Assembly: GCF_054482595.1 (NCBI RefSeq)
Contig: NZ_CM137008.1
Length of the DNA: 64,000 nucleotides
Strand: one strand, 5' to 3'
Part shown: positions 1-64,000 of the stretch, piece after piece
How positions within the stretch are numbered: the stretch's first letter is position 1
Layout of the letters: each line of letters opens with the position of its first letter
Translations under genes and position numbers: made by a program
The notes under the pieces: model-generated
Databases searched by the model: none
Told to the model about the DNA's origin: nothing
What the model saw: only the letters and a program-made list of their open reading frames with translations

Positions 1-1
1 G

Positions 2-1168
2 AACTACTCCGTCAGCCATAATGGGCGTTGGGATTACGGCACCAGCGAACTGAAATACTACGGTGAGAAAGTCGAGAACAAAAACCCTGGCAACAGCAGC
101 CCGATAACTTCCGAAAGCAATACGGTCGACGGCAAATACACCTTGCCGCTGACGGCGATTAATCAGTTTCTCACGGTTGGCGGTGAATGGCGTCACGACA
201 AACTTAGTGATGCGGTGAACCTGACCGGGGGAACCAGCTCCAAAACGTCTGCCAGCCAGTACGCGCTGTTTGTGGAAGATGAATGGCGGATCTTCGAGCC
301 GCTGGCGCTGACGACCGGCGTACGTATGGACGATCATGAAACCTACGGTGAACACTGGAGTCCGCGTGCCTACCTGGTTTATAACGCCACCGACACCGTA
401 ACGGTGAAAGGGGGCTGGGCGACGGCATTTAAAGCACCTTCTCTGTTGCAACTTAGCCCTGACTGGACGAGCAATTCCTGCCGTGGCGCATGTAAGATTG
501 TGGGTAGCCCGGATCTGAAACCAGAAACCAGCGAAAGTTGGGAGCTGGGGCTTTACTACATGGGCGAAGAAGGCTGGCTGGAAGGGGTTGAATCCAGCGT
601 TACCGTTTTCCGTAACGATGTGAAAGATCGTATCAGCATCAGCCGTACGTCTGACGTCAATGCTGCACCAGGCTACCAAAACTTTGTCGGTTTTGAGACG
701 GGCGCTAACGGACGGCGCATACCGGTATTTAGCTACTACAACGTTAACAAAGCTCGTATTCAGGGCGTGGAAACCGAACTGAAAATTCCGTTCAACGATG
801 AATGGAAACTGTCGATCAACTACACCTACAACGATGGTCGTGATGTCAGCAACGGCGAAAACAAACCGCTATCCGATCTGCCGTTCCATACTGCTAACGG
901 TACGCTGGACTGGAAACCGCTGGCGCTGGAAGACTGGTCATTCTATGTTTCTGGTCACTATACCGGGCAGAAACGCGCCGACAGCGCGACGGCTAAAACA
1001 CCGGGCGGTTATACCATCTGGAATACCGGCGCGGCCTGGCAGGTGACTAAAGACGTCAAACTGCGCGCAGGCGTGCTGAACCTTGGCGACAAGGATCTCA
1101 GTCGTGACGACTACAGCTATAACGAAGACGGACGTCGTTACTTTATGGCAGTGGATTATCGCTTCTGA
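2..1168 (+). CDS. cirA: TonB-dependent outer-membrane receptor CirA (catecholate siderophore / colicin Ia-Ib receptor), 5'-truncated by window edge
   Basis: Frame of ORF 143..1168 stays open back to nt 2; C-terminus ...MAVDYRF is the typical TonB-dependent receptor terminal Phe; sequence recognised as CirA. Confidence 0.9.
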
Positions 1169-1177
1169 TGAGAAGAT

Positions 1178-1193
1178 GCCCGGCGAACCGGGC
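1178..1193. terminator. GC hairpin (gcccgg-cgaa-ccgggc) between convergent cirA and yeiG; weak U-tract
   Basis: 6-bp perfect stem with 4-nt loop read directly; no strong T-run on either side, so termination efficiency uncertain. Confidence 0.35.
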
Positions 1194-1199
1194 GGACTT

Positions 1200-2069
<870 letters not shown>

Positions 2070-2293
2070 TCATCATACCGTTTATTCAATGTGCTGTGAG
2101 TAACTTTCACTTCCGTATTTGCATAACGATGTTTTAACATCTGCTGATGAAAGGCAGCGGCAATTACAATAATTATCGCTGTGAATACTGGATTATGTGC
2201 GCCGCCTCACGCACAATAATCAGGCTGTAAATCAGCTTAATAACTTTGCCCCCACGCAGGGCGGAGGCGTCACACCTGCAGGAGAAATCATAA

Positions 2294-2962
2294 ATGCCAT
2301 CACTCAGTAAAGAAGCGGCCCTGGTTCATGAAGCGTTAGTTGCGCGAGGACTGGAAACACCGCTGCGCCCGCCCGTGCATGAAATGGATAACGAAACGCG
2401 CAAAAGCCTTATTGCTGGTCATATGACCGAAATCATGCAGCTGCTGAATCTCGACCTGGCTGATGACAGTTTGATGGAAACGCCGCATCGCATCGCTAAA
2501 ATGTATGTCGATGAAATTTTCTCCGGTCTGGATTACGCCAATTTCCCGAAAATCACCCTCATTGAAAACAAAATGAAGGTCGATGAAATGGTCACCGTGC
2601 GCGATATCACTCTGACCAGTACCTGTGAACACCATTTTGTCACTATCGATGGCAAAGCGACGGTAGCCTATATCCCGAAAGATTCGGTGATCGGCCTGTC
2701 GAAAATTAACCGCATCGTGCAGTTCTTTGCCCAGCGCCCGCAGGTGCAGGAACGTCTGACTCAGCAAATCCTCATTGCGCTGCAAACGCTGCTGGGGACC
2801 AATAACGTGGCTGTCTCCATCGACGCGGTGCATTACTGCGTGAAAGCGCGTGGCATCCGCGATGCAACCAGTGCCACGACAACGACCTCTCTTGGTGGAT
2901 TGTTCAAATCCAGTCAGAATACGCGCCACGAGTTTCTGCGCGCTGTGCGTCATCACAACTGA
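2294..2962 (+). CDS. folE: GTP cyclohydrolase I
   Basis: 222-aa ORF recognised as FolE (…STCEHHFV… active-site region). Confidence 0.95.
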
Positions 2963-2978
2963 TTAAAAGGCAGGAACC

Positions 2979-4136
2979 ATGGAGCGCAACGTCACGCTCG
3001 ATTTTGTTCGCGGCGTCGCCATTCTGGGGATCCTGCTATTAAACATCAGCGCCTTTGGGCTACCAAAGGCGGCTTATCTCAATCCCGCCTGGTACGGTGC
3101 TATTACGCCGCAGGATGCATGGACCTGGGCATTTCTCGATCTCATCGGCCAGGTGAAATTCCTCACGCTTTTTGCGCTGCTGTTTGGTGCTGGCCTGCAA
3201 ATGTTGCTGCCCCGTGGCAGACGCTGGATCCAGTCGCGGTTAACGCTGTTAGTCTTGTTGGGCTTTATTCACGGTTTATTGTTCTGGGACGGCGATATTC
3301 TGCTGGCTTACGGGCTGGTGGGCTTAATCTGCTGGCGGCTGGTGCGCGATGCGCCATCGGTAAAAAGCCTGTTTAATACAGGCGTCATGCTTTATCTGGT
3401 GGGGCTTGGCGTTTTGCTGTTATTGGGGTTGATTTCCGACAGCCAGACCAGCCGCGCCTGGACGCCGGATGCATCGGCTATTTTGTATGAAAAATACTGG
3501 AAGCTTCACGGCGGCGTTGAAGCGATCAGTAATCGTGCCGATGGTGTTGGCAACAGTTTACTGGCACTGGGCGCACAGTATGGCTGGCAACTGGCAGGGA
3601 TGATGCTCATTGGTGCGGCGCTGATGCGCAGCGGCTGGCTGAAAGGGCAATTCAGCTTACGTCACTATCGTCGTACTGGTTTTGTGCTGGTGGCGATTGG
3701 GGTGACCATTAACCTTCCTGCCATCGCCCTGCAATGGCAGCTGGACTGGGCGTATCGCTGGTGTGCCTTCTTACTTCAAATGCCGCGGGAACTGAGTGCG
3801 CCGTTTCAGGCGATTGGCTATGCGTCGCTGTTTTATGGCTTCTGGCCGCAATTGAGCCGCTTTAAGCTGGTGCTTGCGATCGCCTGCGTCGGACGGATGG
3901 CGCTGACCAACTATCTATTGCAAACGCTGATTTGTACCACGCTTTTTTACCACCTCGGTTTGTTTATGCAGTTTGACCGTCTGGGATTGCTGGCGTTTGT
4001 TATTCCGGTATGGCTGGCGAATATCCTCTTCTCTGTTATCTGGCTGCGTTACTTCCGCCAGGGGCCGGTGGAATGGCTCTGGCGTCAGTTAACTTTGCGT
4101 GCTGCCGGACCGGCAATATCTAAAACATCAAGATAA
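2979..4136 (+). CDS. yeiB: DUF418-family inner-membrane protein
   Basis: 385-aa polytopic membrane ORF 17 nt downstream of folE; recognised as YeiB. Confidence 0.85.
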   Translation: MERNVTLDFVRGVAILGILLLNISAFGLPKAAYLNPAWYGAITPQDAWTWAFLDLIGQVKFLTLFALLFGAGLQMLLPRGRRWIQSRLTLLVLLGFIHGLLFWDGDILLAYGLVGLICWRLVRDAPSVKSLFNTGVMLYLVGLGVLLLLGLISDSQTSRAWTPDASAILYEKYWKLHGGVEAISNRADGVGNSLLALGAQYGWQLAGMMLIGAALMRSGWLKGQFSLRHYRRTGFVLVAIGVTINLPAIALQWQLDWAYRWCAFLLQMPRELSAPFQAIGYASLFYGFWPQLSRFKLVLAIACVGRMALTNYLLQTLICTTLFYHLGLFMQFDRLGLLAFVIPVWLANILFSVIWLRYFRQGPVEWLWRQLTLRAAGPAISKTSR

Positions 4137-4165
4137 CGATCTGGATCACATTCGTTAACAAAACG

Positions 4166-4183
4166 GCTGTAACCGTTTCCATT
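4166..4183 (+). promoter_or_regulatory. Candidate GalR/GalS operator upstream of galS (gctgtaaccgtttccat)
   Basis: Resembles gal operator half-sites (GTGTAAnCG…); galS is recalled to be autoregulated. Match is partial. Confidence 0.4.
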
Positions 4184-4185
4184 GC

Positions 4186-4201
4186 TGTGACTCGATTCAC
4201 G
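4186..4201 (+). promoter_or_regulatory. CRP-binding site candidate (TGTGA-ctcgat-TCACg) in galS promoter
   Basis: 9/10 match to TGTGA-N6-TCACA consensus read directly; about 80 nt upstream of galS ATG. Confidence 0.5.
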
Positions 4202-4277
4202 AAGTCCTGTATTCAGTGCTGACAAAATAGCCGCCAGCAAGCAGTCATTTACTGCAATCTCATAACAGGTAGTGAAT

Positions 4278-5318
4278 ATGATCACCATTCGTGATGTAGC
4301 GCGTCAGGCTGGCGTCTCTGTGGCAACGGTTTCCCGGGTGCTCAATAACAGCACGCTGGTCAGTGCCGACACGCGTGAAGCAGTAATGAAAGCCGTGAGT
4401 GAGCTGGATTATCGGCCAAACGCCAATGCCCAGGCGCTGGCAACTCAGGTTAGCGACACCATTGGCGTGGTGGTGATGGACGTTTCTGATGCGTTTTTCG
4501 GCGCGCTGGTAAAAGCGGTGGATCTGGTCGCCCAGCAGCATCAGAAATACGTGCTAATCGGCAATAGCTATCATGAAGCGGAAAAAGAACGTCACGCCAT
4601 TGAGGTGTTAATTCGCCAGCGTTGTAATGCATTGATTGTTCACTCAAAAGCATTGAGTGACGATGAACTGGCGCAATTTATGGATAACATTCCCGGTATG
4701 GTGTTAATCAACCGCGTTGTGCCGGGGTACGCCCATCGTTGCGTTTGCCTGGATAATCTCAGCGGTGCCCGAATGGCGACGCGCATGTTGCTGAATAACG
4801 GTCATCAACGTATTGGTTATCTTTCTTCCAGCCACGGCATTGAAGATGACGCCATGCGTAAAGCAGGCTGGATGAGTGCGTTGAAAGAGCAGGATATTAT
4901 TCCGCCGGAAAGCTGGATTGGCACTGGTACGCCGGACATGCCGGGCGGTGAGGCGGCGATGGTTGAACTGCTGGGGCGCAATCTACAACTTACCGCTGTA
5001 TTTGCTTATAACGACAATATGGCTGCTGGCGCACTGACAGCATTAAAAGATAATGGTATTGCGATTCCGTTACATCTCTCAATCATCGGTTTCGATGATA
5101 TTCCCATCGCCCGTTACACCGACCCGCAATTAACGACCGTGCGTTATCCCATTGCTTCAATGGCTAAATTAGCCACCGAACTGGCCTTGCAGGGGGCAGC
5201 AGGCAATATTGATCCTCGTGCCAGCCACTGTTTTATGCCGACGTTAGTGCGTCGTCATTCTGTCGCAACGCGCCAGAATGCGGCGGCGATCACTAACTCA
5301 ACAAATCAGGCGATGTAA
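4278..5318 (+). CDS. galS: Galactose isorepressor GalS (LacI/GalR family)
   Basis: Track ORF starts at GTG 4272; ATG at 4278 gives the 346-aa [14 protein letters not shown]… HTH protein recognised as GalS. Confidence 0.9.
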
Positions 5319-5330
5319 CCGCTTTCAATC

Positions 5331-5346
5331 TGTGAGTGATTTCACA
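5331..5346 (+). promoter_or_regulatory. Perfect CRP consensus site (TGTGA-gtgatt-TCACA) in galS-mglB intergenic region
   Basis: Exact consensus palindrome read directly; mgl is a known CRP-activated operon, but the site lies ~250 nt upstream of mglB ATG so promoter assignment is uncertain. Confidence 0.45.
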
Positions 5347-5597
5347 GTATCTTAACAATGTGATAGCTATGATTGCACCGTTTTAACGTTGTAACCCGTA
5401 TGTAACAGTGAATAATCACTTTCACCGAGGTAATAGCGTCATAACAACAATTAAAGCCGTTTTCTGGAGCGTTACCGGGCATGGAAGAACGAATTTTAAA
5501 AAGTGAGCTTCGGCGTTCAGTAACACTTCATTAACTCTACTGCCCCGCCGAGCATTTATCTCAAGCACTACCCTGCATAAGAAAAACCGGAGATACC

Positions 5598-6596
5598 ATG
5601 AATAAGAAGGTGTTAACCCTGTCTGCTGTGATGGCCAGCATGTTATTCGGTGCCGCTGCACACGCTGCTGATACTCGCATTGGTGTAACAATCTATAAGT
5701 ACGACGATAACTTTATGTCTGTGGTGCGCAAGGCTATTGAGCAGGATGCGAAAGCCGCGCCAGATGTTCAGCTGCTGATGAATGATTCTCAGAATGACCA
5801 GTCCAAGCAGAACGATCAGATCGACGTATTGCTGGCGAAAGGGGTGAAGGCACTGGCAATCAACCTGGTTGACCCGGCAGCTGCGGGTACGGTGATTGAG
5901 AAAGCGCGTGGGCAAAACGTGCCGGTGGTTTTCTTTAACAAAGAACCGTCTCGTAAGGCGCTGGATAGCTACGACAAAGCCTACTACGTTGGCACTGACT
6001 CCAAAGAGTCCGGCATTATTCAGGGCGATTTGATTGCTAAACACTGGGCGGCGAATCAGGGTTGGGATCTGAACAAAGACGGTCAGATTCAGTTCGTACT
6101 GCTGAAAGGTGAACCGGGCCATCCGGATGCAGAAGCACGTACCACTTACGTGATTAAAGAATTGAACGATAAAGGCATCAAAACTGAACAGTTACAGTTA
6201 GATACCGCAATGTGGGACACCGCTCAGGCGAAAGATAAGATGGACGCCTGGCTGTCTGGCCCGAACGCCAACAAAATCGAAGTGGTTATCGCCAACAACG
6301 ATGCGATGGCAATGGGCGCGGTAGAAGCACTGAAAGCACACAACAAGTCCAGCATTCCGGTGTTTGGCGTCGATGCGCTGCCAGAAGCGCTGGCGCTGGT
6401 GAAATCCGGTGCACTGGCGGGCACCGTACTGAACGATGCTAACAACCAGGCGAAAGCGACCTTTGATCTGGCGAAAAACCTGGCCGATGGCAAAGGTGCG
6501 GCTGATGGCACCAACTGGAAAATCGACAACAAAGTGGTCCGCGTACCTTATGTTGGCGTAGATAAAGACAACCTGGCTGAATTCAGCAAGAAATAA
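5598..6596 (+). CDS. mglB: Periplasmic D-galactose/D-glucose-binding protein
   Basis: 332-aa ORF with signal peptide (…[12 protein letters not shown]); recognised as MglB. Confidence 0.95.
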
Positions 6597-6604
6597 GACT
6601 GATT

Positions 6605-6635
6605 GGGCGCAGTCGTTTACTGCGCCCTTATTGTA
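6605..6635 (+). terminator. Intra-operon hairpin/partial terminator between mglB and mglA
   Basis: gggcgca…tgcgccc 7-bp stem followed by ttattgtat; position fits differential expression of binding protein versus transporter. Confidence 0.45.
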
Positions 6636-6656
6636 TGGCCAACAAGGTAAAATTAT

Positions 6657-8177
6657 ATGGTCAGCTCAACGACTCCGTCTTCCGGGGAATACTTGTTGGA
6701 AATGAGCGGTATCAACAAGTCCTTTCCTGGTGTTAAGGCACTTGATAACGTTAATTTAAAAGTCCGGCCACATTCTATCCATGCATTAATGGGGGAAAAC
6801 GGCGCAGGAAAATCAACATTATTAAAATGCCTGTTTGGTATTTATCAAAAAGACTCCGGCACCATTTTATTCCAGGGTAAAGAGATCGATTTCCATTCTG
6901 CCAAAGAAGCACTGGAAAATGGTATTTCGATGGTACACCAGGAGTTAAACCTGGTATTACAACGTTCGGTGATGGATAACATGTGGCTGGGGCGATATCC
7001 CACCAAAGGCATGTTTGTCGATCAGGACAAAATGTACCGCGAAACCAAAGCGATTTTTGATGAACTGGATATTGATATCGATCCGCGTGCGCGCGTCGGC
7101 ACATTATCTGTTTCGCAAATGCAGATGATCGAAATCGCCAAAGCGTTTTCCTATAACGCGAAAATTGTAATTATGGATGAACCGACTTCTTCGTTAACCG
7201 AAAAAGAGGTCAATCATCTGTTCACTATTATTCGTAAATTAAAAGAGCGCGGCTGCGGTATTGTTTATATCTCGCATAAAATGGAAGAAATCTTCCAGTT
7301 ATGTGATGAAGTTACCGTATTGCGCGACGGTCAGTGGATCGCCACCGAACCGCTGGCAGGGCTGACGATGGACAAGATTATCGCCATGATGGTTGGGCGT
7401 TCTCTTAACCAGCGTTTTCCTGACAAAGAAAACAAGCCGGGCGAAGTCATCCTCGAGGTGCGTAACCTGACGTCACTGCGCCAGCCGTCGATTCGCGATG
7501 TCTCGTTTGATCTGCATAAAGGGGAGATCCTCGGTATTGCCGGTCTGGTGGGGGCGAAACGTACCGATATTGTTGAGACGTTATTTGGTATTCGCGAGAA
7601 ATCGGCTGGCACCATTACGTTGCACGGCAAAAAGATCAATAACCATAATGCCAATGAAGCCATAAACCACGGATTTGCTCTGGTAACTGAGGAGCGCCGC
7701 TCAACGGGAATTTATGCCTATCTGGATATCGGTTTTAACTCGTTAATTTCCAATATTCGCAACTACAAAAATAAAGTTGGTTTACTGGATAACTCGCGGA
7801 TGAAAAGCGATACCCAGTGGGTGATTGATTCGATGCGGGTAAAAACACCGGGGCATCGGACGCAAATTGGTTCGCTCTCAGGTGGTAATCAGCAAAAGGT
7901 GATTATTGGGCGCTGGCTACTAACGCAACCGGAAATATTAATGCTCGATGAACCGACGCGCGGTATTGATGTCGGGGCGAAGTTTGAGATCTATCAGTTA
8001 ATTGCCGAACTGGCGAAGAAAGGCAAAGGGATTATTATTATCTCCTCTGAAATGCCTGAGTTGTTAGGGATAACAGACCGTATTCTGGTCATGAGCAATG
8101 GTCTCGTTTCCGGAATTGTCGACACAAAAACAACAACGCAAAACGAAATTCTGCGTCTTGCGTCTTTGCACCTTTAA
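6657..8177 (+). CDS. mglA: Galactose/methyl-galactoside ABC transporter ATP-binding protein (duplicated ABC domains)
   Basis: 506-aa ORF with two Walker A motifs (GENGAGKST, and a second ABC half); recognised as MglA. Confidence 0.95.
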
Positions 8178-8192
8178 GATTAGGGGCTTCCC

Positions 8193-9203
8193 ATGAGTGC
8201 GTTAAATAAGAAAAGTTTTCTTACTTACCTGAAAGAGGGCGGTATTTACGTCGTTCTTTTAGTTTTGCTGGCGATTATTATTTTCCAGGACCCAACATTT
8301 TTAAGTCTGTTGAACTTAAGTAATATTCTCACCCAGTCATCGGTGCGTATTATTATCGCGCTCGGTGTGGCAGGGTTAATTGTCACCCAGGGGACCGACC
8401 TTTCTGCGGGGCGTCAAGTAGGGCTGGCGGCAGTGGTGGCAGCGACATTATTGCAGTCCATGGATAACGCCAACAAAGTGTTCCCGGAAATGGCGACGAT
8501 GCCGATTGCGCTGGTTATTCTGATTGTCTGTGCCATTGGTGCGGTGATCGGTTTGATCAACGGTCTGATTATCGCTTATCTCAACGTGACGCCGTTCATT
8601 ACCACGCTCGGCACGATGATCATCGTCTATGGCATCAACTCGCTCTATTACGACTTTGTCGGGGCGTCGCCAATTTCTGGTTTTGACAGTGGCTTCTCTA
8701 CCTTTGCTCAGGGCTTTGTCGCGTTGGGGAGTTTCCGTCTCTCTTACATCACTTTCTACGCGTTGATTGCGGTGGCGTTCGTCTGGGTGTTGTGGAACAA
8801 AACCCGCTTCGGTAAGAACATTTTTGCCATTGGCGGTAACCCGGAAGCGGCAAAAGTATCTGGTGTCAATGTCGGCCTGAACCTGCTGATGATCTACGCG
8901 TTGTCTGGCGTGTTCTATGCCTTTGGCGGGATGTTAGAAGCCGGACGTATCGGCTCTGCCACCAACAACCTCGGCTTTATGTATGAGCTGGATGCTATCG
9001 CGGCGTGCGTGGTAGGCGGTGTATCGTTCAGCGGCGGTGTGGGGACGGTGATTGGTGTGGTTACCGGGGTAATTATTTTTACCGTCATCAACTATGGCCT
9101 GACGTATATCGGCGTAAACCCATACTGGCAGTACATCATCAAAGGGGCGATTATTATCTTCGCCGTGGCGCTGGATTCACTGAAATACGCGCGTAAGAAG
9201 TGA
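8193..9203 (+). CDS. mglC: Galactose/methyl-galactoside ABC transporter permease
   Basis: 336-aa hydrophobic ORF following mglA; recognised as MglC. Confidence 0.95.
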   Translation: MSALNKKSFLTYLKEGGIYVVLLVLLAIIIFQDPTFLSLLNLSNILTQSSVRIIIALGVAGLIVTQGTDLSAGRQVGLAAVVAATLLQSMDNANKVFPEMATMPIALVILIVCAIGAVIGLINGLIIAYLNVTPFITTLGTMIIVYGINSLYYDFVGASPISGFDSGFSTFAQGFVALGSFRLSYITFYALIAVAFVWVLWNKTRFGKNIFAIGGNPEAAKVSGVNVGLNLLMIYALSGVFYAFGGMLEAGRIGSATNNLGFMYELDAIAACVVGGVSFSGGVGTVIGVVTGVIIFTVINYGLTYIGVNPYWQYIIKGAIIIFAVALDSLKYARKK

Positions 9204-9217
9204 TGTGATTGTGGGTA

Positions 9218-9262
9218 TTGCCGGATGCGCCGCATCCGGCAATCGGTGCCAAATGCCGGATG
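9218..9262. repeat. REP-like palindromic unit(s) between convergent mglC and preA
   Basis: gccggatgcgccgcatccggc palindrome plus second gccggatgcg copy, typical REP core. Confidence 0.5.
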
Positions 9263-9273
9263 CGTCTCTGGTT

Positions 9274-10509
9274 TTACAACGTTACCGGGTGTTCTTTCTC
9301 GCCTTTCTTAAACTTCACTTCCCCGAGCTCAATACAACCCACCGGGCAGACGTGACCACAAAGCAGACAACCCACACATTTCTCGGTATTACAATGCGGT
9401 GTGCGGGTTTTCTCGCTCCATTCCATCGCCTGGTGACCGCCGTCGTAACAGGAAATATAACAGCGTCCACAGCCAACACATTTATCAAGATTGATACGGG
9501 GATAGACAATATAACTGCGGTCTAAATCTTCCGCCGGGACAATATTGTTATTCGCCAGACCTACCATCTCCTGCAACGAATCAAATCCCTGATCGGCGAG
9601 ATAATGCGACAACCCGCTCGCCATATCTTCCACTATCCGATACCCGTACTGCATAATGCCGGTGGTGACCTGTAACGTTGCTGCGCCGAGCAATAAAAAC
9701 TCCGCCGCATCCTCCCAGGTTTCAATGCCGCCGATACCGCTGATTGGGAAATCGCGCAGTTCTGGATGGGTGCGCATTTGCTGAATGAAGCGCAGGGCGA
9801 TCGGTTTTACCGCTTTACCGGAATATCCGGAAATACTCGATTTTCCGTTAACGATCGGCATACCGATTTTCTGATTAAGATCGATATTGGTGATGGATTT
9901 AACGGTGTTAATCGCCGCAATGCCATCTGCGCCGCCGCGCTTCGCCGCCAGCGCCACTTCGCACATATCACCGATATTCGGCGTCATCTTCGCCAGCATT
10001 GGCAGCGTGGAACCCCGTTTCACTGCCCGACAATATTTTTCTACTAGCTCCGGGCTTTGCCCGACATCGCTACCCATCGCATGAGAAGTCATTTGCGGAC
10101 AGGAGAAGTTACACTCGATCATATCCGCGCCAGCTTCTTGCACCAGGCGCGCCAGCTCCTCCCATTGCTGCTCATTTTCCCCCATGATCGAAGCGATCAA
10201 TACTTTGTCCGGGTAATCTTCCTTCAGCCGACGCAGGGCGGCCAGATTCTCTTCCAACGGATGTTCAGCAATCTGCTCCATATTTTTGAAGCCGATAAAA
10301 CCGGTATCTTCTTTCACCAGATGATCAAAACGCGGCGAGACTTCGTTGGCGATAAAAAAGCCGATCGTTTTAAACACCACACCGCCCCAACCTGTGTCGT
10401 AGGCTTTGGCACACATCTCATAGCAGTTGCCTACCGGCGAAGAAGAGAGGCAGAACGGGTTGGGAAACTTCACGCCGCAAAAAGTAATCGAAAGATCTTT
10501 CGTTAACAT
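9274..10509 (-). CDS. preA: NAD-dependent dihydropyrimidine dehydrogenase subunit PreA (DHOD-like, with 4Fe-4S ferredoxin domain)
   Basis: Track ORF begins at TTG 10515; ATG at 10509 gives the 411-aa [15 protein letters not shown]… protein; C-terminal CxxCxxCxxxCP ferredoxin motifs. Confidence 0.9.
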
Positions 10510-11741
10510 GAGCAAGCTCCCTCTAAATAGTGATGAATCGCCTCGGCGGCTTCTTTCCCGGTTTTCACGGCATAGACCACGGTTTTGTCACCCTCAACAA
10601 TATCGCCAGCAGCAAAGACTTGCGGATCGCGGGTCTGATAATTTTGTGTTTTGATGGTGTTACGCTGCGGCTCTAACTTCGCAAAGGCATCCAGTCTGGC
10701 ATGCTGACCGACGGCGAGAATAATTTTATCTGCCGCCATCGTCAGTTCGCCCGATAACCGTACATGCTTAAACGTGACTTTATTGCCTTCCACGGCTACT
10801 GGCGTGAATCCATCGATGATCGAAACGCCCAGCTCCCGGGCGCTGGCAAACTCTTTTTCGCTTGCCGGAAACTCATCTAACTCTTCACGCGCTATGCAGG
10901 TTACCGCCTGACAGCCGAGAACTTTCAGCGTGCTGGCTACGTCCATCGCGACATCACCGCCGCCGATAATTAATGCGCTTTGTGGAATGCTGATATCGCC
11001 TTGCGCCTGTCGTGCACGTAGCAGGAAGTCGACGGCAATCTCAACGTCGCTATGCTCAAACAGCGGTAGCCCGGAACCGCTTGATAACCCCACGGTGACC
11101 AGTACCGCGCGGTTTTCCGCTTTCAGTTGCTCCAGGGTGAGTGTTTTACCGATTTCGTTATTGCACTTAATGGTCACGCCCATTTTTTCAATACGGGCGA
11201 TCTCTGCATCCAGCACTGATTGCGGTAACCGGAATTGCGGAATACCGTTACGCAACCAGCCACCGGGGTGCGCTTCTTTCTCATAAATCGTGACGTCATA
11301 ACCCTGGTTTGTCAGTGTCACACTGGCCTGCAATCCGGCAGGACCTGCGCCAATAATCGCGACTTTGCCGAGCGTTTTAGTACCAGGCTGATAAATTTCC
11401 ATCCCGGTTTGTTGTTCAAAATCAGTAACAAAACGCTGTAAGCGGCCGATATCAATGGGAGCATCAACACCGGCACGGGTACAACCGCTTTGGCATAATT
11501 TCTCCGTCGGGCACACTCTGGCACAAACGGCACCGAGGGCATTATTTTCGCGAATTGTCTCGGCAGCGCCTTTAAAATTACGAAAGTAGATTGAGCGAAT
11601 AAATTTCCCCGGATCGGTCTGTGCCGGGCAAGCCTGACTACAGGGAGCGTCGTGACATAATAAACAGCGAGAGGCTTCTTTAATCGCCAGTAAAGGCGTA
11701 AAAGCCGGAGTGAGTTCATCCAGATAATTTTGTTGCGGCAT
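10503..11741 (-). CDS. preT: NAD-dependent dihydropyrimidine dehydrogenase subunit PreT (FAD/NAD-binding, GltD-like)
   Basis: 412-aa ORF with GAGPAG dinucleotide-binding motif; stop overlaps preA start by 7 nt (coupled). Confidence 0.9.
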
Positions 11742-11934
11742 GTGATCTTCCTTAATGCTATGAGTAATTAAGGCGAACGCTAAATAAATATTGCGTGCTG
11801 ATATTAAGGCTATGCGCGTGGGGAAATTTAAACTGTGAAAGGATTCACAAATAGCTGCGGTTCAGAATGTTATATCCGCAGCTTATTGAGTGAAGTAATA
11901 ATTATTCTCAATAATTAACAGAAAAGAGAAAATA

Positions 11935-13930
<1,996 letters not shown>

Positions 13931-14059
13931 GGCGTTGCCTCATAATCATGTAATGGGATAACAGTTTACGAACCCGTTATGGCTTTATATGTGATCTGAA
14001 TCTCATTAATTATGCAACGCGTGAAACTTACATCAAAAATGCGCGACGCATCGCAAATT

Positions 14060-15186
<1,127 letters not shown>

Positions 15187-15388
15187 TTAATTCGTAAAAC
15201 GTGCTACCGATCACATTAAGAAATCAGCGCTTATTTTTTCGCTCCCCGGTATTACGCAATGAGCAGCGAACTCAGGCATACATCAAGCATAGAGAGGGAT
15301 TGCAGTTTGCAGCAATCCCTCTTTGCAGACCTTTAATCCGCTGACCATAGGCGCTAACATAGCGCCTCATTTTTTTGCGGGTGATGAT

Positions 15389-16339
15389 ATGCGTGTGTTA
15401 CTGGCACCGATGGAGGGTGTGCTTGACTCTCTGGTGCGTGAATTGCTGACCGAAGTTAACGACTACGATCTGTGCATCACCGAGTTTGTCCGCGTGGTGG
15501 ATCAACTGCTGCCGGTAAAAGTCTTTCATCGCATTTGCCCTGAGTTACAAAACGCCAGCCGGACACCATCCGGTACGCTGGTGCGCGTTCAGTTGTTAGG
15601 TCAGTTCCCACAATGGCTGGCAGAGAACGCCGCCCGTGCGGTGGAGTTAGGTTCCTGGGGCGTGGATCTCAATTGCGGCTGCCCGTCGAAAACGGTTAAC
15701 GGTAGCGGCGGCGGGGCGACGTTACTCAAAGATCCTGAACTCATCTACCAGGGGGCAAAAGCGATGCGTGAAGCTGTACCGGCGCATTTGCCCGTCAGCG
15801 TGAAAGTGCGTCTGGGCTGGGACAGCGGTGAGAAGAAATTTGAAATCGCCGATGCGGTTCAACAGGCTGGTGCTACGGAGCTGGTGGTGCATGGACGGAC
15901 AAAAGAGCAGGGTTACCGCGCGGAGCATATTGACTGGCAGGCGATTGGTGAGATTCGCCAGCGGCTGAATATTCCGGTGATTGCCAACGGTGAAATCTGG
16001 GACTGGCAGAGCGCGCAACAATGCATGGCGATCAGCGGCTGCGACGCAGTGATGATTGGTCGCGGGGCGCTCAATATTCCCAACCTGAGCCGGGTGGTAA
16101 AATATAACGAACCGCGAATGCCGTGGCCGGAGGTGGTTGCTTTGCTGCAAAAATATACCCGTCTGGAAAAGCAGGGCGATACCGGGTTATATCACGTAGC
16201 GCGGATTAAACAGTGGTTGAGTTATTTGCGTAAAGAATACGATGAAGCAACGGAATTATTTCAGCATGTTCGGGTGTTGAATAATTCCCATGATATTGCA
16301 AGGGCTATTCAGGCAATTGATATCGATAAGCTGCGATAA
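15389..16339 (+). CDS. dusC: tRNA-dihydrouridine(16) synthase
   Basis: ATG at 15389 gives the 316-aa [14 protein letters not shown]… Dus-family TIM-barrel protein; track ORF starts upstream. Confidence 0.9.
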
Positions 16340-16450
16340 TAGTGGAATCGCAGTTTATCAGAGACAATGAATCGCTTATTCAGCTTCATCATCTTGTTGC
16401 GCTCCTTTCATGAGCTAAGCCACATATTGCCACTGGCGCAAGGAGCGCGC

Positions 16451-16640
16451 AGGGGGAGGACAATCGCCTCCTCCCCCTGCACCCCCGGGCTCTGGCGAAC
16501 AAAATCGCCGCTGCGCGGTACCTTCAGCTTATCCCCTTCGGCTACCGGGTCGGGCGCGAGGTAACGTCCTTGTAAGACGCGCCCTCAGCCCACATCCATG
16601 TGGGCTGCCCCGGCCTTCGGGGAACGCTTCAGCGATTTTG
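16451..16640. repeat. Cluster of GC-rich perfect palindromes in dusC-yohP intergenic region
   Basis: cagggggagga-N8-tcctccccctg (11-bp arms), ggcgcg-N19-cgcgcc, cagcccacat-cc-atgtgggctg (10-bp arms) and ccccg-gcctt-cgggg, all read directly; not a canonical REP or ERIC sequence. Confidence 0.4.
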
Positions 16641-16726
16641 ACGCCACCAACACCGGAGCTGTTTGCAAATCAAGTACACAAAATATCTAGTTCCTGACCT
16701 GACAACTTATATGCCATATCTGATTT

Positions 16727-16810
16727 TTAAAATATCATCTTAAATACGCCAGTCACCACCAGTAGCCCAATCAGGAAAATAATCAATACAGCCCAGAGTA
16801 TAATTTTCAT
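16727..16810 (-). CDS. yohP: 27-aa small membrane protein YohP (MKIILWAVLIIFLIGLLVVTGVFKMIF)
   Basis: Not in ORF track (below length cutoff); found by reverse-complement reading; sequence recognised as YohP. Confidence 0.8.
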   Translation of the reverse strand: MKIILWAVLIIFLIGLLVVTGVFKMIF

Positions 16811-17033
16811 TGGCGTTCCTTTATTTGTGAGTGCTGAATAAGTATAGGAAAAAACGAAGCCCTTTGCCGTTATCCATAAACGATTAAGATAAATCGGAGA
16901 ATATCATTCACTTAGTGTATATTTTTCTGGATATGTCGTTTTATTGCTACTGATGTATTGCCACGCGAAACTAAAAAATATATCGCAACACACGGTAATC
17001 TCCGCGCACCTTTTCTTACCTGATTATTCCCCC

Positions 17034-18470
17034 ATGAATCGTGATTCCTTTTATCCAGCCATCGCCTGTTTTCCGCTGTTACTGATGCTGGCCGGGTGTG
17101 CGCCTATGCATGAAACCCGCCAGGCGTTAAGCCAGCAAACGCCCGCTGCACAAGTTGACACCGCATTACCCACGGCGCTGAAAAATGGTTGGCCAGACAG
17201 CCAATGGTGGCTGGAGTATCACGATAATCAACTCACTTCATTAATTAACAATGCACTACAGAACGCACCGGATATGCAGGTGGCTGAACAGCGCATTCAG
17301 CTAGCTGAAGCCCAGGCGAAGGCAATTGCCACTCAGGATGGTCCGCAGATCGACTTTTCTGCGGATATGGAGCGGCAAAAAATGTCGGCAGAAGGGCTAA
17401 TGGGGCCGTTTGCTCTGAACGATCCGGCCGCAGGTACGACCGGTCCGTGGTACACCAACGGAACTTTTGGCTTAACGGCGGGCTGGCATCTCGATATCTG
17501 GGGAAAGAATCGGGCGGAGGTTACTGCCCGCCTGGGTACGGTTAAAGCACGGGCGGCGGAACGCGAGCAAACCCGCCAATTGCTGGCTGGCAGCGTAGCC
17601 CGCCTGTACTGGGAGTGGCAAACCCAGGCGGCGTTAAACACTGTCTTGCAGCAAATCGAAAAAGAGCAGAACACCATTATCGCGACCGATCGCCAGCTAT
17701 ATCAGAACGGGATTACTTCTTCAGTTGAAGGTGTGGAAACCGATATTAATGCCAGCAAAACCCGGCAGCAGCTCAACGATGTCGCGGGGAAAATGAAAAT
17801 TATTGAGGCACGGTTAAGCGCACTTACAAATCACCAGACAAAGTCATTGAAGCTTAAACCGGTCGCGTTGCCGAAAGTGGCAAGCCAGCTTCCTGATGAA
17901 CTGGGGTACTCCTTACTGGCCCGGCGGGCAGATTTGCAGGCGGCGCACTGGTACGTTGAGTCATCGCTAAGCACCATTGATGCGGCAAAAGCGGCATTTT
18001 ATCCTGACATCAACCTGATGGCCTTCCTGCAACAGGATGCGTTGCATTTAAGCGATCTGTTCCGTCATTCCGCGCAGCAAATGGGCGTTACGGCAGGCCT
18101 GACGCTACCCATTTTCGATAGTGGTCGTCTTAACGCCAACCTCGATATCGCAAAAGCCGAAAGCAACTTGTCTATCGCCAGCTACAACAAAGCGGTGGTT
18201 GAAGCGGTGAATGACGTGGCGCGGGCAGCCAGTCAGGTTCAGACACTGGCGGAGAAAAACCAGCATCAGGCGCAAATTGAGCGCGATGCCTTGCGTGTGG
18301 TAGGTCTTGCGCAGGCCCGCTTTAACGCGGGCATCATTGCTGGTTCCCGCGTCAGCGAAGCCAGAATCCCCGCGCTGCGTGAGCGGGCCAATGGCCTGTT
18401 ATTGCAAGGGCAGTGGCTGGATGCCTCCATTCAACTCACTGGTGCGTTGGGCGGGGGTTACAAACGCTGA
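17034..18470 (+). CDS. mdtQ: Outer-membrane efflux lipoprotein (OMF / NodT family), intact
   Basis: ATG at 17034 gives a 478-aa protein with lipobox LLMLAGC; track ORF starts upstream. Recalled as a pseudogene in K-12; intact here. Confidence 0.85.
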   Translation: MNRDSFYPAIACFPLLLMLAGCAPMHETRQALSQQTPAAQVDTALPTALKNGWPDSQWWLEYHDNQLTSLINNALQNAPDMQVAEQRIQLAEAQAKAIATQDGPQIDFSADMERQKMSAEGLMGPFALNDPAAGTTGPWYTNGTFGLTAGWHLDIWGKNRAEVTARLGTVKARAAEREQTRQLLAGSVARLYWEWQTQAALNTVLQQIEKEQNTIIATDRQLYQNGITSSVEGVETDINASKTRQQLNDVAGKMKIIEARLSALTNHQTKSLKLKPVALPKVASQLPDELGYSLLARRADLQAAHWYVESSLSTIDAAKAAFYPDINLMAFLQQDALHLSDLFRHSAQQMGVTAGLTLPIFDSGRLNANLDIAKAESNLSIASYNKAVVEAVNDVARAASQVQTLAEKNQHQAQIERDALRVVGLAQARFNAGIIAGSRVSEARIPALRERANGLLLQGQWLDASIQLTGALGGGYKR

Positions 18471-18522
18471 TGATATGTGACTTCTATACTTAACGTTTAT
18501 TCAGCGTTAAGTGGAGAACTCG

Positions 18523-19284
18523 ATGGCACAGGTAGCGATTATTACCGCCTCCGATTCGGGGATCGGCAAAGAGTGCGCGTTATTACTGGCGCAGCAAGGG
18601 TTTGATATTGGCATTACCTGGCACTCAGATGAAGAAGGGGCAAAAGATACCGCGCGTGAGGTAGTTAGCCACGGCGTACGTGCGGAGATTGTGCAGCTGG
18701 ATCTCGGTAAACTGCCAGAAGGTGCGCAGGCGCTGGAGAAACTCATTCAACGGCTGGGGCGTATTGATGTGCTGGTGAATAATGCGGGCGCAATGACCAA
18801 AGCGCCGTTTCTTGATATGGCTTTCTATGAGTGGCGCAAGATTTTTACCGTTGATGTCGATGGTGCATTTTTATGCTCGCAAATTGCTGCCCGCCAGATG
18901 GTGAAACAAGGGCAGGGTGGTCGCATCATCAACATTACGTCGGTACATGAACATACGCCGCTGCCGGATGCCAGCGGCTACACAGCCGCTAAACATGCGC
19001 TCGGTGGGTTAACCAAAGCAATGGCGCTGGAGTTGGTCAGGCATAAGATTTTGGTGAACGCAGTCGCACCTGGGGCGATCGCTACGCCAATGAACGGCAT
19101 GGATGATAGCGACGTGAAGCCCGACGCGGAGCCTTCGATTCCTCTGCGGCGTTTTGGCGCAACGCATGAGATTGCCAGCCTGGTGGCGTGGCTTTGTTCG
19201 GAGGGTGCAAATTACACCACCGGGCAGTCGTTGATAGTGGATGGCGGCTTTATGTTGGCGAATCCGCAGTTCAACCCAGAATAG
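18523..19284 (+). CDS. yohF: Short-chain dehydrogenase/reductase (SDR)
   Basis: ATG at 18523 gives 253-aa protein with TASDSGIGKE cofactor-binding motif and YTAAK catalytic motif. Confidence 0.9.
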   Translation: MAQVAIITASDSGIGKECALLLAQQGFDIGITWHSDEEGAKDTAREVVSHGVRAEIVQLDLGKLPEGAQALEKLIQRLGRIDVLVNNAGAMTKAPFLDMAFYEWRKIFTVDVDGAFLCSQIAARQMVKQGQGGRIINITSVHEHTPLPDASGYTAAKHALGGLTKAMALELVRHKILVNAVAPGAIATPMNGMDDSDVKPDAEPSIPLRRFGATHEIASLVAWLCSEGANYTTGQSLIVDGGFMLANPQFNPE

Positions 19285-19324
19285 CGCAGTGAGGTGCGTG
19301 GTTATTTCAATGGGTAAAATTTTG

Positions 19325-19406
19325 GTAGACATGATAAGACGCACAAGCGCCGCATCAGGCATGGTGCACCGGATGTCGGATGCGGTACGCACGCCTTATC
19401 CAGAGC
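19325..19406. repeat. BIME: two REP units in yohF-yohD intergenic region
   Basis: gtagacatgataagacgcacaagcgccgcatcaggc and ccggatgtcggatgcggtacgcacgccttatcc both match REP consensus. Confidence 0.6.
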
Positions 19407-19413
19407 AATGTTT

Positions 19414-19992
19414 TTACGCCTGATTATCCGGCTTTTTCTTCCCGCGCCGTTTCAGCCACCAGCGCACGCCTACCACCAGAACCACGACCAGAATCAACCA
19501 GACCCAGTGCTTCAAATGCTGGTCGAGATTGTGCAACCACGGCGCAATCACCTGACCACCAGCGTAACCGATAGTGGTAAAAATCAACGCCCAGGCAAAT
19601 GCGCCGAGAATATTCAGCGGCAGAAAGATTTTCGGCGGCAGCTGGCTGGCACCAATCAGCGTCGGGCCAATCACCCGAAAGCCATACATAAAGCGCGTAC
19701 CAATGACAAACAGATACGGATGGCGTTGGATCAGTTTCTGCGCCCGCTCAATTTTATCCTGATGTTTCGAGAAACGGCGTAACAGCTTGCCGCCAAACCG
19801 CCGCCCGCACAGATAGAGCACCTGGTCGCCAATCATGCCGCCAAGCGCTACAGAAAGTACCACCAGCGGGAACTTTAATAGCCCCTGATGCGCCGCAACG
19901 CCTCCCAGCAAAGTCACGGTTTCACCTTCCGCCAGGCTACCGATCACCAGCGCGGCATAACCATATTGTGAGATGAGTGTATTGAGATCCAT
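19414..19992 (-). CDS. yohD: DedA-family inner-membrane protein
   Basis: ATG at 19992 gives 192-aa MDLNTLISQYGYAALVIGSLAEGE… protein; track ORF starts upstream. Confidence 0.85.
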   Translation of the reverse strand: MDLNTLISQYGYAALVIGSLAEGETVTLLGGVAAHQGLLKFPLVVLSVALGGMIGDQVLYLCGRRFGGKLLRRFSKHQDKIERAQKLIQRHPYLFVIGTRFMYGFRVIGPTLIGASQLPPKIFLPLNILGAFAWALIFTTIGYAGGQVIAPWLHNLDQHLKHWVWLILVVVLVVGVRWWLKRRGKKKPDNQA

Positions 19993-20161
19993 AGGCCAGT
20001 CTGTCTCCCTTTGGTTGCCTGTAAGCATACACCCTGGAAATCATTCACGCTGAAAAAGGACGTACATCAGACGGTGCAAATTACATGAGCGAACAAAAAA
20101 TAATCACAAGCTGACTTATACTTGAACTGTCAGGTTCATGAACTCACAACAAGGGGGCGGT

Positions 20162-20749
20162 ATGAGCCATGTCTGGGGACTGTTTTCCCATCCCGATCGT
20201 GAAATGCAGGTGATTAATCGCGAAAACGAAACGATTTCTCACCATTACACCCACCACGTTTTGCTGATGGCGGCGATTCCGGTGATTTGCGCCTTCATTG
20301 GCACTACACAGATTGGCTGGAATTTTGGCGATGGCACTATCCTGAAGTTATCCTGGTTTACCGGACTGGCGCTGGCTGTCTTGTTTTACGGCGTTATGCT
20401 GGCTGGGGTTGCGGTGATGGGGCGGGTCATCTGGTGGATGGCGCGTAATTACCCGCAGCGTCCGTCACTTGCGCACTGCATGGTCTTCGCGGGCTACGTT
20501 GCAACTCCGCTGTTTTTAAGCGGTCTGGTGGCGCTTTATCCGCTGGTCTGGTTGTGTGCGCTGGTCGGCACGGTGGCACTGTTTTACACCGGTTACCTGC
20601 TTTACCTTGGTATTCCGAGCTTCCTGAATATCAACAAAGAGGAAGGCCTTAGCTTCTCCAGTTCGACGCTGGCGATTGGCGTGCTGGTACTGGAAGTGCT
20701 GCTCGCCCTAACCGTTATACTATGGGGCTACGGTTATCGTTTGTTCTAG
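20162..20749 (+). CDS. yohC: Yip1-family inner-membrane protein
   Basis: ATG at 20162 gives 195-aa MSHVWGLFSHPDREMQ… protein. Confidence 0.85.
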   Translation: MSHVWGLFSHPDREMQVINRENETISHHYTHHVLLMAAIPVICAFIGTTQIGWNFGDGTILKLSWFTGLALAVLFYGVMLAGVAVMGRVIWWMARNYPQRPSLAHCMVFAGYVATPLFLSGLVALYPLVWLCALVGTVALFYTGYLLYLGIPSFLNINKEEGLSFSSSTLAIGVLVLEVLLALTVILWGYGYRLF

Positions 20750-20922
20750 AAAGTTCTTTGACGTTGCATTGCTGGCGTAAATGTCAGCAATGCAGCATTT
20801 CCTCACGATTCTCCTTTGACGATCGCACTTTTTGCTCGTTATGATGGCGTCGCTAGCCTCAGTAAATCCTTACTCCGGCGGTGCGCAACCCGTGCGCGTG
20901 AACCACTATCTGAATGCTCATC

Positions 20923-21855
20923 ATGCCGAAATTTCGAGTTTCTTTATTTAGCCTGGCCCTTATGCTGGCTGTGCCTTTTGCACCGCAGGCCGTTGCGAAA
21001 ACGGCAGCAGCTACCACCGCTTCACAACCGGAAATTGCCTCCGGTAGCGCGATGATTGTTGATCTGAATACCAACAAAGTGATCTATTCGAACCACCCGG
21101 ATCTGGTGCGTCCGATTGCGTCTATCAGCAAATTAATGACCGCGATGGTTGTGCTGGATGCACGACTGCCGCTGGATGAAAAACTAAAAGTGGATATCAG
21201 CCAGACGCCGGAGATGAAAGGGGTCTATTCGCGCGTACGACTGAACAGCGAAATCAGCCGTAAAGATATGCTGTTGCTGGCGCTGATGTCTTCAGAAAAC
21301 CGCGCGGCGGCAAGCCTTGCGCACCATTATCCCGGTGGTTACAAAGCCTTTATTAAGGCGATGAATGCGAAAGCGAAATCGCTCGGAATGAACAACACGC
21401 GCTTTGTTGAACCGACCGGATTGTCGGTGCATAACGTTTCAACTGCCCGTGACTTAACCAAACTGCTCATTGCCAGCAAACAATATCCGTTGATCGGTCA
21501 GTTAAGTACTACCCGGGAAGATATGGCAACCTTCTCTAACCCGACGTATACGCTGCCGTTCCGCAATACTAACCATCTGGTGTATCGCGATAACTGGAAT
21601 ATTCAGTTAACCAAAACGGGCTTTACCAATGCGGCGGGCCATTGTCTGGTGATGCGTACGGTTATCAATAATAAACCGGTAGCGCTGGTAGTGATGGACG
21701 CGTTTGGCAAATATACCCATTTTGCCGATGCCAGCCGCCTGCGTACCTGGATTGAGACCGGTAAAGTGATGCCTGTTCCGGCAGCAGCGTTAAGCTATAA
21801 AAAACAAAAAGCCGCCCAAATGGCGGCGGCGGGGCAGACGGCACAGAACGATTGA
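20923..21855 (+). CDS. pbpG: D-alanyl-D-alanine endopeptidase PBP7
   Basis: ATG at 20923 gives 310-aa protein with signal peptide and SISK (SxxK) active-site motif. Confidence 0.9.
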
Positions 21856-21860
21856 GTGAA

Positions 21861-21896
21861 TTACGGATGGCGATACTCTGCCATCCGTAATTTTTA
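21861..21896. terminator. Bidirectional Rho-independent terminator between convergent pbpG and dld
   Basis: ttacggatggc…gccatccgtaa 11-bp stem followed by TTTTT on plus strand; A-rich on other side. Confidence 0.7.
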
Positions 21897-23609
21897 CTCC
21901 ACTTCCTGCCAGTTTTTCCGCTTACTGGTTTTACCGATCCCCGGATTCATACTGTTGGTCGGATCGTTCTCGCGATAAAACTTCTGCAACGTCTCCGGTG
22001 CTTTATACAAATGACCGACGTTATGTTCGGCAGGGTATTGCGCGCCGCGCTGCTGTAGCAGTTCCAGCATCTGTTCTTTCAACGCATGCACATCCACGCC
22101 TTTTTTAACGATGTAATCCTGATGGAAGACATAGCACATAAAATGGCCGTAATAGAGCTTGTGCACCAGCTGGCTGTCGATCTCCGGCGGTAAATGCTCA
22201 TACCACTCGGTGTCGTTACGCCGCAGAGCGATATCCAGCGCCAGAATGTCTTCGACTTCATCGGAATGCACCGCCTGATAACGAATTGCTGCGCCCGCAG
22301 CGGCGAAACGGTGTAAAAACGCTTTGCTGCCTTCCTCCGGCGTACAGACAAAGAAATCGCCTTCGGCCTGTTTGAAATAATCCACCAGCCACGATTTGGC
22401 TTCGCCCACGCCATCGCCCGCCATTTTTAACAGCAGATGATGCTCGTATTTATCGCGCCAGTTTTTCATGCGCGGCGGTAAATGGCTGGGGAACAGGTGA
22501 CCGAATTTTTGCATCGCACGGTCAGTAAAATGCGGACGGAAGAATTTCACTTTCTCCAGCATCGCATCGGTGCGTCCCTTGAGATTAAAGAAGAACGGCA
22601 TCTTATCGGTGCCTAACTTATCAATCATCAGGAAGGTGTCTTTGCCGTATTTTTCCGCAATATCGTAGATATCCCGGTGCATATATTCCCCGGCAACCGG
22701 CAGATTTTCGAAGTTAGCCAGAATATGACGGCGGATTTCGGTCAGCACTTCCGGCTGGTTGGTGCCGATATAAAACACCTGCTGATTTTTTTCCGCTTCG
22801 AAGGTATCAAGACGTACTGCAAAGACGGCCAGCTTCCCGGCGCAACCAGAAGATTCAAATAACCGATCCGGATCGGCGTTATAACGTGCGGGCGTGTCGG
22901 CTTCAATATCACGAACGCGGTGGACATAGTCATAATCGTGGGCGTGACGACCATCGTGACGCACATCGTCATCTTTGATGCGATCGTCATCCAGCTTGCT
23001 AAGGATCTGCTCCGGCGTTTCGCCCAGATCAATCCCCAGGTGGTTAACCAACGTCAGCTTGCCGTTTTCATCTATGCGTGCGAATAACGACATTTCGGTA
23101 TACGCCGGGCCACGTTGCACCAGCGAGCCGCCTGAGTTGTTACAAATACCGCCGATGACCGATGCGCCAATGCACGATGAACCAATCACCGAGTGCGGTT
23201 CGCGTCCCAGCGGTTTGAGGGCTTTTTCCAGCGAATAAAGCGTGGTGCCCGGATAGGCCAGCACCTGTTCGCCCTTGCCGAGAACGTGCAGCTTGTCGAG
23301 ACGCAGGGTGCTGATGATCACGATATCGCGATCATAATCGTTACCGTTTGGCGTCGATCCTTCGGTCAGGCCTGTATTGGCAGCCTGCATCAGAATAATT
23401 TTGTCGGCGGTGACGCAGGCTTTCAGCACCCGCCACAATTCCAGTAGTGAGCCAGGGAAAACGACAGCCAGCGCGTCGCCCTGACCAGAACGGAAGCCCT
23501 TGCGATAGCGGGCCGTTTTTGCGGGATCGGTGAGCAGGTGTGAATGACCGACCAGACGGGCAAGTTCATTCAAAAAGGCTTTATTATCAGTTGTTGTCAT
23601 GGAAGACAT
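21894..23609 (-). CDS. dld: FAD-dependent D-lactate dehydrogenase (membrane-associated)
   Basis: ATG at 23609 gives 571-aa MSSMTTTDNKAFLNEL… protein recognised as Dld; track ORF starts upstream. Confidence 0.9.
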   Translation of the reverse strand: MSSMTTTDNKAFLNELARLVGHSHLLTDPAKTARYRKGFRSGQGDALAVVFPGSLLELWRVLKACVTADKIILMQAANTGLTEGSTPNGNDYDRDIVIISTLRLDKLHVLGKGEQVLAYPGTTLYSLEKALKPLGREPHSVIGSSCIGASVIGGICNNSGGSLVQRGPAYTEMSLFARIDENGKLTLVNHLGIDLGETPEQILSKLDDDRIKDDDVRHDGRHAHDYDYVHRVRDIEADTPARYNADPDRLFESSGCAGKLAVFAVRLDTFEAEKNQQVFYIGTNQPEVLTEIRRHILANFENLPVAGEYMHRDIYDIAEKYGKDTFLMIDKLGTDKMPFFFNLKGRTDAMLEKVKFFRPHFTDRAMQKFGHLFPSHLPPRMKNWRDKYEHHLLLKMAGDGVGEAKSWLVDYFKQAEGDFFVCTPEEGSKAFLHRFAAAGAAIRYQAVHSDEVEDILALDIALRRNDTEWYEHLPPEIDSQLVHKLYYGHFMCYVFHQDYIVKKGVDVHALKEQMLELLQQRGAQYPAEHNVGHLYKAPETLQKFYRENDPTNSMNPGIGKTSKRKNWQEVE

Positions 23610-23804
23610 TTTCCACTCCTTGTGGTGGCGAAAAAATATCACAAACTAGAATAGCGCCTTGTATGACAATTCAGCGAGTGAATATTTTGAAAATTCAGAC
23701 AATAAACTGAGCATTCTTTTTCTCTCTCCATCATGCTTATGGCAAACTACGGTTTTTGCACCATTTTCGCTGCCACGTCGGGCAACAAAGGAAGAAAAAT
23801 CCAT

Positions 23805-26102
23805 ATGAAATGGCTATGTTCAGTAGGAATCGCGGTGAGTCTGGCCCTGCAGCCAGCACTGGCGGATGATTTATTCGGTAACCATCCATTAACGCCTGAA
23901 GCGCGGGATGCGTTCGTCACCGAACTGCTTAAGAAAATGACAGTTGATGAGAAAATTGGTCAGCTGCGCTTAATCAGCGTCGGCCCGGATAACCCGAAAG
24001 AGGCGATCCGCGAGATGATCAAAGACGGTCAGGTTGGGGCGATTTTCAACACCGTAACCCGTCAGGATATCCGCGCCATGCAGGATCAGGTGATGGAATT
24101 AAGCCGCCTGAAAATTCCTCTTTTCTTTGCTTACGACGTGCTGCACGGTCAGCGCACGGTGTTCCCGATTAGCCTCGGTCTGGCCTCGTCTTTTAACCTC
24201 GATGCAGTAAAAACGGTCGGACGTGTCTCTGCTTATGAAGCGGCAGATGATGGCCTGAATATGACCTGGGCACCGATGGTCGATGTCTCGCGCGATCCGC
24301 GCTGGGGACGTGCTTCCGAAGGTTTTGGCGAAGATACGTATCTCACCTCAATAATGGGTAAAACCATGGTGGAAGCGATGCAGGGTAAAAGCCCGGCAGA
24401 TCGCTACTCAGTGATGACCAGCGTCAAACACTTTGCCGCATACGGTGCGGTAGAAGGCGGTAAAGAGTACAACACCGTCGATATGAGTCCGCAGCGCCTG
24501 TTTAATGATTATATGCCGCCGTACAAAGCGGGGCTGGACGCAGGCAGCGGCGCGGTGATGGTGGCGCTGAACTCGCTGAACGGCACGCCAGCCACCTCCG
24601 ATTCCTGGCTGCTGAAAGATGTTCTGCGCGACCAGTGGGGTTTTAAAGGCATCACCGTTTCCGATCACGGTGCAATCAAAGAGCTGATTAAACATGGCAC
24701 GGCGGCAGATCCGGAAGATGCGGTGCGCGTGGCGTTGAAATCCGGAATCAACATGAGCATGAGCGACGAGTACTACTCGAAGTATCTGCCTGGGTTGATT
24801 AAATCCGGTAAAGTGACGATGGCAGAGCTGGACGATGCTGCCCGCCATGTACTGAACGTTAAATATGATATGGGGTTGTTTAACGACCCATACAGCCATC
24901 TCGGTCCGAAAGAGTCTGACCCGGTGGATACCAATGCCGAAAGCCGCTTGCACCGCAAAGAAGCGCGTGAAGTGGCGCGTGAAAGCCTGGTGTTGCTGAA
25001 AAACCGTCTCGAAACGTTACCGCTGAAAAAATCCGCAACCATTGCGGTGGTTGGCCCGCTGGCAGACAGCAAGCGTGACGTGATGGGAAGCTGGTCGGCG
25101 GCAGGTGTTGCAGATCAATCCGTGACCGTGCTGACCGGGATTAAAAATGCCGTCGGTGAAAACGGTAAAGTGCTGTATGCCAAAGGGGCGAACGTTACCA
25201 GTGACAAAGGCATTATCGATTTCCTGAATCAGTATGAAGAAGCGGTCAAAGTCGATCCGCGTTCGCCGCAAGAGATGATTGATGAAGCGGTGCAGACGGC
25301 GAAACAATCTGATGTGGTGGTGGCTGTAGTCGGTGAAGCACAGGGGATGGCGCACGAGGCCTCCAGCCGTACCGATATTACTATTCCGCAAAGCCAACGT
25401 GACTTGATTGCGGCGCTGAAAGCCACCGGTAAACCGCTGGTGCTGGTGCTGATGAACGGGCGTCCGCTGGCGCTGGTGAAAGAAGATCAGCAGGCTGATG
25501 CGATTCTGGAAACCTGGTTTGCGGGGACTGAAGGCGGTAATGCAATTGCCGATGTGTTGTTTGGCGATTACAACCCGTCCGGCAAGCTGCCGATGTCCTT
25601 CCCGCGTTCTGTCGGGCAGATCCCGGTGTACTACAGCCATCTGAACACCGGTCGTCCGTATAATGCCGACAAGCCGAACAAATACACTTCGCGTTATTTT
25701 GATGAAGCTAACGGGGCGCTTTATCCGTTCGGCTATGGTCTGAGCTATACCACTTTCACCGTCTCTGATGTGAAACTTTCTGCGCCGACCATGAAGCGTG
25801 ACGGCAAAGTGACGGCCAGCGTGCAGGTGACGAACACCGGTAAACGCGAAGGGGCCACGGTAGTGCAGATGTACTTGCAGGATGTGACGGCTTCCATGAG
25901 TCGTCCGGTGAAACAGCTGAAAGGCTTTGAGAAAATCACCCTGAAACCGGGCGAAACTCAGACCGTTAGCTTCCCGATTGATATCGAGGCGCTGAAGTTC
26001 TGGAATCAACAGATGAAATATGACGCCGAGCCTGGCAAGTTCAATGTCTTTATCGGCACTGATTCCGCACGCGTTAAGAAAGGCGAGTTTGAGTTGCTGT
26101 AA
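23805..26102 (+). CDS. bglX: Periplasmic beta-glucosidase (GH3)
   Basis: ATG at 23805 gives 765-aa signal-peptide protein MKWLCSVGIAVSLALQPALA…; recognised as BglX. Confidence 0.95.
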   Translation: MKWLCSVGIAVSLALQPALADDLFGNHPLTPEARDAFVTELLKKMTVDEKIGQLRLISVGPDNPKEAIREMIKDGQVGAIFNTVTRQDIRAMQDQVMELSRLKIPLFFAYDVLHGQRTVFPISLGLASSFNLDAVKTVGRVSAYEAADDGLNMTWAPMVDVSRDPRWGRASEGFGEDTYLTSIMGKTMVEAMQGKSPADRYSVMTSVKHFAAYGAVEGGKEYNTVDMSPQRLFNDYMPPYKAGLDAGSGAVMVALNSLNGTPATSDSWLLKDVLRDQWGFKGITVSDHGAIKELIKHGTAADPEDAVRVALKSGINMSMSDEYYSKYLPGLIKSGKVTMAELDDAARHVLNVKYDMGLFNDPYSHLGPKESDPVDTNAESRLHRKEAREVARESLVLLKNRLETLPLKKSATIAVVGPLADSKRDVMGSWSAAGVADQSVTVLTGIKNAVGENGKVLYAKGANVTSDKGIIDFLNQYEEAVKVDPRSPQEMIDEAVQTAKQSDVVVAVVGEAQGMAHEASSRTDITIPQSQRDLIAALKATGKPLVLVLMNGRPLALVKEDQQADAILETWFAGTEGGNAIADVLFGDYNPSGKLPMSFPRSVGQIPVYYSHLNTGRPYNADKPNKYTSRYFDEANGALYPFGYGLSYTTFTVSDVKLSAPTMKRDGKVTASVQVTNTGKREGATVVQMYLQDVTASMSRPVKQLKGFEKITLKPGETQTVSFPIDIEALKFWNQQMKYDAEPGKFNVFIGTDSARVKKGEFELL

Positions 26103-26112
26103 TGCTTTAGTA

Positions 26113-26135
26113 AGGGCGCGACGTTTGCGCCCTTT
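26113..26135 (+). terminator. bglX Rho-independent terminator
   Basis: agggcgcgacgtttgcgccct hairpin followed by ttgcctgatg T-rich tail. Confidence 0.55.
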
Positions 26136-26176
26136 GCCTGATGTTCATATCTTAACTTGCTGAATTTTCGCCCTTT

Positions 26177-26213
26177 GTAGGCCGGATAAGGCGCTCGCGC
26201 CGCATCCGGCAGG
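26177..26213. repeat. REP element downstream of bglX
   Basis: gtaggccggataaggcgctcgcgccgcatccggca is a near-consensus REP. Confidence 0.7.
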
Positions 26214-26353
26214 AAACGCCGGACCGAATATGCCTCTTAAGTATTTATCTGATTCTGCAACTGAATCCGTCCGCTCAGGCTAACTCTGTCATTATCAACT
26301 ATGCTTTTCTCTTAATTCGCTGAAAACAACAGTAAAAGAATGAGGAAAGCATC

Positions 26354-27271
26354 ATGCCACTCTCAAAGGTCTGGGCAGGTTCACTGGTTATGTTGGCAGC
26401 CGTGAGCCTGCCGCTACAGGCAGCTTCTCCCGTTAAAGTCGGTTCAAAAATCGATACCGAAGGCGCGCTGCTCGGCAATATCATTTTGCAAGTACTCGAA
26501 AGCCACGGCGTACCGACGGTGAATAAAGTGCAACTCGGAACGACTCCTGTGGTGCGCGGGGCGATTACTTCCGGTGAACTGGATATCTATCCGGAATATA
26601 CCGGCAATGGCGCTTTCTTCTTTAAAGATGAAAACGATGCGGCATGGAAAAACGCGCAGCAAGGTTACGAGAAAGTCAAAAAACTCGATGCAGAGCAAAA
26701 CAAGTTAATCTGGCTGACGCCTGCACCGGCGAATAACACCTGGACCATCGCCGTGCGTCAGGATGTGGCAGAGAAAAACAAACTCACTTCGCTTGCCGAT
26801 CTCGGTCGTTATCTGAAAGAGGGCGGCACCTTCAAACTGGCAGCCTCGGCAGAGTTTATCGAACGCGCCGATGCGTTACCCGCGTTTGAAAAAGCCTACG
26901 ACTTTAAACTCGATCAGGATCAGTTACTGTCACTGGCTGGCGGCGACACGGCGGTAACGATTAAAGCCGCTGCCCAACAAACTTCTGGCGTTAATGCCGC
27001 AATGGCTTACGGCACTGACGGTCCGGTCGCGGCGCTGGGGCTGCAAACCTTAAGCGATCCGCAAGGCGTGCAACCTATCTACGCGCCTGCACCAGTGGTG
27101 CGTGAATCGGTGTTGAAGGAGTATCCGCAAATGGCACAGTGGCTACAGCCAGTCTTCGCCAGCCTCGATGAAAAAACATTGCAGCAACTGAATGCCAGCA
27201 TTGCAGTTGAAGGACTGGATGCCAAAAAAGTGGCTGCCGACTACCTGAAACAAAAAGGGTGGACGAAGTAA
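26354..27271 (+). CDS. osmF: Periplasmic glycine-betaine-binding protein of osmoprotectant ABC transporter
   Basis: 305-aa ORF with signal peptide; first gene of osmF-yehYXW cluster. Confidence 0.9.
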   Translation: MPLSKVWAGSLVMLAAVSLPLQAASPVKVGSKIDTEGALLGNIILQVLESHGVPTVNKVQLGTTPVVRGAITSGELDIYPEYTGNGAFFFKDENDAAWKNAQQGYEKVKKLDAEQNKLIWLTPAPANNTWTIAVRQDVAEKNKLTSLADLGRYLKEGGTFKLAASAEFIERADALPAFEKAYDFKLDQDQLLSLAGGDTAVTIKAAAQQTSGVNAAMAYGTDGPVAALGLQTLSDPQGVQPIYAPAPVVRESVLKEYPQMAQWLQPVFASLDEKTLQQLNASIAVEGLDAKKVAADYLKQKGWTK

Positions 27272-27277
27272 TTTCCC

Positions 27278-28435
27278 GTGACTTATCTACGTATCAATCC
27301 TGTTCTGGCGCTGCTGCTGTTGCTGACGGCAATCGCAGCGGCGCTGCCGTTTATCAGTTACGCGCCTAATCGTTTAGTCTCGGGTGAAGGGCGACATCTC
27401 TGGCAGCTGTGGCCGCAAACGATTTGGATGCTGGTGGGCGTTGGTTGCGCCTGGCTGACAGCCTGTTTTATTCCCGCTAAAAAAGGCAGCATTTTTGCAC
27501 TCATTCTGGCGCAATTCGTCTTCGTATTGCTGGTGTGGGGAGCAGGAAAGGCGGCGACCCAACTGGCGCAAAATGGCAGTGCGCTGGCGCGTACCAGCCT
27601 CGGCAGTGGTTTCTGGCTGGCTGCGGCGCTGGCATTGCTGGCCTGTAGCGATGCCATCCGCCGAATCTCCACGCATCCGCTGTGGCGCTGGTTGTTGCAT
27701 ATGCAGATTGCCATTATTCCGCTGTGGTTGCTGTACTCCGGCACGCTTAACGATCTCTCACTAATGAAAGAATACGCCAACCGTCAGGATGTGTTTGACG
27801 ACGCGCTGGCACAACATCTGACGTTGCTGTTTGGTGCGGTGCTGCCTGCGTTAGTGATTGGTGTGCCGTTGGGCATCTGGTGCTACTTTTCCACTGCGCG
27901 GCAGGGGGCAATTTTTTCTCTGCTCAATGTCATTCAGACCGTGCCTTCGGTGGCGCTCTTTGGCCTGCTGATTGCGCCGCTTGCCGGACTGGTTACGGCC
28001 TTTCCGTGGCTGGGGAAGTTCGGCATAGCAGGAACCGGAATGACACCCGCACTGATTGCGCTGGTGCTCTATGCCTTGCTGCCGCTGGTGCGCGGCGTGG
28101 TAGTAGGCTTGAACCAGATCCCGCGCGATGTGCTGGAGAGCGCCAGAGCGATGGGGATGAGCGGGGCGCAGCGATTCCTGCATGTTCAGTTACCGCTGGC
28201 GTTACCGGTATTTCTGCGCAGCCTGCGGGTGGTGATGGTGCAAACTGTAGGCATGGCGGTGATTGCGGCGTTAATCGGCGCAGGCGGTTTTGGTGCGCTG
28301 GTTTTCCAGGGGCTGCTAAGCAGCGCCATTGATTTAGTGTTGCTGGGGGTGATCCCGGTAATTGTTCTGGCGGTGCTGATCGATGCGCTGTTCGATTTAC
28401 TTATCGCACTGTTGAAGGTGAAACGTAATGATTGA
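27278..28435 (+). CDS. yehY: ABC transporter permease (osmoprotectant uptake)
   Basis: 385-aa hydrophobic ORF, GTG start 6 nt after osmF stop. Confidence 0.85.
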
Positions 28436-29354
28436 ATTTAGCCATGTCAGCAAACTGTTCGGCGCACAAAAAGCCGTTAACGATCTCAATCTCAATTTTC
28501 AGGAAGGGAGTTTTTCGGTGCTGATTGGCACATCTGGTTCCGGCAAATCCACCACCCTGAAAATGATTAACCGCCTGGTGGAACATGACAGCGGAGAGAT
28601 CCGCTTTGCCGGAGAAGAAATTCGCTCGCTGCCAGTACTGGAGTTGCGCCGCCGTATGGGCTATGCCATTCAATCTATTGGCCTGTTTCCCCACTGGAGC
28701 GTGGCGCAAAACATTGCCACCGTGCCGCAATTACAAAAATGGTCGCGGGCGAGGATTGACGATCGTATCGACGAATTAATGGCGCTACTGGGGCTGGAGT
28801 CAAATTTACGTGAGCGTTATCCACATCAGCTTTCCGGTGGTCAGCAGCAACGTGTGGGAGTGGCGCGCGCACTGGCTGCCGATCCGCAAGTCTTACTGAT
28901 GGATGAACCTTTTGGCGCACTGGACCCGGTAACGCGCGGCGCGTTGCAACAAGAGATGACGCGCATTCACCGTTTGCTGGGGCGCACTATTGTGCTGGTC
29001 ACTCATGATATTGATGAGGCGCTACGGCTGGCAGAACATCTGGTATTGATGGATCACGGTGAAGTGGTGCAGCAGGGGAATCCGCTGACGATGCTGACTC
29101 GTCCGGCGAATGATTTTGTCCGCCAGTTTTTTGGACGTAGTGAACTGGGTGTGCGCCTGCTTTCGTTACGTAGTGTGGTGGATTACGTGCGTCGCGAAGA
29201 ACGAGCAGAAGGTGAGGCACTGGCAGAAGAGATGACGCTACGCGATGCGCTCTCTCTGTTTGTCGCGCGGGGATGCGAGGTGCTGCCGGTGGTGAACACG
29301 CAGGGCCAGCCTTGCGGCACGCTGCATTTTCAGGATCTGCTGGTGGAGGCGTAA
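28428..29354 (+). CDS. yehX: ABC transporter ATP-binding protein with C-terminal CBS domain
   Basis: 308-aa ORF with Walker [10 protein letters not shown] and LSGGQQQRV signature; start overlaps yehY by 8 nt. Confidence 0.9.
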
Positions 29355-29358
29355 GCGT

Positions 29359-30090
29359 ATGAAGATGTTGCGCGATCCGCTGTTCTGGCTCATTGCTTTG
29401 TTTGTGGCACTGATTTTCTGGCTGCCTTACAGCCAGCCGCTGTTTGCTGCCTTGTTCCCACAACTGCCACGACCCGTTTATCAGCAAGAAAGTTTTGCAG
29501 CTCTGGCACTGGCTCATTTCTGGCTGGTGGGAATTTCGAGTTTGTTTGCGGTGATCATTGGTACTGGTGCCGGAATTGCTGTCACTCGCCCGTGGGGCGC
29601 GGAATTTCGCCCACTGGTGGAAACTATTGCCGCCGTTGGACAGACTTTTCCGCCCGTCGCGGTGCTGGCGATCGCCGTTCCGGTGATCGGGTTTGGTCTG
29701 CAACCAGCGATTATCGCCTTGATCCTTTACGGTGTGCTGCCCGTCCTGCAGGCGACACTTGCCGGGCTGGGAGCGATTGATGCCAGCGTGACAGAAGTTG
29801 CGAAAGGTATGGGAATGAGTCGAGGTCAGCGACTGCGTAAGGTCGAGCTACCGCTGGCGGCTCCGGTGATTCTGGCGGGCGTGCGAACTTCGGTGATTAT
29901 CAACATTGGTACGGCGACGATCGCCTCAACGGTAGGGGCCAACACGCTGGGTACGCCCATCATCATCGGGCTTAGCGGATTTAATACCGCGTATGTGATC
30001 CAGGGGGCGTTACTGGTGGCACTGGCGGCGATCATCGCAGACCGCCTGTTTGAAAGGCTGGTGCAGGCGCTTAGCCAGCACGCAAAATAA
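29359..30090 (+). CDS. yehW: ABC transporter permease (osmoprotectant uptake)
   Basis: 243-aa hydrophobic ORF immediately after yehX. Confidence 0.9.
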
Positions 30091-30178
30091 AGGTATAACC
30101 TGCGAGCATGACGCCACCAATTCCGCCTAACGCCATAAACAGGAACAGGGCGATGACCCCAATTTTAGCTATGCGCAT
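30071..30178 (-). CDS. yohO: 35-aa small membrane protein YohO ([35 protein letters not shown])
   Basis: Not in ORF track; found on reverse strand; its last 20 nt overlap the 3' end of convergent yehW; sequence recognised as YohO. Confidence 0.75.
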
Positions 30179-30237
30179 AATGCACTCCTTATGTTAACGA
30201 AAGGATTGTACAGTAAAGCGCATTTGTTAACGAATCA

Positions 30238-30969
30238 TTAAATGCCGAGTGGGAAAATATCATAGCCTTGTTCTTGCCAACTGGTGAGTTGCTGCTGTTG
30301 GGCGGAGGTTCGATTTTCACCGCACCACACCAGCAATGTACGGCCTTCGAACAGTTCAGGGCGTAGTTGATTGAGCGAGTGGGCGAGGACATCAATGCGC
30401 CATCCTTGTTGACTGGCAATCCAGCCCTCCAGCCACAGACGGGTGGTATCCTGAATATTCCAGCCAACCACCAGCGCATCTTTACCCTGTTTTTTACGTG
30501 CCGAAGCCAGACAAATGGCGATGTAGTTGATCAGTACGCCGTCGAGGATCGCCAGCAGCGCCTGGAGAGTCGGTTGTTGGCACTGAAGCCGTCGGCGCAG
30601 AGGAATAAACAAATGCGTGGTGAGCGTCTGGGCGGGGTAATCCTGACCGCGCTCTTTGATCCACGTTCGCAGGCTATGCAGATTGCCGCTTTGCAAGTAA
30701 GTCAGTAATGTTTCTTGCTGATCGCGCCAGCCGTTCTGCACATCAACATTTTCATTACTGAGCAGCATTTTAACTTTGCTGACCTGCACGCCGTTGTCGA
30801 TCCAGCGTTTGATCTCGCGGATCCGGTCAATATCGGCATCGTTGAACAGCCGATGACCGCCGTCTGTCCGTTGCGGTTTCAGCAATCCGTAACGCCTCTG
30901 CCACGCGCGTAACGTGACAGGGTTAATATCACAAAGCAACGCCACTTCACCAATTGTGTAAAGCGCCAT
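30238..30969 (-). CDS. mlrA: MerR-family transcriptional regulator MlrA (activator of csgD / curli)
   Basis: 243-aa ORF with N-terminal MerR HTH (MALYTIGEVALLCDINPVTLRAWQRRYGLL). Confidence 0.9.
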   Translation of the reverse strand: MALYTIGEVALLCDINPVTLRAWQRRYGLLKPQRTDGGHRLFNDADIDRIREIKRWIDNGVQVSKVKMLLSNENVDVQNGWRDQQETLLTYLQSGNLHSLRTWIKERGQDYPAQTLTTHLFIPLRRRLQCQQPTLQALLAILDGVLINYIAICLASARKKQGKDALVVGWNIQDTTRLWLEGWIASQQGWRIDVLAHSLNQLRPELFEGRTLLVWCGENRTSAQQQQLTSWQEQGYDIFPLGI

Positions 30970-31190
30970 CGTCTCACCCTTGCTCGCGAGGTCCCGGTTT
31001 AACTTTAGACGCAGTTTTGCGAACCAGGTAGTTTTGCCCGTTTTTTGTGCATTTATAGGGTGATTTTATTTTTGCCAGGCGATTTTGAGTGATCGTACTC
31101 ACGAATTCTCATTTTTCTGCAAGAGTTCAAAGAAAGTTAAACGCAGGCAATGTATGTTACGCGTTTTAAAGGGAAGTGTGGTTTGCGGGT

Positions 31191-32876
31191 ATGTACGATT
31201 TTAATCTGGTGTTGCTGCTGCTTCAGCAGATGTGCGTTTTTTTAGTCATTGCATGGTTAATGAGTAAAACGCCATTATTCATACCGTTAATGCAGGTCAC
31301 GGTTCGTCTGCCGCATAAGTTTCTCTGCTACATCGTCTTTTCCATCTTCTGCATCATGGGCACCTGGTTTGGGTTGCACATTGACGATTCTATTGCCAAT
31401 ACCCGTGCGATAGGCGCGGTAATGGGCGGCTTACTCGGCGGTCCGGTCGTCGGTGGGCTGGTTGGCCTGACCGGCGGGTTACATCGATATTCGATGGGGG
31501 GCATGACCGCGCTAAGTTGCATGATCTCGACCATCGTTGAAGGATTACTCGGTGGCCTGGTACACAGCATCCTGATCCGCCGCGGGCGCACTGATAAAGT
31601 CTTTAACCCCATTACCGCCGGTGCCGTCACGTTCGTCGCTGAAATGGTGCAAATGTTGATCATCCTGGCGATCGCCCGACCTTATGAAGATGCGGTGCGT
31701 CTGGTGAGTAATATTGCTGCGCCAATGATGGTCACCAATACCGTCGGCGCGGCGCTGTTTATGCGTATATTGCTCGATAAACGCGCGATGTTTGAAAAAT
31801 ACACTTCAGCTTTTTCTGCCACTGCGCTGAAAGTGGCGGCCTCGACGGAAGGCATTTTGCGCCAGGGGTTTAACGAAGTGAACAGCATGAAAGTGGCACA
31901 GGTGCTGTATCAGGAGCTGGATATTGGTGCAGTCGCGATTACCGATCGAGAGAAATTGCTGGCCTTTACCGGAATTGGTGACGACCACCATTTACCCGGC
32001 AAACCGATTTCTTCGACTTACACCTTAAAAGCGATTGAAACCGGTGAAGTGGTCTACGCTGATGGCAACGAAGTACCTTATCGTTGCTCTTTGCATCCGC
32101 AATGCAAACTGGGGTCGACGCTGGTAATTCCGTTGCGTGGCGAAAATCAGCGGGTGATGGGTACCATCAAATTGTATGAAGCCAAAAACCGTTTATTCAG
32201 TTCAATCAACCGCACGCTGGGCGAGGGGATTGCGCAACTGCTTTCGGCGCAGATCCTCGCCGGGCAATATGAGCGGCAAAAAGCGATGCTCACCCAGTCA
32301 GAGATCAAACTGCTTCACGCCCAGGTGAACCCCCATTTTTTGTTTAATGCGCTTAACACCATTAAAGCGGTGATCCGTCGCGACAGCGAACAGGCCAGCC
32401 AGCTGGTGCAGTATCTTTCCACTTTTTTCCGCAAAAACTTAAAGCGGCCTTCGGAGTTTGTTACTCTCGCCGACGAAATTGAACATGTGAACGCTTATCT
32501 GCAAATTGAAAAGGCGCGCTTCCAGTCGCGGTTGCAGGTCAACATTGCTATTCCGCAAGAATTATCCCAGCAGCAATTGCCCGCGTTTACCCTGCAACCG
32601 ATAGTGGAAAACGCCATTAAACATGGGACATCACAACTGCTGGATACAGGGCGAGTGGCAATCAGCGCCAGACGTGAGGGGCAACATTTAATGCTGGAGA
32701 TCGAAGACAATGCCGGTTTGTATCAACCGGTAACCAATGCCAGTGGGCTGGGGATGAATCTGGTGGATAAGCGTTTACGTGAACGGTTTGGCGATGACTA
32801 TGGGATAAGCGTCGCCTGTGAGCCTGATAGTTACACCCGAATAACGTTACGACTACCATGGAGGGACGAGGCATGA
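31191..32876 (+). CDS. btsS: LytS-type sensor histidine kinase BtsS (pyruvate-responsive)
   Basis: ATG at 31191 gives 561-aa protein with 5TM-Lyt membrane domain, GAF region and histidine-kinase core (…[10 protein letters not shown]…). Confidence 0.9.
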
Positions 32877-33592
32877 TTAAAGTCTTAATTGTCGATGATG
32901 AACCGTTAGCACGGGAGAACCTGCGCGTATTTTTGCAGGAGCAGAGCGATATTGAAATCGTTGGAGAGTGTTCAAACGCCGTGGAAGGGATCGGCGCGGT
33001 GCATAAACTGCGCCCGGATGTGCTGTTTCTCGATATCCAGATGCCGCGCATCAGTGGTCTGGAAATGGTGGGGATGCTTGACCCGGAACATCGCCCGTAT
33101 ATCGTTTTTCTCACCGCGTTTGACGAATACGCTATTAAAGCCTTTGAAGAACATGCCTTTGATTATCTGCTGAAGCCAATTGATGAAGCGCGACTGGAGA
33201 AAACGCTGGCGCGTTTGCGTCAGGAACGCAGCAAGCAGGATGTTTCGCTGTTACCGGAAAATCAACAGGCGCTGAAATTTATCCCTTGTACGGGGCATAG
33301 TCGGATTTATTTGCTGCAAATGAAAGATGTGGCATTTGTCAGCAGTCGGATGAGCGGTGTCTACGTTACCAGCCACGAAGGGAAAGAGGGCTTTACCGAA
33401 TTGACATTACGTACCCTGGAAAGTCGTACACCACTACTGCGCTGCCATCGTCAGTATCTGGTTAACCTCGCGCATTTACAGGAGATTCGTCTGGAAGATA
33501 ACGGCCAGGCCGAGTTGATTTTGCGTAATGGCTTAACCGTGCCGGTCAGCCGCCGTTATCTGAAAAGCTTAAAAGAGGCGATTGGCCTGTAA
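32873..33592 (+). CDS. btsR: LytTR-family response regulator BtsR
   Basis: ATG at 32873 overlaps btsS stop (ATGA); 239-aa REC + LytTR protein [16 protein letters not shown]…. Confidence 0.9.
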
Positions 33593-33638
33593 AAGACTGC
33601 TAAAATGGCTTTTTGCCTCATCAACACCTGAAGGCCTC

Positions 33639-34109
33639 ATGCTAAGTAACGATATTCTGCGCAGCGTGCGCTACATTTTGAAAGCCAATAACAATGACCT
33701 GGTGCGTATTCTGGCGTTGGGTAATGTCGAAGCCACCACGGAACAGATCGCCGTCTGGCTACGTAAAGAAGACGAAGAGGGTTTTCAGCGTTGTCCGGAC
33801 ATTGTTTTGTCGTCATTCCTCAATGGCCTGATTTATGAAAAACGCGGCAAGGATGAGTCTGCTCCGGCACTGGAGCCGGAACGTCGCATTAATAACAACA
33901 TCGTGCTGAAAAAATTACGCATCGCGTTTTCGCTGAAAACCGATGACATTCTGGCGATCCTCACCGAACAGCAGTTCCGCGTTTCGATGCCGGAAATTAC
34001 GGCGATGATGCGTGCACCGGATCATAAAAATTTCCGCGAATGCGGCGATCAATTTTTACGTTATTTTCTGCGTGGACTGGCAGCGCGCCAGCATGTGAAG
34101 AAAAGCTAA
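33639..34109 (+). CDS. yehS: DUF1456-family protein
   Basis: ATG at 33639 gives 156-aa MLSNDILRSVRYILK… protein; track ORF begins at upstream TTG. Confidence 0.8.
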   Translation: MLSNDILRSVRYILKANNNDLVRILALGNVEATTEQIAVWLRKEDEEGFQRCPDIVLSSFLNGLIYEKRGKDESAPALEPERRINNNIVLKKLRIAFSLKTDDILAILTEQQFRVSMPEITAMMRAPDHKNFRECGDQFLRYFLRGLAARQHVKKS

Positions 34110-34118
34110 GACGGGTAT

Positions 34119-34143
34119 GGCGGCCATGCGAAACATGGCCGCC
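34119..34143. terminator. Hairpin between convergent yehS and yehR
   Basis: ggcggccatg-cgaaa-catggccgcc 10-bp perfect stem; flanking T/A runs modest. Confidence 0.5.
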
Positions 34144-34149
34144 GACAGA

Positions 34150-34611
34150 TTATTTCACTTCTTTAAAACCAGCGGCTTTCATCACCAGTTCCATTTGCGC
34201 CATAGTGATACCTTTTTTGGCATCTTCAGCAGAAACGTTGATTCCTGAAATACCCTGCAGGGCTTTAAAATCTACTTTTTCCATATCGATAGTCACGTTT
34301 TCCTGCGCGTAGGTATCGGTATAGGTTAATTTTTCTTCAACACCCGCGATGTTTTTGTATTTGGCGCTTAACGGCTCAAGTGTCTTGGCAGCATCTTCTT
34401 TGGTGGTTGCACCAATGGAGGCAAATTGAATTTTGGTTTCAGAAGATTGCTTAAGCACCTTGTCACCTTTGTAGACATAGGTAATGGCAATTTCAGTGCC
34501 GTTCAGATTGGCGCTGAATTTCTTCGATTCTTCTTTGTCACCGCAGCCAGCAAGAGAGAAAACCAGAACAGATGCAACAACAAGGGAAAACAGCTTATTG
34601 AAAGCCTTCAT
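34150..34611 (-). CDS. yehR: Lipoprotein, DUF1307 family
   Basis: ATG at 34611 gives 153-aa protein with lipobox (…FSLAGCGDKEE). Confidence 0.85.
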   Translation of the reverse strand: MKAFNKLFSLVVASVLVFSLAGCGDKEESKKFSANLNGTEIAITYVYKGDKVLKQSSETKIQFASIGATTKEDAAKTLEPLSAKYKNIAGVEEKLTYTDTYAQENVTIDMEKVDFKALQGISGINVSAEDAKKGITMAQMELVMKAAGFKEVK

Positions 34612-34735
34612 GTAAAACTCCATTTTATTTAATCAAGGAACTGGTGACTCTCACCAGGGGCTATATAGGATATGCCTAATACCGTGGCGTGAGCAGTCCG
34701 GAACTGGAGTAGAACTCTTAGTAAAAAGCACTATT

Positions 34736-36736
34736 TCATCCTTGTTGCTGAAGCATAGGGAATAATTGTTCGCACAGCAAAACACCGTTATTCATTGTTT
34801 CTACCCGTGCCTCGCTTTCTGTATTACGAAATTGTCCCAACACATGTGCCAGCCGATAAAAACCCACCGCGGTGAGGTCATTCGCCAGCAACTCTGCCTG
34901 ACCAATAGCACTCTGTTCCTGATAGCGCCAGCCGTTATGGAGCAGTTGAATAAGTAATGCCTGGCAGCGCATCAGCAACTGATGAGCAGTAGACGGCACA
35001 GGCAGAACGCTGGCAGAAGGTAGCGGTGCCACAGGCGCAGTTTCTGCGTCCAGCGCCCAGGCACGAGTCTTTGTCATCATTACCTGTGGTTCCAGTGTCA
35101 ATTGCCCATCAACAAAACTGACAAAGCCAGAAACCAGACACACGGGGTCGTCTGTTTGTTGCAAAAGCGCCGCCATGCGTTCAACGGCATAAGGCGCGCT
35201 GGCTGAGGCTGGCAGTGATAACGTCAGCTGATTATCTTCACCTTCGCCGCTGATTACCTGCGCATCCAGCGTTTGGCGGCTGCTATCCCAACCTAGTGAA
35301 ATACACTCAGCGACCGGCAGAATAAATAAGTTATCGACCTGATTAAGAGGCCGTATGCAGGCGGGGGGACGCTGGCGTAAATATTCCCGCAAAGCCACAA
35401 TGCCCGGCTGGCGCAACGGCGCGCTCAACATTTGCCAGGCATCTGGCGACAGTGGAACAACACTACTCAAGCGGTTACGGGTCGCGAACAGCAGTTCGCC
35501 TTCGGCACTGCGACGCGCTGCTTGTGAAACAATTTGCCCACCTGCCAGTGCGCCAGCCTGAAAACTAAACAGCCGACGTTTTGCCGCGGGAGCGTTTTCT
35601 TGTTCGCTTCTCGGCCAACTACGCGAAAGATGCAAAATACTGCCGGTGTCGGGATCGGTAAACCAGATGCGTAAACCATAATGCTCAATATCCTGCCAGC
35701 AACGCATACCTAAAGACACCAGCCGCAGATGATCAAGCTTTGCTTCTCCGGCAATGCCAGAGCCAACGACCGTGCGCCACGGCACAGGAGGAACTTCACC
35801 AACACTGTCGCGCCGGGCCATCTCTTGTGCGCAATTTAATCGACTGTTTAATGCCGCAAGCTGACGTAAGCATTCTCCGGCATGATAGTGGCTGGCGCGG
35901 GCGTGGAAGGCATCAACGCTGGCGCGCAGTTGCCGTAGCGATTCACTCACCCAGCGCCAGTTGCAGGCCTCTGCCGCCTGCAATGCGCGGTTGAAAGCGG
36001 CCTCGTAGTGAATAAGCGGCTGGCTGATGCCGCTCAGCCATAATGCCTGGCTTAGTTGTTGAACATATTGACGACACGTTTTGCCTTCTTCGCTGGCAAA
36101 CGGATCGTCAGATGATGTGACGTGTTCGCTGCGCATCTGCCAGATTAAATGAGTAAATTCCGCTTGCTGAGTTTTTGCCTGGACAAAGGCCTGTACTGCC
36201 AGTACGACATGTTCGCAAAGTGTGCCTTCAATACAATCACAACGGGCGAAACGAATGCTGCTACGGGAATAAAAACGCACATCGCTCATCGGTAAGCGGG
36301 CAGAGGGAATTTCGCCCGGCGTACAGAACAACTCAATGGTGATGCCTTTAGCGACCAGCGCCTGTGCGCGTTTGCGGGTGGTATCGGGCAGGGTAGCCAG
36401 TTCTTCCAGCCAGATTGCCGGATCCCACTCTTCTTCTTTTTCCGTGGGCTGGACGGTGGCACAAAGTCGTTGATAACTTAACACCAGCATCACGCGATGA
36501 CGGCACATGCCGCTGGCCCCGCAGCTGCACTGAGCCTCTTTCAGTGCCTGGCTGTTCGCCAGCTGGGTACGGACACCGTCACTGAAGGTGGCGATTAAAG
36601 CGCCGTTCTCATGGCTGATCTCCGGGACGTTGCCATTTTCCAGTTCCTTAAGACTGCGCTTAACAAAACCGGCATTGCTTAACGCTGTCAGGGCCTGCGG
36701 TGTCAGTTCTAATAATTCCGGACGTAGTGAATTCAT
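34736..36736 (-). CDS. yehQ: SWIM zinc-finger protein (two CxCx5CxH motifs), last gene of yehLMPQ operon
   Basis: Start chosen at ATG 36736, which forms ATGA overlap with yehP stop (track ORF extends to 36760); motifs CSCGASGMCRH and CDCIEGTLCEH read directly. Exact start uncertain. Confidence 0.8.
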   Translation of the reverse strand: MNSLRPELLELTPQALTALSNAGFVKRSLKELENGNVPEISHENGALIATFSDGVRTQLANSQALKEAQCSCGASGMCRHRVMLVLSYQRLCATVQPTEKEEEWDPAIWLEELATLPDTTRKRAQALVAKGITIELFCTPGEIPSARLPMSDVRFYSRSSIRFARCDCIEGTLCEHVVLAVQAFVQAKTQQAEFTHLIWQMRSEHVTSSDDPFASEEGKTCRQYVQQLSQALWLSGISQPLIHYEAAFNRALQAAEACNWRWVSESLRQLRASVDAFHARASHYHAGECLRQLAALNSRLNCAQEMARRDSVGEVPPVPWRTVVGSGIAGEAKLDHLRLVSLGMRCWQDIEHYGLRIWFTDPDTGSILHLSRSWPRSEQENAPAAKRRLFSFQAGALAGGQIVSQAARRSAEGELLFATRNRLSSVVPLSPDAWQMLSAPLRQPGIVALREYLRQRPPACIRPLNQVDNLFILPVAECISLGWDSSRQTLDAQVISGEGEDNQLTLSLPASASAPYAVERMAALLQQTDDPVCLVSGFVSFVDGQLTLEPQVMMTKTRAWALDAETAPVAPLPSASVLPVPSTAHQLLMRCQALLIQLLHNGWRYQEQSAIGQAELLANDLTAVGFYRLAHVLGQFRNTESEARVETMNNGVLLCEQLFPMLQQQG

Positions 36737-37869
36737 GACTGAAGATTCTCCGCAAGCCATGATGCCAGCTCGCCCGGTGTCATGGCGGCTATTTGTGCGC
36801 CGACATTTACCAGCACCTGGGCCGTATCGTGGTCATAGCAAGGTGTTGCGGTGCTATCGAGCGCCGCCAGTCCCAGCACTTTGATGCCGCTCTGGACACA
36901 CTTTTTCACCTGATGCGTCAGTAATGATGATGAACCCCCTTCGTAAAAATCGCTCACGAGGATAATGACGCTTTTCGCTGGTTGTTCAATAAGTTGCCGA
37001 CCATATTCCACGGCACTGGCGATATTGGTTCCGCCGCCTAATTGCACTTTCATTAATAACTCTACCGGATCGGCAACGTCTGCCGTGAGATCAACCACGC
37101 TGGTGTCAAACGCCACCAGATGGGTACGAATGCCGGGTAACTGCCATAAACAGGCCGCCATCACCGCAGAGTGGATCACCGAATCGACCATCGAGCCGCT
37201 TTGATCAACCAGTAAGACCAGTTGCCATTGTTCGCTTTGGCGTTTAATGCGGCTGTTAAAGCGGGGGGATTCGATATACAACTTGCCGTGTTGCGGGTGC
37301 CAGTGTTGCAGGTTGGCGCGCAGAGTACTTTTGAAATCAAAGTTTCGCGCCAGTGGAATAAATGAGCGGCGACGGCGATCGCGGACACCAGAAAAAGCCT
37401 GACGAACTTCCTTTGCCAGTCGAGCCATAATTTCTTCAACAACCTGGCGCACTATCCGGCGGGCGGCAGCCAGTACTTCGGGATTCATCAGATGTTTGGT
37501 GTGCAAAACGGCGCGTAGCAGGCTTTCAGAAGGCTGCATACGTTCCAGCACGTCGAGATTCGTCACCACATCTTCAATGCCATAGCGCAGTACGGCATCG
37601 CTTTCCAGCCGCTCAATCACCTGTTGCGGAAACAGCGTGTGAATACTGTTGATCCACTCAGGGGGGGTGAGATTTGAGCCACCTAATCCACCGGAGCGTT
37701 CACCACGCTGGAGCCGTTCAGGATCGCGCCCATACAGCCACTCCAGCGCGTGGTCTATCTGCCGGGCGTTGTCATCCAGCCCACAAAGCGTCGTTTCTGC
37801 CGCTTCGCCAAGAATTAATCGCCAGCGTTGTAGCTCACGGGTGGTCAGAAGATCGTTCAGTTCAGACAT
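36733..37869 (-). CDS. yehP: von Willebrand factor A (vWA) domain protein with MIDAS motif
   Basis: ATG at 37869 (MSELNDLLTTRELQRWRL…, 378 aa) overlaps yehM stop by 8 nt; MIDAS DQSGSM…GGT…SDF read directly; track ORF extends further upstream inside yehM. Confidence 0.85.
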   Translation of the reverse strand: MSELNDLLTTRELQRWRLILGEAAETTLCGLDDNARQIDHALEWLYGRDPERLQRGERSGGLGGSNLTPPEWINSIHTLFPQQVIERLESDAVLRYGIEDVVTNLDVLERMQPSESLLRAVLHTKHLMNPEVLAAARRIVRQVVEEIMARLAKEVRQAFSGVRDRRRRSFIPLARNFDFKSTLRANLQHWHPQHGKLYIESPRFNSRIKRQSEQWQLVLLVDQSGSMVDSVIHSAVMAACLWQLPGIRTHLVAFDTSVVDLTADVADPVELLMKVQLGGGTNIASAVEYGRQLIEQPAKSVIILVSDFYEGGSSSLLTHQVKKCVQSGIKVLGLAALDSTATPCYDHDTAQVLVNVGAQIAAMTPGELASWLAENLQS

Positions 37870-40141
37870 GGAAAACTCCCCAGTTTTGCAGCGATGCCAG
37901 TGCCTGCTGTTCGAGTTGTTGATGATGTGCAATGGCTTGTGGTGGACAATGCAACGGCATTTGCAGCGCCGAAACGGGAAGTTGCGCCAGTTGATAATGC
38001 TCAAGCACCTGATGCGCCAGCGTCCCGCGTTCTCGTGGTGGTAGCCAGGCCATCGCCGCGCGTAAATCGGGCAGGGCATTGATAAAATTGGCATCACTCA
38101 GTTGATTTAAATGACTGCTGAAACCGGCGATAAATGCCGGCTGACAGGCCAGTTGATGACGGGCTAATGCCAGCAAACCGTGCAGCGCTTCGCCGGATTG
38201 TGCCGGGGATAACTGCGCCAGCATCGTCAGCGCCGCTTCGGCACTGGCGTTGGGATGTTCCAGACGCATCAGTGCGCCAAGAGCCGCGCCGCGATCCAGC
38301 GCCGGGGCATGGATTGCCTGACTGCGTCGCTCCAGTAAGGCTACCGCCGCAGAAAGAGAAATGCCGGGGAGCTGCACACCGCTATGCAGATCGCGCAGGA
38401 TATGACACAACGCTTGCCAGCTATGCAGGTGAGCGTGAAACTCCTTTTCATCCGGTCTGCCGTTGGATTCACACAGCCACAGCGTGCGATCGATAGCCGC
38501 GCATAACGTCGTTTGTAATATCTGCGCGCCTTGCATACCGCTAATTTCATCCAGCCGCCATAAGGCATATAGCACTTCCAGCGCCTGGCCCATTTCGGCA
38601 AATTGATTTTCCTGGGCTATTAATAATGTGAGTTGTTCCAGTAATTGTTGACTGAAGGACGCCAGACCCGCTAACGCTGCCTGGCTAAGACATGTGGTGA
38701 TACTGCCGATTCCACCCGCGTCCAGCATATCGGCTTCTAATTTATGGCGTGCGGCTTCCTGGAGTGTGGCACCAAAGCAGGCGGCCTCAATCAATGCCGC
38801 ATGCTGGCTAAGCGGGCGGGTTAATTTCCAGCGTTCTTCACCGTTGCCTGCAAGTGTCAGTGTGCTTCCCTGCTGGCGTACAATCCCTGGGATCTCCAGT
38901 ATTGCCAGCCGATGTAACACCTGACTTTGCGCTAGTCCATTGGGGTTAAAGCGATTTAAGGTAAGCTCCGCCGGAAGAGAGATTGCGGTACGTTCCAGTT
39001 CGCAGGTGACATCTTTTGGCAGAGGCGGTTGTGGCGTAGAAGGGGCAAGTTTACCGAATCCGTCACCCGCTAATGTGTCTATCAACGTTAGCAGAATCGG
39101 ATCGGTGTCGGGATGAATAACTCCGCGATAGCTCCACGGCAACGGCGCGTTCAGGGCTTCTTTAATCAGCGAGCCTGCTATGGCATCCAGCCAGTCAGTG
39201 CGTAACGGTAGTTTATGTCCGCGCAACTGTGCCAGCGCCATCGCATGCAGATGAGCGGCAGCCATATCCGCGGTCGAAGCAGGCAAGTGGTGTTGGCGCA
39301 AACGGGTAAGAACCGTTTTTAGCAGTTGTTCTCCCGCCTGCTGTAAGCCCCACTGCCAGCACCAGCTTTGCCAGACCGGGGCAGGCATTCCTGAAAGGTA
39401 TCCTGCCAGCACATCAAGGCGCTTTTCACTGTAGGGTGTGAGATAACAACCTGTAACGGCATCTGCCAGCGAGGGCAATTCTGGCTTGTTAATGTCCTGC
39501 GGGCATTCGCGCCACATTTTTGCCAGTGCCGGAGCGTGCCAGCCACCGCAGACGACTAACACGTCGCCATTATTTTGCTGCACCGCCCATGCAATCCAGC
39601 GAGCCATAAAGGCTTCGCGCTGACGATTGAGTGCATCGCCGGGGAAATCGCCCCGCAGTTGGGCAAAATAGTGCGCCAGTGCAGAGGGTAATGCAGTTTG
39701 CTGGCTTTCATCTTCGAACAAGTGATCCCACAGGGTATCGCTGTTATCCATGCGGGTGGCACGCAGCAGCAAGGTCTGGCTTTCCTCTTGCGTATCAGGC
39801 GAATCGTCCTCTTCTTCACTCTGTGCCCAGCAAGGCAAATCGATGAAGTAAGTTTGTGCCTGAATACGACGAGCGGCTTGTAGCGCCTGCCACTCCGGCG
39901 AAAATTCAGCAAATGGCGTCCAGGCACCACGCCCGGGGGCTGCACCGTCCTGATACTGGCAATAACTGTAAATAGCTACCGGAAGCTGGTGGGCTAAAAA
40001 CAGTTCGTCTACCCGGTCATTAAAATCAGCCGGGCCTTCAATCAACACGTATCGTGGCCGCTGGCTTTCGATTAACGATTTCACCAGCCGGGCGCAGGCC
40101 GGACTATGATGCCGGATGCCGACAATTAACGGCTCGCTCAT
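37862..40141 (-). CDS. yehM: Large protein of unknown function (YehM family)
   Basis: ATG at 40141 (MSEPLIVGIRHHSPACARL…, 759 aa) lies 10 nt after yehL stop; the track's 815-aa version would overlap yehL. Confidence 0.85.
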   Translation of the reverse strand: MSEPLIVGIRHHSPACARLVKSLIESQRPRYVLIEGPADFNDRVDELFLAHQLPVAIYSYCQYQDGAAPGRGAWTPFAEFSPEWQALQAARRIQAQTYFIDLPCWAQSEEEDDSPDTQEESQTLLLRATRMDNSDTLWDHLFEDESQQTALPSALAHYFAQLRGDFPGDALNRQREAFMARWIAWAVQQNNGDVLVVCGGWHAPALAKMWRECPQDINKPELPSLADAVTGCYLTPYSEKRLDVLAGYLSGMPAPVWQSWCWQWGLQQAGEQLLKTVLTRLRQHHLPASTADMAAAHLHAMALAQLRGHKLPLRTDWLDAIAGSLIKEALNAPLPWSYRGVIHPDTDPILLTLIDTLAGDGFGKLAPSTPQPPLPKDVTCELERTAISLPAELTLNRFNPNGLAQSQVLHRLAILEIPGIVRQQGSTLTLAGNGEERWKLTRPLSQHAALIEAACFGATLQEAARHKLEADMLDAGGIGSITTCLSQAALAGLASFSQQLLEQLTLLIAQENQFAEMGQALEVLYALWRLDEISGMQGAQILQTTLCAAIDRTLWLCESNGRPDEKEFHAHLHSWQALCHILRDLHSGVQLPGISLSAAVALLERRSQAIHAPALDRGAALGALMRLEHPNASAEAALTMLAQLSPAQSGEALHGLLALARHQLACQPAFIAGFSSHLNQLSDANFINALPDLRAAMAWLPPRERGTLAHQVLEHYQLAQLPVSALQMPLHCPPQAIAHHQQLEQQALASLQNWGVFHV

Positions 40142-40151
40142 GCATCTTTCC

Positions 40152-41240
40152 TCACGGCAGGCGGTGGCGGGCTTGATAATAAGCCTGCCAGTGAGCTTCT
40201 TTATGTGTGGCGACACGCTGTTCGAAGTAACGGCGCAGACGAGCGCGATCTTCTTCGTTATCTTTGACGATGGTTCCGGCAATGCAGTCCACCAGATCGG
40301 CTGGCTCACCTGCGCGATTCGCTAAAAACCAGGCGCGGACGCCCACGGCGTGGGCCACGTTCACGGCTTCAGCGGTGGACATAATCGCTGTTAGTGTATC
40401 CATTGACGTTTTCTTTTCGCCGTTGGCACGCAGATCGCGGAAGGTGCGGACCAGTAACTCCAGTACCGCGTCAGGCACTTTATGCGGAATACCGCTATGG
40501 GCCAGCAAACGCGCCGAAGCACTGGCGACAAGCTCCAGCTCCTGGGCGAAATCCATAATCGGAAAGACAGTTTCAAAATCGAAGCGACGCTTTAGCGCAG
40601 CACTCATTTCATTGACGCCGCGATCGCGGGTATTGGCAGTGGCAATAATATTAAAGCCTTCTCGCGCATAGAGCTGACTGGCTTCACCAGTGAGTTCCGG
40701 CACCGTCATCACCCTGTCAGAAAGCATACCTAACAGACAGTCTTGCACTTCCAGCGGTGTACGCGTTATCTCTTCAAAACGGACGATTTTGCCGTCGCGC
40801 ATTCCCTGGTAAAGCGGGGCAGGGACCAGCGCTTCCGTTGATGGACCATGATTGATAAGCAGGGCGTAGTTCCAGCCGTACTTGATTTGATCTTCGGTAG
40901 TAGATGCGCCGCCCTGGATGGTTAACCCGGCATCGCCGCTAATAGCGGTTACCAGTAATTCAGACAGGAGAGATTTTGCGGTGCCAGGTTCCCCCACCAA
41001 CATCAAACCGCGTCCGGTGGCAAGAGTGACTAACATACGTTCGACAGCGGAGGGACTAATCACCACTTTACGGCTAATATTTTGCGCGCTATCGCCAAGG
41101 ATAAAAGCACGGGCCGCAGGCAAACTTAACTGCCAACCGGGCGGGCAAGGTGCGTTATCATTTTGTTTTAATTTTGCCAGTTCATCGGCGTATAACACAG
41201 CAGCAGGCGGACGCTGCAGATGATTATTCTGCGGTGACAT
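40152..41240 (-). CDS. yehL: MoxR-like AAA+ ATPase
   Basis: ATG at 41240 (MSPQNNHLQRPP…, 362 aa); Walker A GEPGTAKS, sensor-1-like ATANT read directly. Confidence 0.85.
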   Translation of the reverse strand: MSPQNNHLQRPPAAVLYADELAKLKQNDNAPCPPGWQLSLPAARAFILGDSAQNISRKVVISPSAVERMLVTLATGRGLMLVGEPGTAKSLLSELLVTAISGDAGLTIQGGASTTEDQIKYGWNYALLINHGPSTEALVPAPLYQGMRDGKIVRFEEITRTPLEVQDCLLGMLSDRVMTVPELTGEASQLYAREGFNIIATANTRDRGVNEMSAALKRRFDFETVFPIMDFAQELELVASASARLLAHSGIPHKVPDAVLELLVRTFRDLRANGEKKTSMDTLTAIMSTAEAVNVAHAVGVRAWFLANRAGEPADLVDCIAGTIVKDNEEDRARLRRYFEQRVATHKEAHWQAYYQARHRLP

Positions 41241-41351
41241 ATATTCATCCCTGAAATGTATTAATGAAATAAACGATATTTTACGCGCAATAAATGTTTG
41301 GCTCATTAGTTGTTTGAGCGAAAAATATCTGGAAAGCAGATCACAGTAAAT

Positions 41352-41434
41352 AAAAAAACCTGCTGGTGAGGCAGGTTCTTTTATTTACTATTTTCAGGCC
41401 TAACACCACAGCCTGTGCAACATCGTGTTCCAAC
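41352..41434 (-). ncRNA. orzO: Antisense sRNA antitoxin of the first zor toxin copy (OrzO/OrzP type)
   Basis: Minus-strand sigma70 promoter (-35 TTGCAA 41469..41464, 17-nt spacer, -10 TATAAT 41446..41441); terminator hairpin cctgctggtgaggcagg (41359-41375) followed by U7 on minus strand; 5' 19 nt complementary to the toxin leader. O versus P copy assignment is from memory and uncertain. Confidence 0.55.
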
Positions 41435-41440
41435 GAACGA

Positions 41441-41491
41441 ATTATAACCACGGCTGGACCCCGTTGCAATTAAGATAATGAGATTTATAAT
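41441..41491. promoter_or_regulatory. Back-to-back divergent promoters of sRNA and toxin mRNA sharing one palindromic -35 hexamer
   Basis: Plus strand: -35 TTGCAA 41464-41469, 16-nt spacer, -10 TATAAT 41486-41491; minus strand uses the same TTGCAA with -10 TATAAT at 41446..41441. Confidence 0.5.
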
Positions 41492-41672
41492 CCAGACCGT
41501 TGGGACGTTGCGCCGGATCGAACCTATTTCAAGTCCTGGCTACCGGACGGGTGGTGCTTCAGGTGGTGCCCTGAGCCGGAGTGCAACATCGTGGTCCAAC
41601 ATACGTAAACCAGTATTGACAGGCAGTGTAAGGGTAAGGTGCTGGTGTTGCGCTCCTTAATAAGGAGAGCGG

Positions 41673-41762
41673 ATGGACTCGCTGACACAAAAGTTAACCG
41701 TGCTCATTGCTGTACTGGAGCTATTAGTAGCTCTGTTACGGTTGATTGATTTGTTGAAGTAA
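41673..41762 (+). CDS. zorO: Type I toxin, 29 aa (MDSLTQKLTVLIAVLELLVALLRLIDLLK), ZorO/ZorP family
   Basis: Not in ORF track; AAGGAG Shine-Dalgarno 5 nt upstream; ~175-nt leader from predicted TSS; sequence recognised as Zor toxin. Which copy is zorO and which zorP is not certain. Confidence 0.8.
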   Translation: MDSLTQKLTVLIAVLELLVALLRLIDLLK

Positions 41763-41784
41763 CGGGCAAATTGAAACGCATCTA

Positions 41785-41812
41785 AGGGGGAAAACCGCTT
41801 CCCCCTTTAATA
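41785..41812 (+). terminator. Rho-independent terminator of first zor toxin gene
   Basis: gggggaaaaccgcttccccc hairpin followed by TTTAATAAAAT. Confidence 0.6.
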
Positions 41813-41961
41813 AAATGATTACTGTTTTTATTAATTCATCATATAACTCATTTTTATTTATAAATTCATCGATTTTATATTCAACGCACCATTTGACCGG
41901 GATGTGAATATTTATGGTGGGCTATTGGCAAAAAATATCTGGAAAGTAGATCGCAGAAAAT

Positions 41962-42042
41962 AAAAAAACCTGCTGGTGAGGCAGGTTCTTTTATTTACTA
42001 CAGTGACGCTAACTTGCTGATTGTGCAACATTTCGTACCAAC
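41962..42042 (-). ncRNA. orzP: Antisense sRNA antitoxin of the second zor toxin copy
   Basis: Same architecture as copy 1: -10 TATAAT at 42054..42049, -35 TTGCAA 42076..42071, terminator hairpin 41969-41985 with U-run; 5' 18 nt complementary to cognate leader (42190-42207). Confidence 0.55.
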
Positions 42043-42048
42043 GAATAA

Positions 42049-42099
42049 ATTATAACCATATCCACACTCCATTGCAATTCAGTGAGTGAGATTTATAAT
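42049..42099. promoter_or_regulatory. Second copy of the divergent sRNA/toxin promoter pair with shared palindromic -35
   Basis: TTGCAA 42071-42076 flanked by TATAAT on plus strand (42094-42099) and on minus strand (42054..42049). Confidence 0.5.
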
Positions 42100-42280
42100 C
42101 CTGCCCGTTGGGAGGTTGTGCCGGATCGGACCAATTTTAAGTCCTGGCTGCCGGACGGGTGGTGCCGCAGGCGGTGCCCTGATCCGGAGAGCAACGTTTC
42201 GTACCAACATACGTAAACCAGTATCGACAGGCAGTGTAAGGGTAAGGTGCTGGTGTTGCGCTCCTTAATAAGGAGAGCGG

Positions 42281-42370
42281 ATGGACACGCTGACACAAAA
42301 GTTAACCGTGCTCATTGCCGTACTGGAGTTATTAGTGGCTCTGTTACGGTTGATTGATTTGTTGAAGTAA
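42281..42370 (+). CDS. zorP: Type I toxin, 29 aa (MDTLTQKLTVLIAVLELLVALLRLIDLLK), ZorO/ZorP family
   Basis: Not in ORF track; second tandem copy 608 bp downstream of the first; differs by Ser3Thr; AAGGAG SD present. Confidence 0.8.
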   Translation: MDTLTQKLTVLIAVLELLVALLRLIDLLK

Positions 42371-42393
42371 CGGGCAAATTGAAACGCATCTAA

Positions 42394-42418
42394 GGGGGAA
42401 TACCGTTCCCCCCTTTAA
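42394..42418 (+). terminator. Rho-independent terminator of second zor toxin gene
   Basis: gggggaataccgttcccccc hairpin followed by TTTAAG. Confidence 0.55.
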
Positions 42419-42479
42419 GAAAGCTATACTCGTCATACTTCAAGTTGCATGTGCTGCGACTTTAATTATCTAGAGTATA

Positions 42480-42797
42480 TTATTCTATTTCTTGGTTGAA
42501 TATATTCTGTAGTTTACGATTAAAAATTGCTATTACAGTTTCAGGTGATTCACCTCGTAATTTCCGCTCATCAATACACTCATCTCTTATATAAATCAAC
42601 GCATCATTTATTAGCGGGTCAGCATCTTCTCGATCACGTTGATGAAATGTTGAACGTAGCCGGAATCGCTCCAGTCGATAGACGGAACCTGTAAATAATT
42701 CAGAGCATTTATGGATCTCAAGTCTGAAGGAAAACGGATCTTCAGGTACAGGGACCTCATAATCGTAAATAGCAACCAGCTCTTTTTGCACGATCAT
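42480..42797 (-). CDS. yehK: Small protein of unknown function
   Basis: 105-aa ORF 61 nt downstream of yehI on the same strand; recognised as YehK. Confidence 0.75.
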   Translation of the reverse strand: MIVQKELVAIYDYEVPVPEDPFSFRLEIHKCSELFTGSVYRLERFRLRSTFHQRDREDADPLINDALIYIRDECIDERKLRGESPETVIAIFNRKLQNIFNQEIE

Positions 42798-42858
42798 CGC
42801 TTTCCCCGCTGGTAAGTCGTGTTGATAACGGGCAGTTGCATCAATGCCCGCTGTGTTT

Positions 42859-45800
42859 TTAATGGAAAATGACGTCAGGTGCGCTTAACGCCTCACTCAA
42901 ATTAAACACATCAAGTTCGGCAAAAGTGACGGATTTATTGTCACGGTACACTCGAAGAGAACGGAAGCTCATTAACGCTTTGCTATCAACATTGTAGTGG
43001 TTAAAACCGGGTGAAAACTTAAGGACCAGCCGGTACTCGCCCAGGTCATAGACAAATGCATCCTCATAGCCTGACTCCCAGCCTTTGTATCGCATTCCCA
43101 TAAGCTGCCCAACGGTAGCGGATTTACCTTCCCAGCGAGTCAGGCTGTTACTGGTTGACTCGTCAGGTGTGAGCAGCACCGTGCGCCGCGCCAACTGGCG
43201 AAAAGGCGGCATAATTTCGTAATCGGCAAAAAGCTGTGCAAATTCACTGCGCATTTCTACTGTCATTTCTAACGGGTGGGCAATGCCAATCAGAGCGTCC
43301 GCAGGCAGGTCAATTGGCTCATCTTGCGCATTGCAGAACTCCCCCTCTGCGGCCACACGAAAGGCGTTGAGTAAACAACGCGGTTCATTTGCCGGATAAG
43401 CCCCCCATATTAATCGCTGGGTAACCAGACGGGTAAAGGGATGATTAACAAACAGAGAATGAAAATCTGCCAGCGACCAGCGTCGGGTGGTACGTAGGGC
43501 CGTTTCAAGACGCGGGAGCAGGTTTTTGCTCACCTGAGTAGCATCTTTTTTTAGCCCTTTTAGTCGGGCCAGTGCCTCGGGCGCTTTCAGTTGATCGTCA
43601 TCGGCACGCAACCGGGGAACACTTTTCTGGCGAACGTTTTGTTGATCAAAGATAACCGGGTTGAGGTTTTCATCGAAGCGAACGGTAAACTGCCGGGGAC
43701 CAAAATCAAAAATCAACGCCTGCGGATCATCAAGACCTAGTGTTGGGACTAATCTGTCCGCTAACTCTTCCTGGCTTAGCCCGCGATTTTCTGCGACCAC
43801 CTGAAGAAATTCCGCTGCGTTTTCACGTAATGAAGAGGATTTCGCCCGTTGTGATACATGATGCAGCTGTATCAGCGCCATATCATTATTCATCAAGGTA
43901 AGTATATTCAGACCAATGACAGCACGGGCAGATTTGCCTTCTTGTGGCCAGGCGAGGATCTGTGTCGTCAGATCCCGAGCCGTGCTTTCGTCACCAAAGA
44001 GACTTAACGCCAGAAATGCCCAGTTGTCTTTTGCGGGGGCACCAGCTTGTTGCCACGCAGTGAAGAGATCCCAGGCAAAAGCGGCCAGCGTTTGTGGCTG
44101 GCAAAACGTTTTCAGTTGTTCCAGACCGCTATAAAAACGTCCGCCCTGGGTAAAGCGCAGCATTTCGCCGATAATTTCCAGAGCGTCATCGGTAACAGGC
44201 TGATTATTAGTGATAAGTCGCGGCCTGGACCACATTGCCGGATGCCAGAAATCAGGGGCTTTTGGAATGCGTGCCGGGTAAATGTCCATTGGACCCTGTT
44301 TCAGTAAATGCTCCAGGGCAGGCCATACATCTGTACGCTGCCAGCGGTTTGCCACGGTTTGCAGCAATTCACCATGTCCCTGTTCGTAAAGTAAACGCAG
44401 GGCAAGTAATGCAGCTTCGCTATTATCGCTGGATTTGGTGAAGACAAGAGGGATAAGTGCAGTAGCCGTATGTTCCGGCCAATGTAAAATCCACTGGCGA
44501 GCCAGATCACGCTGCACCGCGAAACGTCGCCAGACGCGGGCAACGGGCAGGGCCAGTTCTGTTGCGCCAAAATTTAAAATTAACGGAAATGTTTCTTTTG
44601 GACGATGTAAAAAAGCCAACATCAGACCTGGTAGCGCATCCAACCCGAGGATACTGAGAAAATAGTCCTCACCCGCGAACAGATGTTTTTTCTCATTGAT
44701 ACGCAGCCAGAAGGTCAAAGCCATCTCACGCGGCAACTGTGCCAATAAATACAGGTTCCAGACACTCTTTTCCGGACGATAACGTGAGTAGTTGTCATTT
44801 TCCCATATGTTAATTAACGCTTCTATGTGACCGCTGCGGAGCGCCTGTTCTGCTAATTGTGCTTCCGGGGAGTTCCAGCCATTCAGGATCTCTTCAACCC
44901 GCCCCTGGTAGTAATGCCACTGAACAATGAGTGAATTGCGTGCAGCATCCAGTTTTCCGGGGAGTATATAATTCAGAAACAGCCATACATCATCCCCAAA
45001 ACCCAGTTCCTGTAATACAACTCGCCCACTTTTTTGTTCCATGCGTTCCGCAAGAGATTCCGTGCTGAAATAACGGGCAGACTCAGTGGAGGCAAGCCAC
45101 TCTTGTTCGCCTGGTTGCCAGTAAACTTGCGGGGTTAATTCGAGCGGTGCCAAATCAAGACGTGGAGCTGTCATTTTTTTCTTACTACGCCACGGTGGTG
45201 AAACGAGGATTTCAGGCAGATTGCTGTTATCGGTGCCATCAATAACCGGTTTGGGCGGTGCCAATAAATAACTATTCAGTACTGCCCGGGCTTGAGTACT
45301 TAACCACTGCATCACCTCTTCTGCCAGTTGTGGCTGCGATGCCATCAGCGTTTGTAACAGCGTACGCCAGTATTCATCGCGTGCTTTTTGCTGGGCAGGC
45401 AGCTTTTTGTCTTCGATGATTGGATAACCAAGGCGGGCTGGTGGTTCTTTTAACGCCAGCAGTTCTGCCAGTGCCGCGAGCGTCGCGTGGGGGAAGTTTT
45501 TACTGTATTTAGCCACACGTTGCAGGCTGGGTTTGTTTTTATCAGCCACCAGTAGCAAGGTGTGGATGACCTGCGGATGGTTAATTTGTACCAACAGACT
45601 GCCGCAATCTTCTTTATGGGCATACATCGCGAGGCGCGGAATGGCTGCCAGTCCTTGTTCGCGCAAAAGGGCGGCGCAGGCCGCGTAGCCGAAGTGGTTT
45701 TTTTGTGACATGTAGCTGGCTTCGCGATCGCTAAATACGTCCAGGCCCCAGTATCGTTCGAGTTTTTTTACCGCCGTATTATCAGTAGCAACGACCTTTA

Positions 45801-46491
45801 ACCACTCCTTTGAATGGAGACTTGACCGGGAGCTTTCAAGACTGGCGAGTTCATTGGCTATTTCAGGCTTTTCCGGGAGGATCAGCGCAATAAAAGGACG
45901 GCGAATTTTGGGTATTCCTGGCAGTGCGGCAATGAGTTTATCGGCACAACGCTGCCAGCAACTTTCCTCTGCCAGCGACAGATGCTTACGCAAACGGAGA
46001 TCGAAATCGTTATAGGTCGCGGAGCCATAACCGTAGCCATAGTCCTCGTCCTGATACTGCAAAGTGACGACCAGTGAATCACTCTCATAACGCCGCGCAA
46101 TGCACTGACGCGCCATCACTACATCCGTCGCATATTCCAGCCCCTCTTGTTGGACGATTTCGTCGAGCAACTGTTGGCTGTCATTTTGCGCGATACAGGC
46201 TAGCGCCGCCATTGTCCGGGCCGGGATTGAGGGTTTGTGTTCGCCGATCAAGTTGATGGCCTGCGTGATGGCGGACTGCCACTCCAGTGAAAAATTTTCA
46301 TAACGCCAGACAATGTTTTTTTTCTTCTCAGCTTTTTGTAGCAATTCATCACCCAGTGTCTGAATGATGCTTTCAGTGATAACAGGCACTGGTTCGCCCG
46401 GCCAATTGCGATGGCTGAGTGGTGTTTTACCCTTTTTATATTTCAGTTCCAGTTGGGCGTTATCAGCCAGCCACGGTAATTCCTTGTCCAT
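42859..46491 (-). CDS. yehI: Giant DUF4132-family protein (1210 aa), paralog of MolR without the N-terminal WGR domain
   Basis: C-terminal ~450 aa strongly similar to the two upstream paralogs (e.g. AWDLFTAW…GAPAK…NWAF; LADYE…PPFRQL); recognised as YehI. Confidence 0.9.
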   Translation of the reverse strand: MDKELPWLADNAQLELKYKKGKTPLSHRNWPGEPVPVITESIIQTLGDELLQKAEKKKNIVWRYENFSLEWQSAITQAINLIGEHKPSIPARTMAALACIAQNDSQQLLDEIVQQEGLEYATDVVMARQCIARRYESDSLVVTLQYQDEDYGYGYGSATYNDFDLRLRKHLSLAEESCWQRCADKLIAALPGIPKIRRPFIALILPEKPEIANELASLESSRSSLHSKEWLKVVATDNTAVKKLERYWGLDVFSDREASYMSQKNHFGYAACAALLREQGLAAIPRLAMYAHKEDCGSLLVQINHPQVIHTLLLVADKNKPSLQRVAKYSKNFPHATLAALAELLALKEPPARLGYPIIEDKKLPAQQKARDEYWRTLLQTLMASQPQLAEEVMQWLSTQARAVLNSYLLAPPKPVIDGTDNSNLPEILVSPPWRSKKKMTAPRLDLAPLELTPQVYWQPGEQEWLASTESARYFSTESLAERMEQKSGRVVLQELGFGDDVWLFLNYILPGKLDAARNSLIVQWHYYQGRVEEILNGWNSPEAQLAEQALRSGHIEALINIWENDNYSRYRPEKSVWNLYLLAQLPREMALTFWLRINEKKHLFAGEDYFLSILGLDALPGLMLAFLHRPKETFPLILNFGATELALPVARVWRRFAVQRDLARQWILHWPEHTATALIPLVFTKSSDNSEAALLALRLLYEQGHGELLQTVANRWQRTDVWPALEHLLKQGPMDIYPARIPKAPDFWHPAMWSRPRLITNNQPVTDDALEIIGEMLRFTQGGRFYSGLEQLKTFCQPQTLAAFAWDLFTAWQQAGAPAKDNWAFLALSLFGDESTARDLTTQILAWPQEGKSARAVIGLNILTLMNNDMALIQLHHVSQRAKSSSLRENAAEFLQVVAENRGLSQEELADRLVPTLGLDDPQALIFDFGPRQFTVRFDENLNPVIFDQQNVRQKSVPRLRADDDQLKAPEALARLKGLKKDATQVSKNLLPRLETALRTTRRWSLADFHSLFVNHPFTRLVTQRLIWGAYPANEPRCLLNAFRVAAEGEFCNAQDEPIDLPADALIGIAHPLEMTVEMRSEFAQLFADYEIMPPFRQLARRTVLLTPDESTSNSLTRWEGKSATVGQLMGMRYKGWESGYEDAFVYDLGEYRLVLKFSPGFNHYNVDSKALMSFRSLRVYRDNKSVTFAELDVFNLSEALSAPDVIFH

Positions 46492-46500
46492 GCTCTTTCC

Positions 46501-49500
46501 TTATTCAAACAGGGCTTCAATATCGTTAATTAGCTCGCTGGCGGTGATGGCATCGAGTACGGAGAGCTGCGCTTCCTGTGTTGAATTACTCCCCCAGCCA
46601 TAGCTTTCCGCTTTGCCTTCCCATAGCCACTGCTTGCTTAAGAGTTGCTCGGCACTCAGTTCGGCTGGCGACATGCCTACCGCAAAGCCTTCATCGATTT
46701 CCATGATTAACGACCAGCGGCCCAGAGGTTTGATCATCCAGCCGATCCAGCCTCCATCCTGTGGTTCGCCCTTTATCCAGCCTTTATTCGCCAGCCCCAT
46801 TACCCGACCGCTCGGGCATTTTCTGCCTGCCCAGCGGGTCAGTTCGCTGGCATTGCGCTCGGTTTCTGTCAGGGCGTAACTGTTACGGTCGAGCTGGCGG
46901 AACGGCGGTAGCAGTTCGTAGTCGGCAAAAAGCTGCCCAAATGCGGCGGCATCCGTCGGTGATATTTCCAGAACGTGAGGAATACCAACAGAGATATCGC
47001 CTTCCGGCAGGGTGAAAAGATCATCGTCAGCGGTGCTGTAGCTGTTATCTTCCGCTACCCGGAAACAGGCCAGTAGCTGGTTTTCGGCGCTATAAACGCC
47101 CCAAATCAGACGGCGGGTTAAGTGGCGAACTAGCGGATGCTCAACCAGGAAGAGCTGAAAGTTATCCGGTGACCAGCGGCGACGCAGGCACATGGCGGAT
47201 TCCAGCCTTGCTACCTGCTGGGCGGCGACGGTACGCGCATCTTTTTTCAGCAGTTTGTAGCGGTTAACAGCATCGTTCGCCTGTGATTCATCATCGCTTT
47301 TGTTTGGTTTGGGCAGGTCTTTCAGACGGCTGCCAGAAACATCACGCACAAACGGTTTTAAGGTTTCATCAAAGCTGACGGTGAACTGGCGTGAGCCGAA
47401 ATCCAGCAGCAACGAACCGTTATCATCCAGACCGAGATCCGGTGCTAACCGATCTTCAAGCTCTGCCACCGTGAGTTCGCGGCTTTCGGCAATGTCGGCA
47501 ATTTTTTCTTTTGCCCGCTCCTGTAATGCTTTGAATTTCAGTTTCTGGGCAATACCGTTAAGCTGCATCAGGGCGATATCACTACCGATAGCGGCGAGAA
47601 TATCCAACCCAACGGTGGCGCGTTTATGCTGGGATTCACCAGGCCAGGCGCGTATTAATGGCGTCAGTTTGCGGGCGGTGTCATCGTTACCAAGAACGCC
47701 TAACGCAGTGAACGCCCAACTCTCTTTCGACGGTGCGCCCGCAGTCAGCCAGGCGGTAAACAGATCCCAGGCAAATTCAGCCAGTGAGTCGGCGGTACAG
47801 GCATCTTTCACCTGCAATAATCCCGGATACAGGGCCTCTTCCTGAGGGAAGCGGAGCATTTCACCGAGGTGCTGGAGTGCGCTATCTGGCAGTGATTGGG
47901 CGTTTGTATTTAATACCGGGCGCGTCCAGAGCGATGGCTGATAAAAGGCCGGAAGAGTGGGGATTTTTGTCGGGTGATTATCTAAGGGATCGAGCGCAAG
48001 CAGAGCGTTCACCGCGTCGGTTACTTCCGGCTGGTTATAACGCCGGGCGATTTCTTGCAGTAATGGCTGATGACCGTTTTCGGTAAGCATACGTAAGGCA
48101 GCGCGAGCGTTATCTTGTGCTTCACCGGCTTTGCCGAGCGCCGAAGGCAGCAGGCCGGTTATGGCGTGTTCCGGGTATTTTAGCAGCCAGCTACGGGCGT
48201 CTTGTCGTAGGGTTTTGAGTTTGTTGAAGGCGCGGGCAATGAATGGAGCCAATTCGACAGCCGCGAAATATTGTGCCACGGGAAGAGCTTCCTGCGGATA
48301 GCGAGATGCTGAGTGGATAAAACCTGTTAAACCAGCAAGTCGAAGATGCAACATTACTTGTTTTTCACCTGTATGTGGTTCTTTACTAAGGATATTCCAC
48401 ATCTCAATAGCTTTATTTATGGGTAAAACATGGAGTGAAGAAAGCTTCCATTCGCCCTGATAAGGGGCGTTATAGGACTTAAAAGCATCGATCAAAGTTA
48501 AATAATCTTCACGCTGCCAAGCATCCAACGCTATTTCTGGAATATCAATATAGCCTCTATGTTTGTTCCAATCCCAGCGGTCGAATCCCAGGGAATTCAG
48601 AAAACCTTTTTCTCCCTCTGCTTGCTGACGAGGTTGCCAATTATGCTGCACTTGTAGTCTTTTGCTTTTTGTTTCATTTATTGTACAGAAAGATTCCAGG
48701 GGTAATGGTGCTAAATCCAGCACTGGAGTCGGCGATTTTTTCTTTTTAGCCTGCCACGGCGGTGAGACTAATACGGCAGGCAGCATATCGGCGTTCGCAT
48801 AAACTGAAGGTTGTGTCAGTTGTTGCTGGCATGACTTAAGAACGGTAACTGTCGGGGCAGATAGCCAGGAGATCACCCGTTCTACTAATGTTGGTTGTGA
48901 GATAAGCATCGTCATTAGCATCATGCGCCAGCGCTTTTCATCTTTTTGTGCCAGAAGTTCTGCTAATGCCGCCAGCGCTGCATGTGGAAAGCGAACGAAA
49001 GCCTTTGTCATGCGATCGTGGCAACGCTTTCCCTGCTCACTTGCATGGATAAGTAGTGTAAGTGCTTGCGGGTGGTTGATATGCATCAACACTTCCCCAC
49101 ATGTGTCACCAGCAGCGTAAGGGGCAAAACGGGCCAACGCAGCGACACCTTGCTCCTTGAGTACTGTCGCACACCAGATTTTACCGCCGTAATAATCATC
49201 AAATACCTGCCCTGGCTGTCCTGGATAGTATTTCCCCAGTTCTGCCAATACCTGCTCGTCGGTGGTCGTCAGTTTTAGCCATTCCAGCGCATATACCCCT
49301 TTTTGTCCGCAAAGATGTCTGGCAATCTCATGAGCTACTTCTGGTTTTTCCGGCAACAATAGTGCGACCAGCGGCTGGTTCCAGGCGGGCATGTTTCCGA
49401 GAGCGGCAATCAGTTTGTCGGCGCAGCGCTGCCATACATCGTCATTTGCAAGTGAGAGATGCTTACGCAGGCGCATTTCAACCGAAGCGAAGCGTGACAG

Positions 49501-50259
49501 ATAGTCAGGCTGCTTGTTATCCGGGGTAAAAGTAATGAGGTGGGCATCATAATTCCAGTCAAATCGGATGAATTGCAATGCGATGACAACCTCAGTGGCA
49601 TATTCCAGACCACCTTCCTGGACAATTTGATCCATTAACTCTTCGTGATCGTTACGATTGAAGCCTTGCTCCAGCGCAACCAGTACCGCCAGAACCATCG
49701 GTAGTAGTGTGGTGCTAATCGGCGAGTCGATAAGGCCCACTGCTTGTGTAATCGCCTGCTGCCAGTCCAGTGAACAGGTGCTGTAATCGAAGGTGATCAC
49801 CTTTTTAAAACGCCGGTGAGTATTCGCGGAGACGGAGCGTAGCAGGGTTAATTCATTCTCCTTTGGCACAGGATCGCCAGGCCAGCGTCGATGACTTAGT
49901 GTGGTTGGCGCAACCTCTGTCGGTAAAATGATTTGGGCGTCGTCTGCCAGCCAGGGGAGGTGGTCTCCAGTCAATGCTGGTTTGTCTTGTGGCAAAGGGG
50001 CTATTTCAGGGCATTCGATAACCTGGGTGGGTACAGATGTCGGTGTCATCACGGATACTTCTTCTACGTAGCCCTTTTTTGTTTTCTCCGCAATCAGCTT
50101 CAGTTCCGCTTTTTCCGCCGCCGCAGCATCTGCAAAGCTTTTTACCTGACTTTGCCCGTTAGTGCCGACTTTACCCCAGGTTATATGCAGCTCGTTTCTC
50201 TGCTGCTCCACCGCCCAGAATTTATGTGATTTTTCGTCCTGATAAATATAGGTTTTCAT
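46501..50259 (-). CDS. molR: MolR-like giant protein (1252 aa): N-terminal WGR domain + C-terminal DUF4132
   Basis: N-terminus MKTYIYQDEKSHKFWAVEQQRNELHITWGKVGTNGQ… is a WGR domain; intact reading frame; 9 nt upstream of yehI. Which of the two copies corresponds to K-12 molR/yehH is unresolved. Confidence 0.85.
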   Translation of the reverse strand: MKTYIYQDEKSHKFWAVEQQRNELHITWGKVGTNGQSQVKSFADAAAAEKAELKLIAEKTKKGYVEEVSVMTPTSVPTQVIECPEIAPLPQDKPALTGDHLPWLADDAQIILPTEVAPTTLSHRRWPGDPVPKENELTLLRSVSANTHRRFKKVITFDYSTCSLDWQQAITQAVGLIDSPISTTLLPMVLAVLVALEQGFNRNDHEELMDQIVQEGGLEYATEVVIALQFIRFDWNYDAHLITFTPDNKQPDYLSRFASVEMRLRKHLSLANDDVWQRCADKLIAALGNMPAWNQPLVALLLPEKPEVAHEIARHLCGQKGVYALEWLKLTTTDEQVLAELGKYYPGQPGQVFDDYYGGKIWCATVLKEQGVAALARFAPYAAGDTCGEVLMHINHPQALTLLIHASEQGKRCHDRMTKAFVRFPHAALAALAELLAQKDEKRWRMMLMTMLISQPTLVERVISWLSAPTVTVLKSCQQQLTQPSVYANADMLPAVLVSPPWQAKKKKSPTPVLDLAPLPLESFCTINETKSKRLQVQHNWQPRQQAEGEKGFLNSLGFDRWDWNKHRGYIDIPEIALDAWQREDYLTLIDAFKSYNAPYQGEWKLSSLHVLPINKAIEMWNILSKEPHTGEKQVMLHLRLAGLTGFIHSASRYPQEALPVAQYFAAVELAPFIARAFNKLKTLRQDARSWLLKYPEHAITGLLPSALGKAGEAQDNARAALRMLTENGHQPLLQEIARRYNQPEVTDAVNALLALDPLDNHPTKIPTLPAFYQPSLWTRPVLNTNAQSLPDSALQHLGEMLRFPQEEALYPGLLQVKDACTADSLAEFAWDLFTAWLTAGAPSKESWAFTALGVLGNDDTARKLTPLIRAWPGESQHKRATVGLDILAAIGSDIALMQLNGIAQKLKFKALQERAKEKIADIAESRELTVAELEDRLAPDLGLDDNGSLLLDFGSRQFTVSFDETLKPFVRDVSGSRLKDLPKPNKSDDESQANDAVNRYKLLKKDARTVAAQQVARLESAMCLRRRWSPDNFQLFLVEHPLVRHLTRRLIWGVYSAENQLLACFRVAEDNSYSTADDDLFTLPEGDISVGIPHVLEISPTDAAAFGQLFADYELLPPFRQLDRNSYALTETERNASELTRWAGRKCPSGRVMGLANKGWIKGEPQDGGWIGWMIKPLGRWSLIMEIDEGFAVGMSPAELSAEQLLSKQWLWEGKAESYGWGSNSTQEAQLSVLDAITASELINDIEALFE

Positions 50260-50271
50260 TGTTAAATCCTT

Positions 50272-53200
50272 TTAATCAAACAGTGATTCAATGTCGTTAA
50301 TCAGCTCGCTGGCGGTGATGTCGTCGAGCATGGAGAAAGTGGGTGAGGATTGTTTACCATAGCGATCATAAGGGGCGGTGATTTTTACGCTTTCGACAGG
50401 CAGCAGGTCGCTATACCCCGTTTCGCCATAAATTAATGAAAAAGGTTCTGTTTCAAGTTCGAGAGCACCATAAGGGGTAGATTTGCGCATCGCATAGACG
50501 CTGCCGCTTTCTTCCAGACGTTGCCAGCCTCTGCGTTCCAGCCCGACAATGCGTCCGGCCTGGCAGAGACGTCCGTTCCAGCGTGACAATTCATGGACAT
50601 TACGTTCGTTATCAGCAAGGTGGTAACTACCACGTTCGAGCTGTTGGAAAGGGGGAAGCAGTTCGTAATCAACGTAAATTTGCCTGAATGCAGCGGCGGA
50701 TTCAGGGGGGATTTCCAGCACATGCGGTATACCGATGTTTCCTGCTGGCAGCGTGAATAACTCATCCTGCGCATCGCTGTAAGTGCTGTCTTCTGCCACG
50801 CGAAAACAGGTGATAAGAGCGTTTTCATCGTTATAAACCCCCCATAACAGCCGTCGGGTTAAGTGACGTACCAGCGGATGCTCCACCAGAAACAGGCGGA
50901 ACTGCTCTGCCGTCCAGCGTCTGCGCTGGCACATAGCCTGTTCCAGACGGGTAATTTGCTGGCTGGCGATAGCACGAACATCTTTTTTCAACTGTTTGAA
51001 GAGATTAACTGCGTCAGTTGCCAGTGTTTTATCATCGCTCTGGTTTGGCTTAGGTAAATCTTTCAGGACTTTGCCGTTTGCATCGCACACTACAGGTTTT
51101 AAGGTTTCGTCAAAACCAACGGTGAATTTGCGGGGGCCGAAATCCAGTATCAGCGAGCCACTGCTATCAAGCCCTAAATCCGGTGCCAGGCGATCTTCCA
51201 GTTCGGCCATTGTCAGTCCGCGATTTTCGGCGACCATATTGATTCTGTCGCTGGCATTTTCCTGTAATGCAACGAATTTAATCTTTTGCGCAATGCCATT
51301 AAGCAACATAAGCGCAATGTCGCTACCGATACTGGCTAACACATCCAGCCCGTAAACCGCGCGTTTATGCTGGGATTCACCCGGCCAGGCGCGGATGAGC
51401 GGGGTTAGTTTACGCGCGGTGTCGTCATTGCCTAGAATCCCCAGCGAGGTAAATGCCCAGTTCTCTTTTGCGGGTGCGCCTGCTTCTGTCCATGCCGTGT
51501 AGAGATCCCAGCCAAAGTCAGCCAGTGATTCGCGGGTGAAGGTCTCTTTGATGATCGCCAGCCCAGCGTAGGAGGTAATGTCGCGTGGAAAGCTCAACAT
51601 TGTGCCGAGGTGGCGCATAGCGTCATCTGGCAGAGGCAGGTTGTTACTTTTAAGCCGAGGTCTGCGCCATAAGGTGAACTGATAAAAGCCGGGCAGTGGG
51701 GCGATTTTTGCAGGATATTCTTCCAGTGGGGCGCTATCAAATAATGTTGCCAGCGCAGATAAAACATCAGGTTGATTATATCCTTGGGCGATTTCCTCAA
51801 TCGTTTCTCGCTGGTTTAATTTCACTAGCAGGAGGAGTGCCTGGCGGGCATATTCCCGATTTTGGCACGGTTTGCCCAGCGCCAAAGGCAGTAGCCCGGC
51901 GGCGGCATGGCGCGGGTTATTTGCCAGCCAATTAACGGCATCCTTGTAAGCTATTTTTTTCTGTAACCGCTGCGCCATTGGTAAGGCTAGTTCACTGGCT
52001 CCAATAAAAAGGGTGAATATCCACAGGCGTTGATGATCTCGTTGCAAGCAGGTCATAAACGCAGGAATGGCCGTACTACCAAAAACCGCCAGAATCTCTT
52101 TCTCACCTGAATATCGCTCCTCAATGATTATTTGGTTGAGAAATGAAATCGCCTGTTGTCCCGGTAAGTAACAAAGCGCAGATAGATTCCAGCTTTTGTT
52201 GGCATTGTTGTGATATTTCGCAAACTCAGCTTTTAGTGCTGGAAAATCAAAGCGCAACAAGGCATCAACAGCGCTTTGCGGTATATATTTTTTTTCATGT
52301 AAGTCATTTTCGCAATGCAGCCATTCATTAAAACCTAATTGCCAAAGGATTTGTTGTTCTGGTGTAAAAGGAATGAAAGATGTCTCCCAGCTTTCTTTTT
52401 CAATTAGTGGCAGAACGGTAAATAAGGTTTGCTGTGATGCCTGATATTGCGCAATTTCACTGAATCTGGATATGTCAGTATGACTGATTAACTCTGTAAT
52501 TCCTGGTGTGATATCCGTGACGGCAGGAATGGGAAGTACCGGTAAATCAAATACGGGTATGACATTCTTTTTCTTATTTATTACCCACGGTGGAGCGACA
52601 AGCAGCTCCGGCAACATATCCACAGTGGCATATTCACATTCTTCAGCTACTGGCAGCGGACGACATTCAGATAAGATGCCTGCCGCCTTAGCATTAACCC
52701 AGGGAATGACCTCGCATACTAACTCTGGCGTGGCGGTAATCAGTTTGACAAGCGCTTTACGCCACTCATTATTTTCATGTATTGCCAGCAAAGTAGCATA
52801 AGCGGCAATAGCCGCAGCGGGATGTTTTTGGCAGGCTTTGCTTAAGTATTCCAGGTGCTTTTTCTTGCCATTTACACCGAGGATCAGAATTTGAATCGCA
52901 TCCGGGTGATTCGTTTTCCATAGCCATTTGACAAGATCTTCAGCATTGGCGTGTATGTGAGTGAAAAGGTCCGTGTATTTTACGGGATAGTCGACAGGTA
53001 GCTTGAGAAGAATCCGGCTTACACCACGCATTCCATTATTTGCCAGCAACGTAGCCAGATATTTGCGGAAATCATTATATAGCGGTGGGAAACCATATTT
53101 TTCCTGGATGGCCAGGGCAACATCATCGCTTACCATCATACTTAACCAGGTCATCGCCGGAACGTTTTGGTCTGCATAACGTAGCGCCATAGCATTGGCA

Positions 53201-54072
53201 ATATCCGGGCATTCGGGGAGCAGTAACGCCGCAAAAGGTTGCCGTGCTGGGGATAGCGTCGGAATGGCGGCGAGTACTTTATCTACACAGCGTTGCCACT
53301 CATCTTCTGAAGCGAGTGAAAGATGATGACATAGACGTTGATGCCAACTCGGCAGCGATTCTGCTTTGTGATTAGGTGGAATGATGGTGGTTACTGCGCC
53401 TTTTACTGGTTTATATCTAAGTTGAAGAGCGAGAAGGGCAATTTCAACGGCACTTTCCAGACCACAGCGAATGACTAAGTCATCGACCAGTTCATCTGCA
53501 GAGTAAGAGTTCCAGAAACTCCAGAGCAATGCTGCATCAGATTGTGCACTCCCTGTCTGTTGATTACCCTGAACTCGCATTTGTAACTCAGCAAAAGCCT
53601 GCTGCCAGTTTTCTGGATAAGAACGGTAATTGTTGGCGGGATCATATGCCCTGGTGTTATTCGCGATGAGCTGCCATATTTGACCATCTTTGTGCAGATA
53701 ATTGATCTCTCTGGGGCGAGAGCGATGAGGAAAAGCAAATCGATTAATATCGTCAGTTAGCCGAATGACCGCATCATCAGCCAGCCAGGGGCGTTGGTTT
53801 TTACTCTCAGGGGAAGTTTCAACTTCAGGAGTGGCTTTGGTAATGGGGGGGATATGCACGTTTGCTGAAGCATTTTCCACATAGCCTTTTTTCGTTTTCT
53901 CTGCGATCAGCTTAAGCTCCGCTTTTGCCGCTGCCGCAGCATCCGCAAAACTTTTTATCTGGCTTTGCCCGTTAGTGCCGACTTTGCCCCAGTTGATATG
54001 CAGCTCGTTTCCCTGCTGCTCAACCGCCCAGAATTTATGTGATTTTTCGTCCTGATAGATAAAGTGTCTCAT
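50272..54072 (-). CDS. Second MolR-like giant protein (1266 aa): N-terminal WGR domain + C-terminal DUF4132
   Basis: N-terminus MRHFIYQDEKSHKFWAVEQQGNELHINWGKVGTNGQ… nearly identical to downstream paralog; 12 nt upstream of it. Confidence 0.85.
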   Translation of the reverse strand: MRHFIYQDEKSHKFWAVEQQGNELHINWGKVGTNGQSQIKSFADAAAAAKAELKLIAEKTKKGYVENASANVHIPPITKATPEVETSPESKNQRPWLADDAVIRLTDDINRFAFPHRSRPREINYLHKDGQIWQLIANNTRAYDPANNYRSYPENWQQAFAELQMRVQGNQQTGSAQSDAALLWSFWNSYSADELVDDLVIRCGLESAVEIALLALQLRYKPVKGAVTTIIPPNHKAESLPSWHQRLCHHLSLASEDEWQRCVDKVLAAIPTLSPARQPFAALLLPECPDIANAMALRYADQNVPAMTWLSMMVSDDVALAIQEKYGFPPLYNDFRKYLATLLANNGMRGVSRILLKLPVDYPVKYTDLFTHIHANAEDLVKWLWKTNHPDAIQILILGVNGKKKHLEYLSKACQKHPAAAIAAYATLLAIHENNEWRKALVKLITATPELVCEVIPWVNAKAAGILSECRPLPVAEECEYATVDMLPELLVAPPWVINKKKNVIPVFDLPVLPIPAVTDITPGITELISHTDISRFSEIAQYQASQQTLFTVLPLIEKESWETSFIPFTPEQQILWQLGFNEWLHCENDLHEKKYIPQSAVDALLRFDFPALKAEFAKYHNNANKSWNLSALCYLPGQQAISFLNQIIIEERYSGEKEILAVFGSTAIPAFMTCLQRDHQRLWIFTLFIGASELALPMAQRLQKKIAYKDAVNWLANNPRHAAAGLLPLALGKPCQNREYARQALLLLVKLNQRETIEEIAQGYNQPDVLSALATLFDSAPLEEYPAKIAPLPGFYQFTLWRRPRLKSNNLPLPDDAMRHLGTMLSFPRDITSYAGLAIIKETFTRESLADFGWDLYTAWTEAGAPAKENWAFTSLGILGNDDTARKLTPLIRAWPGESQHKRAVYGLDVLASIGSDIALMLLNGIAQKIKFVALQENASDRINMVAENRGLTMAELEDRLAPDLGLDSSGSLILDFGPRKFTVGFDETLKPVVCDANGKVLKDLPKPNQSDDKTLATDAVNLFKQLKKDVRAIASQQITRLEQAMCQRRRWTAEQFRLFLVEHPLVRHLTRRLLWGVYNDENALITCFRVAEDSTYSDAQDELFTLPAGNIGIPHVLEIPPESAAAFRQIYVDYELLPPFQQLERGSYHLADNERNVHELSRWNGRLCQAGRIVGLERRGWQRLEESGSVYAMRKSTPYGALELETEPFSLIYGETGYSDLLPVESVKITAPYDRYGKQSSPTFSMLDDITASELINDIESLFD

Positions 54073-54172
54073 TCTGCATCCCTGTAATTTTATCCAGTTG
54101 AATGCAGATGCTACCAGTATTTATGCGGGTTAGAGAGAGACAAAATCGTAAGAAAACAACTTTAGGAATTTA

Positions 54173-54201
54173 TAAAGAAAAGGCGCTGTCGATGCAGCGC
54201 C
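54173..54201 (-). terminator. metG terminator (minus strand)
   Basis: ggcgctg-tcgat-cagcgcc hairpin immediately after metG stop, followed on minus strand by TTTTCTTTAT. Confidence 0.55.
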
Positions 54202-54212
54202 TTGAAGGGGGA

Positions 54213-56246
54213 TTATTTCACCTGATGACCCGGTTTAGCACCGGCATCCGGGCTTAGCAGGAAAATATCTTTCCCGCCAGGACCGGCAGCCATCACCATG
54301 CCTTCAGAGATACCGAAGCGCATTTTACGTGGTGCCAAGTTAGCCACCATAATGGTGTGACGACCAATCAGTGCCTGCGGATCCGGGTAAGCAGAACGAA
54401 TGCCGGAGAAGACATTGCGTTTTTCACCGCCGAGATCCAGCGTCAGGCGCAGCAGTTTGTCAGAACCTTCAACAAACTCTGCGTTTTCAATCAGCGCCAC
54501 GCGCAGGTCAACTTTAGCGAAGTCGTCAAAGGTGATGGTTTCCTGAATCGGATCATCTGCCAGTGGGCCAGTAACTGGCGCGGCAGCTGCTTTCACTTCT
54601 TCTTTAGACGCTTCCACCAGTGCTTCAACCTGCTTCATATCGATGCGGTTATACAGCGCTTTGAACGGATTCACTTTGTGGCCCAGCAGCGGTTGCTGGA
54701 TACCATCCCAGGTCAGTTCCGTATTTAGGAATGCTTCTGCGCGCTCGGTCAGTTTCGGCAGTACCGGCTTCAGGTAAGTCATCAGCACGCGGAACAGGTT
54801 TATGCCCATCGAGCAAATTGCCTGCAGGTCAGCATCGCGGCCTTCCTGTTTCGCCACCACCCACGGAGCCTGTTCATCGACATAGCGGTTAGCCAGATCA
54901 GCCAGCGCCATAATTTCGCGCACTGCTTTACCAAATTCGCGGCTTTCCCACGCTTCACCAATCACTTCAGCGGCATCAGTGAAGGTTTTGTACAACTGCG
55001 GGTCAGCCAGTTCGCTTGCCAGCACGCCGTCAAAACGCTTATTAATAAAGCCTGCGTTGCGGGAGGCCAGGTTAACCACTTTGTTCACGATATCGGCATT
55101 CACACGCTGAACGAAATCTTCCAGGTTGAGATCGATATCATCAATGCGCGAAGAGAGTTTCGCAGTGTAGTAGTAACGCAGGCTGTCGGCGTCAAAATGA
55201 TTCAGCCAGGTGCTGGCTTTAATAAAGGTGCCGCGAGACTTGGACATCTTCGCACCGTTCACTGTCACATAGCCGTGAACAAACAAGTTGGTCGGCTTGC
55301 GGAAGTTGCTGCCTTCCAGCATTGCAGGCCAGAACAGGCTGTGGAAGTAAACAATATCTTTACCGATGAAGTGGTACAGCTCGGCGGTGGAGTCTTTCTT
55401 CCAGTATTCATCGAAGCTTACGCTGTCGCCGCGCTTATCGCACAGATTCTTGAAAGAACCCATGTAGCCAATCGGTGCGTCCAGCCAGACGTAGAAATAT
55501 TTGCCCGGCGCGTTCGGAATTTCAAAACCGAAGTACGGTGCGTCGCGGGAGATATCCCACTGTTGCAGGCCAGATTCAAACCACTCCTGCATTTTGTTTG
55601 CCACCTGCTCCTGCAACGCACCGCTGCGGGTCCATGCCTGCAACATTTCGCTGAAAGAGGGCAGATCAAAGAAGAAGTGTTCAGAATCACGCATTACCGG
55701 GGTAGCGCCAGAAACCACCGATTTCGGCTCGATCAGTTCAGTCGGGCTGTAGGTCGCGCCGCAGACTTCGCAGTTATCGCCGTATTGATCCGGGGATTTA
55801 CATTTCGGGCAGGTGCCTTTCACAAAACGGTCCGGCAGGAACATGCCTTTTTCCGGATCGTACAGCTGAGAGATGGTGCGGTTTTTAATAAAACCGTTTT
55901 CTTTCAAGCGAGTATAGATAAGCTCAGACAACTGGCGGTTCTCTTCGCTGTGCGTCGAGTGATAGTTGTCATAGCTGATGTTAAAGCCTGCGAAATCAGT
56001 CTGATGCTCCTGACTCATTTCGCCAATCATCTGCTCCGGGGTGATACCAAGCTGCTGAGCTTTCAGCATGATCGGTGTACCGTGGGCATCGTCGGCGCAG
56101 ATGAAGTTGACCTCGTGGCCGCGCATTCGCTGGTAACGGACCCAGACATCAGCCTGGATGTGCTCCAGCATATGGCCGAGGTGGATTGAGCCGTTAGCGT
56201 ACGGCAGTGCGCACGTCACCAGAATTTTCTTCGCGACTTGAGTCAT
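54213..56246 (-). CDS. metG: Methionyl-tRNA synthetase
   Basis: ATG at 56246 gives 677-aa [29 protein letters not shown]… with HIGH-type and KMSKS motifs; track ORF starts 3 codons upstream. Confidence 0.95.
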
Positions 56247-56377
56247 AGTAGGCATTACTTCTTAATAGTGAAAAGGGGTTAGATAGTACCAAATGGGAAA
56301 ATGTTAAGTAAGTACTTCTCTATATTCTTCAGGTAAACTATCAGCTGATGGTTTATCTATACAAAAAAGGAGTCGGG

Positions 56378-57487
56378 ATGAACGAACAATCCCAGGCCAA
56401 ATCACCAGAAGCCTTGCGCGCAATGGTCGCCGGGACACTGGCCAATTTTCAGCACCCAACCCTGAAGCATAACCTCACTACGCTGAAAGCGTTGCACCAT
56501 GTCGCCTGGATGGACGACACGTTGCATGTGGAACTGGTTATGCCATTCGTCTGGCATAGCGCGTTTGAAGAGTTAAAAGAGCAATGTAGCGCCGAACTGC
56601 TGCGTATCACCGGGGCGAAAGCTATCGACTGGAAACTGTCGCACAATATCGCCACCTTAAAACGCGTGAAGAATCAGCCGGGTATTAATGGCGTGAAGAA
56701 CATCATTGCGGTCAGTTCCGGTAAAGGCGGCGTGGGTAAATCCTCCACGGCGGTAAACCTGGCGCTGGCACTGGCGGCGGAAGGGGCGAAAGTCGGCATT
56801 CTGGACGCCGATATCTACGGCCCATCAATTCCCACCATGCTGGGCGCAGAAAATCAGCGTCCAACTTCGCCGGACGGTACCCATATGGCACCGATTATGT
56901 CTCATGGCCTGGCAACCAATTCAATTGGTTATCTGGTCACTGACGACAATGCGATGGTGTGGCGTGGACCGATGGCGAGCAAGGCGTTAATGCAGATGTT
57001 GCAGGAAACCTTGTGGCCGGATCTCGACTATCTGGTGCTTGATATGCCGCCAGGCACCGGTGACATTCAATTGACGCTGGCGCAAAACATTCCAGTAACT
57101 GGTGCAGTCGTGGTCACCACCCCGCAGGACATCGCGTTGATCGATGCGAAAAAAGGCATTGTGATGTTCGAGAAAGTCGAGGTTCCGGTGCTCGGTATTG
57201 TCGAGAACATGAGTGTGCATATTTGCAGTAACTGTGGTCACCATGAACCGATTTTCGGTACCGGTGGTGCAGAGAAACTGGCTGAAAAATACCATACACA
57301 GCTGCTGGGGCAGATGCCGTTACACATCTCCTTACGTGAGGATCTCGATAAAGGCACGCCAACGGTTATCAGCCGTCCGGAGAGCGAATTTACCGCTATC
57401 TACCGCCAGCTGGCTGACCGCGTTGCAGCTCAGCTCTACTGGCAGGGTGAAGTCATTCCAGGCGAGATTTCCTTCCGCGCGGTCTAA
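56378..57487 (+). CDS. apbC: Fe-S cluster carrier ATPase ApbC/Mrp
   Basis: ATG at 56378 gives 369-aa protein with deviant Walker A SGKGGVGKSS and CxxC motif (CSNCGH). Confidence 0.9.
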   Translation: MNEQSQAKSPEALRAMVAGTLANFQHPTLKHNLTTLKALHHVAWMDDTLHVELVMPFVWHSAFEELKEQCSAELLRITGAKAIDWKLSHNIATLKRVKNQPGINGVKNIIAVSSGKGGVGKSSTAVNLALALAAEGAKVGILDADIYGPSIPTMLGAENQRPTSPDGTHMAPIMSHGLATNSIGYLVTDDNAMVWRGPMASKALMQMLQETLWPDLDYLVLDMPPGTGDIQLTLAQNIPVTGAVVVTTPQDIALIDAKKGIVMFEKVEVPVLGIVENMSVHICSNCGHHEPIFGTGGAEKLAEKYHTQLLGQMPLHISLREDLDKGTPTVISRPESEFTAIYRQLADRVAAQLYWQGEVIPGEISFRAV

Positions 57488-57516
57488 CGCCTATTAACCA
57501 TTCTGGTTATTCTTCA

Positions 57517-57558
57517 TACACCGCAGAGATGTTATATTGATGCGGTGTATTTGTTTTT
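57517..57558 (+). terminator. apbC Rho-independent terminator
   Basis: acaccgca…tgcggtgt stem followed by ATTTGTTTTT. Confidence 0.65.
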
Positions 57559-57748
57559 GCCGCATTAATGAACACTTATTTAATACTGCGAATATTCTGC
57601 GGACCTTCGTCCGAAACTCTACAAAGTCGATTGATCGTACAGGCAATGCTTCATTATCATCCTTCGTGCTGTGTAGTGGATGTACAGCTATAGTTTGTTA
57701 TGCACTCATTCTATCCAGGCATAACCTTTACTACAGGGATAACGTTCA

Positions 57749-58030
57749 ATGAATAAGTATTGGCTGTCAGGAATTATTTTTCTTGCCTATGGATTGGCTT
57801 CTCCCGCGTTCTCTTCAGAGACTGCCACATTAACGATTAATGGCAGGATCAGTCCCCCAACATGCAGTATGGCTATGGTTAATAGTCAACCTCAACAGCA
57901 TTGTGGTCAGTTAACGTATAATGTCGATACCCGTCATCAGGTTTCTTCGCCCGTCAAAGGTGTAACGACAGAAGTGGTTGTTGCAGGTAGTGATAGCAAA
58001 CGTCGAATCGTGTTAAATCGCTACGATTAA
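57749..58030 (+). CDS. yehE: DUF2574-family secreted protein preceding yeh fimbrial genes
   Basis: 93-aa ORF with signal peptide (…LASPAFS/SE). Confidence 0.8.
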   Translation: MNKYWLSGIIFLAYGLASPAFSSETATLTINGRISPPTCSMAMVNSQPQQHCGQLTYNVDTRHQVSSPVKGVTTEVVVAGSDSKRRIVLNRYD

Positions 58031-58322
58031 TTTGGCAACCTGATTTTAATTGCATTTAGAAAGCCGAAATCATTTATATAAATGATTTCGGCTTTTTTAT
58101 TGATATCAACAATACCATTTACATAAATCTACATTAATTAATAGATGCGATAAATATTTAATGCTCTTAAGCATTTGTTGTAATTATATTGCAATGGTTA
58201 ATTTGTTTTAAATCAATAAAACAATATGTTTACATTGCGGTAACTTTTTTGATGTGAGAAATTTGTTTCCAAGAGATACAGACTCTTAACAACCAAAAAT
58301 AAATTTTATTAAGGAACATATT

Positions 58323-58865
58323 ATGAAACATTCAATCATTGCTGCCGCTGTCTTTTCTTCTTTTTTTATGAGCGCTGGAGTATTTGCTGCAGACGTTGAT
58401 ACCGGAACATTAACCATTAAAGGAAATATTGCAGAATCTCCGTGTAAATTCGAAGCGGGTGGTGATTCAGTAAGTATTAATATGCCAACTGTACCAACCA
58501 CTGTCTTTGAAGGTAAAGCTAAATATTCTACCTATGATGATGCAGTCGGTGTAACCAGCAGCATGTTAAAAATTAGCTGCCCGAAAGAAGTTGCTGGTGT
58601 AAAACTCTCGTTGATTACCAACGATAAAATAACTGGTAACGATAAGGCGATAGCCAGTAGCAACGATACTGTGGGTTACTATCTCTATTTAGGTGATAAC
58701 AGCGATGTCCTGGATGTTTCTGCACCTTTTAATATTGAGAGTTATAAAACAGCGGAAGGTCAATATGCTATTCCGTTTAAAGCAAAATACCTGAAACTGA
58801 CAGATAACTCAGTGCAATCAGGTGATGTATTATCTTCTCTGGTTATGCGTGTGGCGCAGGATTAA
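58323..58865 (+). CDS. yehD: Fimbrial major subunit (chaperone-usher pathway)
   Basis: 180-aa ORF with signal peptide, single Cys pair and C-terminal beta-strand typical of fimbrial subunits. Confidence 0.85.
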   Translation: MKHSIIAAAVFSSFFMSAGVFAADVDTGTLTIKGNIAESPCKFEAGGDSVSINMPTVPTTVFEGKAKYSTYDDAVGVTSSMLKISCPKEVAGVKLSLITNDKITGNDKAIASSNDTVGYYLYLGDNSDVLDVSAPFNIESYKTAEGQYAIPFKAKYLKLTDNSVQSGDVLSSLVMRVAQD

Positions 58866-58945
58866 TAAATAAAATTGCAAGTTTCTCCAGGTAATAAACA
58901 TGGCCGCTATCCCCATGGCGGCTTTTTAATTTAAGAGGCATTAAA

Positions 58946-59620
58946 ATGAAAGGATTATCATCTTTACTCATTTTTTCTATGGTCCTTCCTGCACATGCCG
59001 GAATTGTTATCTACGGGACGCGCATTATTTACCCGGCAGAAAATAAAGAAGTGATGGTGCAGTTGATGAACCAGGGAAACCGTTCTTCGCTGCTGCAGGC
59101 GTGGATTGATGATGGCGATACGTCATTACCACCAGAAAAAATTCAGGTTCCTTTCATGTTAACGCCACCAGTGGCAAAAATAGGGGCAAATTCCGGGCAG
59201 CAAGTAAAAATCAAAATTATGCCGAATAAACTGCCCACTAATAAAGAAAGCATTTTTTATCTGAATGTTCTGGATATTCCACCAAATAGTCCAGAACAAG
59301 AAGGTAAGAATGCACTGAAGTTTGCGATGCAAAACAGAATCAAATTGTTTTACCGGCCGGCGGGTATTGCTCCGGTAAATAAAGCGACCTTTAAAAAGTT
59401 ACTGGTAAATCGCAGTGGCAATGGATTGGTGATAAAAAATGACTCAGCTAATTGGGTGACGATTTCGGATGTCAAAGCTAATAATGTCAAAGTCAATTAT
59501 GAAACTATTATGATTGCCCCCTTAGAAAGTCAGAGTGTTAATGTCAAAAGTAATAATGCAAATAACTGGCATCTGACCATTATCGATGACCATGGCAACT
59601 ATATTAGTGACAAAATTTAA
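58946..59620 (+). CDS. yehC: Periplasmic fimbrial chaperone (PapD-like)
   Basis: 224-aa ORF with signal peptide; AAGAGG SD 7 nt upstream; an in-frame upstream extension has no ATG before the stop in this strain. Confidence 0.85.
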   Translation: MKGLSSLLIFSMVLPAHAGIVIYGTRIIYPAENKEVMVQLMNQGNRSSLLQAWIDDGDTSLPPEKIQVPFMLTPPVAKIGANSGQQVKIKIMPNKLPTNKESIFYLNVLDIPPNSPEQEGKNALKFAMQNRIKLFYRPAGIAPVNKATFKKLLVNRSGNGLVIKNDSANWVTISDVKANNVKVNYETIMIAPLESQSVNVKSNNANNWHLTIIDDHGNYISDKI

Positions 59621-59635
59621 TTGCAGGAACTGCCT

Positions 59636-62116
59636 ATGTTGAGAATGACCCCACTTGCATCAGCAATCGTAGCGTTATTGCTCGGCATTGAAGCTTATGC
59701 AGCTGAAGAAACCTTTGATACCCATTTTATGATAGGTGGAATGAAAGACCAGCAGGTTGCAAATATTCGTCTTGATGATAATCAACCCTTGCCGGGGCAG
59801 TATGACATCGATATTTATGTCAATAAGCAATGGCACGGGAAATATGAGATCATTGTTAAAGACAACCCGCAAGAAACATGTTTATCAAGGGAAATTATCA
59901 AGCGGTTAGGCATTAATAGCGATAACTTCGCCAGCGGTAAGCAATGTTTAACATTTGAGCAACTTGTTCAGGGTGGGAGCTATACCTGGGATATCGGGGT
60001 TTTTCGTCTCGATTTCAGTGTCCCGCAGGCCTGGGTGGAAGAACTGGAAAGTGGCTATGTTCCACCGGAAAACTGGGAGCGGGGTATTAATGCGTTTTAT
60101 ACCTCTTATTATGTGAGTCAGTATTACAGTGACTATAAAGCGTCGGGTAATAGTAAGAGTACATATGTACGTTTTAACAGCGGGTTAAATTTACTGGGGT
60201 GGCAACTGCATTCTGATGCCAGTTTCAGTAAAACAAATAACAATCCAGGGGCGTGGAAAAGCAATACCCTGTATCTGGAACGTGGATTTGCCCAACTTCT
60301 CGGCACGCTTCGCGTGGGTGATATGTACACATCAAGCGATATTTTTGATTCTGTTCGCTTCAGAGGTGTGCGGTTGTTTCGTGATATGCAGATGTTGCCT
60401 AACTCGAAACAAAATTTTACGCCACGGGTGCAGGGGATTGCTCAGAGTAACGCGCTGGTAACTATTGAACAGAACGGTTTTGTGGTTTATCAGAAAGAGG
60501 TTCCCCCTGGCCCGTTTGCAATTACAGATTTGCAGTTGGCCGGTGGTGGAGCAGATCTTGATGTCAGCGTGAAAGAGGCGGACGGTTCGGTAACCACCTA
60601 TCTGGTGCCTTATGCAGCCGTGCCAAATATGCTGCAACCCGGCGTGTCGAAATATGATTTTGCGGCGGGTCGTAGCCATATTGAAGGGGCGAGCAAACAA
60701 AGTGATTTTGTCCAGGCGGGTTATCAGTATGGTTTTAATAACTTATTGACGCTGTATGGTGGCTCGATGGTCGCGAATAATTATTACGCGTTCACTTTGG
60801 GGACTGGCTGGAATACACGCATTGGTGCCATTTCCGTCGATGCCACGAAGTCGCATAGTAAACAAGACAACGGCGATGTGTTTGACGGGCAAAGTTATCA
60901 AATTGCCTACAACAAATTTGTGAGCCAAACGTCGACGCGTTTTGGTCTGGCGGCCTGGCGTTATTCGTCGCGTGACTACCGGACATTTAACGATCACGTT
61001 TGGGCAAACAATAAAGATAATTATCGCCGTGATGAAAACGATGTCTATGACATTGCCGATTATTACCAGAATGATTTTGGTCGCAAAAATAGCTTTTCCG
61101 CCAATATGAGCCAGTCATTGCCAGAAGGTTGGGGTTCTGTGTCATTAAGTACGTTATGGCGAGATTACTGGGGGCGTAGCGGCAGTAGTAAGGATTATCA
61201 GTTGAGTTATTCCAACAACCTGCGACGGATAAGCTATACCCTCGCGGCAAGCCAGGCTTATGACGAGAATCATCATGAAGAGAAACGTTTTAATATTTTT
61301 ATATCGATTCCCTTTGATTGGGGTGATGACGTTTCGACGCCTCGTCGGCAAATATATATGTCTAACTCAACGACGTTTGATGATCAGGGGGTTGCCTCAA
61401 ATAATACGGGATTATCAGGAACAGTAGGGAGTCGGGATCAGTTCAATTATGGTGTCAACCTGAGTCATCAACATCAGGGAAATGAAACGACAGCTGGAGC
61501 GAATTTAACCTGGAACGCGCCGGTGGCAACAGTGAATGGCAGTTATAGTCAGTCGAGTACTTATCGACAGGCTGGAGCCAGTGTTTCAGGGGGCATTGTC
61601 GCCTGGTCGGGTGGCGTTAATCTGGCGAACCGTCTTTCCGAAACGTTTGCTGTGATGAATGCGCCAGGAATTAAAGATGCTTATGTCAATGGGCAAAAAT
61701 ATCGCACAACAAACCGTAATGGAGTGGTGGTATACGACGGAATGACACCTTATCGGGAAAATCACCTGATGCTGGATGTGTCGCAAAGCGATAGCGAAGC
61801 AGAATTACGTGGCAACCGGAAAATTGCCGCCTCTTATCGCGGCGCGGTTGTACTGGTTAATTTTGATACCGATCAGCGCAAGCCCTGGTTTATAAAAGCG
61901 TTAAGAGCGGATGGGCAACCATTAACGTTTGGTTATGAAGTCAATGATATCCATGGTCATAATATTGGCGTTGTCGGCCAGGGAAGTCAGTTATTTATTC
62001 GCACCAATGAAGTACCGCCATCGGTTAATGTAGCAATTGATAAGCAACAAGGACTTTCATGCACAATCACCTTCGGTAAAGAGATTGATGAAAGTAGGAA
62101 TTATATTTGCCAGTAA
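59636..62116 (+). CDS. yehB: Outer-membrane fimbrial usher
   Basis: ATG at 59636 gives 826-aa usher-family protein (MLRMTPLASAIVALLLG…). Confidence 0.9.
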   Translation: MLRMTPLASAIVALLLGIEAYAAEETFDTHFMIGGMKDQQVANIRLDDNQPLPGQYDIDIYVNKQWHGKYEIIVKDNPQETCLSREIIKRLGINSDNFASGKQCLTFEQLVQGGSYTWDIGVFRLDFSVPQAWVEELESGYVPPENWERGINAFYTSYYVSQYYSDYKASGNSKSTYVRFNSGLNLLGWQLHSDASFSKTNNNPGAWKSNTLYLERGFAQLLGTLRVGDMYTSSDIFDSVRFRGVRLFRDMQMLPNSKQNFTPRVQGIAQSNALVTIEQNGFVVYQKEVPPGPFAITDLQLAGGGADLDVSVKEADGSVTTYLVPYAAVPNMLQPGVSKYDFAAGRSHIEGASKQSDFVQAGYQYGFNNLLTLYGGSMVANNYYAFTLGTGWNTRIGAISVDATKSHSKQDNGDVFDGQSYQIAYNKFVSQTSTRFGLAAWRYSSRDYRTFNDHVWANNKDNYRRDENDVYDIADYYQNDFGRKNSFSANMSQSLPEGWGSVSLSTLWRDYWGRSGSSKDYQLSYSNNLRRISYTLAASQAYDENHHEEKRFNIFISIPFDWGDDVSTPRRQIYMSNSTTFDDQGVASNNTGLSGTVGSRDQFNYGVNLSHQHQGNETTAGANLTWNAPVATVNGSYSQSSTYRQAGASVSGGIVAWSGGVNLANRLSETFAVMNAPGIKDAYVNGQKYRTTNRNGVVVYDGMTPYRENHLMLDVSQSDSEAELRGNRKIAASYRGAVVLVNFDTDQRKPWFIKALRADGQPLTFGYEVNDIHGHNIGVVGQGSQLFIRTNEVPPSVNVAIDKQQGLSCTITFGKEIDESRNYICQ

Positions 62117-62129
62117 TAGTCAGGTGGTT

Positions 62130-63164
62130 ATGAATATTCGTATAATGTTATTTATAGTAATGATGATGGTTATGCCTGTGAGTTATGCTGCATGTTATGG
62201 CGAGTTGTCAGCACAGCATAATTTGGTTGTTCAGGGGGATTTTGCGCTAACTCAAAATCAAACAGCAACTCATACATATACTTTTAATGATACTTCTTGC
62301 GTCAGTACTAATACAGTAGCGCAGATAGACCCCTCGGATATTGTGATTGGACTCTATAATGACACCATCAAACTTAAGTTGCATTTTGAATGGGAGAAAA
62401 AAGGTAGCATCACGCTTTCAAATAACCAAACTAGTTTTACGAGTGGATATAATGTCACTGTGACATCGGCAGCGAGCGATGCCATAGTGAATTTGTCTGG
62501 TGGGGGAAGTGGATCTCTCATGATTAACAGTGTCGCGACATTAAGCAGTGCTTCATCATCTACTCGTTTGGCTGCTTTTTTACAATTTGCAGGTTGTTTT
62601 CTAGGCGGCACCTCATGGGATATCTGTGTGCAAAACTATAAAAATGCATTATCAAAAAATGCAGGTGTCTATTCCTTTAATCTGGCATTGTCATATAACC
62701 CGATAACAACGACCTGCAAACCTGATGATTTATTAATTACTTTAGAGAGTATTCCAATTTTACAATTACCAACCACAGGTAACAAAGCAACAATAAATAG
62801 CAAAAAAGGGGATATTATTCTGCGCTGTAAAAATTTATTAGGTCAGCAGAATCAAACATCACGGAAAATGCAGGTGTATTTATCAAGTTCTGACTTGTTA
62901 ACCAACAGCAACACAATACTGAAAGGTGCGGAAGATAATGGCGTAGGATTTATTCTTGAAAGTAATGGTTCGCCAGTCACACTTTTAAATATCACTAACA
63001 GCAGTAAAGGATACACAAATTTAAAAGAAATTGCGGCAAAGTCAAAACTTACAGATACAACGGTTTCAATTCCGATAACAGCCAGTTACTACGTCTACGA
63101 TACAAACAAAGTTAAATCTGGCGCACTGGAGGCAACCGCACTAATCAACGTGAAATACGACTAA
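62130..63164 (+). CDS. yehA: Fimbrial adhesin-like / minor subunit
   Basis: ATG at 62130 gives 344-aa signal-peptide protein; track ORF starts upstream inside yehB. Confidence 0.8.
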   Translation: MNIRIMLFIVMMMVMPVSYAACYGELSAQHNLVVQGDFALTQNQTATHTYTFNDTSCVSTNTVAQIDPSDIVIGLYNDTIKLKLHFEWEKKGSITLSNNQTSFTSGYNVTVTSAASDAIVNLSGGGSGSLMINSVATLSSASSSTRLAAFLQFAGCFLGGTSWDICVQNYKNALSKNAGVYSFNLALSYNPITTTCKPDDLLITLESIPILQLPTTGNKATINSKKGDIILRCKNLLGQQNQTSRKMQVYLSSSDLLTNSNTILKGAEDNGVGFILESNGSPVTLLNITNSSKGYTNLKEIAAKSKLTDTTVSIPITASYYVYDTNKVKSGALEATALINVKYD

Positions 63165-63219
63165 TAACAAGCAAGACGAGCAAGTGGCTAATAATAAAAA
63201 ATAACAAGGTGTCTGCATT

Positions 63220-63247
63220 GCCCCCTCATGATGAGGGGGCTTTTTTT
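63220..63247. terminator. Bidirectional terminator between convergent yehA and rcnB
   Basis: gccccctcat/gatgagggggc perfect hairpin followed by TTTTTTT; A-rich on opposite side. Confidence 0.75.
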
Positions 63248-63584
63248 AGCGATGATAAAAAATCTCACCGTCGTAGGCTTTAATGATTTTACCGTCGGTG
63301 TCGCTGATCAACACGTACGCGCCACCCATATAGGTCCAGTGGGTTCCGGCGTCAGGTGCGGGCAGGTTACGTAACTGCCACTGCTTAATGTTGTACTCAT
63401 CGGTTCGGTACATCTCTGGGACGGTATCACCTGGTTTGAAATGCTTAAAGTCAGCAATGAAACTACTTAACTCATACTTAGAAATTCCCGAGGTATTGGT
63501 CGAACCCGCGGTGGCTGGTGCGGCCCAGGCGGCACTGGTAACCAGCAAAAGCGCACCCAGCAACATCTTATTTTTAATGGTCAT
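63246..63584 (-). CDS. rcnB: Periplasmic Ni/Co homeostasis protein RcnB (YohN)
   Basis: ATG at 63584 gives 112-aa signal-peptide protein MTIKNKMLLGALLLVTSAAWA…; track ORF extends upstream. Confidence 0.85.
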   Translation of the reverse strand: MTIKNKMLLGALLLVTSAAWAAPATAGSTNTSGISKYELSSFIADFKHFKPGDTVPEMYRTDEYNIKQWQLRNLPAPDAGTHWTYMGGAYVLISDTDGKIIKAYDGEIFYHR

Positions 63585-63802
63585 AAACTCTCCACTTTGG
63601 GGATCTGTAATATCAGTCGCATATCTTTCCTGCCATACAATATAACTGACAAGCGATATTTTGTTAGTGATCCCATGATTTCGTAAAAAGTGTAAATGAA
63701 AGGATGCCCTAAAAGCATCCTTAGCGAGCAGAGAGTCAGCGGAAATAGCTGATTTAAGAATCATCCTGGGCTGAAGATAACATGCAAGCCTAAAGGATTG
63801 AG

Positions 63803-64000
63803 TTATCGCATTATGCCCATGAATCCATGTACGCCCATATACACACCAACTAAGCCAATCAACAGACTGGAAAAATAGGGGGCGCGTTTAGCGAGAGTGT
63901 TAAATCCGCTCCAGCGTTTTGCGACCTGCTGAACGCTGATTGCTGCGCCAACGCCTACGGTGACAAGCGTTAACGCCAGGCCAATGCTGAAACTGACGAC
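63803..64000 (-). CDS. rcnA: Ni/Co efflux protein RcnA, C-terminal 65 codons (5' end beyond window)
   Basis: Reverse-strand translation from window edge: VVSFSIGLALTLVTVGVGAAISVQQVAKRWSGFNTLAKRAPYFSSLLIGLVGVYMGVHGFMGIMR*; recognised as RcnA C-terminus. Confidence 0.8.
   Translation of the reverse strand, partial: VVSFSIGLALTLVTVGVGAAISVQQVAKRWSGFNTLAKRAPYFSSLLIGLVGVYMGVHGFMGIMR

What the first reader, a model, noticed from the sequence alone, without database searches (positions are those of the whole stretch)
34736..41240. yehL-yehM-yehP-yehQ: a translationally coupled MoxR AAA+ / vWA / double-SWIM operon with no known function
Four minus-strand genes are packed with 10-nt, 8-nt-overlap and ATGA junctions, so they are almost certainly co-translated as one unit. 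YehL carries a MoxR-type Walker A (GEPGTAKS), YehP a complete vWA MIDAS (DQSGSM…GGT…SDF) and YehQ two SWIM zinc fingers (CSCGASGMCRH, CDCIEGTLCEH); YehM (759 aa) has no motif I recognise. MoxR-vWA pairs usually act as ATP-driven remodelling or metal-insertion modules, and SWIM fingers bind nucleic acid or protein partners. To my knowledge no function is assigned to this operon, so a novel conflict/defence or complex-maturation system is plausible.
Basis: partly seen in the sequence, partly recalled or inferred. Interest (0 to 1): 0.8.

Follow-up and report, generated by a model that had tools for sequence, protein, structure and literature searches.

The report
Unexplained E. coli ATPase–protease gene cassette
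The yehL-yehM-yehP-yehQ genes are real, tightly coupled and conserved from E. coli to soil and gut bacteria, and they look like the core of a still-uncharacterised ATP-driven machine that pairs a remodelling ATPase with a likely protein-cutting enzyme and likely DNA-binding partners.

Summary
The domain labels were already public (RefSeq/K-12 annotation; YehL names one of seven MoxR subfamilies), so that part is not new.

Three things are new here.
- YehM is not motif-less. Its N-terminal domain has the TIKI/TraB/ChaN fold and keeps the family's GxxH…E…R…GxxH signature across four phyla, followed by a HEAT-like solenoid.
- YehQ carries one invariant SWIM finger, a second that is degenerate in Actinobacteria, and a tandem OB-like module resembling RPA70/HIN.
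- The genes belong to a larger cassette. In 72 of 81 loci, 1–3 WGR–DUF4132 giants sit beside L-M-P-Q, and the giants share a conserved acidic C-terminal tail.

A Lachnospiraceae variant keeps SWIM+L+M+P, and two Myxococcota genomes keep only L-M-P. No PADLOC match and no functional paper were found.

My best reading (confidence about 0.4) is an ATP-gated proteolytic switch linked to nucleic-acid sensing, serving stress or conflict. It is a new variant of the MoxR–vWA kind, with the function still open.

The parts
40152..41240 (-). yehL: AAA+ ATPase of the MoxR family in the broad sense (YehL subfamily, AAA_5 type).
   Evidence: Pfam AAA_5 at 1.8e-33. The closest solved sequence is a midasin AAA module. 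In 79 orthologues the following are at least 97% conserved: Walker A GEPGTAKS, a Walker B-like IVRFEE (E156-E157), sensor-1 N203 and R218/R219. dN/dS is 0.056 against K-12.
37862..40141 (-). yehM (DUF5682): an N-terminal TIKI/TraB/ChaN-fold domain (about residues 1-240, putative hydrolase) followed by a HEAT/ARM-like helical solenoid.
36733..37869 (-). yehP: CoxE-type von Willebrand A protein with a complete MIDAS and a conserved N-terminal helical region.
   Evidence: Pfam VWA_CoxE at 1.5e-71 over residues 151-372. D222, S224, S226, T281 and D307 are at least 97% conserved in 78 orthologues. dN/dS is 0.065.
34736..36736 (-). yehQ: two SWIM fingers (residues 70-80 and 166-176), a helical bundle (216-311), two beta-rich OB-like domains (about 331-428 and 470-561) and a C-terminal helical bundle (583-665).
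42859..46491 (-). yehI: a DUF4132 giant (1210 aa) without a WGR domain. It is a paralogue of the two giants upstream and a co-conserved partner of the cassette.
   Evidence: It is 31-38% identical to the other two giants and annotated as a DUF4132 protein. Giants lie adjacent to L-M-P-Q in 72 of 81 loci. dN/dS is 0.20.
46501..50259 (-). Second WGR-DUF4132 giant (1252 aa), corresponding to the molR/yehH region that is a pseudogene in K-12.
   Evidence: Pfam WGR over residues 7-67 (1e-17) and DUF4132 over residues 976-1161 (4.2e-51). Its WGR domain matches PDB 2ra8 at 1.9e-16. It ends in the conserved tail ...ITASELINDIEALFE.
50272..54072 (-). First WGR-DUF4132 giant (1266 aa), corresponding to the molR/yehF region in K-12.
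   Evidence: It is 44% identical to the second giant over the full length, with an N-terminal WGR-like sequence and the same C-terminal tail. K-12 keeps only a WGR fragment, yehF.
54080..54099 (-). LexA-box-like sequence AACTGGATAAAATTACAGGG, 8 nt upstream of the first giant's ATG. It has one mismatch to CTGT-N8-ACAG.
   Evidence: Read from the sequence. There is no perfect box anywhere in the window. A review lists molR among E. coli genes with a known SOS box (PMC6590174); I did not verify that this is the published box.
42480..42797 (-). yehK: a 105-aa ORF between yehI and the zor-orz insert. Whether it belongs to the system is doubtful.
   Evidence: Annotated as YehK. It matches no NCBIfam or PADLOC family, and in PHROGs only phrog_36295, one of the near-identical function-unknown families (see Noticed in passing). 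The Klebsiella loci L003 and L082 have only about 190 nt between yehI and yehL, so there is no counterpart there.

Best explanation
yehLMPQ encodes the conserved core of a self-contained multi-protein machine.

Proposed mechanism:
- YehL, an AAA+ ring of the MoxR/CbbQ/midasin type, and YehP, its vWA adaptor, use ATP to grip and remodel a partner protein. The grip is made when the YehP MIDAS metal site binds an acidic residue on that partner.
- YehM supplies a TIKI/TraB-type hydrolase domain, most likely a peptidase, mounted on a HEAT-like scaffold.
- YehQ (SWIM finger plus tandem OB-like barrels) supplies nucleic-acid recognition. In most lineages 1-3 WGR-DUF4132 giants do so too.
- The giants' conserved acidic C-terminal helix (…ASELIRDLEAL) is my candidate docking peptide or client handle.

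I therefore read the system as an ATP-gated proteolytic switch coupled to sensing of unusual DNA or RNA. I think it serves a stress or conflict response (damaged or invading nucleic acid) rather than the biogenesis of a housekeeping enzyme.

What is shown: gene order and coupling, domain and fold assignments, motif conservation, co-occurrence, distribution and purifying selection.
What is inferred: physical complex formation, ATPase-driven remodelling, peptidase activity, nucleic-acid binding, the tail as MIDAS ligand, and the biological trigger.
For: Co-inheritance:
- 72 of 81 loci from Gamma-, Beta- and Alphaproteobacteria, Actinobacteria and Myxococcota carry giant(s)+L+M+P+Q on one strand. 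Six of the nine exceptions are cut by contig ends.
- On a Sinorhizobium plasmid the giant sits between yehM and yehP.
- Lachnospiraceae keep a SWIM protein plus L-M-P, with the SWIM motif at the same residue, 71.
- The short overlaps between the genes are conserved.

Catalytic and binding motifs:
- The ATPase and MIDAS motifs are conserved.
- The YehM N-domain matches TIKI-superfamily structures. It keeps two GxxH motifs plus Glu and Arg. This matches the His/Glu catalytic set and the conserved basic residue that were shown essential in the TIKI-family endopeptidase RRSP (PMC6254334).

Nucleic-acid link:
- The YehQ beta-domains resemble RPA70, LEF-3, HIN and POT1.
- WGR is the PARP-type domain. 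By sequence it matches PDB 2ra8 at 1.9e-16; the PARP3 chain 2eoc matched only at E=0.43, which is not significant.

Accessory or conflict-like behaviour:
- The phyletic spread is patchy, with some copies on plasmids, one of them beside a type I R-M system.
- Giants occur in 1-4 copies per locus.
- In E. coli the giants are far more variable and more often decayed than L-M-P-Q: 680 versus 5202 genomes with at least 80% coverage.
- H-NS/StpA silences yehL and yehM (PMC3686432).

Stress link:
- molR is listed as an SOS-box gene.
- Deinococcus WGR and DUF4132 genes are in the DdrO damage regulon (PMC8533742).

No conserved client-enzyme gene lies next to the cassette.
Against: - There are no experimental data for any step.
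- The TIKI assignment rests on fold and motifs. Profile-profile comparison with the TraB family is weak, P about 0.02, and some superfamily members (ChaN, PMT C1) are not enzymes.
- The OB-like matches have marginal E-values and low TM-scores, and OB folds also bind proteins.
- No LexA-type boxes were found upstream of the cassette in 35 other loci, so SOS control is at best local to E. coli.
- There is no PADLOC hit and no systematic defence-island context in the crude neighbour analysis.
- The cassette is nearly core in E. coli, which is atypical for defence systems.
- DUF4132 shows no recognisable catalytic or effector motif, so the output of the proposed switch is unknown.
- Two Myxococcota genomes have L-M-P without Q or adjacent giants.
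Confidence: 0.4

Rival explanations
1. Classical MoxR-vWA assembly chaperone. YehL-YehP, helped by YehM and YehQ as scaffolds, matures or inserts a cofactor into a dedicated client. The client could be the WGR-DUF4132 giants themselves or an unlinked enzyme. This would parallel CoxD-CoxE, NorQ-NorD, CbbQ-CbbO and RavA-ViaA. No proteolysis and no nucleic-acid trigger would be involved.
For: YehP's best family is VWA_CoxE. The weak NCBIfam relatives of YehL are GvpN and MadB, i.e. the CbbQ/GvpN/NorQ group. Every characterised MoxR-vWA pair acts this way (PMC3893208; PMC7159879). The system is nearly core in E. coli and under purifying selection. The historical gene name molR refers to molybdate metabolism.
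Against: No client enzyme gene is conserved next to the cassette in 81 loci. The strictly conserved TIKI-type His/Glu/Arg signature in YehM argues for catalysis rather than a passive scaffold. The SWIM/OB/WGR content is unexplained by this model. H-NS silencing and the decay of the giants in many E. coli strains do not fit a housekeeping maturation factor.
Confidence: 0.25
2. A dedicated anti-phage or anti-plasmid immune system. The giants and YehQ would sense invading nucleic acid. The MoxR-vWA pair would set the activation threshold, and YehM would process an effector, causing abortive infection or growth arrest. This would be analogous to the MoxR-vWA ternary conflict systems.
For: The modular architecture (invariant L-M-P core plus variable large partners) resembles the ternary systems of Kaur et al. 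(PMC7159879). The distribution is patchy and some copies are plasmid-borne, including one beside a type I R-M system with IS elements and an integrase, and one near SMI1/KNR4-type genes. The giants are multi-copy, fast-evolving and frequently inactivated. H-NS silences yehL and yehM.
Against: None of the seven proteins matches a PADLOC model. The system is not among the described VMAP, iSTAND, FtsH or beta-propeller systems, and YehP carries no effector domain. There is no recognisable toxic effector anywhere. It sits at a fixed chromosomal position in 99% of E. coli genomes. The neighbour analysis found no recurrent defence genes. It is essentially absent from phage genomes.
Confidence: 0.2
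3. The YehM N-domain is a non-catalytic ligand- or peptide-binding module, like the haem-binding ChaN or the inactive PMT C1 domain. On this view the whole system is an ATP-driven remodeller or extractor acting on nucleoprotein complexes, for example evicting proteins from damaged DNA during SOS, without proteolysis.
Against: Full conservation of both GxxH histidines, the Glu and the Arg-Glu pair across four phyla is hard to explain without catalysis. PMT, the inactive superfamily member, has lost the 2His/2Glu motif (PMC6254334). No LexA boxes were found in other taxa.
Confidence: 0.15

Closest known systems
CbbQ-CbbO, NorQ-NorD and CoxD-CoxE (AAA_5/CGN-type MoxR ATPases with a vWA adaptor)
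   Same: A small AAA_5-type ATPase is encoded next to a vWA protein with an intact MIDAS. YehP is specifically CoxE-type, and YehL's weak NCBIfam relatives are GvpN and MadB.
   Different: Those pairs sit beside their client enzyme genes (Rubisco, NO reductase, CO dehydrogenase). Here no client enzyme is linked. The pair is instead locked to DUF5682, a SWIM/OB protein and WGR-DUF4132 giants.
MoxR-vWA ternary conflict systems (VMAP, iSTAND, FtsH, beta-propeller; Kaur et al. 2020, PMC7159879)
   Same: Both have a MoxR+vWA pair plus an obligatory third large component with helical repeats. Both are modular, with variable partners, are abundant in Actinobacteria and Myxococcota, and have a CoxE-like N-terminal helical region on the vWA protein.
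   Different: The third component here is DUF5682 (TIKI-like plus HEAT), not VMAP, iSTAND, FtsH or a beta-propeller. YehP has no fused effector domain. The paper mentions neither SWIM, WGR nor YehL. The bpMoxR Pfam match is only E=0.008.
Midasin/Rea1 (eukaryotic AAA_5 ring with a MIDAS domain)
   Same: Midasin is the closest solved relative of YehL by sequence (8.5e-10). The logic is the same: an AAA ring pulls through a MIDAS that binds an acidic residue of the substrate.
   Different: Midasin is a single 4,700-4,900-residue polypeptide with six AAA modules that acts on pre-60S ribosomes. YehL is a 362-aa single-module protein with a separate vWA partner.
RavA-ViaA, the other MoxR-vWA pair of E. 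coli
   Same: It belongs to the same broad family and is a two-gene ATPase+vWA operon in the same organism (PMC3893208).
   Different: It belongs to a different MoxR subfamily, has no DUF5682, SWIM or DUF4132 partners, and has known interactors (Nuo, per the title and abstract of PMC3893208; fumarate reductase and lysine decarboxylase, per the passage of PMC7159879 read).
TIKI/TraB/PrgY/erythromycin-esterase/ChaN/RRSP superfamily
   Different: Sequence similarity to TraB/YbaP is not significant (P about 0.02). YehM fuses the domain to a HEAT-like solenoid of about 500 residues and is always partnered with an AAA+/vWA pair, a context I did not find described for this superfamily in the literature searched here.

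Membership tests
MoxR AAA+ family in the broad sense (Snider & Houry; YehL subfamily) | An AAA+ core of the helix-2-insert clade (Pfam AAA_5 or AAA_3). | tested here: met
   AAA_5 at 1.8e-33 over residues 79-220. The closest PDB sequences are midasin AAA modules. The literature names YehL as one of seven MoxR subfamilies (PMC3893208).
MoxR AAA+ family in the broad sense (Snider & Houry; YehL subfamily) | Intact nucleotide-binding and hydrolysis motifs: Walker A, Walker B, sensor 1 and Arg finger. | tested here: met
   GEPGTAKS, IVRFEE, N203 and R218/R219 are at least 97% conserved in 79 sequences. There are two deviations: Ala replaces the last Gly of Walker A (as in MCM proteins, from my own knowledge), and Glu replaces the Walker B Asp.
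MoxR AAA+ family in the broad sense (Snider & Houry; YehL subfamily) | Genomic pairing with a vWA-domain protein. | tested here: met
   yehP lies two genes downstream in the same coupled operon in E. coli, and in 79 of 81 loci; the two loci without yehP are cut by a contig end.
MoxR-proper (MRP, Pfam AAA_3) | A significant match to the AAA_3 model. | tested here: not met
   AAA_3 scores only E=0.055. YehL is a separate subfamily, closer to the CbbQ/GvpN/NorQ group.
vWA/MIDAS proteins (CoxE type) | A vWA fold with the full MIDAS motif DxSxS…T…D. | tested here: met
   VWA_CoxE at 1.5e-71 covering model positions 1-222 of 222. D222, S224, S226, T281 and D307 are at least 97% conserved.
SWIM zinc finger | The CxCxnCxH zinc-chelating signature recognised by the family model. 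| tested here: met
   The first finger has Pfam E=1.1e-3, and C70, C72, C78 and H80 are invariant in 33 sequences from three phyla. The same motif occurs at residue 71 in the Lachnospiraceae homologues.
SWIM zinc finger | A second functional SWIM finger (the 'double SWIM' claim). | tested here: inconclusive
   Pfam gives only E=0.21. The CDCx5CxH pattern is present in Proteobacteria, but the cysteines are replaced in Actinobacteria and several Myxococcota.
TIKI/TraB/Ere/ChaN superfamily (YehM N-domain) | [quoted passage not shown] | tested here: met
TIKI/TraB/Ere/ChaN superfamily (YehM N-domain) | The catalytic His/Glu set with a conserved basic residue (two GxxH motifs). | tested here: met
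   G8-x-R10-H11, E35, R175-E176 and G199-G200-x-H202 are conserved in 79 sequences and in the 27%-identical Lachnospiraceae clade. The role of these residues is taken from PMC6254334. I could not inspect their spatial clustering in the model because no coordinates were available.
TIKI/TraB/Ere/ChaN superfamily (YehM N-domain) | Statistically significant sequence-profile homology to a member family. | tested here: inconclusive
   hhalign of the YehM N-terminal profile against a YbaP/TraB profile of about 80 sequences gives P=0.015-0.019 and probability of about 3%. The four motifs do align colinearly when the alignment is extended.
MoxR-vWA ternary conflict systems (Kaur et al. 2020) | A third component of VMAP, iSTAND, FtsH or beta-propeller type, and effector domains fused to the vWA protein. 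| tested here: not met
   The third component is DUF5682. YehP has only the N-terminal helical region and the vWA domain. The paper mentions neither SWIM, WGR nor YehL.
Known anti-phage defence systems (PADLOC-DB v2.0) | A match of any component to a defence-system protein model. | tested here: not met
   There are no hits at E<=0.01 for YehL, M, P, Q, I, K or a WGR giant.
CoxD-CoxE-type metallocluster maturation modules | Linkage to the client enzyme genes, such as CO dehydrogenase or a molybdoenzyme. | tested here: not met
   No such genes occur in the window flanks. No recurrent neighbour family occurs in 81 loci beyond lineage-specific synteny, such as RpoD and MacB.
LexA (SOS) regulon | A LexA box upstream of the operon, conserved across species. 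| tested here: not met
   E. coli has only a one-mismatch box before the first giant, and the literature lists molR as an SOS gene. None of 35 other loci has a box in the upstream region; three relaxed matches (two LexA-type with one mismatch, one actinobacterial-type with two) all fall just inside the coding sequence. I did not find one upstream of yehL itself.

The most novel reading that the evidence does not exclude
The seven-gene yeh locus (three WGR-DUF4132 giants plus YehL, M, P and Q) is a previously unrecognised class of nucleic-acid-triggered, AAA+-gated proteolytic machine. WGR, SWIM and OB modules would detect DNA ends, single-stranded DNA or protein-DNA adducts. The MoxR-vWA motor would then deliver a protein to a TIKI-type peptidase. 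This would be either a bacterial counterpart of the eukaryotic p97/SPRTN-style removal of proteins from DNA, or a new immune sensor. It is nearly core in E. coli and spread across at least four phyla.
Probability: 0.2. Interest if true: 0.85.

Novelty: new variant of a known kind. Interest (0 to 1): 0.6.

Why it matters
Four to seven adjacent genes that nearly every E. coli carries still have no known function. They form a tightly co-inherited module found in at least 535 of the roughly 100,000 species genomes scanned. A divergent clade of the module is abundant in human-gut Lachnospiraceae.

YehM can now be read as a probable TIKI-type hydrolase and YehQ as a SWIM-plus-OB protein. The giants also have a shared acidic tail. 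Together these turn an opaque operon into a concrete, testable mechanism with named catalytic residues to mutate and named interfaces to probe.

If the model holds, it would add a new architecture to the MoxR-vWA world. It would also give a function to the WGR-DUF4132 proteins, which are DNA-damage-inducible in both E. coli and Deinococcus.

Tried and rejected
- **Literature.** All ten searches are used. No paper assigns a function to yehL, M, P or Q, DUF5682 or DUF4132. Most hits were author-name noise or strain tables.
- **Sequence search of the PDB.** YehM, YehP and YehQ gave nothing, and the YehM profile gave only spurious ATP-synthase b matches.
- **Conserved SOS control.** No LexA-type or actinobacterial-type boxes were found upstream of the cassette in 35 other loci, so I rejected SOS control as a general feature.
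- **Phage origin.** Rejected. The one 'phage' hit (MT835988) is an unverified faecal contig that belongs to a Lachnospiraceae clade. The near-identical PHROG families are probably chromosomal sequence caught by over-extended prophage calls.
- **DUF5716/DUF5717 as alternative partners.** Seen only on that one contig, not in two other Lachnospiraceae loci, so I did not treat it as general.
- **A conserved sixth component or recurrent defence neighbours.** All-against-all clustering of flanking ORFs found only lineage-specific synteny, such as RpoD and MacB.
- **Foreign base composition.** GC is 51-56% across yehLMPQ, close to its surroundings.
- **Apparent L-M, M-P and P-Q fusion proteins.** These appear in the homologue lists as about 97%-identical E. 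coli singletons from raw assemblies. They are most simply frameshift artefacts at the overlapping junctions, and I did not use them as evidence.

Full report
**1. The observation**

The window is E. coli chromosome, the metG–yeh region.

The junctions are a 10-nt gap, an 8-nt overlap and an ATGA overlap. The quoted motifs are at YehL 83, YehP 222, and YehQ 70 and 166.

The block is in 5361 of 5426 complete E. coli genomes, mostly at 95-99% identity. Against K-12 it is under purifying selection, with dN/dS of 0.06, 0.14, 0.07 and 0.14 for L, M, P and Q, compared with 0.02 for metG.

**2. Domain checks**

| Protein | Pfam result |
|---|---|
| YehL | AAA_5, 1.8e-33 (AAA_3 only 0.055) |
| YehM | DUF5682, 1.4e-98 |
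| YehP | VWA_CoxE, 1.5e-71 |
| YehQ | SWIM, 1.1e-3 and 0.21 |

- NCBIfam gives YehL only weak sub-threshold GvpN and MadB matches, YehP only two weak sub-threshold matches, and nothing for M or Q.
- PADLOC gives nothing for any of seven proteins in the locus.
- By sequence, the closest solved relative of YehL is a midasin AAA module. M, P and Q have none.

These labels are not new. K-12 already annotates YehL as a 'putative AAA(+) MoxR family ATPase', YehP as a VWA protein and YehQ as a SWIM protein. YehL is the name-giving member of one of the seven MoxR subfamilies (PMC3893208).

Across 79 and 78 orthologues respectively, the YehL motifs and the YehP MIDAS are at least 97% conserved. For YehL these are GEPGTAKS, IVRFEE, N203 and R218/R219. 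For YehP they are D222, S224, S226, T281 and D307. Both proteins look competent.

**3. What YehM is**

The invariant residues of the family fall into the superfamily's signature: G8-x-R10-H11, E35, R175-E176 and G199-G200-x-H202. The His/Glu residues and a nearby basic residue were shown to be essential in the TIKI-family endopeptidase RRSP. The inactive relative PMT has lost them (PMC6254334).

The signature survives in a Lachnospiraceae clade that is only 27% identical, as GIRH, VEGP, REAYM and GSYH.

A direct profile-profile comparison with a YbaP/TraB profile is not significant (P about 0.02), although the four motifs align in order. I therefore treat the fold and motif assignment as well supported and the enzymatic activity as inferred.

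**4. What YehQ is**

A model from 33 homologues is very confident, with pLDDT 91.1 and pTM 0.88. It shows, in order:

- two SWIM units
- a helical bundle
- two beta-rich domains (about 331-428 and 470-561)
- a C-terminal helical bundle

The first SWIM is invariant (C70, C72, C78, H80). The second has lost its cysteines in Actinobacteria and several Myxococcota.

**5. The real unit is larger**

In the 80 best loci plus one more, HMM searches gave the following:

- WGR-DUF4132 giant(s)+L+M+P+Q together in 72 of 81 loci
- six of the nine exceptions cut by contig ends
- giants in 1 copy (42 loci), 2 (10), 3 (21) or 4 (1)

The giant gene is upstream in most taxa and downstream in Burkholderia. On a Sinorhizobium plasmid it lies between yehM and yehP. 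The 4-nt overlaps recur everywhere.

In this window three intact giants lie upstream, at 50272-54072, 46501-50259 and 42859-46491 (yehI). They are 31-44% identical to one another, and the first two carry WGR.

All 117 giants examined end in a conserved acidic helix of the type LDPIxASELIRDLEAL. The DUF4132 region itself has conserved motifs but nothing recognisably catalytic.

There are variants:

- Two Myxococcota MAGs have only L-M-P.
- A large Lachnospiraceae clade has a 490-506-aa SWIM protein, with its motif at residue 71, then an unrelated 640-730-aa protein, upstream of L-M-P.

So L-M-P is the invariant core and the SWIM protein a near-constant partner. The largest partner is lineage-specific.

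**6. Context and regulation**

- In E. coli the giants are separated from yehL by a 1.2-kb tandem zor-orz type I toxin-antitoxin insert with terminators (PMC2887945). yehLMPQ is therefore its own transcription unit.
- H-NS binds upstream of yehL, and yehL and yehM are derepressed in hns/stpA mutants (PMC3686432).
- A one-mismatch LexA-like box lies 8 nt before the first giant's ATG, and molR is listed among SOS-box genes (PMC6590174).
- In Deinococcus, a WGR protein and a DUF4132 protein are in the DdrO damage regulon (PMC8533742).
- No such boxes occur upstream of the cassette in 35 other loci.
- Within E. coli the giant region is covered at 80% or more in only 680 genomes, mostly at 90-95% identity. 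It is decayed in K-12 and is a transposon target in ST131 (PMC9334617). L-M-P-Q, by contrast, is stable.
- The cassette occurs on 38 plasmid records, including a 77-kb Iodobacter plasmid where it sits beside a type I R-M system and IS elements. It is essentially absent from phages.
- No recurrent extra neighbour was found.

**7. Interpretation**

The best-supported mechanism is a self-contained machine. An AAA+/vWA motor (L-P) would act with a TIKI-type hydrolase on a HEAT scaffold (M). Nucleic-acid-binding partners (Q and the giants) would complete it. The giants' acidic tail is a candidate MIDAS or docking ligand.

I favour an ATP-gated proteolytic switch used in a stress or conflict response, at confidence about 0.4. 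The rivals are:

- a classical maturation chaperone (0.25)
- a bona fide anti-phage system (0.2)
- a non-proteolytic nucleoprotein remodeller (0.15)

The system is not one of the MoxR-vWA ternary systems described by Kaur et al., whose paper mentions neither SWIM, WGR nor YehL (PMC7159879). It does share their logic.

**8. Verdict**

What is new is the anatomy: the TIKI-like YehM, the OB-like YehQ, the giants' tail, and the five-component cassette with its variants.

Function remains unknown. I rate it a new variant of a known kind, with interest 0.6.

Noticed in passing
window 41241-42479: The yehK-yehL intergenic region holds a tandem duplication of two units of about 500 bp, 87% identical to each other, forming the zor-orz type I toxin-antitoxin locus. 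Two 29-aa toxin ORFs lie on the + strand at 42281-42370 (MDTLTQKLTVLIAVLELLVALLRLIDLLK) and 41673-41762. Two OrzO-P antitoxin RNAs lie on the - strand at 41962-42035 and 41352-41427. The insert is absent from K-12, whose intergenic region is 0.3 kb.
   Followed up: yes
window 42859-54072: This strain has three intact WGR/DUF4132 giants. K-12 has only a WGR fragment (yehF), a pseudogene (yehH) and yehI. Only 680 of 5426 E. coli genomes cover at least 80% of this region, mostly at 90-95% identity, so it is a hypervariable or decaying segment next to a stable one.
   Followed up: partly
C-termini of the giants, e.g. window 46501-46560 and 50272-50330; loci L002-L082: All WGR/DUF4132 giants, in every phylum sampled, end in a conserved acidic amphipathic tail (LDPIxASELIRDLEAL-like), about 90 residues beyond the Pfam DUF4132 domain. 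It looks like a shared docking peptide.
   Followed up: partly
window 34736-34900 compared with K-12 yehQ (L084 17101-18945): K-12 YehQ is 614 aa, while the form in this window, which is the commonest in E. coli, is 666 aa. The laboratory-strain protein therefore lacks part of the C-terminal helical bundle.
   Followed up: no
L087 (GenBank MT835988.1): This record, labelled 'UNVERIFIED: Bacteriophage sp.', carries the yehL, yehM and yehP homologues followed by DUF5716, DUF5717, MgsA and a polysaccharide deacetylase. Its YehM is 98% identical to a protein cluster from gut metagenomes, and the named relatives of that clade, at about 62-64% identity, are Lachnospiraceae. It is probably bacterial chromosome, not phage.
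   Followed up: partly
PHROGs families phrog_30700, 33984, 31592, 29006, 20839 and 36295: These families of unknown function are near-identical to E. coli YehM, YehP, YehQ, the giants and YehK. They are most likely chromosomal sequence swept into the phage-protein library by over-extended prophage boundaries.
   Followed up: no
L038 and L045 (Myxococcota MAGs): These loci carry an L-M-P-only version of the system without YehQ or adjacent giants. It is followed by a conserved pair of genes: a 310-350-aa protein with a hydrophobic segment and helical repeats, and an 830-890-aa Cys-rich secreted-looking protein.
   Followed up: partly
L011, L013, L016, L021, L027, L030, L032: In Xanthomonadales and Comamonadaceae the cassette lies immediately upstream of rpoD on the same strand. 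This is probably synteny, not function.
   Followed up: no
YehL residues 83-90 (window about 40971-40994): The Walker A motif is GEPGTAKS, with Ala where most AAA+ proteins have Gly. The same deviation occurs in MCM helicases (from memory). Walker B is FEE rather than hDE. Both deviations are conserved in all orthologues.
   Followed up: partly

What the first reader, a model, noticed from the sequence alone, without database searches (positions are those of the whole stretch)
41320..42420. Tandem type I toxin-antitoxin locus (zorO/orzO and zorP/orzP) invisible to the ORF track
Two ~490-bp units repeat with a 608-610 bp period. Each contains a 29-codon ORF (MD[ST]LTQKLTVLIAVLELLVALLRLIDLLK) with AAGGAG SD and its own terminator, and a divergent minus-strand sRNA with promoter and terminator. 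The peptides match the Zor toxins described in EHEC. The track shows only 60-aa ORFs over the toxin leaders. The locus sits between yehL and yehK, interrupting the otherwise continuous minus-strand block, as if inserted. This marks the strain as non-K-12.
Basis: partly seen in the sequence, partly recalled or inferred. Interest (0 to 1): 0.75.

Follow-up and report, generated by a model that had tools for sequence, protein, structure and literature searches.

The report
Known zorP/orzP–zorO/orzO toxin–antitoxin pair
This stretch is the already well-studied duplicated zor-orz type I toxin-antitoxin locus of natural E. coli: two tiny membrane-toxin genes, each held in check by a small RNA made from the opposite strand. 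It is intact here and ordinary.

Summary

- **Repeat:** two ~495-bp units (41318-41813 and 41928-42420) repeat with a 608-610 bp period.
- **Toxin genes:** each unit has a 29-codon ORF. The unit-2 peptide is letter-for-letter the published ZorO. The unit-1 peptide is ZorP (T3S).
- **Antitoxin RNAs:** each unit has a divergent minus-strand sRNA that hits Rfam RF02083 (OrzO-P) at 99.9 and 88.8 bits (gathering score 60).
- **Published features:** all that could be checked are intact: TTGCAA/TATAAT promoters, 174-nt 5' UTR, SD in a hairpin, and the sRNA 5' end complementary to +83..+102 of its own mRNA. The V1 triplets are ACG (OrzP) and GAA (OrzO).
- **Specificity:** cognate pairing is 6(1)13 and 18 contiguous. 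Cross-pairing gives runs of only 8-9. Compensatory changes occur at 5 of 20 pairs across four natural variant types.

- Left to right the order is zorP/orzP, then zorO/orzO.
- K-12 is not an empty site. It is a deletion remnant that keeps orzP, so "as if inserted" is not supported.
- The same tandem locus sits between yehL and yehK in Escherichia whittamii.
- About a third of complete E. coli genomes carry the tandem form.

Novelty: already known. Interest is low.

The parts
41352..41434 (-). orzP: 83-nt antitoxin sRNA with 5' end GUUGGAAC-ACG-AUGUUGCAC and a terminator stem-loop at its 3' end
   Evidence: Rfam RF02083 at 99.9 bits over 41352-41427. The 5' end at 41434 is inferred from two things: the -10 position and the published V1 numbering (+9..+11 = ACG; PMC3919570). 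The fold shows a 12-bp terminator stem. The sequence is identical to the K-12 orzP remnant.
41441..41491 (.). Divergent promoter block of unit 1: orzP -10 (41446..41441, minus strand), one palindromic TTGCAA (41464-41469) that serves as the -35 for both promoters, and zorP -10 TATAAT (41486-41491, plus strand)
   Evidence: Promoter scan gives 10/12 matches on both strands, with spacers of 17 nt and 16 nt. The same hexamers are reported as 99-100% conserved in PMC11264685.
41499..41672 (+). zorP 5' UTR (174 nt). It includes the OrzP target at 41581-41600 (+83..+102) and the anti-SD/SD hairpin at 41653-41667.
   Evidence: The TSS is inferred from the published 174-nt UTR (PMC5397157) and from -10 spacing. 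Pairing is 6(1)13 with OrzP. The SD hairpin appears in the MFE structure.
41673..41762 (+). zorP coding sequence, 29 aa: MDSLTQKLTVLIAVLELLVALLRLIDLLK
   Evidence: ORF list. The T3S variant is named ZorP in PMC11264685. There are no differences from O157:H7 Z570 within the CDS.
41784..41807 (+). zorP 3' hairpin, the likely terminator, with a weak U-tract
   Evidence: Folds at -14.6 kcal/mol. The simple terminator scan did not call it.
41814..41927 (.). Unique AT-rich spacer between the two units
   Evidence: It has no counterpart after unit 2 in the gapped alignment. A query spanning this junction is covered at 80% or more in 1816 of 5426 complete E. coli genomes.
41962..42042 (-). orzO: 81-nt antitoxin sRNA with 5' end GUUGGUAC-GAA-AUGUUGCAC
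   Evidence: Rfam RF02083 at 88.8 bits over 41962-42035. V1 = GAA at +9..+11 as published. Fold.
42049..42099 (.). Divergent promoter block of unit 2: orzO -10 (42054..42049, minus strand), shared palindromic -35 TTGCAA (42072-42077), and zorO -10 (42094-42099, plus strand)
   Evidence: Promoter scan.
42107..42280 (+). zorO 5' UTR (174 nt). It includes the EAP region +73..+102 (42179-42208), the OrzO target at 42189-42208, and the anti-SD/SD hairpin at 42261-42275.
   Evidence: Pairing is 18 contiguous pairs, one of them G-U. In the MFE structure +1..+22 pair with +73..+102 and the SD sits in a 6-bp hairpin. The predicted unpaired probability of the EAP region rises from 0.33 to 0.50 after removal of 28 nt. 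Published probing is in PMC5397157.
42281..42370 (+). zorO coding sequence, 29 aa: MDTLTQKLTVLIAVLELLVALLRLIDLLK
   Evidence: ORF list. It matches exactly the ZorO peptide sequence printed in PMC6669753.
42392..42415 (+). zorO 3' hairpin, the likely terminator
   Evidence: Folds at -13.0 kcal/mol. Its position fits the published ~310-nt full-length transcript.

Best explanation
The region is the chromosomal zor-orz type I toxin-antitoxin locus in its two-copy form: zorP/orzP next to yehL and zorO/orzO next to yehK.

How it works, step by step:
1. In each unit a near-consensus promoter drives a ~310-nt mRNA with a 174-nt 5' UTR.
2. The Shine-Dalgarno sequence sits in a local hairpin, and the first ~28 nt of the mRNA pair with +73..+102. 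The primary transcript is therefore poorly translated.
3. Removal of those 28 nt exposes this 'EAP' region, which is thought to act as a ribosome standby site. The 29-aa ZorO or ZorP helix is then made.
4. When overproduced, the peptide inserts in the inner membrane, depolarises it, depletes ATP and stops growth.
5. From a divergent promoter that shares the same palindromic -35 hexamer, an ~81-83-nt Orz sRNA is made.
6. The first 18-20 nt of the sRNA pair with +83..+102 of the cognate mRNA only. This blocks translation and triggers RNase III-dependent decay.
7. Nucleotides 5-11 of the sRNA, including V1, and the matching mRNA positions differ between the two units. This keeps the two pairs insulated from each other.

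Shown here on this sequence: all the sequence elements, their geometry, cognate versus cross complementarity, and covariation. Taken from experiments on O157:H7 EDL933, not from this strain: toxicity, rescue by the sRNA, RNase III dependence, processing and structure probing. The window's zorO unit is identical to O157:H7 strain Z570 except for one indel before orzO (41930) and one base in the 3' hairpin (42408). Identity to EDL933 itself was not checked.
For: - Repeat structure and ORFs.
- Rfam RF02083 hits at 99.9 and 88.8 bits against a gathering score of 60.
- Four promoter-like sites at exactly the expected positions.
- The ZorO peptide is identical to the published sequence, and ZorP is the T3S variant.
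- V1 triplets ACG and GAA lie at +9..+11.
- The UTR is 174 nt in both units.
- Cognate pairing is 6(1)13 and 18 contiguous. This meets the published thresholds of at least 15 continuous or at least 17 discontinuous pairs. Cross pairs reach runs of only 8-9.
- Across four natural Orz/zor variant types from nine other genomes, 95% of cells are paired, against 26-40% when the register is slid. Five of 20 pairs carry compensatory double changes.
- The locus is 99.2% identical to O157:H7 Z570 in the same yehL-yehK context.
- The same locus and context occur in three other Escherichia species-level genomes.
- Experimental mechanism: PMC2887945, PMC3919570, PMC5397157, PMC6669753 and PMC9860968.
Against: - Nothing in the sequence contradicts the explanation.
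- There are no expression data for this strain.
- The zorP 5' UTR differs from O157:H7 Z570 at four transcribed positions (41552, 41559, 41575, 41617). For zorP the thermodynamic prediction does not reproduce the opening of the EAP region after removal of 28 nt (0.36 to 0.31).
- Whole-UTR folding energy is not significantly below that of shuffles (z = -1.49).
- The zor 3' hairpins lack a strong U-tract.
- The natural role of the locus is unresolved in the literature. Proposals include growth control, carbon-source response and aminoglycoside tolerance. A single chromosomal zorO-orzO copy put into MG1655 gave no kanamycin phenotype.
Confidence: 0.95

Rival explanations
1. The real genes are the 60-aa ORFs over the leaders (41478..41660 and 42086..42268), and the 29-codon ORFs are incidental.
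For: The ORFs exist. The frame stays open in 14 of the 15 units sampled from nine genomes.
Against: - Their start codons lie 21 nt upstream of the inferred mRNA start sites (41499 and 42107), so they are not in the transcript.
- No Shine-Dalgarno sequence precedes them (read).
- They give no NCBIfam hit.
- Differences between units are mostly amino-acid-changing, and one unit is frameshifted.
- The region is a GC-rich structured UTR whose function is established experimentally.
- The 29-aa peptide has been detected (FLAG-tagged, expressed from its native promoter on pBR322) and is toxic when overproduced.
Confidence: 0.01
2. The locus is a recently inserted mobile or foreign element that split a yehI-yehK-yehL-M-P-Q operon, and K-12 shows the ancestral empty site.
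For: It is the only plus-strand coding unit in a long minus-strand block. K-12 has a 0.3-kb gap at this site, against 1.2 kb here.
Against: - K-12 retains a complete orzP, the zor promoter and about 29 nt of the zor UTR, and then jumps to window 42461. That is a deletion scar, not an empty site (PMC11264685).
- No inverted repeat brackets a repeat unit. The only pair that flanks the locus is weak (27 nt, 78%; I1, 41239-41265 with 42479-42505), and there is no large ORF between yehL and yehK that could encode a transposase.
- The same tandem P-then-O arrangement lies between yehL and yehK in Escherichia whittamii, and single copies lie there in two cryptic-clade Escherichia genomes.
Confidence: 0.04
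3. The locus is intact but does not work mainly as a toxin-antitoxin module. On this reading the Orz sRNAs, OrzP especially, or the zor mRNA have another regulatory role, and toxicity is an overexpression artefact.
For: - About 30% of E. coli genomes keep orzP without any toxin gene, and it is still expressed in MG1655. My K-12 alignment shows orzP conserved base for base.
- A non-toxic ZorO R23L variant still improves growth in kanamycin.
- A single chromosomal copy gave no phenotype.
Against: - Covariation between the Orz 5' ends and the zor targets shows selection on the toxin-antitoxin RNA interaction itself.
- The peptide is almost invariant across Escherichia species.
- Rescue of toxicity by the cognate sRNA has been shown experimentally.
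- No other Orz target has been reported.
Confidence: 0.15

Closest known systems
zorO-orzO / zorP-orzP of E. coli O157:H7 EDL933 (z3289/z3290; Rfam RF02083 OrzO-P)
   Same: The locus matches on every point tested.
- The ZorO and ZorP peptides are identical.
- The sRNA 5' ends and V1 triplets are identical.
- The target sites, the 174-nt UTRs, the promoters and the SD hairpin are the same.
- The yehL-yehK position and the P-then-O order are the same.
- Overall identity to an O157:H7 chromosome is 99.2%.
   Different: There are ten single-base or indel differences from O157:H7 strain Z570. Four lie in the zorP 5' UTR (41552, 41559, 41575, 41617), two lie between the zorP -10 and its TSS, and one lies in the zorO 3' hairpin. 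None lies in a coding sequence, an sRNA 5' end or a target site.
tisB-istR1 (E. coli)
   Same: - The sRNA gene is divergent and not antisense.
- Complementarity is about 20 nt, between the sRNA 5' end and a site far upstream of the RBS in a long 5' UTR.
- The primary transcript is inactive and is activated by 5' processing.
- A standby-site logic is proposed, and RNase III cleaves the duplex (PMC3919570 and PMC5397157).
   Different: The peptide and RNA sequences are unrelated. tisB is controlled by LexA and the SOS response. No LexA-box-like site lies at either zor promoter: the single 1-mismatch hit in the locus, at 41988-42003, is at chance level.
shoB-ohsC (E. coli)
   Same: The gene organisation is divergent, pairing runs through the sRNA 5' end, and the toxin is small and hydrophobic.
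   Different: The sequences are unrelated. It is a single-copy locus present in K-12.
dinQ-agrB
   Same: [quoted passage not shown]
   Different: The toxin ORF and the sRNAs are different. I did not test the relationship here.

Membership tests
Zor-Orz type I toxin-antitoxin family (ZorO/ZorP toxins, OrzO/OrzP sRNAs) | A 29-aa hydrophobic peptide matching ZorO (MDTLTQKLTVLIAVLELLVALLRLIDLLK) or its T3S variant ZorP | tested here: met
   The ORFs at 42281..42370 and 41673..41762 are an exact match to the sequence printed in PMC6669753. The T3S variant is defined as ZorP in PMC11264685. The residues D2, K7, E16, R23, D26 and K29, and the ALLRL motif at 20-24 studied in PMC9860968 and PMC6669753, are all present.
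Zor-Orz type I toxin-antitoxin family | An sRNA matching the Rfam covariance model RF02083 (OrzO-P) above its gathering score | tested here: met
   99.9 and 88.8 bits against a gathering score of 60. Both are full-length model matches on the minus strand.
Zor-Orz type I toxin-antitoxin family | The sRNA gene is divergent from the toxin gene, does not overlap it, and has its own promoter and terminator | tested here: met
   The inferred orz and zor start sites are 65 bp apart on opposite strands. There is a -35/-10 pair for each and a 12-bp terminator stem with a U-run.
Zor-Orz type I toxin-antitoxin family | The sRNA 5' end is complementary to the toxin 5' UTR inside +73..+102, with at least 15 continuous pairs or at least 17 discontinuous pairs with one mismatch | tested here: met
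   OrzO with zorO gives 18 contiguous pairs, one of them G-U. OrzP with zorP gives 6(1)13, which is 19 pairs. Both pair at +83..+102. The thresholds come from PMC3919570 and PMC11264685.
Zor-Orz type I toxin-antitoxin family | V1 specificity triplet at +9..+11: GAA in OrzO and ACG in OrzP, with poor cross-pairing | tested here: met
   Both triplets are present. Cross pairs reach maximum runs of only 8-9.
Zor-Orz type I toxin-antitoxin family | A 174-nt 5' UTR with the RBS in a stem and the 5' end occluding the EAP region | tested here: met
   The UTR length is 174 in both units. The SD hairpin is predicted in both full-length UTRs (it is lost in the zorP delta-28 MFE). Pairing of the 5' end with the EAP region is predicted for zorO. 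For zorP the predicted opening of the EAP region is not reproduced, so that sub-point is inconclusive for unit 1.
Zor-Orz type I toxin-antitoxin family | Chromosomal position in the yehK-yehL intergenic region of Escherichia or Shigella | tested here: met
   The flanking ORFs are 99% identical to the annotated YehL and YehK. The context is the same in every sampled genome.
Zor-Orz type I toxin-antitoxin family | The peptide is toxic on overproduction, and the cognate sRNA rescues in a partly RNase III-dependent way | not testable with these tools
   Shown experimentally for the EDL933 alleles (PMC2887945, PMC3919570, PMC5397157). The peptides and pairing regions here have the published sequences and are identical to O157:H7 strain Z570.
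Zor-Orz type I toxin-antitoxin family | Both RNAs are expressed in the strain carrying the locus | not testable with these tools
   No expression data are available for this sequence. The promoters are identical to the consensus reported as 99-100% conserved.
tisB-istR family | A LexA (SOS) box controls the toxin promoter, and the toxin is TisB-like | tested here: not met
   No LexA-box-like site lies at either zor promoter. The peptide is unrelated to TisB. The locus works like tisB-istR in its RNA logic but is not a member of that family.

The most novel reading that the evidence does not exclude
In each unit a single palindromic TTGCAA hexamer is the -35 element of both the toxin and the antitoxin promoter, 16 nt from the zor -10 and 17 nt from the orz -10. 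RNA polymerase bound for one direction should therefore exclude binding for the other. This would make toxin and antitoxin transcription mutually exclusive on any one DNA copy, a built-in transcriptional toggle on top of the known RNA-level control.

A second point goes with it. The mRNA's own 5' end (GUUGGGAGGUUGUGCC) resembles the Orz 5' end and pairs with the same EAP site. The antitoxin may therefore have arisen as a trans-acting copy of the cis-inhibitory leader.

Neither point is discussed in the papers I read. Both rest only on sequence geometry and predicted folding.
Probability: 0.2. Interest if true: 0.4.

Novelty: already known. Interest (0 to 1): 0.1.

Why it matters
For discovery it matters little. 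The locus was found in 2010, and its mechanism and population distribution have been published since.

It has practical value as a positive control for the scan. A reader working from raw sequence correctly recovered a two-gene RNA-regulated module. ORF callers with a 60-aa floor miss it. RefSeq leaves it unannotated in O157:H7 Z570 and lists no zor or orz feature in the other genomes sampled. NCBIfam has no model for the peptide.

The open biological question is what a chromosomal zor-orz pair does at native expression, and why orzP survives alone in about 30% of strains. This window does not advance that question.

Tried and rejected
1. **NCBIfam scan** of both 29-aa peptides, the 60-aa leader ORF and YehK found no family. 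It gave no independent protein-family support, so peptide identity rests on the literature sequence and DNA identity.
2. **The 60-aa leader ORFs as genes** were rejected. Their start codons lie upstream of the TSS, they have no SD and no family hit, and one unit is frameshifted.
3. **SOS control like tisB** was rejected. No LexA box lies at the zor promoters.
4. **Simple terminator scan.** It flagged only the orz hairpins, read on the plus strand, and not the zor 3' hairpins. The "own terminator" of zor is therefore a hairpin with a weak U-tract. It is supported by the published transcript length rather than by the consensus scan.
5. **Thermodynamic folding.**
   - The whole-UTR z-score is not significant (-1.49).
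   - Opening of the EAP region after removal of 28 nt is predicted for zorO but not for this strain's zorP.
   - I do not treat this as evidence against the mechanism, only as uninformative.
6. **RNAduplex energies on 30-nt sRNA fragments** separated cognate from cross pairs only modestly for OrzO (-32.9 vs -26.3 kcal/mol) because of spurious extended pairings. In-register run lengths were more informative.
7. **Weak sub-threshold Rfam hits in the locus** (Thr and Trp leaders, STnc370, isrH) are terminator-like or ERIC-like look-alikes well below their gathering scores.
8. **The genome contigs pattern scan** was exact-match only and found three non-coli Escherichia genomes. It cannot show absence elsewhere, for example in E. 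fergusonii, where Fozo 2010 reported the locus.
Full report

The repeat finder reports two direct-repeat families: a 300-nt family at 87% identity with spacing 608, and a 73-nt family at 95% identity with spacing 610. A gapped alignment joins them into two ~495-bp units, 41318-41813 and 41928-42420. A unique AT-rich spacer (41814-41927) separates the units.

Each unit carries these elements:
- A 29-codon plus-strand ORF at 41673..41762 (MDS...) or 42281..42370 (MDT...).
- AAGGAG five bases before the ATG (read).
- A 3' GC hairpin, folding at -14.6 or -13.0 kcal/mol.

The flanking genes are yehL and yehK, with 360/362 and 104/105 residues identical to O157:H7 Z570. They lie inside a long minus-strand block.

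**2. What is it?** It is the zor-orz type I toxin-antitoxin locus in its two-copy form.

- The Rfam OrzO-P model (RF02083) matches the minus strand at 41352-41427 (99.9 bits) and 41962-42035 (88.8 bits). The gathering score is 60. These and one unrelated Peptidase-S11 motif are the only gathering-level hits in the whole 64-kb window.
- The unit-2 peptide is identical to the ZorO sequence printed in PMC6669753. The unit-1 peptide is the T3S variant called ZorP in PMC11264685.
- The 1.23-kb locus is 100% identical to E. coli XH990 and 99.2% identical to O157:H7 Z570, where it occupies the same gap.
- The ten differences from Z570 avoid the coding sequences, the sRNA 5' ends and the target sites.

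**3. Which unit is which?**

Wen et al. define a specificity triplet V1 at +9..+11 of the sRNA: GAA in OrzO and ACG in OrzP (PMC3919570). I placed the sRNA start seven bases after the -10 hexamer.
- The unit-1 sRNA then reads GUUGGAAC-ACG-..., which is OrzP.
- The unit-2 sRNA reads GUUGGUAC-GAA-..., which is OrzO.

So the window reads zorP/orzP and then zorO/orzO. Two further facts agree with this. The K-12 orphan, published as identical to OrzP, aligns to unit 1. The EDL933 gene numbering places z3289 (zorO) on the yehK side, which is an inference.

**4. Anatomy against the published mechanism.**

- *Promoters.* The scan finds exactly four sigma-70-like sites in 41200-42550, one for each zor gene and one for each orz gene. 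All are TTGCAA/TATAAT, as reported to be 99-100% conserved.
- *UTR length.* A 174-nt 5' UTR (PMC5397157) puts the transcription starts at 41499 and 42107, eight bases after each -10. Both units then have exactly 174 nt.
- *Target position.* The Orz targets fall at +83..+102, inside the published EAP region (+73..+102). They lie 73-92 nt before the start codon, against the published 72-92.
- *Predicted structure of zorO.* In the predicted full-length structure, +1..+22 pair with +73..+102 and the SD sits in a CUCCUU/AAGGAG hairpin. Deleting 28 nt raises the predicted accessibility of the EAP region from 0.33 to 0.50. This goes in the direction of the published probing.
- *Predicted structure of zorP.* For zorP in this strain the prediction does not show this opening. 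I treat that as uninformative.
- *Transcript length.* The published transcript sizes of about 310 and 280 nt fit an end just past the hairpin at 42415 and the 28-nt processing.

**5. Pairing specificity and covariation.**

In register, the pairs behave as follows:

| sRNA with mRNA | Pairing |
|---|---|
| OrzO with zorO (cognate) | 18 contiguous pairs, one of them G-U |
| OrzP with zorP (cognate) | 6(1)13 |
| OrzP with zorO, and OrzO with zorP (cross) | longest runs of 8 and 9 |

Both cognate pairs exceed the experimentally derived thresholds of at least 15 continuous pairs, or at least 17 discontinuous pairs with one mismatch.

I extracted units from nine other E. coli genomes. They give four distinct sRNA/target types. 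On their alignment, 95% of cells are paired, against 26-40% when the register is slid. Five of 20 pairs show compensatory double changes, all within sRNA positions 5-11. This supports the RNA-RNA interaction independently of the literature, although only four distinct rows are available.

**6. Origin and distribution.**

- *K-12 is a deletion derivative.* K-12 aligns to window 41270-41511 (orzP, both promoters and the start of the UTR), then to 16 nt of UTR, and then jumps to 42461. This matches the "orz-only" class found in about 30% of genomes in PMC11264685.
- *Frequency.* A query across the unit junction is covered at 80% or more in 1816 of 5426 complete E. coli genomes. The whole locus is covered at 80% or more in 3389 genomes, a count that includes single-copy strains. 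The published figures are 42% with two copies, 25% with one, 30% orz-only and 3% with none.
- *Other species.* An exact-pattern scan of one genome per species found the locus in Escherichia whittamii as a tandem, in P-then-O order. It also found single copies in two cryptic-clade Escherichia genomes. All three lie between yehL and yehK.

The duplication and its position are therefore old. "As if inserted" does not describe the difference from K-12.

**7. Rivals.**

- *The leader ORFs as genes.* Rejected, because their start codons precede the transcription start.
- *A mobile-element insertion.* Not supported. No inverted repeat brackets a repeat unit. The only pair flanking the locus is weak (27 nt, 78%), there is no large ORF in the gap that could encode a transposase, and there is a deletion scar in K-12 and conserved synteny in other species.
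- *A non-toxin-antitoxin role.* A role for OrzP or for the zor mRNA beyond toxin control cannot be excluded, and the literature itself raises it. The covariation nevertheless shows selection on the toxin-antitoxin RNA pairing.

**8. Verdict.** The locus is a textbook member of a known family with every testable defining feature met. Novelty is "already known" and interest is low.

The only points I did not find discussed in the papers I read are the single palindromic -35 hexamer shared by both promoters of each unit and the resemblance of the mRNA 5' end to the sRNA 5' end. Both are geometric inferences, not findings.

Noticed in passing
41464-41469 and 42072-42077: One palindromic TTGCAA hexamer per unit is the -35 of both divergent promoters, 16 nt to the zor TATAAT and 17 nt to the orz TATAAT. 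Simultaneous RNA polymerase occupancy in both directions looks sterically impossible. I did not find this discussed in the zor-orz papers I read.
   Followed up: partly
42107-42128 vs 41962-42042 (also 41499-41520 vs 41352-41434): The zor mRNA 5' end (GUUGGGAGGUUGUGCC...) resembles the Orz 5' end (GUUGGUACGAAAUGUUGCAC). In the MFE fold it pairs with the same +73..+102 region. The leader therefore acts like a cis copy of the antitoxin.
   Followed up: partly
42421-42460: A short ERIC-like fragment (GCTATACTCGTCATACTTCAAGTTGCATGTGCTGCGAC) lies between the zorO hairpin and the yehK stop codon. Strain 536 has a full-length ERIC element, including GTAAGCTCCTGGGGATTCAC, at the same site (L003 2067-2180). 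The fragment probably explains the multi-copy matches per genome and a sub-threshold isrH Rfam hit.
   Followed up: partly
L002 4021-4330 (K-12 BW2952) vs window 41270-41511, 42120-42135 and 42461-42512: The K-12 remnant keeps the zor promoter intact with about 29 nt of UTR. That stub is now aimed antisense into the 3' end of yehK. A short TTTAA-like microhomology lies at the deletion junction.
   Followed up: partly
L003 (strain 536), L004, L005 and L009, first units: Peptide type and RNA type are uncoupled. Units with OrzP-type sRNA and target encode the ZorO (T3) peptide in many strains. The S3 'ZorP' peptide was seen only in this window and in O157:H7 among the genomes sampled.
   Followed up: partly
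sRNA position 7, mRNA +96 (41594 in unit 1): An internal mismatch at sRNA position 7 is kept in three of the four natural pair types (P, Q-like and W224N-like). Only OrzO/zorO pairs there. The conserved bulge may be functional, for example for RNase III or for the kinetics of binding.
   Followed up: no
L012 (Escherichia whittamii), unit next to yehL: The P-position peptide there is MDTLTRKLTV... (Q6R). I did not see this variant named in the papers read. The unit next to yehK has a 175-nt UTR.
   Followed up: no
Hit H34, NZ_CP026085.1 'E. coli strain DH5alpha' (4.83 Mb): A record labelled DH5alpha carries the full tandem junction that true K-12 derivatives lack, and it is about 250 kb larger than K-12. 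It is probably a mislabelled or contaminated assembly.
   Followed up: no
L001 3992-5231 (O157:H7 Z570), and the feature listings for the other sampled genomes: RefSeq annotates no feature between yehL and yehK in O157:H7 Z570, and no zor or orz feature is listed in the other sampled genomes, even though Rfam RF02083 exists. NCBIfam has no model for the peptide. A few genomes carry a 'hypothetical protein' call under the match.
   Followed up: partly
41478..41660 and 42086..42268: The 60-aa leader reading frame stays open in 14 of 15 sampled units, although its start codon is upstream of the TSS. This is probably a by-product of a GC-rich structured UTR.
   Followed up: yes
20838-20918 (+): An Rfam Peptidase-S11 RNA motif (RF03039, 72.8 bits) is the only other gathering-level RNA hit in the window.
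   Followed up: no
42859..46491, 46501..50259 and 50272..54072 (all minus strand): Three tandem ORFs of ~1210-1266 aa lie here. The other Escherichia loci hold two further regions beside their yehI orthologue that match this window's YehI at 31-38% identity (a third partial match is 45% over 374 aa), so a paralogous DUF4132 gene trio probably sits next to the locus.
   Followed up: no

Follow-up and report, generated by a model that had tools for sequence, protein, structure and literature searches.

The window analysed here is a stretch of 64,000 nucleotides (contig NZ_CM137008.1 of RefSeq assembly GCF_054482595.1), in which positions 41340-42420 are the tandem zor/orz type I toxin-antitoxin locus of E. 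coli, situated in the yehL-yehK interval. The locus consists of two units that repeat with a period of 608-610 bp, and very probably each of the two small RNAs is specific to the leader and the toxin of its own unit. It is flanked on the left by a minus-strand ORF with its end at 41240/41306, which is yehL according to the annotation of matching genomes, and on the right by the 105-aa yehK (42480-42797) and then by the 1210-aa yehI, named from the same source. [quoted passage not shown]

Over positions 41250-42450 (1201 bases), the window has 100% identity with E. coli XH990 and 99.2% with an O157:H7 chromosome. About 10 SNPs per 1.2 kb separate it from O157:H7, none of them in a seed or target, and the sRNA seeds, leader targets, promoters and toxin sequences of the O157:H7 genome are identical to those of the window. 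The Rfam covariance model RF02083 (OrzO-P) matches the window twice, both times on the minus strand and above its gathering threshold of 60 bits. The 41250-42450 stretch carries no RefSeq/PGAP feature for zor or orz in matching complete genomes and NCBIfam holds no model for the 29-aa toxins; zor/orz is therefore invisible in standard annotation, and the assignment of ZorO and ZorP to their family rests on identity to the published sequences. Other Rfam matches on the orz terminator, all below gathering (STnc370, Thr/Trp leaders, MIR9563, BTnc005), reflect the terminator hairpin only. A sub-threshold match to isrH, a Salmonella sRNA model, lies just 3' of zorO (42425-42479, minus strand; 20.8 bits against 45, E = 0.004) and is probably meaningless. 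Elsewhere in the window, and unrelated to zor/orz, the Peptidase-S11 RNA motif (RF03039) is found at 20838-20918 on the plus strand with 72.8 bits (gathering threshold 34.8).

Small RNA ends and the parts of the two units

The Orz start sites were mapped by primer extension and the sRNAs are about 85 nt long (Fozo et al. 2010, PMC2887945); their V1 region, at +9 to +11, reads GAA in OrzO and ACG in OrzP (PMC3919570). In the window, the minus-strand -10 boxes (TATAAT) have their last base at 41441 and 42049; 41434 and 42042 follow 7 nt further on, and only starts at these last two positions put ACG and GAA, respectively, at +9 to +11. The initial annotation had taken the repeated segments for the very 5' ends of the sRNAs, which the -10 spacing and the placement of V1 confirm. 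From the triplets obtained with these starts, copy 1 is zorP/orzP and copy 2 is zorO/orzO, the P unit preceding the O unit in the window. The RF02083 model begins at sRNA +8, leaving the first 7 nt of each seed (41428-41434 and 42036-42042) outside its matches, so that sRNA ends taken from Rfam would misplace V1.

In copy 1, the orzP gene (41352-41434, minus strand) has a predicted length of 83 nt to the end of its U-run, is matched by RF02083 with 99.9 bits over 41352-41427 and folds into a 5' seed, a small hairpin and a Rho-independent terminator, the stem-loop of which (41357-41377) was called on the plus strand, with the adjacent U-run on the minus strand. Its seed (sRNA +1 to +20, GUUGGAACACGAUGUUGCAC; 41415-41434, minus strand) includes V1 (ACG, 41424-41426, minus strand) and an unpaired A7 at 41428. 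The divergent orzP and zorP promoters (41441-41491) share a palindromic -35 box, TTGCAA, at 41464-41469, with TATAAT -10 boxes at 41446-41441 for orzP (minus strand) and at 41486-41491 for zorP (plus strand). By homology with zorO, the 5' UTR of the zorP mRNA would extend over 174 nt (41499-41672, plus strand); it contains the predicted OrzP binding site at +83 to +102 (GUGCAACAUCGUGGUCCAAC; 41581-41600, plus strand), in which the G at 41594 faces A7 of OrzP as a mismatch, and the RBS AAGGAG at +164 to +169 (41662-41667, plus strand). The toxin ORF that follows (29 aa, MDSLTQKLTVLIAVLELLVALLRLIDLLK; 41673-41762, plus strand) encodes ZorP, a hydrophobic protein that is ZorO with the change T3S (PMC11264685). 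A GC-rich hairpin 3' of zorP (AAGGGGGAAAACCGCTTCCCCCTT; 41784-41807, plus strand) is probably its terminator, a role that we infer, as the terminator scan missed this hairpin and gave no call there. The zorP leader has a G at 41575 (+77), within the EAP region and just 5' of a conserved GGAGUG, where the other sampled P-type units have a T, and a few more SNPs relative to O157:H7 are found in the zorP leader and discriminator.

In copy 2, the orzO gene (41962-42042, minus strand) was delimited from its RF02083 match (88.8 bits over 41962-42035), -10 box and fold, with a predicted length of 81 nt. Its seed (sRNA +1 to +18, GUUGGUACGAAAUGUUGC; 42025-42042, minus strand) includes V1 (GAA, 42032-42034, minus strand) and U13 at 42030, which lies in a G·U pair. 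The divergent promoters (42049-42099) share a TTGCAA -35 box at 42072-42077, with -10 boxes at 42054-42049 for orzO (minus strand) and 42094-42099 for zorO (plus strand). The 174-nt zorO 5' UTR (42107-42280, plus strand), mapped to the window from PMC5397157, contains the EAP region at +73 to +102 (42179-42208, plus strand), within it the OrzO binding site at +85 to +102 (GCAACGUUUCGUACCAAC; 42191-42208, plus strand), and the RBS AAGGAG at +164 to +169 (42270-42275, plus strand). The zorO toxin ORF (29 aa, MDTLTQKLTVLIAVLELLVALLRLIDLLK, beginning MDTLTQ; 42281-42370, plus strand) is also followed by a GC-rich hairpin (42392-42415, plus strand), which we infer to be the probable zorO terminator.

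In both units, the sRNA and toxin genes point away from each other, with the -35 TTGCAA and a TATAAT -10 box on either side; these promoter elements are reported to be conserved in 99% or more of the zor/orz loci (PMC11264685). The published zorO UTR is 174 nt long with the RBS at +164 to +169 (PMC5397157), and with the zorO transcript beginning at 42107 AAGGAG and the OrzO site fall at their published places: the V1 triplets, the UTR length, the RBS and the end of the EAP (+102) have exact counterparts in the window. The RBS, inside GCGCUCCUUAAUAAGGAGAGCG, is paired in the MFE folds of both leaders. Relative to the ATGs at 42281 and 41673, the OrzO target (42191-42208) lies 73-90 nt upstream and the OrzP target (41581-41600) 73-92 nt upstream, respectively. 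Identity between copy 1 and copy 2 is 67% in the target and 33% in the middle of the sRNA, against 99% in leader +103 to +174 and 96% in the ORF; the divergence of the two window copies is concentrated in the pairing parts, with differences at sRNA +6 and +9 to +11 (V1) and at the mirrored leader positions.

Pairing of the seeds with cognate and swapped leaders

With the sRNAs encoded on the minus strand, a direct repeat of the seed in the leader amounts to antisense pairing. In copy 1, the segments 41416-41434 (tgcaacatcgtgttccaac) and 41582-41600 (tgcaacatcgtggtccaac) are present as the initial annotation had given them, with one difference (T at 41428 versus G at 41594); the single mismatch stands, and the claimed length of 19 nt has to be extended to 20 nt (41415-41434 and 41581-41600). 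In copy 2, the sRNA segment 42025-42042 (gcaacatttcgtaccaac) was correctly located and the leader segment gcaacgtttcgtaccaac is present too, at 42191-42208 and not at 42190-42207; this 18-nt repeat has a single difference, A at 42030 versus G at 42196. OrzP +1 to +20 would pair with zorP +83 to +102 through 6 bp, an A·G mismatch at +7 and 13 bp, that is 19 bp, and OrzO +1 to +18 with zorO +85 to +102 through 18 contiguous pairs, as the difference between 42030 and 42196 yields a G·U wobble at OrzO +13 that leaves the duplex uninterrupted. Among 500 dinucleotide shuffles of 41340-41680 (341 nt), no 19-nt direct repeat had more than 16 matches, against 18 observed, which puts the repeat far outside what chance would give. 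Searched in the 64-kb window with at most three mismatches, each seed matches itself and its own leader only (expected 0.01 and 0.07), and neither matches the other copy.

We computed seed duplexes between the first 22 nt of each sRNA and leader positions +70 to +115, as well as cofolds in which each entire sRNA was combined with the processed (delta-28) and with the full-length mRNA; these were used because duplex prediction with whole sRNA and whole leader over-extends, ignoring intramolecular structure. The cognate seed duplexes reach -34.0 kcal/mol for OrzP/zorP (6(1)13) and -31.3 kcal/mol for OrzO/zorO (18 contiguous pairs), against -18.9 kcal/mol for OrzP/zorO (5(1)2(2)8, 15 pairs) and -24.4 kcal/mol for OrzO/zorP (5(2)2(2)9, 16 pairs). 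In cofolds with the delta-28 mRNA, the cognate pairs bind with net energies of -25.4 and -20.3 kcal/mol and the swapped ones with -9.0 and -11.6 kcal/mol, and the full-length mRNA gives the same ranking, cognate stronger than swapped. The gap between cognate and swapped pairs is 7-15 kcal/mol for seed duplexes and 4-18 kcal/mol for full-length cofolds. Cognate and swapped energies are thus unequal, with the cognate stronger, and together with the pair counts they favour cognate-only repression in both directions. The prediction of cognate-only repression made by the initial annotation is accordingly supported by the energies, by the natural covariation described below and, for the action of OrzP on zorO, by published experiments; the 15 pairs found here for OrzP/zorO equal the published "15 nt", and OrzP carrying the O-type V1 gives 5(1)12, also as published (PMC3919570). 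On paper, the swapped duplexes are still fairly stable (-19 to -24 kcal/mol, 15-16 pairs), and the computed energies would be compatible with some possible cross-talk where the sRNAs are abundant.

In the MFE fold of the full-length zorO mRNA, the 5' end (+1 to +13, GUUGGGAGGUUGU; 42107-42119) pairs with the OrzO site at +85 to +102; the helix uses the conserved flanks CCAAC and GCAAC and leaves the variable centre in an internal loop. We propose this helix for zorO only, as the MFE fold of the zorP leader lacks it. In zorO, the predicted helix would fit the data on exposure after processing and a single-stranded V1 target. The 5' end of the zor mRNA (42107-42119; also 41499-41512) resembles the Orz seed, which is accounted for by the need of both to pair with the same target. 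Both RNAs begin with GUUGG and also include GUUGC, which suggested that the sRNA might have come from an inverted copy of the mRNA 5' end; this idea was dropped, as the stretches that separate the shared -35 from each -10 box are unrelated.

Natural alleles and related systems

The comparison covered ten further E. coli loci and one genome scanned per species. A third allele occurs among the sampled E. coli, with P, with O or alone (sRNA GUUGAGAUGCCAUGUUGCA, target GUGCAACAUGGCGACUCAAC); we take it to be the published Q type. A 2024 survey in mSystems described a third type, zorQ/orzQ, along with an orphan OrzPmg expressed in MG1655 (PMC11264685). Both share the architecture of the window units, and the window itself has no Q unit. 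In the matrix of predicted energies for P, O and Q (3x3), the diagonal stands out, with -31 to -34 kcal/mol for cognate pairs and -16 to -24 kcal/mol for the others, and the three types would by this measure be mutually orthogonal. E. coli EC12 (locus L011, at about 360-385) combines a seed variant, GUUGGGGCGCCAUGUUGCA, with a Q-type target, and in CH10508 (locus L012, at about 545-560) the P-type leader has CCAGC in place of CCAAC at its end, changing U2-A to U2·G. Among the five distinct seed/target allele pairs, 95% of the cells are paired and both-sided (compensatory) changes are seen at sRNA +5, +6, +9, +10 and +11; the covariation score was reached by none of 500 shuffles, and pairing was lost when the partner was slid by 1-3 columns.

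Outside the sampled E. coli loci, complete zor/orz units occur in E. whittamii (P and O in tandem) and in Escherichia sp. E1V33 and MOD1-EC7003, all with the same seeds and targets as the window. The K-12 lineage, sampled through its derivative NEB5-alpha (locus L005, at about 650-720), has no zor and an orzP seed and -10 region identical to those of copy 1; this orz-only remnant is the published orphan OrzPmg (PMC11264685). A match in Calothrix was rejected as a chance match, with neither a Zor ORF nor orz.

The arrangement has parallels in other type I systems. As in zor/orz, the sRNA and toxin genes of tisB-istR-1, shoB-ohsC and dinQ-agrB of E. coli are divergent, the 5' end of the sRNA pairs far 5' of the RBS, the leader is long, 5' processing activates the mRNA and the sRNA is thought to compete with a standby site (PMC5397157); however, their sequences are unrelated to zor/orz and tisB/istR has no tandem orthogonal alleles. 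The ibs-Sib genes resemble zor/orz in having near-identical copies in one genome, with short variable regions that allow discrimination of the own toxin (cited in PMC3919570), but the Sib RNAs are cis-encoded and fully antisense with two recognition domains, whereas the Orz RNAs are trans-acting, come from a divergent gene and have one domain of 18-20 nt.

Mechanism of discrimination and its meaning

In the model that best accounts for the locus, each unit has two divergent sigma-70 promoters with one common palindromic -35 box, from which a leftward transcript, an Orz sRNA of about 80 nt, and a rightward transcript, a zor mRNA with a 174-nt leader, an RBS locked in a hairpin and a 29-codon membrane-toxin ORF, would be produced. 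Pairing of Orz with the leader would block translation and lead to RNase III-dependent decay, without Hfq. Because the units differ at +6, +9 to +11 and the mirrored leader positions, each Orz would form a long duplex with its own leader only and would repress only its own toxin.

Much of this scheme comes from published experiments with the zorO/OrzO pair of EDL933, the seed and target of which are identical to those of window copy 2, by plasmid overexpression in a K-12 background with zorO as the sole target. OrzO rescues cells from ZorO and its first 18 nt suffice when grafted to OhsC or IstR; the rescue is Hfq-independent and requires RNase III at high toxin induction, whereas at low induction OrzO rescues a delta-rnc strain (PMC3919570, PMC5397157). 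[quoted passage not shown] OrzP, expressed as well as OrzO, fails to rescue cells from zorO (Wen, Won and Fozo, NAR 2014, PMC3919570). In the same study, exchanging the 3 nt of V1 exchanged specificity, OrzO with ACG failing and OrzP with GAA working, and a compensatory zorO V1 mutant restored repression. Repression needs 15 continuous or 17 discontinuous pairs, and 16 discontinuous pairs (5(2)11, 6(1)10(1) or (1)5(1)11) give none even at low toxin induction (PMC3919570). By analogy, zorP/OrzP would work like zorO/OrzO; its natural duplex, unlike that of zorO/OrzO, carries the mismatch at +7.

Discrimination could also be mainly kinetic and positional, a short single-stranded contact at V1, and especially at +9, nucleating a kissing-type interaction, so that the copies would be orthogonal by their differing nucleation site and not by weakness of the whole swapped duplex. 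We consider this quite conceivable, if somewhat short of an even chance. Position +9 is uniquely critical: the duplex 8(1)9 abolishes repression and 6(1)11 and 10(1)7, with equal pair number, repress fully, and prediction places both V1 and its target in single-stranded regions (PMC3919570). Energy alone leaves the failure of the single +9 mutant, with 17 pairs remaining, unexplained. In our OrzO fold V1 is partly looped, with +9 paired and +10 and +11 unpaired, and the variable target centre is bordered by the two conserved flanks engaged by the mRNA 5' end. Total pairing matters too, however, as the published requirement for 15 continuous or 17 discontinuous nt indicates, and nucleation at V1 refines specificity by cognate pairing and does not replace it. 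The initial annotation was right that the two pairs diverge in the middle of the duplex; its statement that each sRNA pairs poorly with the other leader is incomplete, specificity being partly positional, since a change at +9 abolishes repression and mismatches at +7 or +11 are tolerated.

Orthogonality might instead be one-sided or leaky, with OrzO partly repressing zorP and the tandem copies incompletely insulated. OrzO/zorP is indeed the strongest swapped pair (seed duplex -24.4 kcal/mol, cofolds -12.6 / -11.6 kcal/mol), with 16 possible pairs including a 9-bp block; its 5(2)2(2)9 duplex is nevertheless broken by two internal loops, and by the published rule 16 discontinuous pairs give no repression (PMC3919570), so that OrzO on zorP should fail and we hold such leakage to be unlikely. 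That the direct repeats are inert leftovers of tandem duplication, without regulatory role, has next to nothing in its favour: the whole unit has been duplicated, with its 608-610 bp period, but the repeat lies within each unit and not between units, is absent from shuffles, co-varies across alleles, is identical in other Escherichia species and has been functionally dissected, the published rescue and compensatory-mutation data refuting this possibility. Specificity of each sRNA for its own leader and toxin remains the preferred explanation.

The cognate duplexes are themselves imperfect, at 41428/41594 in copy 1 and 42030/42196 in copy 2. Three perfectly complementary versions, with the zorP leader, orzP or the zorO leader repaired, were looked for in 5,426 complete E. 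coli genomes; another such version would be orzO with 42030 changed from A to G, which gives C13-G. An exact match was found in none of 3383 matching records for the repaired zorP leader, in at most 2 of 3047 for the repaired orzP and in none of 3316 for the repaired zorO leader, the remaining matches having at least one difference each. The +7 mismatch and the +13 wobble are identical in E. whittamii, Escherichia sp. E1V33 and MOD1-EC7003, and sRNA +7 is unpaired in four of the five allele pairs. By the three repaired versions searched, the imperfections of the cognate duplexes appear to be fixed.

Copy-specific pairing, V1 as its determinant and the absence of OrzP cross-talk on zorO are already known: the 2014 experiments, which asked this very question of cross-talk, showed the specificity of the antitoxin for its own toxin mRNA, which makes the observation in the window a rediscovery, and in 2024 the pairing region was reported to be highly variable across E. 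coli, "which may prevent crosstalk" (PMC11264685). As a discovery it consequently matters little. It does show that a reading of the sequence alone recovered a true and experimentally validated regulatory feature, and the analysis fixes window coordinates and allele names where RefSeq is blank and Rfam omits the first 7 nt of the seed. The points brought out here are the predicted lack of OrzO action on zorP and the apparently fixed duplex imperfections. Tentatively, and with more doubt than confidence, we suggest that the unpaired +7 of P and Q and the G·U at +13 of O are selected and not noise, the locus being made of three orthogonal, deliberately imperfect pairs; if this is true, the imperfections could tune the hold of the antitoxin on the toxin, or the position at which RNase III cuts.

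Follow-up and report, generated by a model that had tools for sequence, protein, structure and literature searches.

Our analysis shows that the 51-bp segment at positions 41441-41491 of the window (the whole stretch of 64,000 nt of DNA that was analysed, from contig NZ_CM137008.1) is the compact, back-to-back σ70 promoter pair of a zor-orz type I toxin-antitoxin module, and that this module is present twice in tandem. In each copy a single palindromic hexamer, TTGCAA, lies at the -35 position of both the toxin and the antitoxin promoter, with the two -10 elements on the outside. On balance we favour the view that the two promoters compete through this one hexamer, and that the competition couples or caps toxin initiation, setting a ratio between the two transcripts and not an on/off state. 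The features of the two copies, in window coordinates, are as follows:

41352-41434, minus strand: orz sRNA gene of copy 1 (OrzP-type antitoxin), matching RF02083, with its start placed at the G at 41434.
41352-41382, minus strand: terminator hairpin and U-run of orz copy 1.
41441-41446, minus strand: predicted -10 element (TATAAT) of the orz promoter, copy 1, invariant in eight distinct zor-orz cores.
41464-41469, no strand assigned: palindromic TTGCAA at -35..-30 of both promoters, copy 1 (promoter scan; PMC11264685, Table 3).
41486-41491, plus strand: predicted -10 element (TATAAT) of the zor promoter, copy 1 (promoter scan).
41499-41672, plus strand: zor 5΄ leader of copy 1, 174 nt, with numbering that reproduces PMC5397157.
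nt 1-28 of this leader, plus strand: predicted 5΄ clamp, copy 1.
41581-41600 (+83..+102), plus strand: Orz target in the leader of copy 1.
41662-41667 (+164..+169), plus strand: ribosome-binding site (RBS) AAGGAG of zor copy 1.
41673-41762, plus strand: zor toxin ORF of copy 1, 29 aa, MDSLTQKLTVLIAVLELLVALLRLIDLLK (MDSLTQ...), the ZorP variant T3S.
41784-41808, plus strand: terminator-like hairpin of zor copy 1, read from the sequence; the scan missed it because of its interrupted T-run.
41962-42042, minus strand: orz sRNA gene of copy 2 (OrzO-type antitoxin), matching RF02083, with its start placed at the G at 42042.
42049-42054, minus strand: predicted -10 element (TATAAT) of the orz promoter, copy 2 (promoter scan).
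42072-42077, no strand assigned: shared -35 hexamer TTGCAA, copy 2 (promoter scan).
42094-42099, plus strand: predicted -10 element (TATAAT) of the zor promoter, copy 2 (promoter scan).
42107-42280, plus strand: zorO 5΄ leader, 174 nt, with the Orz target at 42189-42208 and the RBS at 42270-42275.
42281-42370, plus strand: zorO toxin ORF, 29 aa, MDTLTQKLTVLIAVLELLVALLRLIDLLK (MDTLTQ...).
42392-42416, plus strand: terminator-like hairpin of zor copy 2, read from the sequence.

The locus is the already-described zor-orz type I toxin-antitoxin system of E. coli. The earlier note had read a toxin-antitoxin pair with divergent promoters from the letters alone, and the Rfam and ORF evidence now identifies that pair. 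Both sRNA genes give full-length matches to the Rfam model RF02083 (OrzO-P), with 99.9 bits for 41352-41427 and 88.8 bits for 41962-42035, both on the minus strand, against a gathering score of 60. The two plus-strand ORFs (41673-41762 and 42281-42370) encode hydrophobic 29-aa proteins of the Zor type, and in both copies the divergent sRNA has 18-19 nt of 5΄-end complementarity to the toxin leader. The flanking ORFs match yehL, yehK and yehI; the two copies are thus tandem zorP/orzP-type (copy 1) and zorO/orzO-type (copy 2) loci between yehK and yehL, and the yehI/yehK-yehL arrangement is the same in O157 Z869 and MG1655. The zorO-orzO/zorP-orzP locus of E. coli O157:H7 EDL933 (Fozo 2010; Wen 2014, 2017; Shore 2024) is the same system, and has in common with the window the RF02083 sRNA, the 29-aa toxins, the yehK-yehL tandem duplication, the 174-nt leader, and a -35 of TTGCAA and a -10 of TATAAT for both genes. 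The ZorO sequence of the window is identical to that of EDL933, whose Zor is toxic when overproduced and is rescued by the cognate Orz (PMC3919570); the variant naming ZorP (T3S)/ZorO follows PMC11264685. The window locus shares 95.6% identity with an O157 locus, and its closest counterpart in any complete E. coli genome reaches 98.7%. Of the 5,426 complete E. coli genomes, 5,231 contain DNA that matches the locus, and the locus is without annotation in RefSeq; a tblastn search with ZorO against plasmids gave no matches. Copy 2 is 93% identical to copy 1 over 480 nt. It is a tandem duplicate, so that the window offers one occurrence of the arrangement, not two independent ones.

The geometry proposed for the promoters proved exact to the base. 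The palindrome TTGCAA at 41464-41469 is followed, after a 16-bp spacer, by the plus-strand TATAAT at 41486-41491, and a 17-bp spacer separates it from the minus-strand TATAAT at 41446..41441; the arrangement recurs in copy 2 (42049-42099), with TTGCAA at 42072-42077, TATAAT at 42094-42099 and the minus-strand TATAAT at 42054..42049. A promoter scan of 41250-42480 returned exactly these four promoters, each at 10/12, and all four have the σ70 layout, their spacers of 16 and 17 bp and their starts 7-8 nt past the -10 lying within the usual 16-18 bp and 6-8 nt. With spacers of 15 to 19 allowed, each of the four -10 elements has TTGCAA as its best -35 candidate; the hexamer scores 4/6 against TTGACA in both directions, with TTG on each strand. 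The string ATTATA-N17-TTGCAA-N16-TATAAT is found twice in the 64-kb window against 0.00 expected (100 shuffles), and under the promoter criteria of the scan these are the only two back-to-back promoter-like pairs in the whole window whose -35 elements have 5 bp or more in common. The same pair search in 200 dinucleotide shuffles gave a mean of 0.27 pairs at a score of at least 9/12 per promoter, and of 0.005 at at least 10/12, the level observed. Between the two copies the hexamers are unchanged and many spacer positions differ.

A perfect 6-bp palindrome that is also the most conserved block could be read as an operator, at which a dimeric regulator would control both promoters jointly, and a 2025 review states that zor-orz regulation ‘remains to be deciphered’ (PMC11951105). 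We consider this very unlikely: the palindrome ends at 6 bp in copy 1, its 12-nt extension in copy 2 is not conserved, and the relatives described below carry non-palindromic, -35-like hexamers at the same place, as expected of a polymerase site more than of an operator. On the same lack of conservation between the two copies, we also rejected the idea that TTGCAA is the centre of a larger palindrome or operator.

The published transcription starts agree with a common -35 element. The zorO mRNA has a 174-nt 5΄ UTR with the RBS at +164..+169 and an EAP region at +73..+102, at whose 3΄ end lies the OrzO binding site (PMC5397157). OrzO pairs by its immediate 5΄ end, the first 18 nt being enough (PMC3919570), and the Orz sRNAs are ~85 nt long and abundant in growing cells (PMC2887945). 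With the G at 42107 (41499 in copy 1) as the start, the published leader is reproduced: 174 nt, the RBS at +164..+169 and the target at +83..+102. On the other strand, the block of identity between Orz and the leader, 18 nt long in copy 2, ends exactly at 42042 (41434 in copy 1). The first 20 nt of Orz correspond to leader positions +83..+102 at 19/20 nt in copy 1 and 18/20 in copy 2, and the predicted energies of the Orz-leader duplexes are -42.4 and -32.9 kcal/mol. Published text statements combined with this geometry would thus place the Orz starts at these two positions. All starts then lie 7-8 nt past their -10 elements (in copy 1 with 6 nt between for orz and 7 nt for zor), and the zor and orz starts are 65 bp apart (42107/42042 and 41499/41434). 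In the published numbering TTGCAA falls at -35..-30 of both promoters (PMC5397157, PMC3919570); the mapped starts thus lead to one hexamer, where the earlier note had named distinct -35 elements as the finding that would tell against it. MG1655 carries an identical orzP copy; the 3΄ end seen there by Term-seq at 2204485(+) is consistent with transcription from 2204402 and with a ~84-nt RNA. The predicted starts of the MG1655 remnant (2204402(+) and 2204337(-), NC_000913.3) are absent from the TSS supplements of Ettwiller 2016, Yan 2018 and Kim 2012.

The conservation of the segment was followed in eight distinct zor-orz cores: the two of the window, and those of O157, one plasmid copy, E. whittamii (two), Escherichia sp. 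MOD1 and the MG1655 remnant. O157 contributes its zorP-type core, its zorO-type core being identical to copy 2 of the window. In these eight cores 18/18 hexamer positions are invariant and 50-53% of the spacer positions vary; the GAGATT/AT-rich stretch that immediately precedes the zor -10 is also unchanged in all of them. When the zor-like loci of Pluralibacter and of E. whittamii contig 2 are added (10 cores), TTGCAA is the only fully invariant block. A wider scan used one genome per species and searched for the leader motif GACAGGCAGTGNANGNGTAAG, ~120-145 nt downstream of the start, a choice that avoids promoter bias; a plasmid family whose toxin is annotated DinQ was also compared. The sRNA 5΄ end was placed by the leader identity block, and the best promoter was then sought on each strand independently. 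The scan gave 19 loci, of which five (L009, L015, L016, L017, L022) are chance matches and 14 have a dinQ- or zor-type locus. L010, L012, L023 and L024 are on contigs labelled non-enterobacterial; the first, second and last of these were excluded from the promoter comparison and L023 was kept as an exception.

In zor-orz and in the relatives that share the hexamer, the two predicted -35 elements have 5-6 bp in common, and 50-53 bp separate the outer edges of the -10 elements. The span is 51 bp in zor-orz, in Pluralibacter (with TTGCAA) and in Serratia oryzae, 50-52 bp in Citrobacter amalonaticus (two copies) and Citrobacter sp., 52 bp in plasmid pFORC51 and 53 bp in Pantoea. There are exceptions: on one contig an insertion separates the promoters, and in E. 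whittamii contig 2 the toxin -10 has decayed (TTTTAA). Derivatives reduced to the sRNA are also found, and of these agrB is without the toxin-side -10 and MG1655 keeps it, apparently as a recent deletion. The dinQ-like loci of the plasmid, Citrobacter, Serratia and Pantoea resemble zor-orz in their span of 50-53 bp, in their overlapping -35 elements and in having the seed motif at the start of both transcripts; they differ in that the toxins are of the DinQ type and the central hexamer is non-palindromic and favours the sRNA, all their promoters being predicted.

This asymmetry bears on the question of which promoter the hexamer serves. In the relatives the predicted sRNA promoter in every case keeps a spacer of 17 bp and has the better of the two -35 elements: TTGACA (6/6) in Citrobacter and TTGAAC in Serratia, with matches of 4-6/6 in these two genera, and TTGCAT (3/6) in Pantoea and the plasmid. 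In the toxin direction the same hexamer matches at only 2-3/6, most relatives having a poor one (ATGCAA, GTTCAA, TGTCAA); it is good in this direction only in zor and zor-like loci, and the toxin promoters have spacers of anywhere between 15 and 18 bp. TTGCAA may therefore be the -35 of the antitoxin alone, and the toxin promoter may make no sequence-specific use of the hexamer, its consensus -10 and the invariant GAGATT/AT-rich stretch substituting for a -35; AT-rich spacers around -18 are known to make up for a missing -35 (PMC12825309). We regard this as unlikely for zor-orz itself, where TTGCAA matches equally in both directions and is the best candidate at any spacer, and where those who described the system give it as the -35 of both genes (PMC11264685). 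Moreover, a polymerase at the zor promoter would cover that DNA in any case, and steric exclusion would remain.

The transcript ends show a second kind of symmetry. In every lineage both divergent transcripts open with the same short motif (GTTGG, GTTAG or CTGGATT), which co-varies with the sRNA target in the leader. The minimum free energy fold pairs mRNA nt 1 to ~28 with that target in six of seven leaders, and in zorO nt 1-22 pair with nt 74-102, the published EAP region. These folds suggest that the mRNA 5΄ end is a mimic in cis of the antitoxin seed, and such mimicry would pin both transcription starts, and hence both -10 elements, relative to the seeds. By itself it leaves the abutment of the promoters unexplained; it fits an inverted duplication about an axis in the -35.

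Such an origin raises the possibility that the layout is a historical by-product of how the module arose or was compacted, inverted duplication being one example, with promoters that fire too rarely to interact; the geometry could then persist by descent alone. We hold this to be somewhat unlikely, although several observations accord with it. TTG|CAA would itself arise if a promoter and its 5΄ seed were duplicated in inverted orientation around an axis within the -35, and the common start motif together with the pairing of the mRNA 5΄ end to the target makes the region an imperfect inverted repeat. Basal competition was absent at the five promoters of the -10-sharing type that have been tested (PMC12825309), and the losses just described, of the toxin-side -10 in agrB but not in MG1655, also accord with it. 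On the other side, the spacers have turned over almost wholly between genera and the span is still 50-53 bp, which suggests constraint, and consensus -10 elements with an abundant sRNA (PMC2887945) mean that occupancy need not be low. The extended palindrome differs between the copies, and outside the hexamers the two arms have no inverted similarity other than that of the seed-like 5΄ ends, which function explains, so that an ancient duplication cannot be shown.

We therefore return to competition between the two promoters as the preferred reading. Domain 4 of σ70 contacts the duplex -35 hexamer (PMC12825309). Since region 4 needs the same 6 bp in either orientation, a core would accept one holoenzyme at a time, and the zor and orz promoters would compete. 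The earlier note had stated that one bound RNA polymerase excludes the other: the geometry, with a common hexamer at -35..-30, fits this, and the exclusion itself we infer from the contact of σ70 region 4 with the -35. The antitoxin side would be favoured, with its optimal 17-bp spacer and AT-rich discriminators (TCGTTC, TTATTC) against a 16-bp spacer and GC-rich discriminators (CCAGACC, CCTGCCC) on the toxin side; these spacers and discriminators suggest that the antitoxin promoter wins. Its occupancy would then couple or cap initiation of the toxin mRNA and set the ratio of the two RNAs, with no on/off exclusivity. The main safeguard would still be post-transcriptional, with Orz pairing to leader positions +83..+102 and the 5΄ end of the leader clamping the same site.

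How large the effect may be depends on occupancy. At steady state, initiation at promoter 1 is multiplied by (1+k1/e1)/(1+k1/e1+k2/e2), where k is the rate of polymerase binding and e the rate of clearance; the reduction thus depends on the fraction of time for which the other promoter is occupied. Steric competition has been demonstrated for promoters that share a -10, where it is measurable only at high promoter activity: at five such promoters basal activity was too low for competition, and raising one direction repressed the other (PMC12825309). By analogy with the basal result, the effect at zor-orz could be negligible. Given the consensus -10 elements and the abundant Orz, the antitoxin promoter may plausibly cap toxin transcription to some extent.

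The earlier note went further and proposed that this sharing could hard-wire mutually exclusive transcription of the two genes. In its strong form this would mean a switch-like, either-or expression of toxin and antitoxin in each cell. The geometry does make simultaneous binding to one core implausible, but the strong form over-reaches and we consider it highly unlikely. The exclusion would concern one DNA copy for the seconds that a polymerase dwells there, not the cell, and would act without a feedback that could lock a state; each chromosome has two tandem cores, and a growing cell has several chromosome copies. Both mRNAs and both sRNAs have been mapped from the same cultures (PMC2887945). 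The antitoxin represses by pairing with a toxin mRNA that coexists with it, and in Citrobacter, Pantoea and the plasmids both predicted promoters look functional.

Other loci with which the arrangement may be compared fall on both sides of it. The dinQ/agrAB, tisB/istR-1 and shoB/ohsC systems, like zor-orz, combine a small hydrophobic toxin, whose leader is long and structured, with a divergently encoded sRNA pairing by its 5΄ end, and the leaders are recognisably related. In agrA and agrB alike, TTGCAA lies 17 bp from the -10, as in zor-orz; chromosomal dinQ differs in that its toxin promoter is ~19 bp farther away and has LexA operators, giving a span of 70 bp. In tisB/istR-1 the starts are ~145 bp apart and the -35 hexamers separate, and its candidacy as a sharer of the hexamer was rejected since its promoters are clearly distinct. 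The candidate pair TTTACA/TTGTAA at shoB/ohsC was likewise discarded, since the shoB promoter has been published as GTGACC/TAAAAT, at a distance of ~140 bp from where ohsC starts; in this locus the starts are ~142 bp apart and the -35 hexamers separate. Divergent promoters can also be parts of a switch. In phage λ the divergent promoters PR and PRM start 82 bp apart from separate -35 elements, and CI and Cro decide the outcome. The promoters Pc and Pr of plasmid pLS20 are, like those of zor-orz, divergent and near enough to interact, and they form part of a genetic switch (PMC4207663). They differ in that the -10 of one is the -35 of the other and in that a repressor/activator and DNA looping drive the switch (PMC4207663).

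The nearest likeness in kind is with the bidirectional promoters of Warman and Grainger (Nat Microbiol 2021; NAR 2026, PMC12825309), where σ70 also reads one pseudo-symmetric element both ways. In both cases two polymerases would be excluded from binding together, as we infer for zor-orz, and competition becomes possible. The two layouts are reversed. The promoters of Warman and Grainger share a -10, have starts 10, 18 or 23 bp apart and carry the -35 elements on the outside (PMC12825309), whereas zor-orz shares the -35, has its -10 elements on the outside and its starts 65 bp apart. By the definition given there, the zor-orz pair is not a bidirectional promoter with a shared -10, having two -10 elements 39 bp apart; in the terms of that paper it is a case of ‘separate divergent promoters’, which are stated not to clash (PMC12825309). 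As far as its predicted elements go, the layout falls under an older and wider concept, that of overlapping divergent promoters with promoter competition.

The promoter anatomy itself is already published, and the sharing of the -35 is implicit there. Fig. 1A of Wen 2014 boxes the predicted -35 and -10 elements of both genes. Table 3 of Shore 2024 (PMC11264685) has a single row ‘-35 (TTGCAA)’, with 99.4% for Zor and 99.4% for Orz over 2,439 loci, and a row ‘-10 (TATAAT)’ with 100% for Zor and 99.8% for Orz over the same loci; for 656 orz-only loci the values are 99.7%/99.7% for the -35 and 100%/98.9% for the -10. The equal -35 percentages for Zor and Orz fit a single hexamer counted for both genes. 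In the portions of the zor-orz papers available to us, overlap, a palindrome, polymerase or interference is never raised about these promoters, and in the literature searched we found neither an experiment on zor-orz promoter interplay nor mutational data on the promoter hexamers. A search for explicitly shared or overlapping -35 elements in divergent promoters gave pLS20 as the only relevant case and was otherwise mostly noise. Three points, all of them drawn from sequence comparison, appear to be absent from the literature searched: the explicit sharing of the -35, the retention of this layout throughout the zor/dinQ-like superfamily, and the better fit of the central hexamer to the antitoxin side. 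These additions, as predicted here, are an extension of a known kind.

What would the arrangement mean for the family? If the competition is negligible, our results are a tidy description of a compact promoter region that was already published. If it is real, it would add a transcriptional layer to a system understood so far only post-transcriptionally, and would make zor-orz a strong natural instance of promoters competing through a common -35, complementing the -10-sharing promoters. More tentatively, the common -35 with flanking -10 elements may define an ‘inside-out’ class of bidirectional promoters that is kept across this toxin-antitoxin superfamily (zor-orz, zor-like loci, and the dinQ-like loci of plasmids and enterobacteria) so that the antitoxin promoter, through obligatory competition for polymerase, caps toxin initiation, a generalisation that we regard as doubtful. 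Were it true, the toxin:antitoxin transcription ratio would be robust to gene dosage and to polymerase availability, and the SOS-controlled lineages (dinQ, tisB) would have freed themselves from the coupling when their toxin promoter moved farther off. A further use of the conserved geometry could be to predict antitoxin sRNA genes beside unannotated toxins of this superfamily.

In E. coli MG1655, an orz-only locus (L001 8310-8400; NC_000913.3 ~2204310-2204400) matches window positions 41441-41530 and still carries the complete ATTATA-N17-TTGCAA-N16-TATAAT core together with ~29 nt of the zor leader. Its predicted toxin promoter, apparently intact, now faces the 3' end of yehK in antisense orientation. 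The toxin-side TATAAT has been reported as 100% conserved across 656 orz-only loci (Shore 2024, PMC11264685). At both agrA and agrB of MG1655 (upstream regions at L005 2525-2570 and 2755-2800, respectively), TTGCAA lies exactly 17 bp upstream of the -10, and at agrB the place expected for the toxin -10 is occupied by CAGCTG. The agrB sequence thus has the look of an ancient duplicate that holds only the sRNA, much as the orz-only loci do.

All eight canonical cores compared keep GAGATT unchanged directly ahead of the zor -10 and GGT directly ahead of the orz -10, while the remainder of each spacer drifts. In the window these elements, and the discriminators that follow each -10, are:

41480-41485 and 42088-42093, GAGATT, directly upstream of the zor -10
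41447-41450 and 42055-42058, AACC, which reads as GGTT upstream of the orz -10
41492-41498, CCAGACC, and 42100-42106, CCTGCCC, zor discriminators
41435-41440, TCGTTC, and 42043-42048, TTATTC, orz discriminators

The invariant bases beside each -10 could contribute to promoter strength, as spacer or extended -10-like elements. The discriminators differ systematically between the two genes in both window copies, being GC-rich in zor and AT-rich in orz, and this contrast hints at a differing open-complex stability or growth-rate sensitivity between the two competing promoters.

At its other end, orz finishes in a terminator hairpin (window 41352-41382 and 41962-41992) that has an A-run at one flank and a T-run at the other; the terminator scan also called it as a plus-strand terminator. 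On the minus strand, ~110 nt separate the hairpin from the start codon of yehL, which lies downstream. In the Term-seq tables for MG1655, the two OrzP 3' ends, 2204485 (111 nt upstream of yehL) and 2204446 (150 nt upstream), are classed as 'upstream ORF' ends; transcription might conceivably continue from orz into yehL.

Compared with 5,426 complete E. coli genomes, the zor-orz region of the window (41330-42420) had a best identity of 98.7%, and only one genome exceeded 98%. The RefSeq annotation of the locus is 'none' throughout. Nearby, at 42425-42479 on the minus strand, there is a weak partial Rfam match to isrH (E=0.003, below the gathering score).

Our comparisons also revealed a second, divergent zor-like family, with the toxin MDTLTHKL(V/I)VLIA(A/V)LELLLALLRLIDLLK and an sRNA seed distinct to it:

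L014 ~440-920, Pluralibacter, intact
L018 ~1230-1700, E. whittamii contig 2, toxin -10 degenerate (TTTTAA)

E. whittamii also has a canonical tandem zor-orz elsewhere in its genome (L019). Enterobacterial dinQ-type loci were found on contigs labelled as uncultured bacterium, Lachnospiraceae MAGs and Chryseobacterium. Two of these are E. coli-type dinQ (L010, L012), a third is dinQ-like and more divergent (L023), and the extracted 480-nt region of the fourth (L024) is identical to that of L021, a Citrobacter locus that comes from the same study. The four assemblies are likely contaminated or mis-binned.

The same seed motif, GTTGG, GTTAG or CTGGATT, begins both the toxin mRNA and the antitoxin sRNA and co-varies across genera (further loci: L003, L011, L014, L020 and L026). 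In predicted folds the 5' end of the toxin mRNA pairs with the sRNA target site in six of the seven leaders; in the window the segments concerned are:

41499-41526 with 41571-41600, copy 1
42107-42134 with 42180-42208, copy 2

The toxin mRNA 5' end is thus predicted to be a cis mimic of the antitoxin.

The zor leader (window 42134-42246) has 74% identity with that of a toxin annotated DinQ (L003 601-715), which is carried by ~90 plasmids of Salmonella, E. coli and Klebsiella. The chromosomal dinQ leader has the blocks AAGTCCTGGCT...GGTGGTGCC...GACAGGCAGTG in common with zor, and the tisB leader matches them more loosely. At the level of the leader, toxins of the divergent type I class appear to form a single superfamily.

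Follow-up and report, generated by a model that had tools for sequence, protein, structure and literature searches.

Two adjacent MolR-like genes beside metG in Escherichia coli, here called A and B, appear to form an ancient tandem array. A short 5′ repeat in this array seems to be kept alike by gene conversion, and one gene copy has probably been lost from it in two ways: by an old crossover between the 5′ repeats, which would account for the single molR of K-12, and by a recent crossover between the 3′ tails in one lineage. We put the probability of this account as a whole at about 80%. The evidence comprises the repeats themselves, a conversion signature, chimeric one-copy alleles, the ancestral gene order and, for the tail, an isogenic pair of parent and derivative. 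The mechanism is ordinary and already known, and the locus is new for it. K-12 molR (yehH) would thus not simply have decayed; it would combine two ancestral genes in a chimera that was inactivated afterwards. The one-copy/two-copy polymorphism is not described in the literature that we searched, which mentions the locus only in PMC3950696 and in an ST131 transposon-insertion study.

Layout of the array and its repeats

The window, the whole 64,000-nt stretch of DNA that was analysed, comes from E. coli 88COLEC, which it matches at 100%, and carries metG, A, B and yehI on one strand (Table 1). Pfam scans, run on shortened sequences, placed WGR at residues 6–69 and DUF4132 at residues 1000–1183 of A (E-values 1e-18 and 2e-50) and found both domains in B (1e-17 and 4e-51). 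A and B thereby share exactly the architecture of the MolR / WGR + DUF4132 family (PF05406 + PF13569); the historical molybdate-regulator label of MolR finds no support in any result here. The promoter of K-12 molR, activated by BglJ-RcsB, has been mapped in the metG-A intergenic region (PMC3950696). B is probably in an operon with A, because the short spacer between them holds a motif resembling a ribosome-binding site. Annotation pipelines handle the locus badly, and in the window they label the intact gene B as two partial pseudogenes.

Table 1. Features of the metG-A-B-yehI locus in window coordinates
Feature	Coordinates	Strand	Description
metG	54213..56255	(-)	flank upstream of gene A
metG-A intergenic region	54073..54212	(-)	kept upstream of the single gene in one-copy strains
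Gene A	50272..54072	(-)	metG-proximal WGR + DUF4132 ORF, 1266 aa, intact
5′ repeat, A copy	53875..54073	(-)	start codon and WGR-coding segment; 175/199 identical to B copy
Conversion core (putative), A	53906..54057	(-)	gene nt 16–167; contains the 35-nt exact block
3′ tail repeat, A copy	50272..50336	(-)	last 21 codons and stop; 18-nt exact block 50303–50320
A-B spacer	50260..50271	(-)	12 nt, AAGGATTTAACA, ribosome-binding-site-like AAGGA; read from sequence
Gene B	46501..50259	(-)	second WGR + DUF4132 ORF, 1252 aa, intact; ortholog of K-12 molR/yehH body
5′ repeat, B copy	50062..50260	(-)	175/199 (88%) identical to A copy
Conversion core (putative), B	50093..50244	(-)	gene nt 16–167; contains the 35-nt exact block
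Hypervariable N-terminal half of B	48270..50049	(-)	flanked by conserved ends
HV1	~49005–50049	(-)	separated from HV2 by a semi-conserved linker
HV2	~48270–48708	(-)	separated from HV1 by a semi-conserved linker
3′ tail repeat, B copy	46501..46565	(-)	18-nt exact block 46532–46549
yehI	42859..46491	(-)	third DUF4132 paralog in the tandem; lacks WGR; 9 nt downstream of B

Overall, A and B share 56% nucleotide and 47% amino-acid identity; the value rises to 89% in the first 50 codons, against 73% in the next-best window of 50 codons. The sequence-only reading had described near-identical starts of ~200 nt (~90%, 50050–50259 and 53870–54072) in the same orientation 3.8 kb apart, together with conserved last ~20 codons. 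These claims hold, and the sequence strings quoted for them are found in the window. The starts form direct repeats with a start-to-start spacing of 3813 nt (3 × 1271), which is therefore in frame, and the genes end in the peptides ITASELINDIEALFE and ITASELINDIESLFD, encoded by tails that are identical at 56/65 positions (86%) and spaced 3771 nt apart. Since exact A/B matches reach only 35 nt (54023–54057 in A, 50210–50244 in B) and, in the tail, only 18 nt, the window's repeats make a weak present-day substrate for recombination. Much of the 3′ similarity reflects protein constraint, because the tail motif SE[LM][IL][NS]DI[ED]xLF[DE] is conserved as far as Erwinia.

One-copy alleles, their frequency and their ancestry

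K-12-type strains have one molR, frameshifted and interrupted by a stop, between metG and yehI, just as the sequence-only reading had supposed. That reading had also proposed deletion or fusion through the repeats as the route to this state, and the K-12-type gene is indeed an A/B chimera that switches within the repeat, instead of aligning colinearly with both copies. The K-12-type locus is contiguous with the window, at 97% identity, from the metG-A intergenic region into the first 198 nt of the gene. The upstream region and nt 1–15 are A-type, and nt 168 onward with the whole body are B-type. In the K-12 gene, nt 16–160 are 97–98% identical to the A allele L006_A, and nt 160–198 are 100% identical to the B allele L008_B and 74–76% to any A. 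Further along, the single gene aligns to 46501–48354 at ~94%, and its body is 97% identical in HV1 and HV2 to B of the two-copy strain TCM3e1. All one-copy alleles examined (10/10) carry A-type bases at nt 7, 8, 11 and 15 and B-type bases at nt 168, 186, 199 and 204. The alignments support reading the one-copy gene as the in-frame chimera expected from a crossover inside the 5′ repeat. Such a 5′-5′ crossover would remove one 3.8-kb unit in frame and fuse the A promoter and at least the first 15 nt of A to B. Most one-copy alleles sampled are intact, so the fragmentation in K-12 is independent of the deletion; the frameshift and stop probably arose afterwards, as separate damage.

The K-12 allele descends from a B of HV1 type iii, not from the window's type i. 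We infer a single origin for the common one-copy allele: the 5′-5′ deletion would be an old event that happened probably once, on an HV1 type iii B background, after which the allele may have spread and been reshuffled by recombination between strains. Its parent haplotype was not found among the sampled two-copy type iii genomes. Sampled one-copy alleles differ from the two-copy parents in the sample by at least 5%, and reconstructing them by a single crossover from L007, TCM3e1 or E. whittamii leaves no fewer than 41 of 897 nt mismatched even in the best case.

The structural polymorphism beside metG is common, with two copies in ~30% of E. coli genomes and one in ~67%. Among 5426 complete E. 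coli genomes, the K-12-type junction, defined in the census by metG, WGR and HV1 type iii, is present in 3656, K-12 included, and the A body in 1643 (at 86–100% identity). Two-copy genomes include 689 with B of type i and 401 with B of type iii. These numbers bear on the possibility that the repeats are a hot, recurrent switch and that the one-copy genomes record many independent deletions. One-copy alleles do carry at least 5 haplotypes of the 5′ core, with apparent switch points at nt 15–68, 129–140 and 159–167, a variety that could reflect several deletions or later allelic recombination, and a second, tail-mediated type of deletion exists (below). Against this, all 3656 of the 3656 detected junctions are of HV1 type iii, although type i and others are common in two-copy genomes, and the divergence of one-copy alleles from sampled two-copy parents also runs counter to frequent deletion. 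An in-silico product of the window's own type i haplotype, made by joining the A flank and first 99 nt to type i B, is covered at ≥80% by 0 of the 5426 genomes, so there is no sign that the window's own pair has ever given rise to a deletion. The tail product occurs in one genome of 5426, while its parent haplotype is found at ≥99% in 549 records, and no genome among the 5426 has two A bodies, the reciprocal product. Recurrent switching is therefore improbable, and both the 5′ and the 3′ deletion events are rare. With type i and tail products at 0 and 1 of 5426, the locus also lacks the behaviour of a programmed or high-frequency switch (phase variation or shufflon-like); the repeat search found no inverted repeats, and no recombinase is annotated between apbC and yehM. 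Apart from these junctions, a partial A match in SY3626 (H70) proved to stem from a deletion associated with IS1, in which yehI and yehK are lost as well, and the disruption at the O121 locus is due to IS600 and IS421, not to recombination between the repeats.

Outgroup genomes bear on the direction of change. The A-B-yehI trio, with an orthologous A, is present in E. whittamii, Escherichia sp. E1V33, Escherichia sp. MOD1-EC7003, K. oxytoca and K. spallanzanii. The full order metG-A-B-yehI, which K. oxytoca and E. whittamii share, is on this comparison ancestral, and because the outgroups show the two-copy state to be ancestral, the change was a deletion. Conversely, one copy could have come first, with A gained later by duplication or horizontal insertion and the repeats left as an insertion scar. 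The majority of E. coli are one-copy, a single gene lies at or near this position in Erwinia and Intestinirhabdus, and K. grimontii has one copy plus yehI; this K. grimontii gene is B-like from ~nt 130 and also at codon 3, and is not a clear A/B chimera. However, K. oxytoca A clusters with the Escherichia A genes, the Erwinia genes too fall within the B clade of the NJ tree, and in the C-terminal tree the one-copy genes are nested in the B clade beside B of two-copy E. coli (91–100% identity). The body of the one-copy gene is therefore B and not a pre-duplication gene, and A and B predate the split of the genera. A late gain of A is thus quite improbable.

Probable conversion in the 5′ core and deletion at the 3′ tail

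Conversion, not deletion, is the dominant activity of the 5′ repeat. Its traces lie in synonymous sites, in polymorphism and in tree topology. Third-codon identity between A and B is 84% in the first 50 codons and ~40% gene-wide (binomial P = 2e-10). The conversion statistics draw on a limited sample of 6 A and 6 B genes from six E. coli genomes and a few outgroups. Between the 6 A and 6 B genes, the core at nt 16–167 shows 0 fixed differences and 11 shared polymorphisms, whereas over the last 1500 nt fixed differences number 361 and shared polymorphisms 46 (P = 1e-10, Fisher's exact test). A-B identity in the core (nt 16–165) is 86–93% within Escherichia and 83% within K. oxytoca, and orthologs of the two genera are 76–81% (A) and 76–77% (B) identical there. 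NJ trees are correspondingly incongruent, with the core grouping by genus and the C-terminal 480 aa by gene.

These patterns are best read as gene conversion and not as protein constraint alone. A and B would be ancient tandem paralogs whose bodies have since diverged, with recurrent, non-reciprocal homologous recombination between the copies keeping their first ~200 nt alike, and the converted tract appears sharply bounded, at gene nt 16–167. A strict alternative holds that purifying selection on WGR and on the C-terminal motif explains all of the similarity, that the copies do not exchange sequence, and that the repeats have nothing to do with the one-copy allele. In its favour, WGR is conserved as a Pfam domain, and for the tail the alternative draws on the reach of the motif to Erwinia and on Klebsiella, where A and B share only 70% identity in their tails, with no sign of homogenisation. 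Yet selection on protein does not predict synonymous positions conserved like the protein itself, paralogs closer within a genus than orthologs between genera, or a core in which polymorphisms are shared and no difference is fixed; the one-copy junction, moreover, falls exactly within the repeat. Selection alone is already contradicted for the 5′ repeat, and as a full explanation it is very unlikely.

The conserved tails, which the sequence-only reading had grouped with the 5′ ends, mediated a separate and recent deletion in one lineage. The flanks of the single gene in EC190759 (3642 and 2174 nt) are 100% identical to those of two-copy 20AR0479, and 3774 bp are missing between them. The gene, an intact ORF of 3801 nt, differs from A of 20AR0479 at a single position up to nt 3752, and from nt 3768 on it carries B-type sequence; the switch point lies within a 15-nt identical block of the tail, the counterpart of the 18-nt exact block in the window's tail repeat. 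A recent 3′-3′ crossover in the EC190759 lineage would have joined the A body to the last B codons. Although the product was seen in only the one complete genome, an assembly artefact from a collapsed repeat is extremely unlikely, because the bodies of A and B differ too much for a collapse (the common tail is just 65 nt at 86%), the intact ORF has a clean single switch, and the identical protein recurs in the same metG-gene-yehI order on 3 contigs, including one under a different accession (GCA_032304655.1).

Known systems and the hypervariable half of B

Several known systems offer parallels. The tufA and tufB genes of Salmonella and E. coli reportedly undergo RecA-dependent gene conversion and concerted evolution, as Abdulkarim & Hughes are said to have described in 1996. 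Like them, A and B are closer within a genome than orthologs are between lineages, exchange sequence non-reciprocally and share polymorphisms. Unlike the distant, inverted tuf genes, A and B are adjacent direct repeats, and only a bounded 5′ tract of ~150 nt is homogenised, the rest of the 3.8-kb genes being 40–75% identical. Hybrids from unequal crossover of tandem paralogs are familiar from haemoglobin Lepore (a delta-beta fusion) and the red/green opsin arrays. There, as here, an in-frame chimera joins the promoter and 5′ end of the upstream copy to the downstream body with loss of one unit, and the deletion allele segregates in the population. The present case differs in its setting, a bacterial chromosome, in its short homology (199 nt at 88% or 65 nt at 86%), and in that the reciprocal, triplicated product was not seen in the 5426 genomes.

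Within E. coli, rhs elements, rrn operons and IS copies are kilobase-long, near-identical repeats that recombine at measurable laboratory frequencies. The A/B pair resembles them in that direct repeats offer portable homology through which the DNA between them can be deleted or duplicated, but its repeats are short, with 12% divergence, and judging by the population data they are used very rarely. Lovett and colleagues are said to have described how DNA between short direct repeats can be deleted without RecA, through replication slippage or template switching. The minimal efficient processing segment for RecBCD/RecA is usually cited as ~25 nt; the EC190759 junction lies in an exact block of 15 nt, below that length, as in slippage. 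Unlike typical slippage substrates, the tails are 3.77 kb apart, which is far for this process, and homeologous RecA recombination is also possible because similarity of 86% extends over the 65 nt that contain the block. Exchange at the 5′ repeat was probably RecA-dependent, and deletion at the tail possibly proceeded by RecA-independent slippage at short homology. The locus offers a clean natural case in which a conversion tract has sharp limits and two hybrid deletions, both in frame, have formed at repeats that are short and diverged.

The N-terminal half of B shows a different kind of variation. In gene B, HV1 comes in at least 4 types that do not align with one another and HV2 in at least 4 types, and the two assort independently. 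One possibility, which we consider unlikely, is that the conserved WGR start, the linker and the C-terminal half serve as recombination handles around HV1 and HV2 cassettes, which form deep allelic classes, in a previously undescribed diversifying sensor array. If so, A-B-yehI may belong to a conflict or defence system whose repertoire changes by cassette exchange, conversion and copy loss, and the 5′ and 3′ repeats would be functionally important, not incidental. Adjoining the array are yehLMPQ, which we take to encode a MoxR-type ATPase, a VWA protein and a SWIM protein. No PADLOC defence model matches A, B or YehI at E ≤ 0.01. NCBIfam matches only the WGR part of a Leptospira family, far under its cut-off, the sole PDB match is the WGR domain of 2ra8, and an Rfam search over 42000–57000 gave no hit. 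PHROG scores are very high; they are not evidence of phage origin and probably reflect host sequence in prophage-derived families. Some HV types of B are common to other Escherichia species, and this extreme allelic diversity across species in MolR-like genes is probably the more interesting lead.

Paralogs and their shared ends

Between metG and yehI the window carries two tandem genes, A and B, each encoding WGR at the N-terminus and DUF4132 at the C-terminus; a third paralog, YehI, has no WGR domain. The spacers separating metG from A, A from B and B from yehI are 140, 12 and 9 nt.

Genes and terminal repeats of the metG–yehI locus in the window
Feature	Coordinates	Strand	Protein length
metG	54213-56255	minus	
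gene A	50272-54072	minus	1266 aa
gene B	46501-50259	minus	1252 aa
yehI	42859-46491	minus	1210 aa
5′ repeat, A copy	53875-54073		
5′ repeat, B copy	50062-50260		
tail repeat, A copy	50272-50336		
tail repeat, B copy	46501-46565		

The sequence-only reading held that A and B are nearly identical at their 5′ ends and conserved over their last ~20 codons, and both similarities are borne out: a repeat search gives 88% identity over 199 nt at the 5′ ends (175/199 by direct count) and 86% over 65 nt at the tails (56/65). By codon alignment, the genes are 56% (nucleotide) and 47% (amino acid) identical overall and 89% and 86% identical in their first 50 codons, where third-codon identity is 84% versus ~40% gene-wide (P = 2e-10). 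The similarity of the ends is real and far above background.

Gene conversion and protein constraint

A and B were compared across six E. coli genomes that carry both copies and, as outgroups, E. whittamii, Escherichia sp. E1V33 and MOD1-EC7003, E. albertii, K. oxytoca and K. spallanzanii. In a tree of the C-terminal 480 aa, A sequences (including K. oxytoca A) and B sequences form separate clades, and the duplication is therefore older than the Escherichia–Klebsiella split. A tree of gene nt 16-168 instead divides all Escherichia sequences, A and B together, from all Klebsiella sequences. Over nt 16-165, A and B are 86–93% identical inside Escherichia and 83% inside K. oxytoca, and cross-genus orthologs are only 76–81% identical. 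Comparing the six E. coli A genes with the six B genes, we found 0 fixed differences and 11 shared polymorphisms in nt 16-167, versus 361 and 46 in the last 1500 nt; fixed differences return at nt 7, 8, 11 and 15 and at nt 168, 186, 199 and 204. This pattern, a classical signature of gene conversion, shows that conversion has acted between the 5′ ends and has been restricted to a ~150-nt tract, a concerted evolution of paralogs like that of tufA and tufB. In E. albertii gene A, the 3′ edge of the repeat (nt 160-205) has B-like bases, including T at nt 168, and encodes EKVKKGY, which suggests a conversion tract reaching further than in E. coli. At the other end of the genes, the tail peptide motif is kept as far as Erwinia and the A and B tails of K. 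oxytoca share only 70% identity; most of the 3′ similarity is therefore explained by protein constraint.

One-copy alleles and deletion junctions

The sequence-only reading named deletion or fusion through the direct 5′ repeats as a likely route if K-12 carries a single fragmented molR here, and the K-12-type locus agrees on both counts. At this locus (100% identical to MG1655 and BW2952 across the junction), metG and yehI flank just one gene, whose annotation records a frameshift and an internal stop. The 3′ half is ~94% identical to the window's B (46501-48354), and the metG flank plus first 198 nt is 97% identical to A versus 83% to B. The middle segment matches neither A nor B of the window strain and is a different B allelic class, type iii of the hypervariable segment HV1, which B also has in some genomes with two copies (TCM3e1, 97%; EC28, 89%; E. 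whittamii, 87%). In each of the 10 one-copy alleles examined, nt 7-15 are A-type and the sequence is B-type from nt 168 on, and the K-12 core is 97–98% identical to an A allele until ~nt 160 and thereafter 100% identical to a B allele. With an A-type start and a B-type body, the single gene is therefore the A promoter and 5′ end joined to the B body, its junction inside the repeat. Because the A-B-yehI trio is the ancestral state, the one-copy allele originated by deletion, much as Lepore-type hybrids arise by unequal crossover between tandem paralogs. The K-12-type gene, alone among the alleles examined, also carries the nucleotide change T43A, which replaces a conserved WGR-domain Trp (HKFWAV) with Arg (W15R). 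The frameshift, stop and W15R probably represent decay later than the deletion; intact one-copy genes occur in E06, Nissle and others.

A census of 5426 complete genomes found the K-12-type junction (metG, WGR, HV1 type iii) in 3656 and the A body in 1643, with two-copy loci carrying a type i B (the window's type) in 689 and a type iii B in 401; the remaining ~127 include IS- and transposon-disrupted loci. Neither two A bodies in one genome nor the synthetic 5′ deletion product of the window's haplotype was found (each 0/5426). All one-copy junctions detected are HV1 type iii, and divergence between the sampled one-copy alleles and the sampled two-copy type iii genomes is 5% or more. The best fit for the common allele is an old deletion, probably of single origin, that then spread. 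The several core haplotypes of one-copy alleles could result from recombination between alleles, with tracts that end within the WGR core; a small number of independent deletions may also be represented among them. A programmed switch is ruled out, as neither inverted repeats nor a recombinase gene was found at the locus and frequent switching was not seen.

A synthetic query in which an A body continues into the tail of B and yehI, searched against complete E. coli genomes, matched exactly one, EC190759. Up to nt 3752 its 3801-nt gene differs at one position from gene A of 20AR0479, a strain with two copies; nt 3768 onward is B-type. The 15-nt block CATCACCGCCAGCGA contains the crossover, 3774 bp are missing, and the flanks are 100% identical to 20AR0479 over 3642 nt (yehI side) and 2174 nt (metG side). 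The parent-type haplotype, that of 20AR0479, has 549 records at ≥99% identity, and the exact chimeric protein occurs on three contigs with the same gene order, one of them belonging to an assembly under another accession. The deletion through the tails is a second, recent event. Given this junction, the tails too are a real deletion substrate, though seldom used. These comparisons show two classes of in-frame hybrid deletion with junctions inside the repeats.

The 5′ repeat contains exact blocks of 35 and 23 nt, close to the lower length limit of RecA/RecBCD recombination, and at 12% divergence mismatch repair would be expected to suppress exchange between its copies; both features fit the rarity of the events. 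The 15–18-nt tail block suggests a short-homology, possibly RecA-independent deletion. The process, concerted evolution plus unequal crossover of tandem paralogs, is familiar; the locus is new, and the literature searched held no earlier description of this copy-number polymorphism at metG–yehI.

Mobile elements often hit the locus (O121, SY3626, strain 21437, and comparison genomes H141 and H249). The O121 locus carries IS600 and IS421, an IS1-associated deletion in SY3626 takes most of A and all of B, yehI and yehK, and IS5 and IS1 insertions also occur. A blaCTX-M-15 transposon has been reported at the locus in ST131 (PMC9334617).

Allelic mosaicism and relatives

More unusual than the repeats themselves, B and to a lesser degree A are mosaics of non-alignable allelic classes, shared among Escherichia species and assorting independently. 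The N-terminal half of B (48270-50049) has at least four types of HV1 and, for a second hypervariable segment, HV2, at least four types as well as alleles that lack it. Identity between types is only 43–62%; they assort independently, and several also occur in E. whittamii, Escherichia sp. E1V33 and MOD1-EC7003. Conservation of the C-terminal half is 91–100% (type iv alleles ~80–88%). On these patterns, HV1 and HV2 look like segments under diversifying or balancing selection with cassette exchange. In gene A, identity between two allele groups drops to 61–82% in alignment columns ~900-1200 and 1500-2250 and is mostly 85–99% among strains elsewhere; E. whittamii and E1V33 join one group in columns 1500-2250. 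Across the 1643 genomes, A body identity ranges from 86% to 100%.

RefSeq/PGAP splits the window strain's B into a "missing N-terminus" and a "missing C-terminus" partial pseudogene (4202-6301 and 7580-7960 of its locus record, L004), contrary to its single intact 1252-aa ORF. The split likely arises because its HV2 type, 49–62% identical to the other alleles sampled and matching none, may lack a reference protein. In O157:H7 ATCC 35150 (L008, 4199-11006), A (internal stop) and B (frameshift) are both annotated as pseudogenes; this B is type iv, ~800 nt shorter and without HV2, a form also present in Escherichia sp. E1V33.

All three genes are present in K. oxytoca and K. spallanzanii, and K. 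grimontii (L015, 10001-17322) has one B-like gene plus yehI, apparently an independent loss of A in Klebsiella. In Intestinirhabdus alba (L019, 4059-7880), a single gene adjoining metG has a WGR N-terminus followed by a body and tail resembling YehI (identity 54% to YehI and 35–41% to A and B). Two histories would give this arrangement: loss of WGR from YehI in Escherichia and Klebsiella, or a more extensive deletion that joined the WGR segment of the first gene to yehI.

Proteins from yehQ to A (34736-54072) match PHROG families with full-length scores of several hundred to ~1700 bits, likely because host genes have been swept into prophage-derived families; the scores are not to be taken as evidence of a phage origin for the chromosomal yeh proteins. 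A metG homolog of ~90–94% identity occurs on ~210–220 plasmid records of the E. coli collection, for example on 95–114 kb plasmids.
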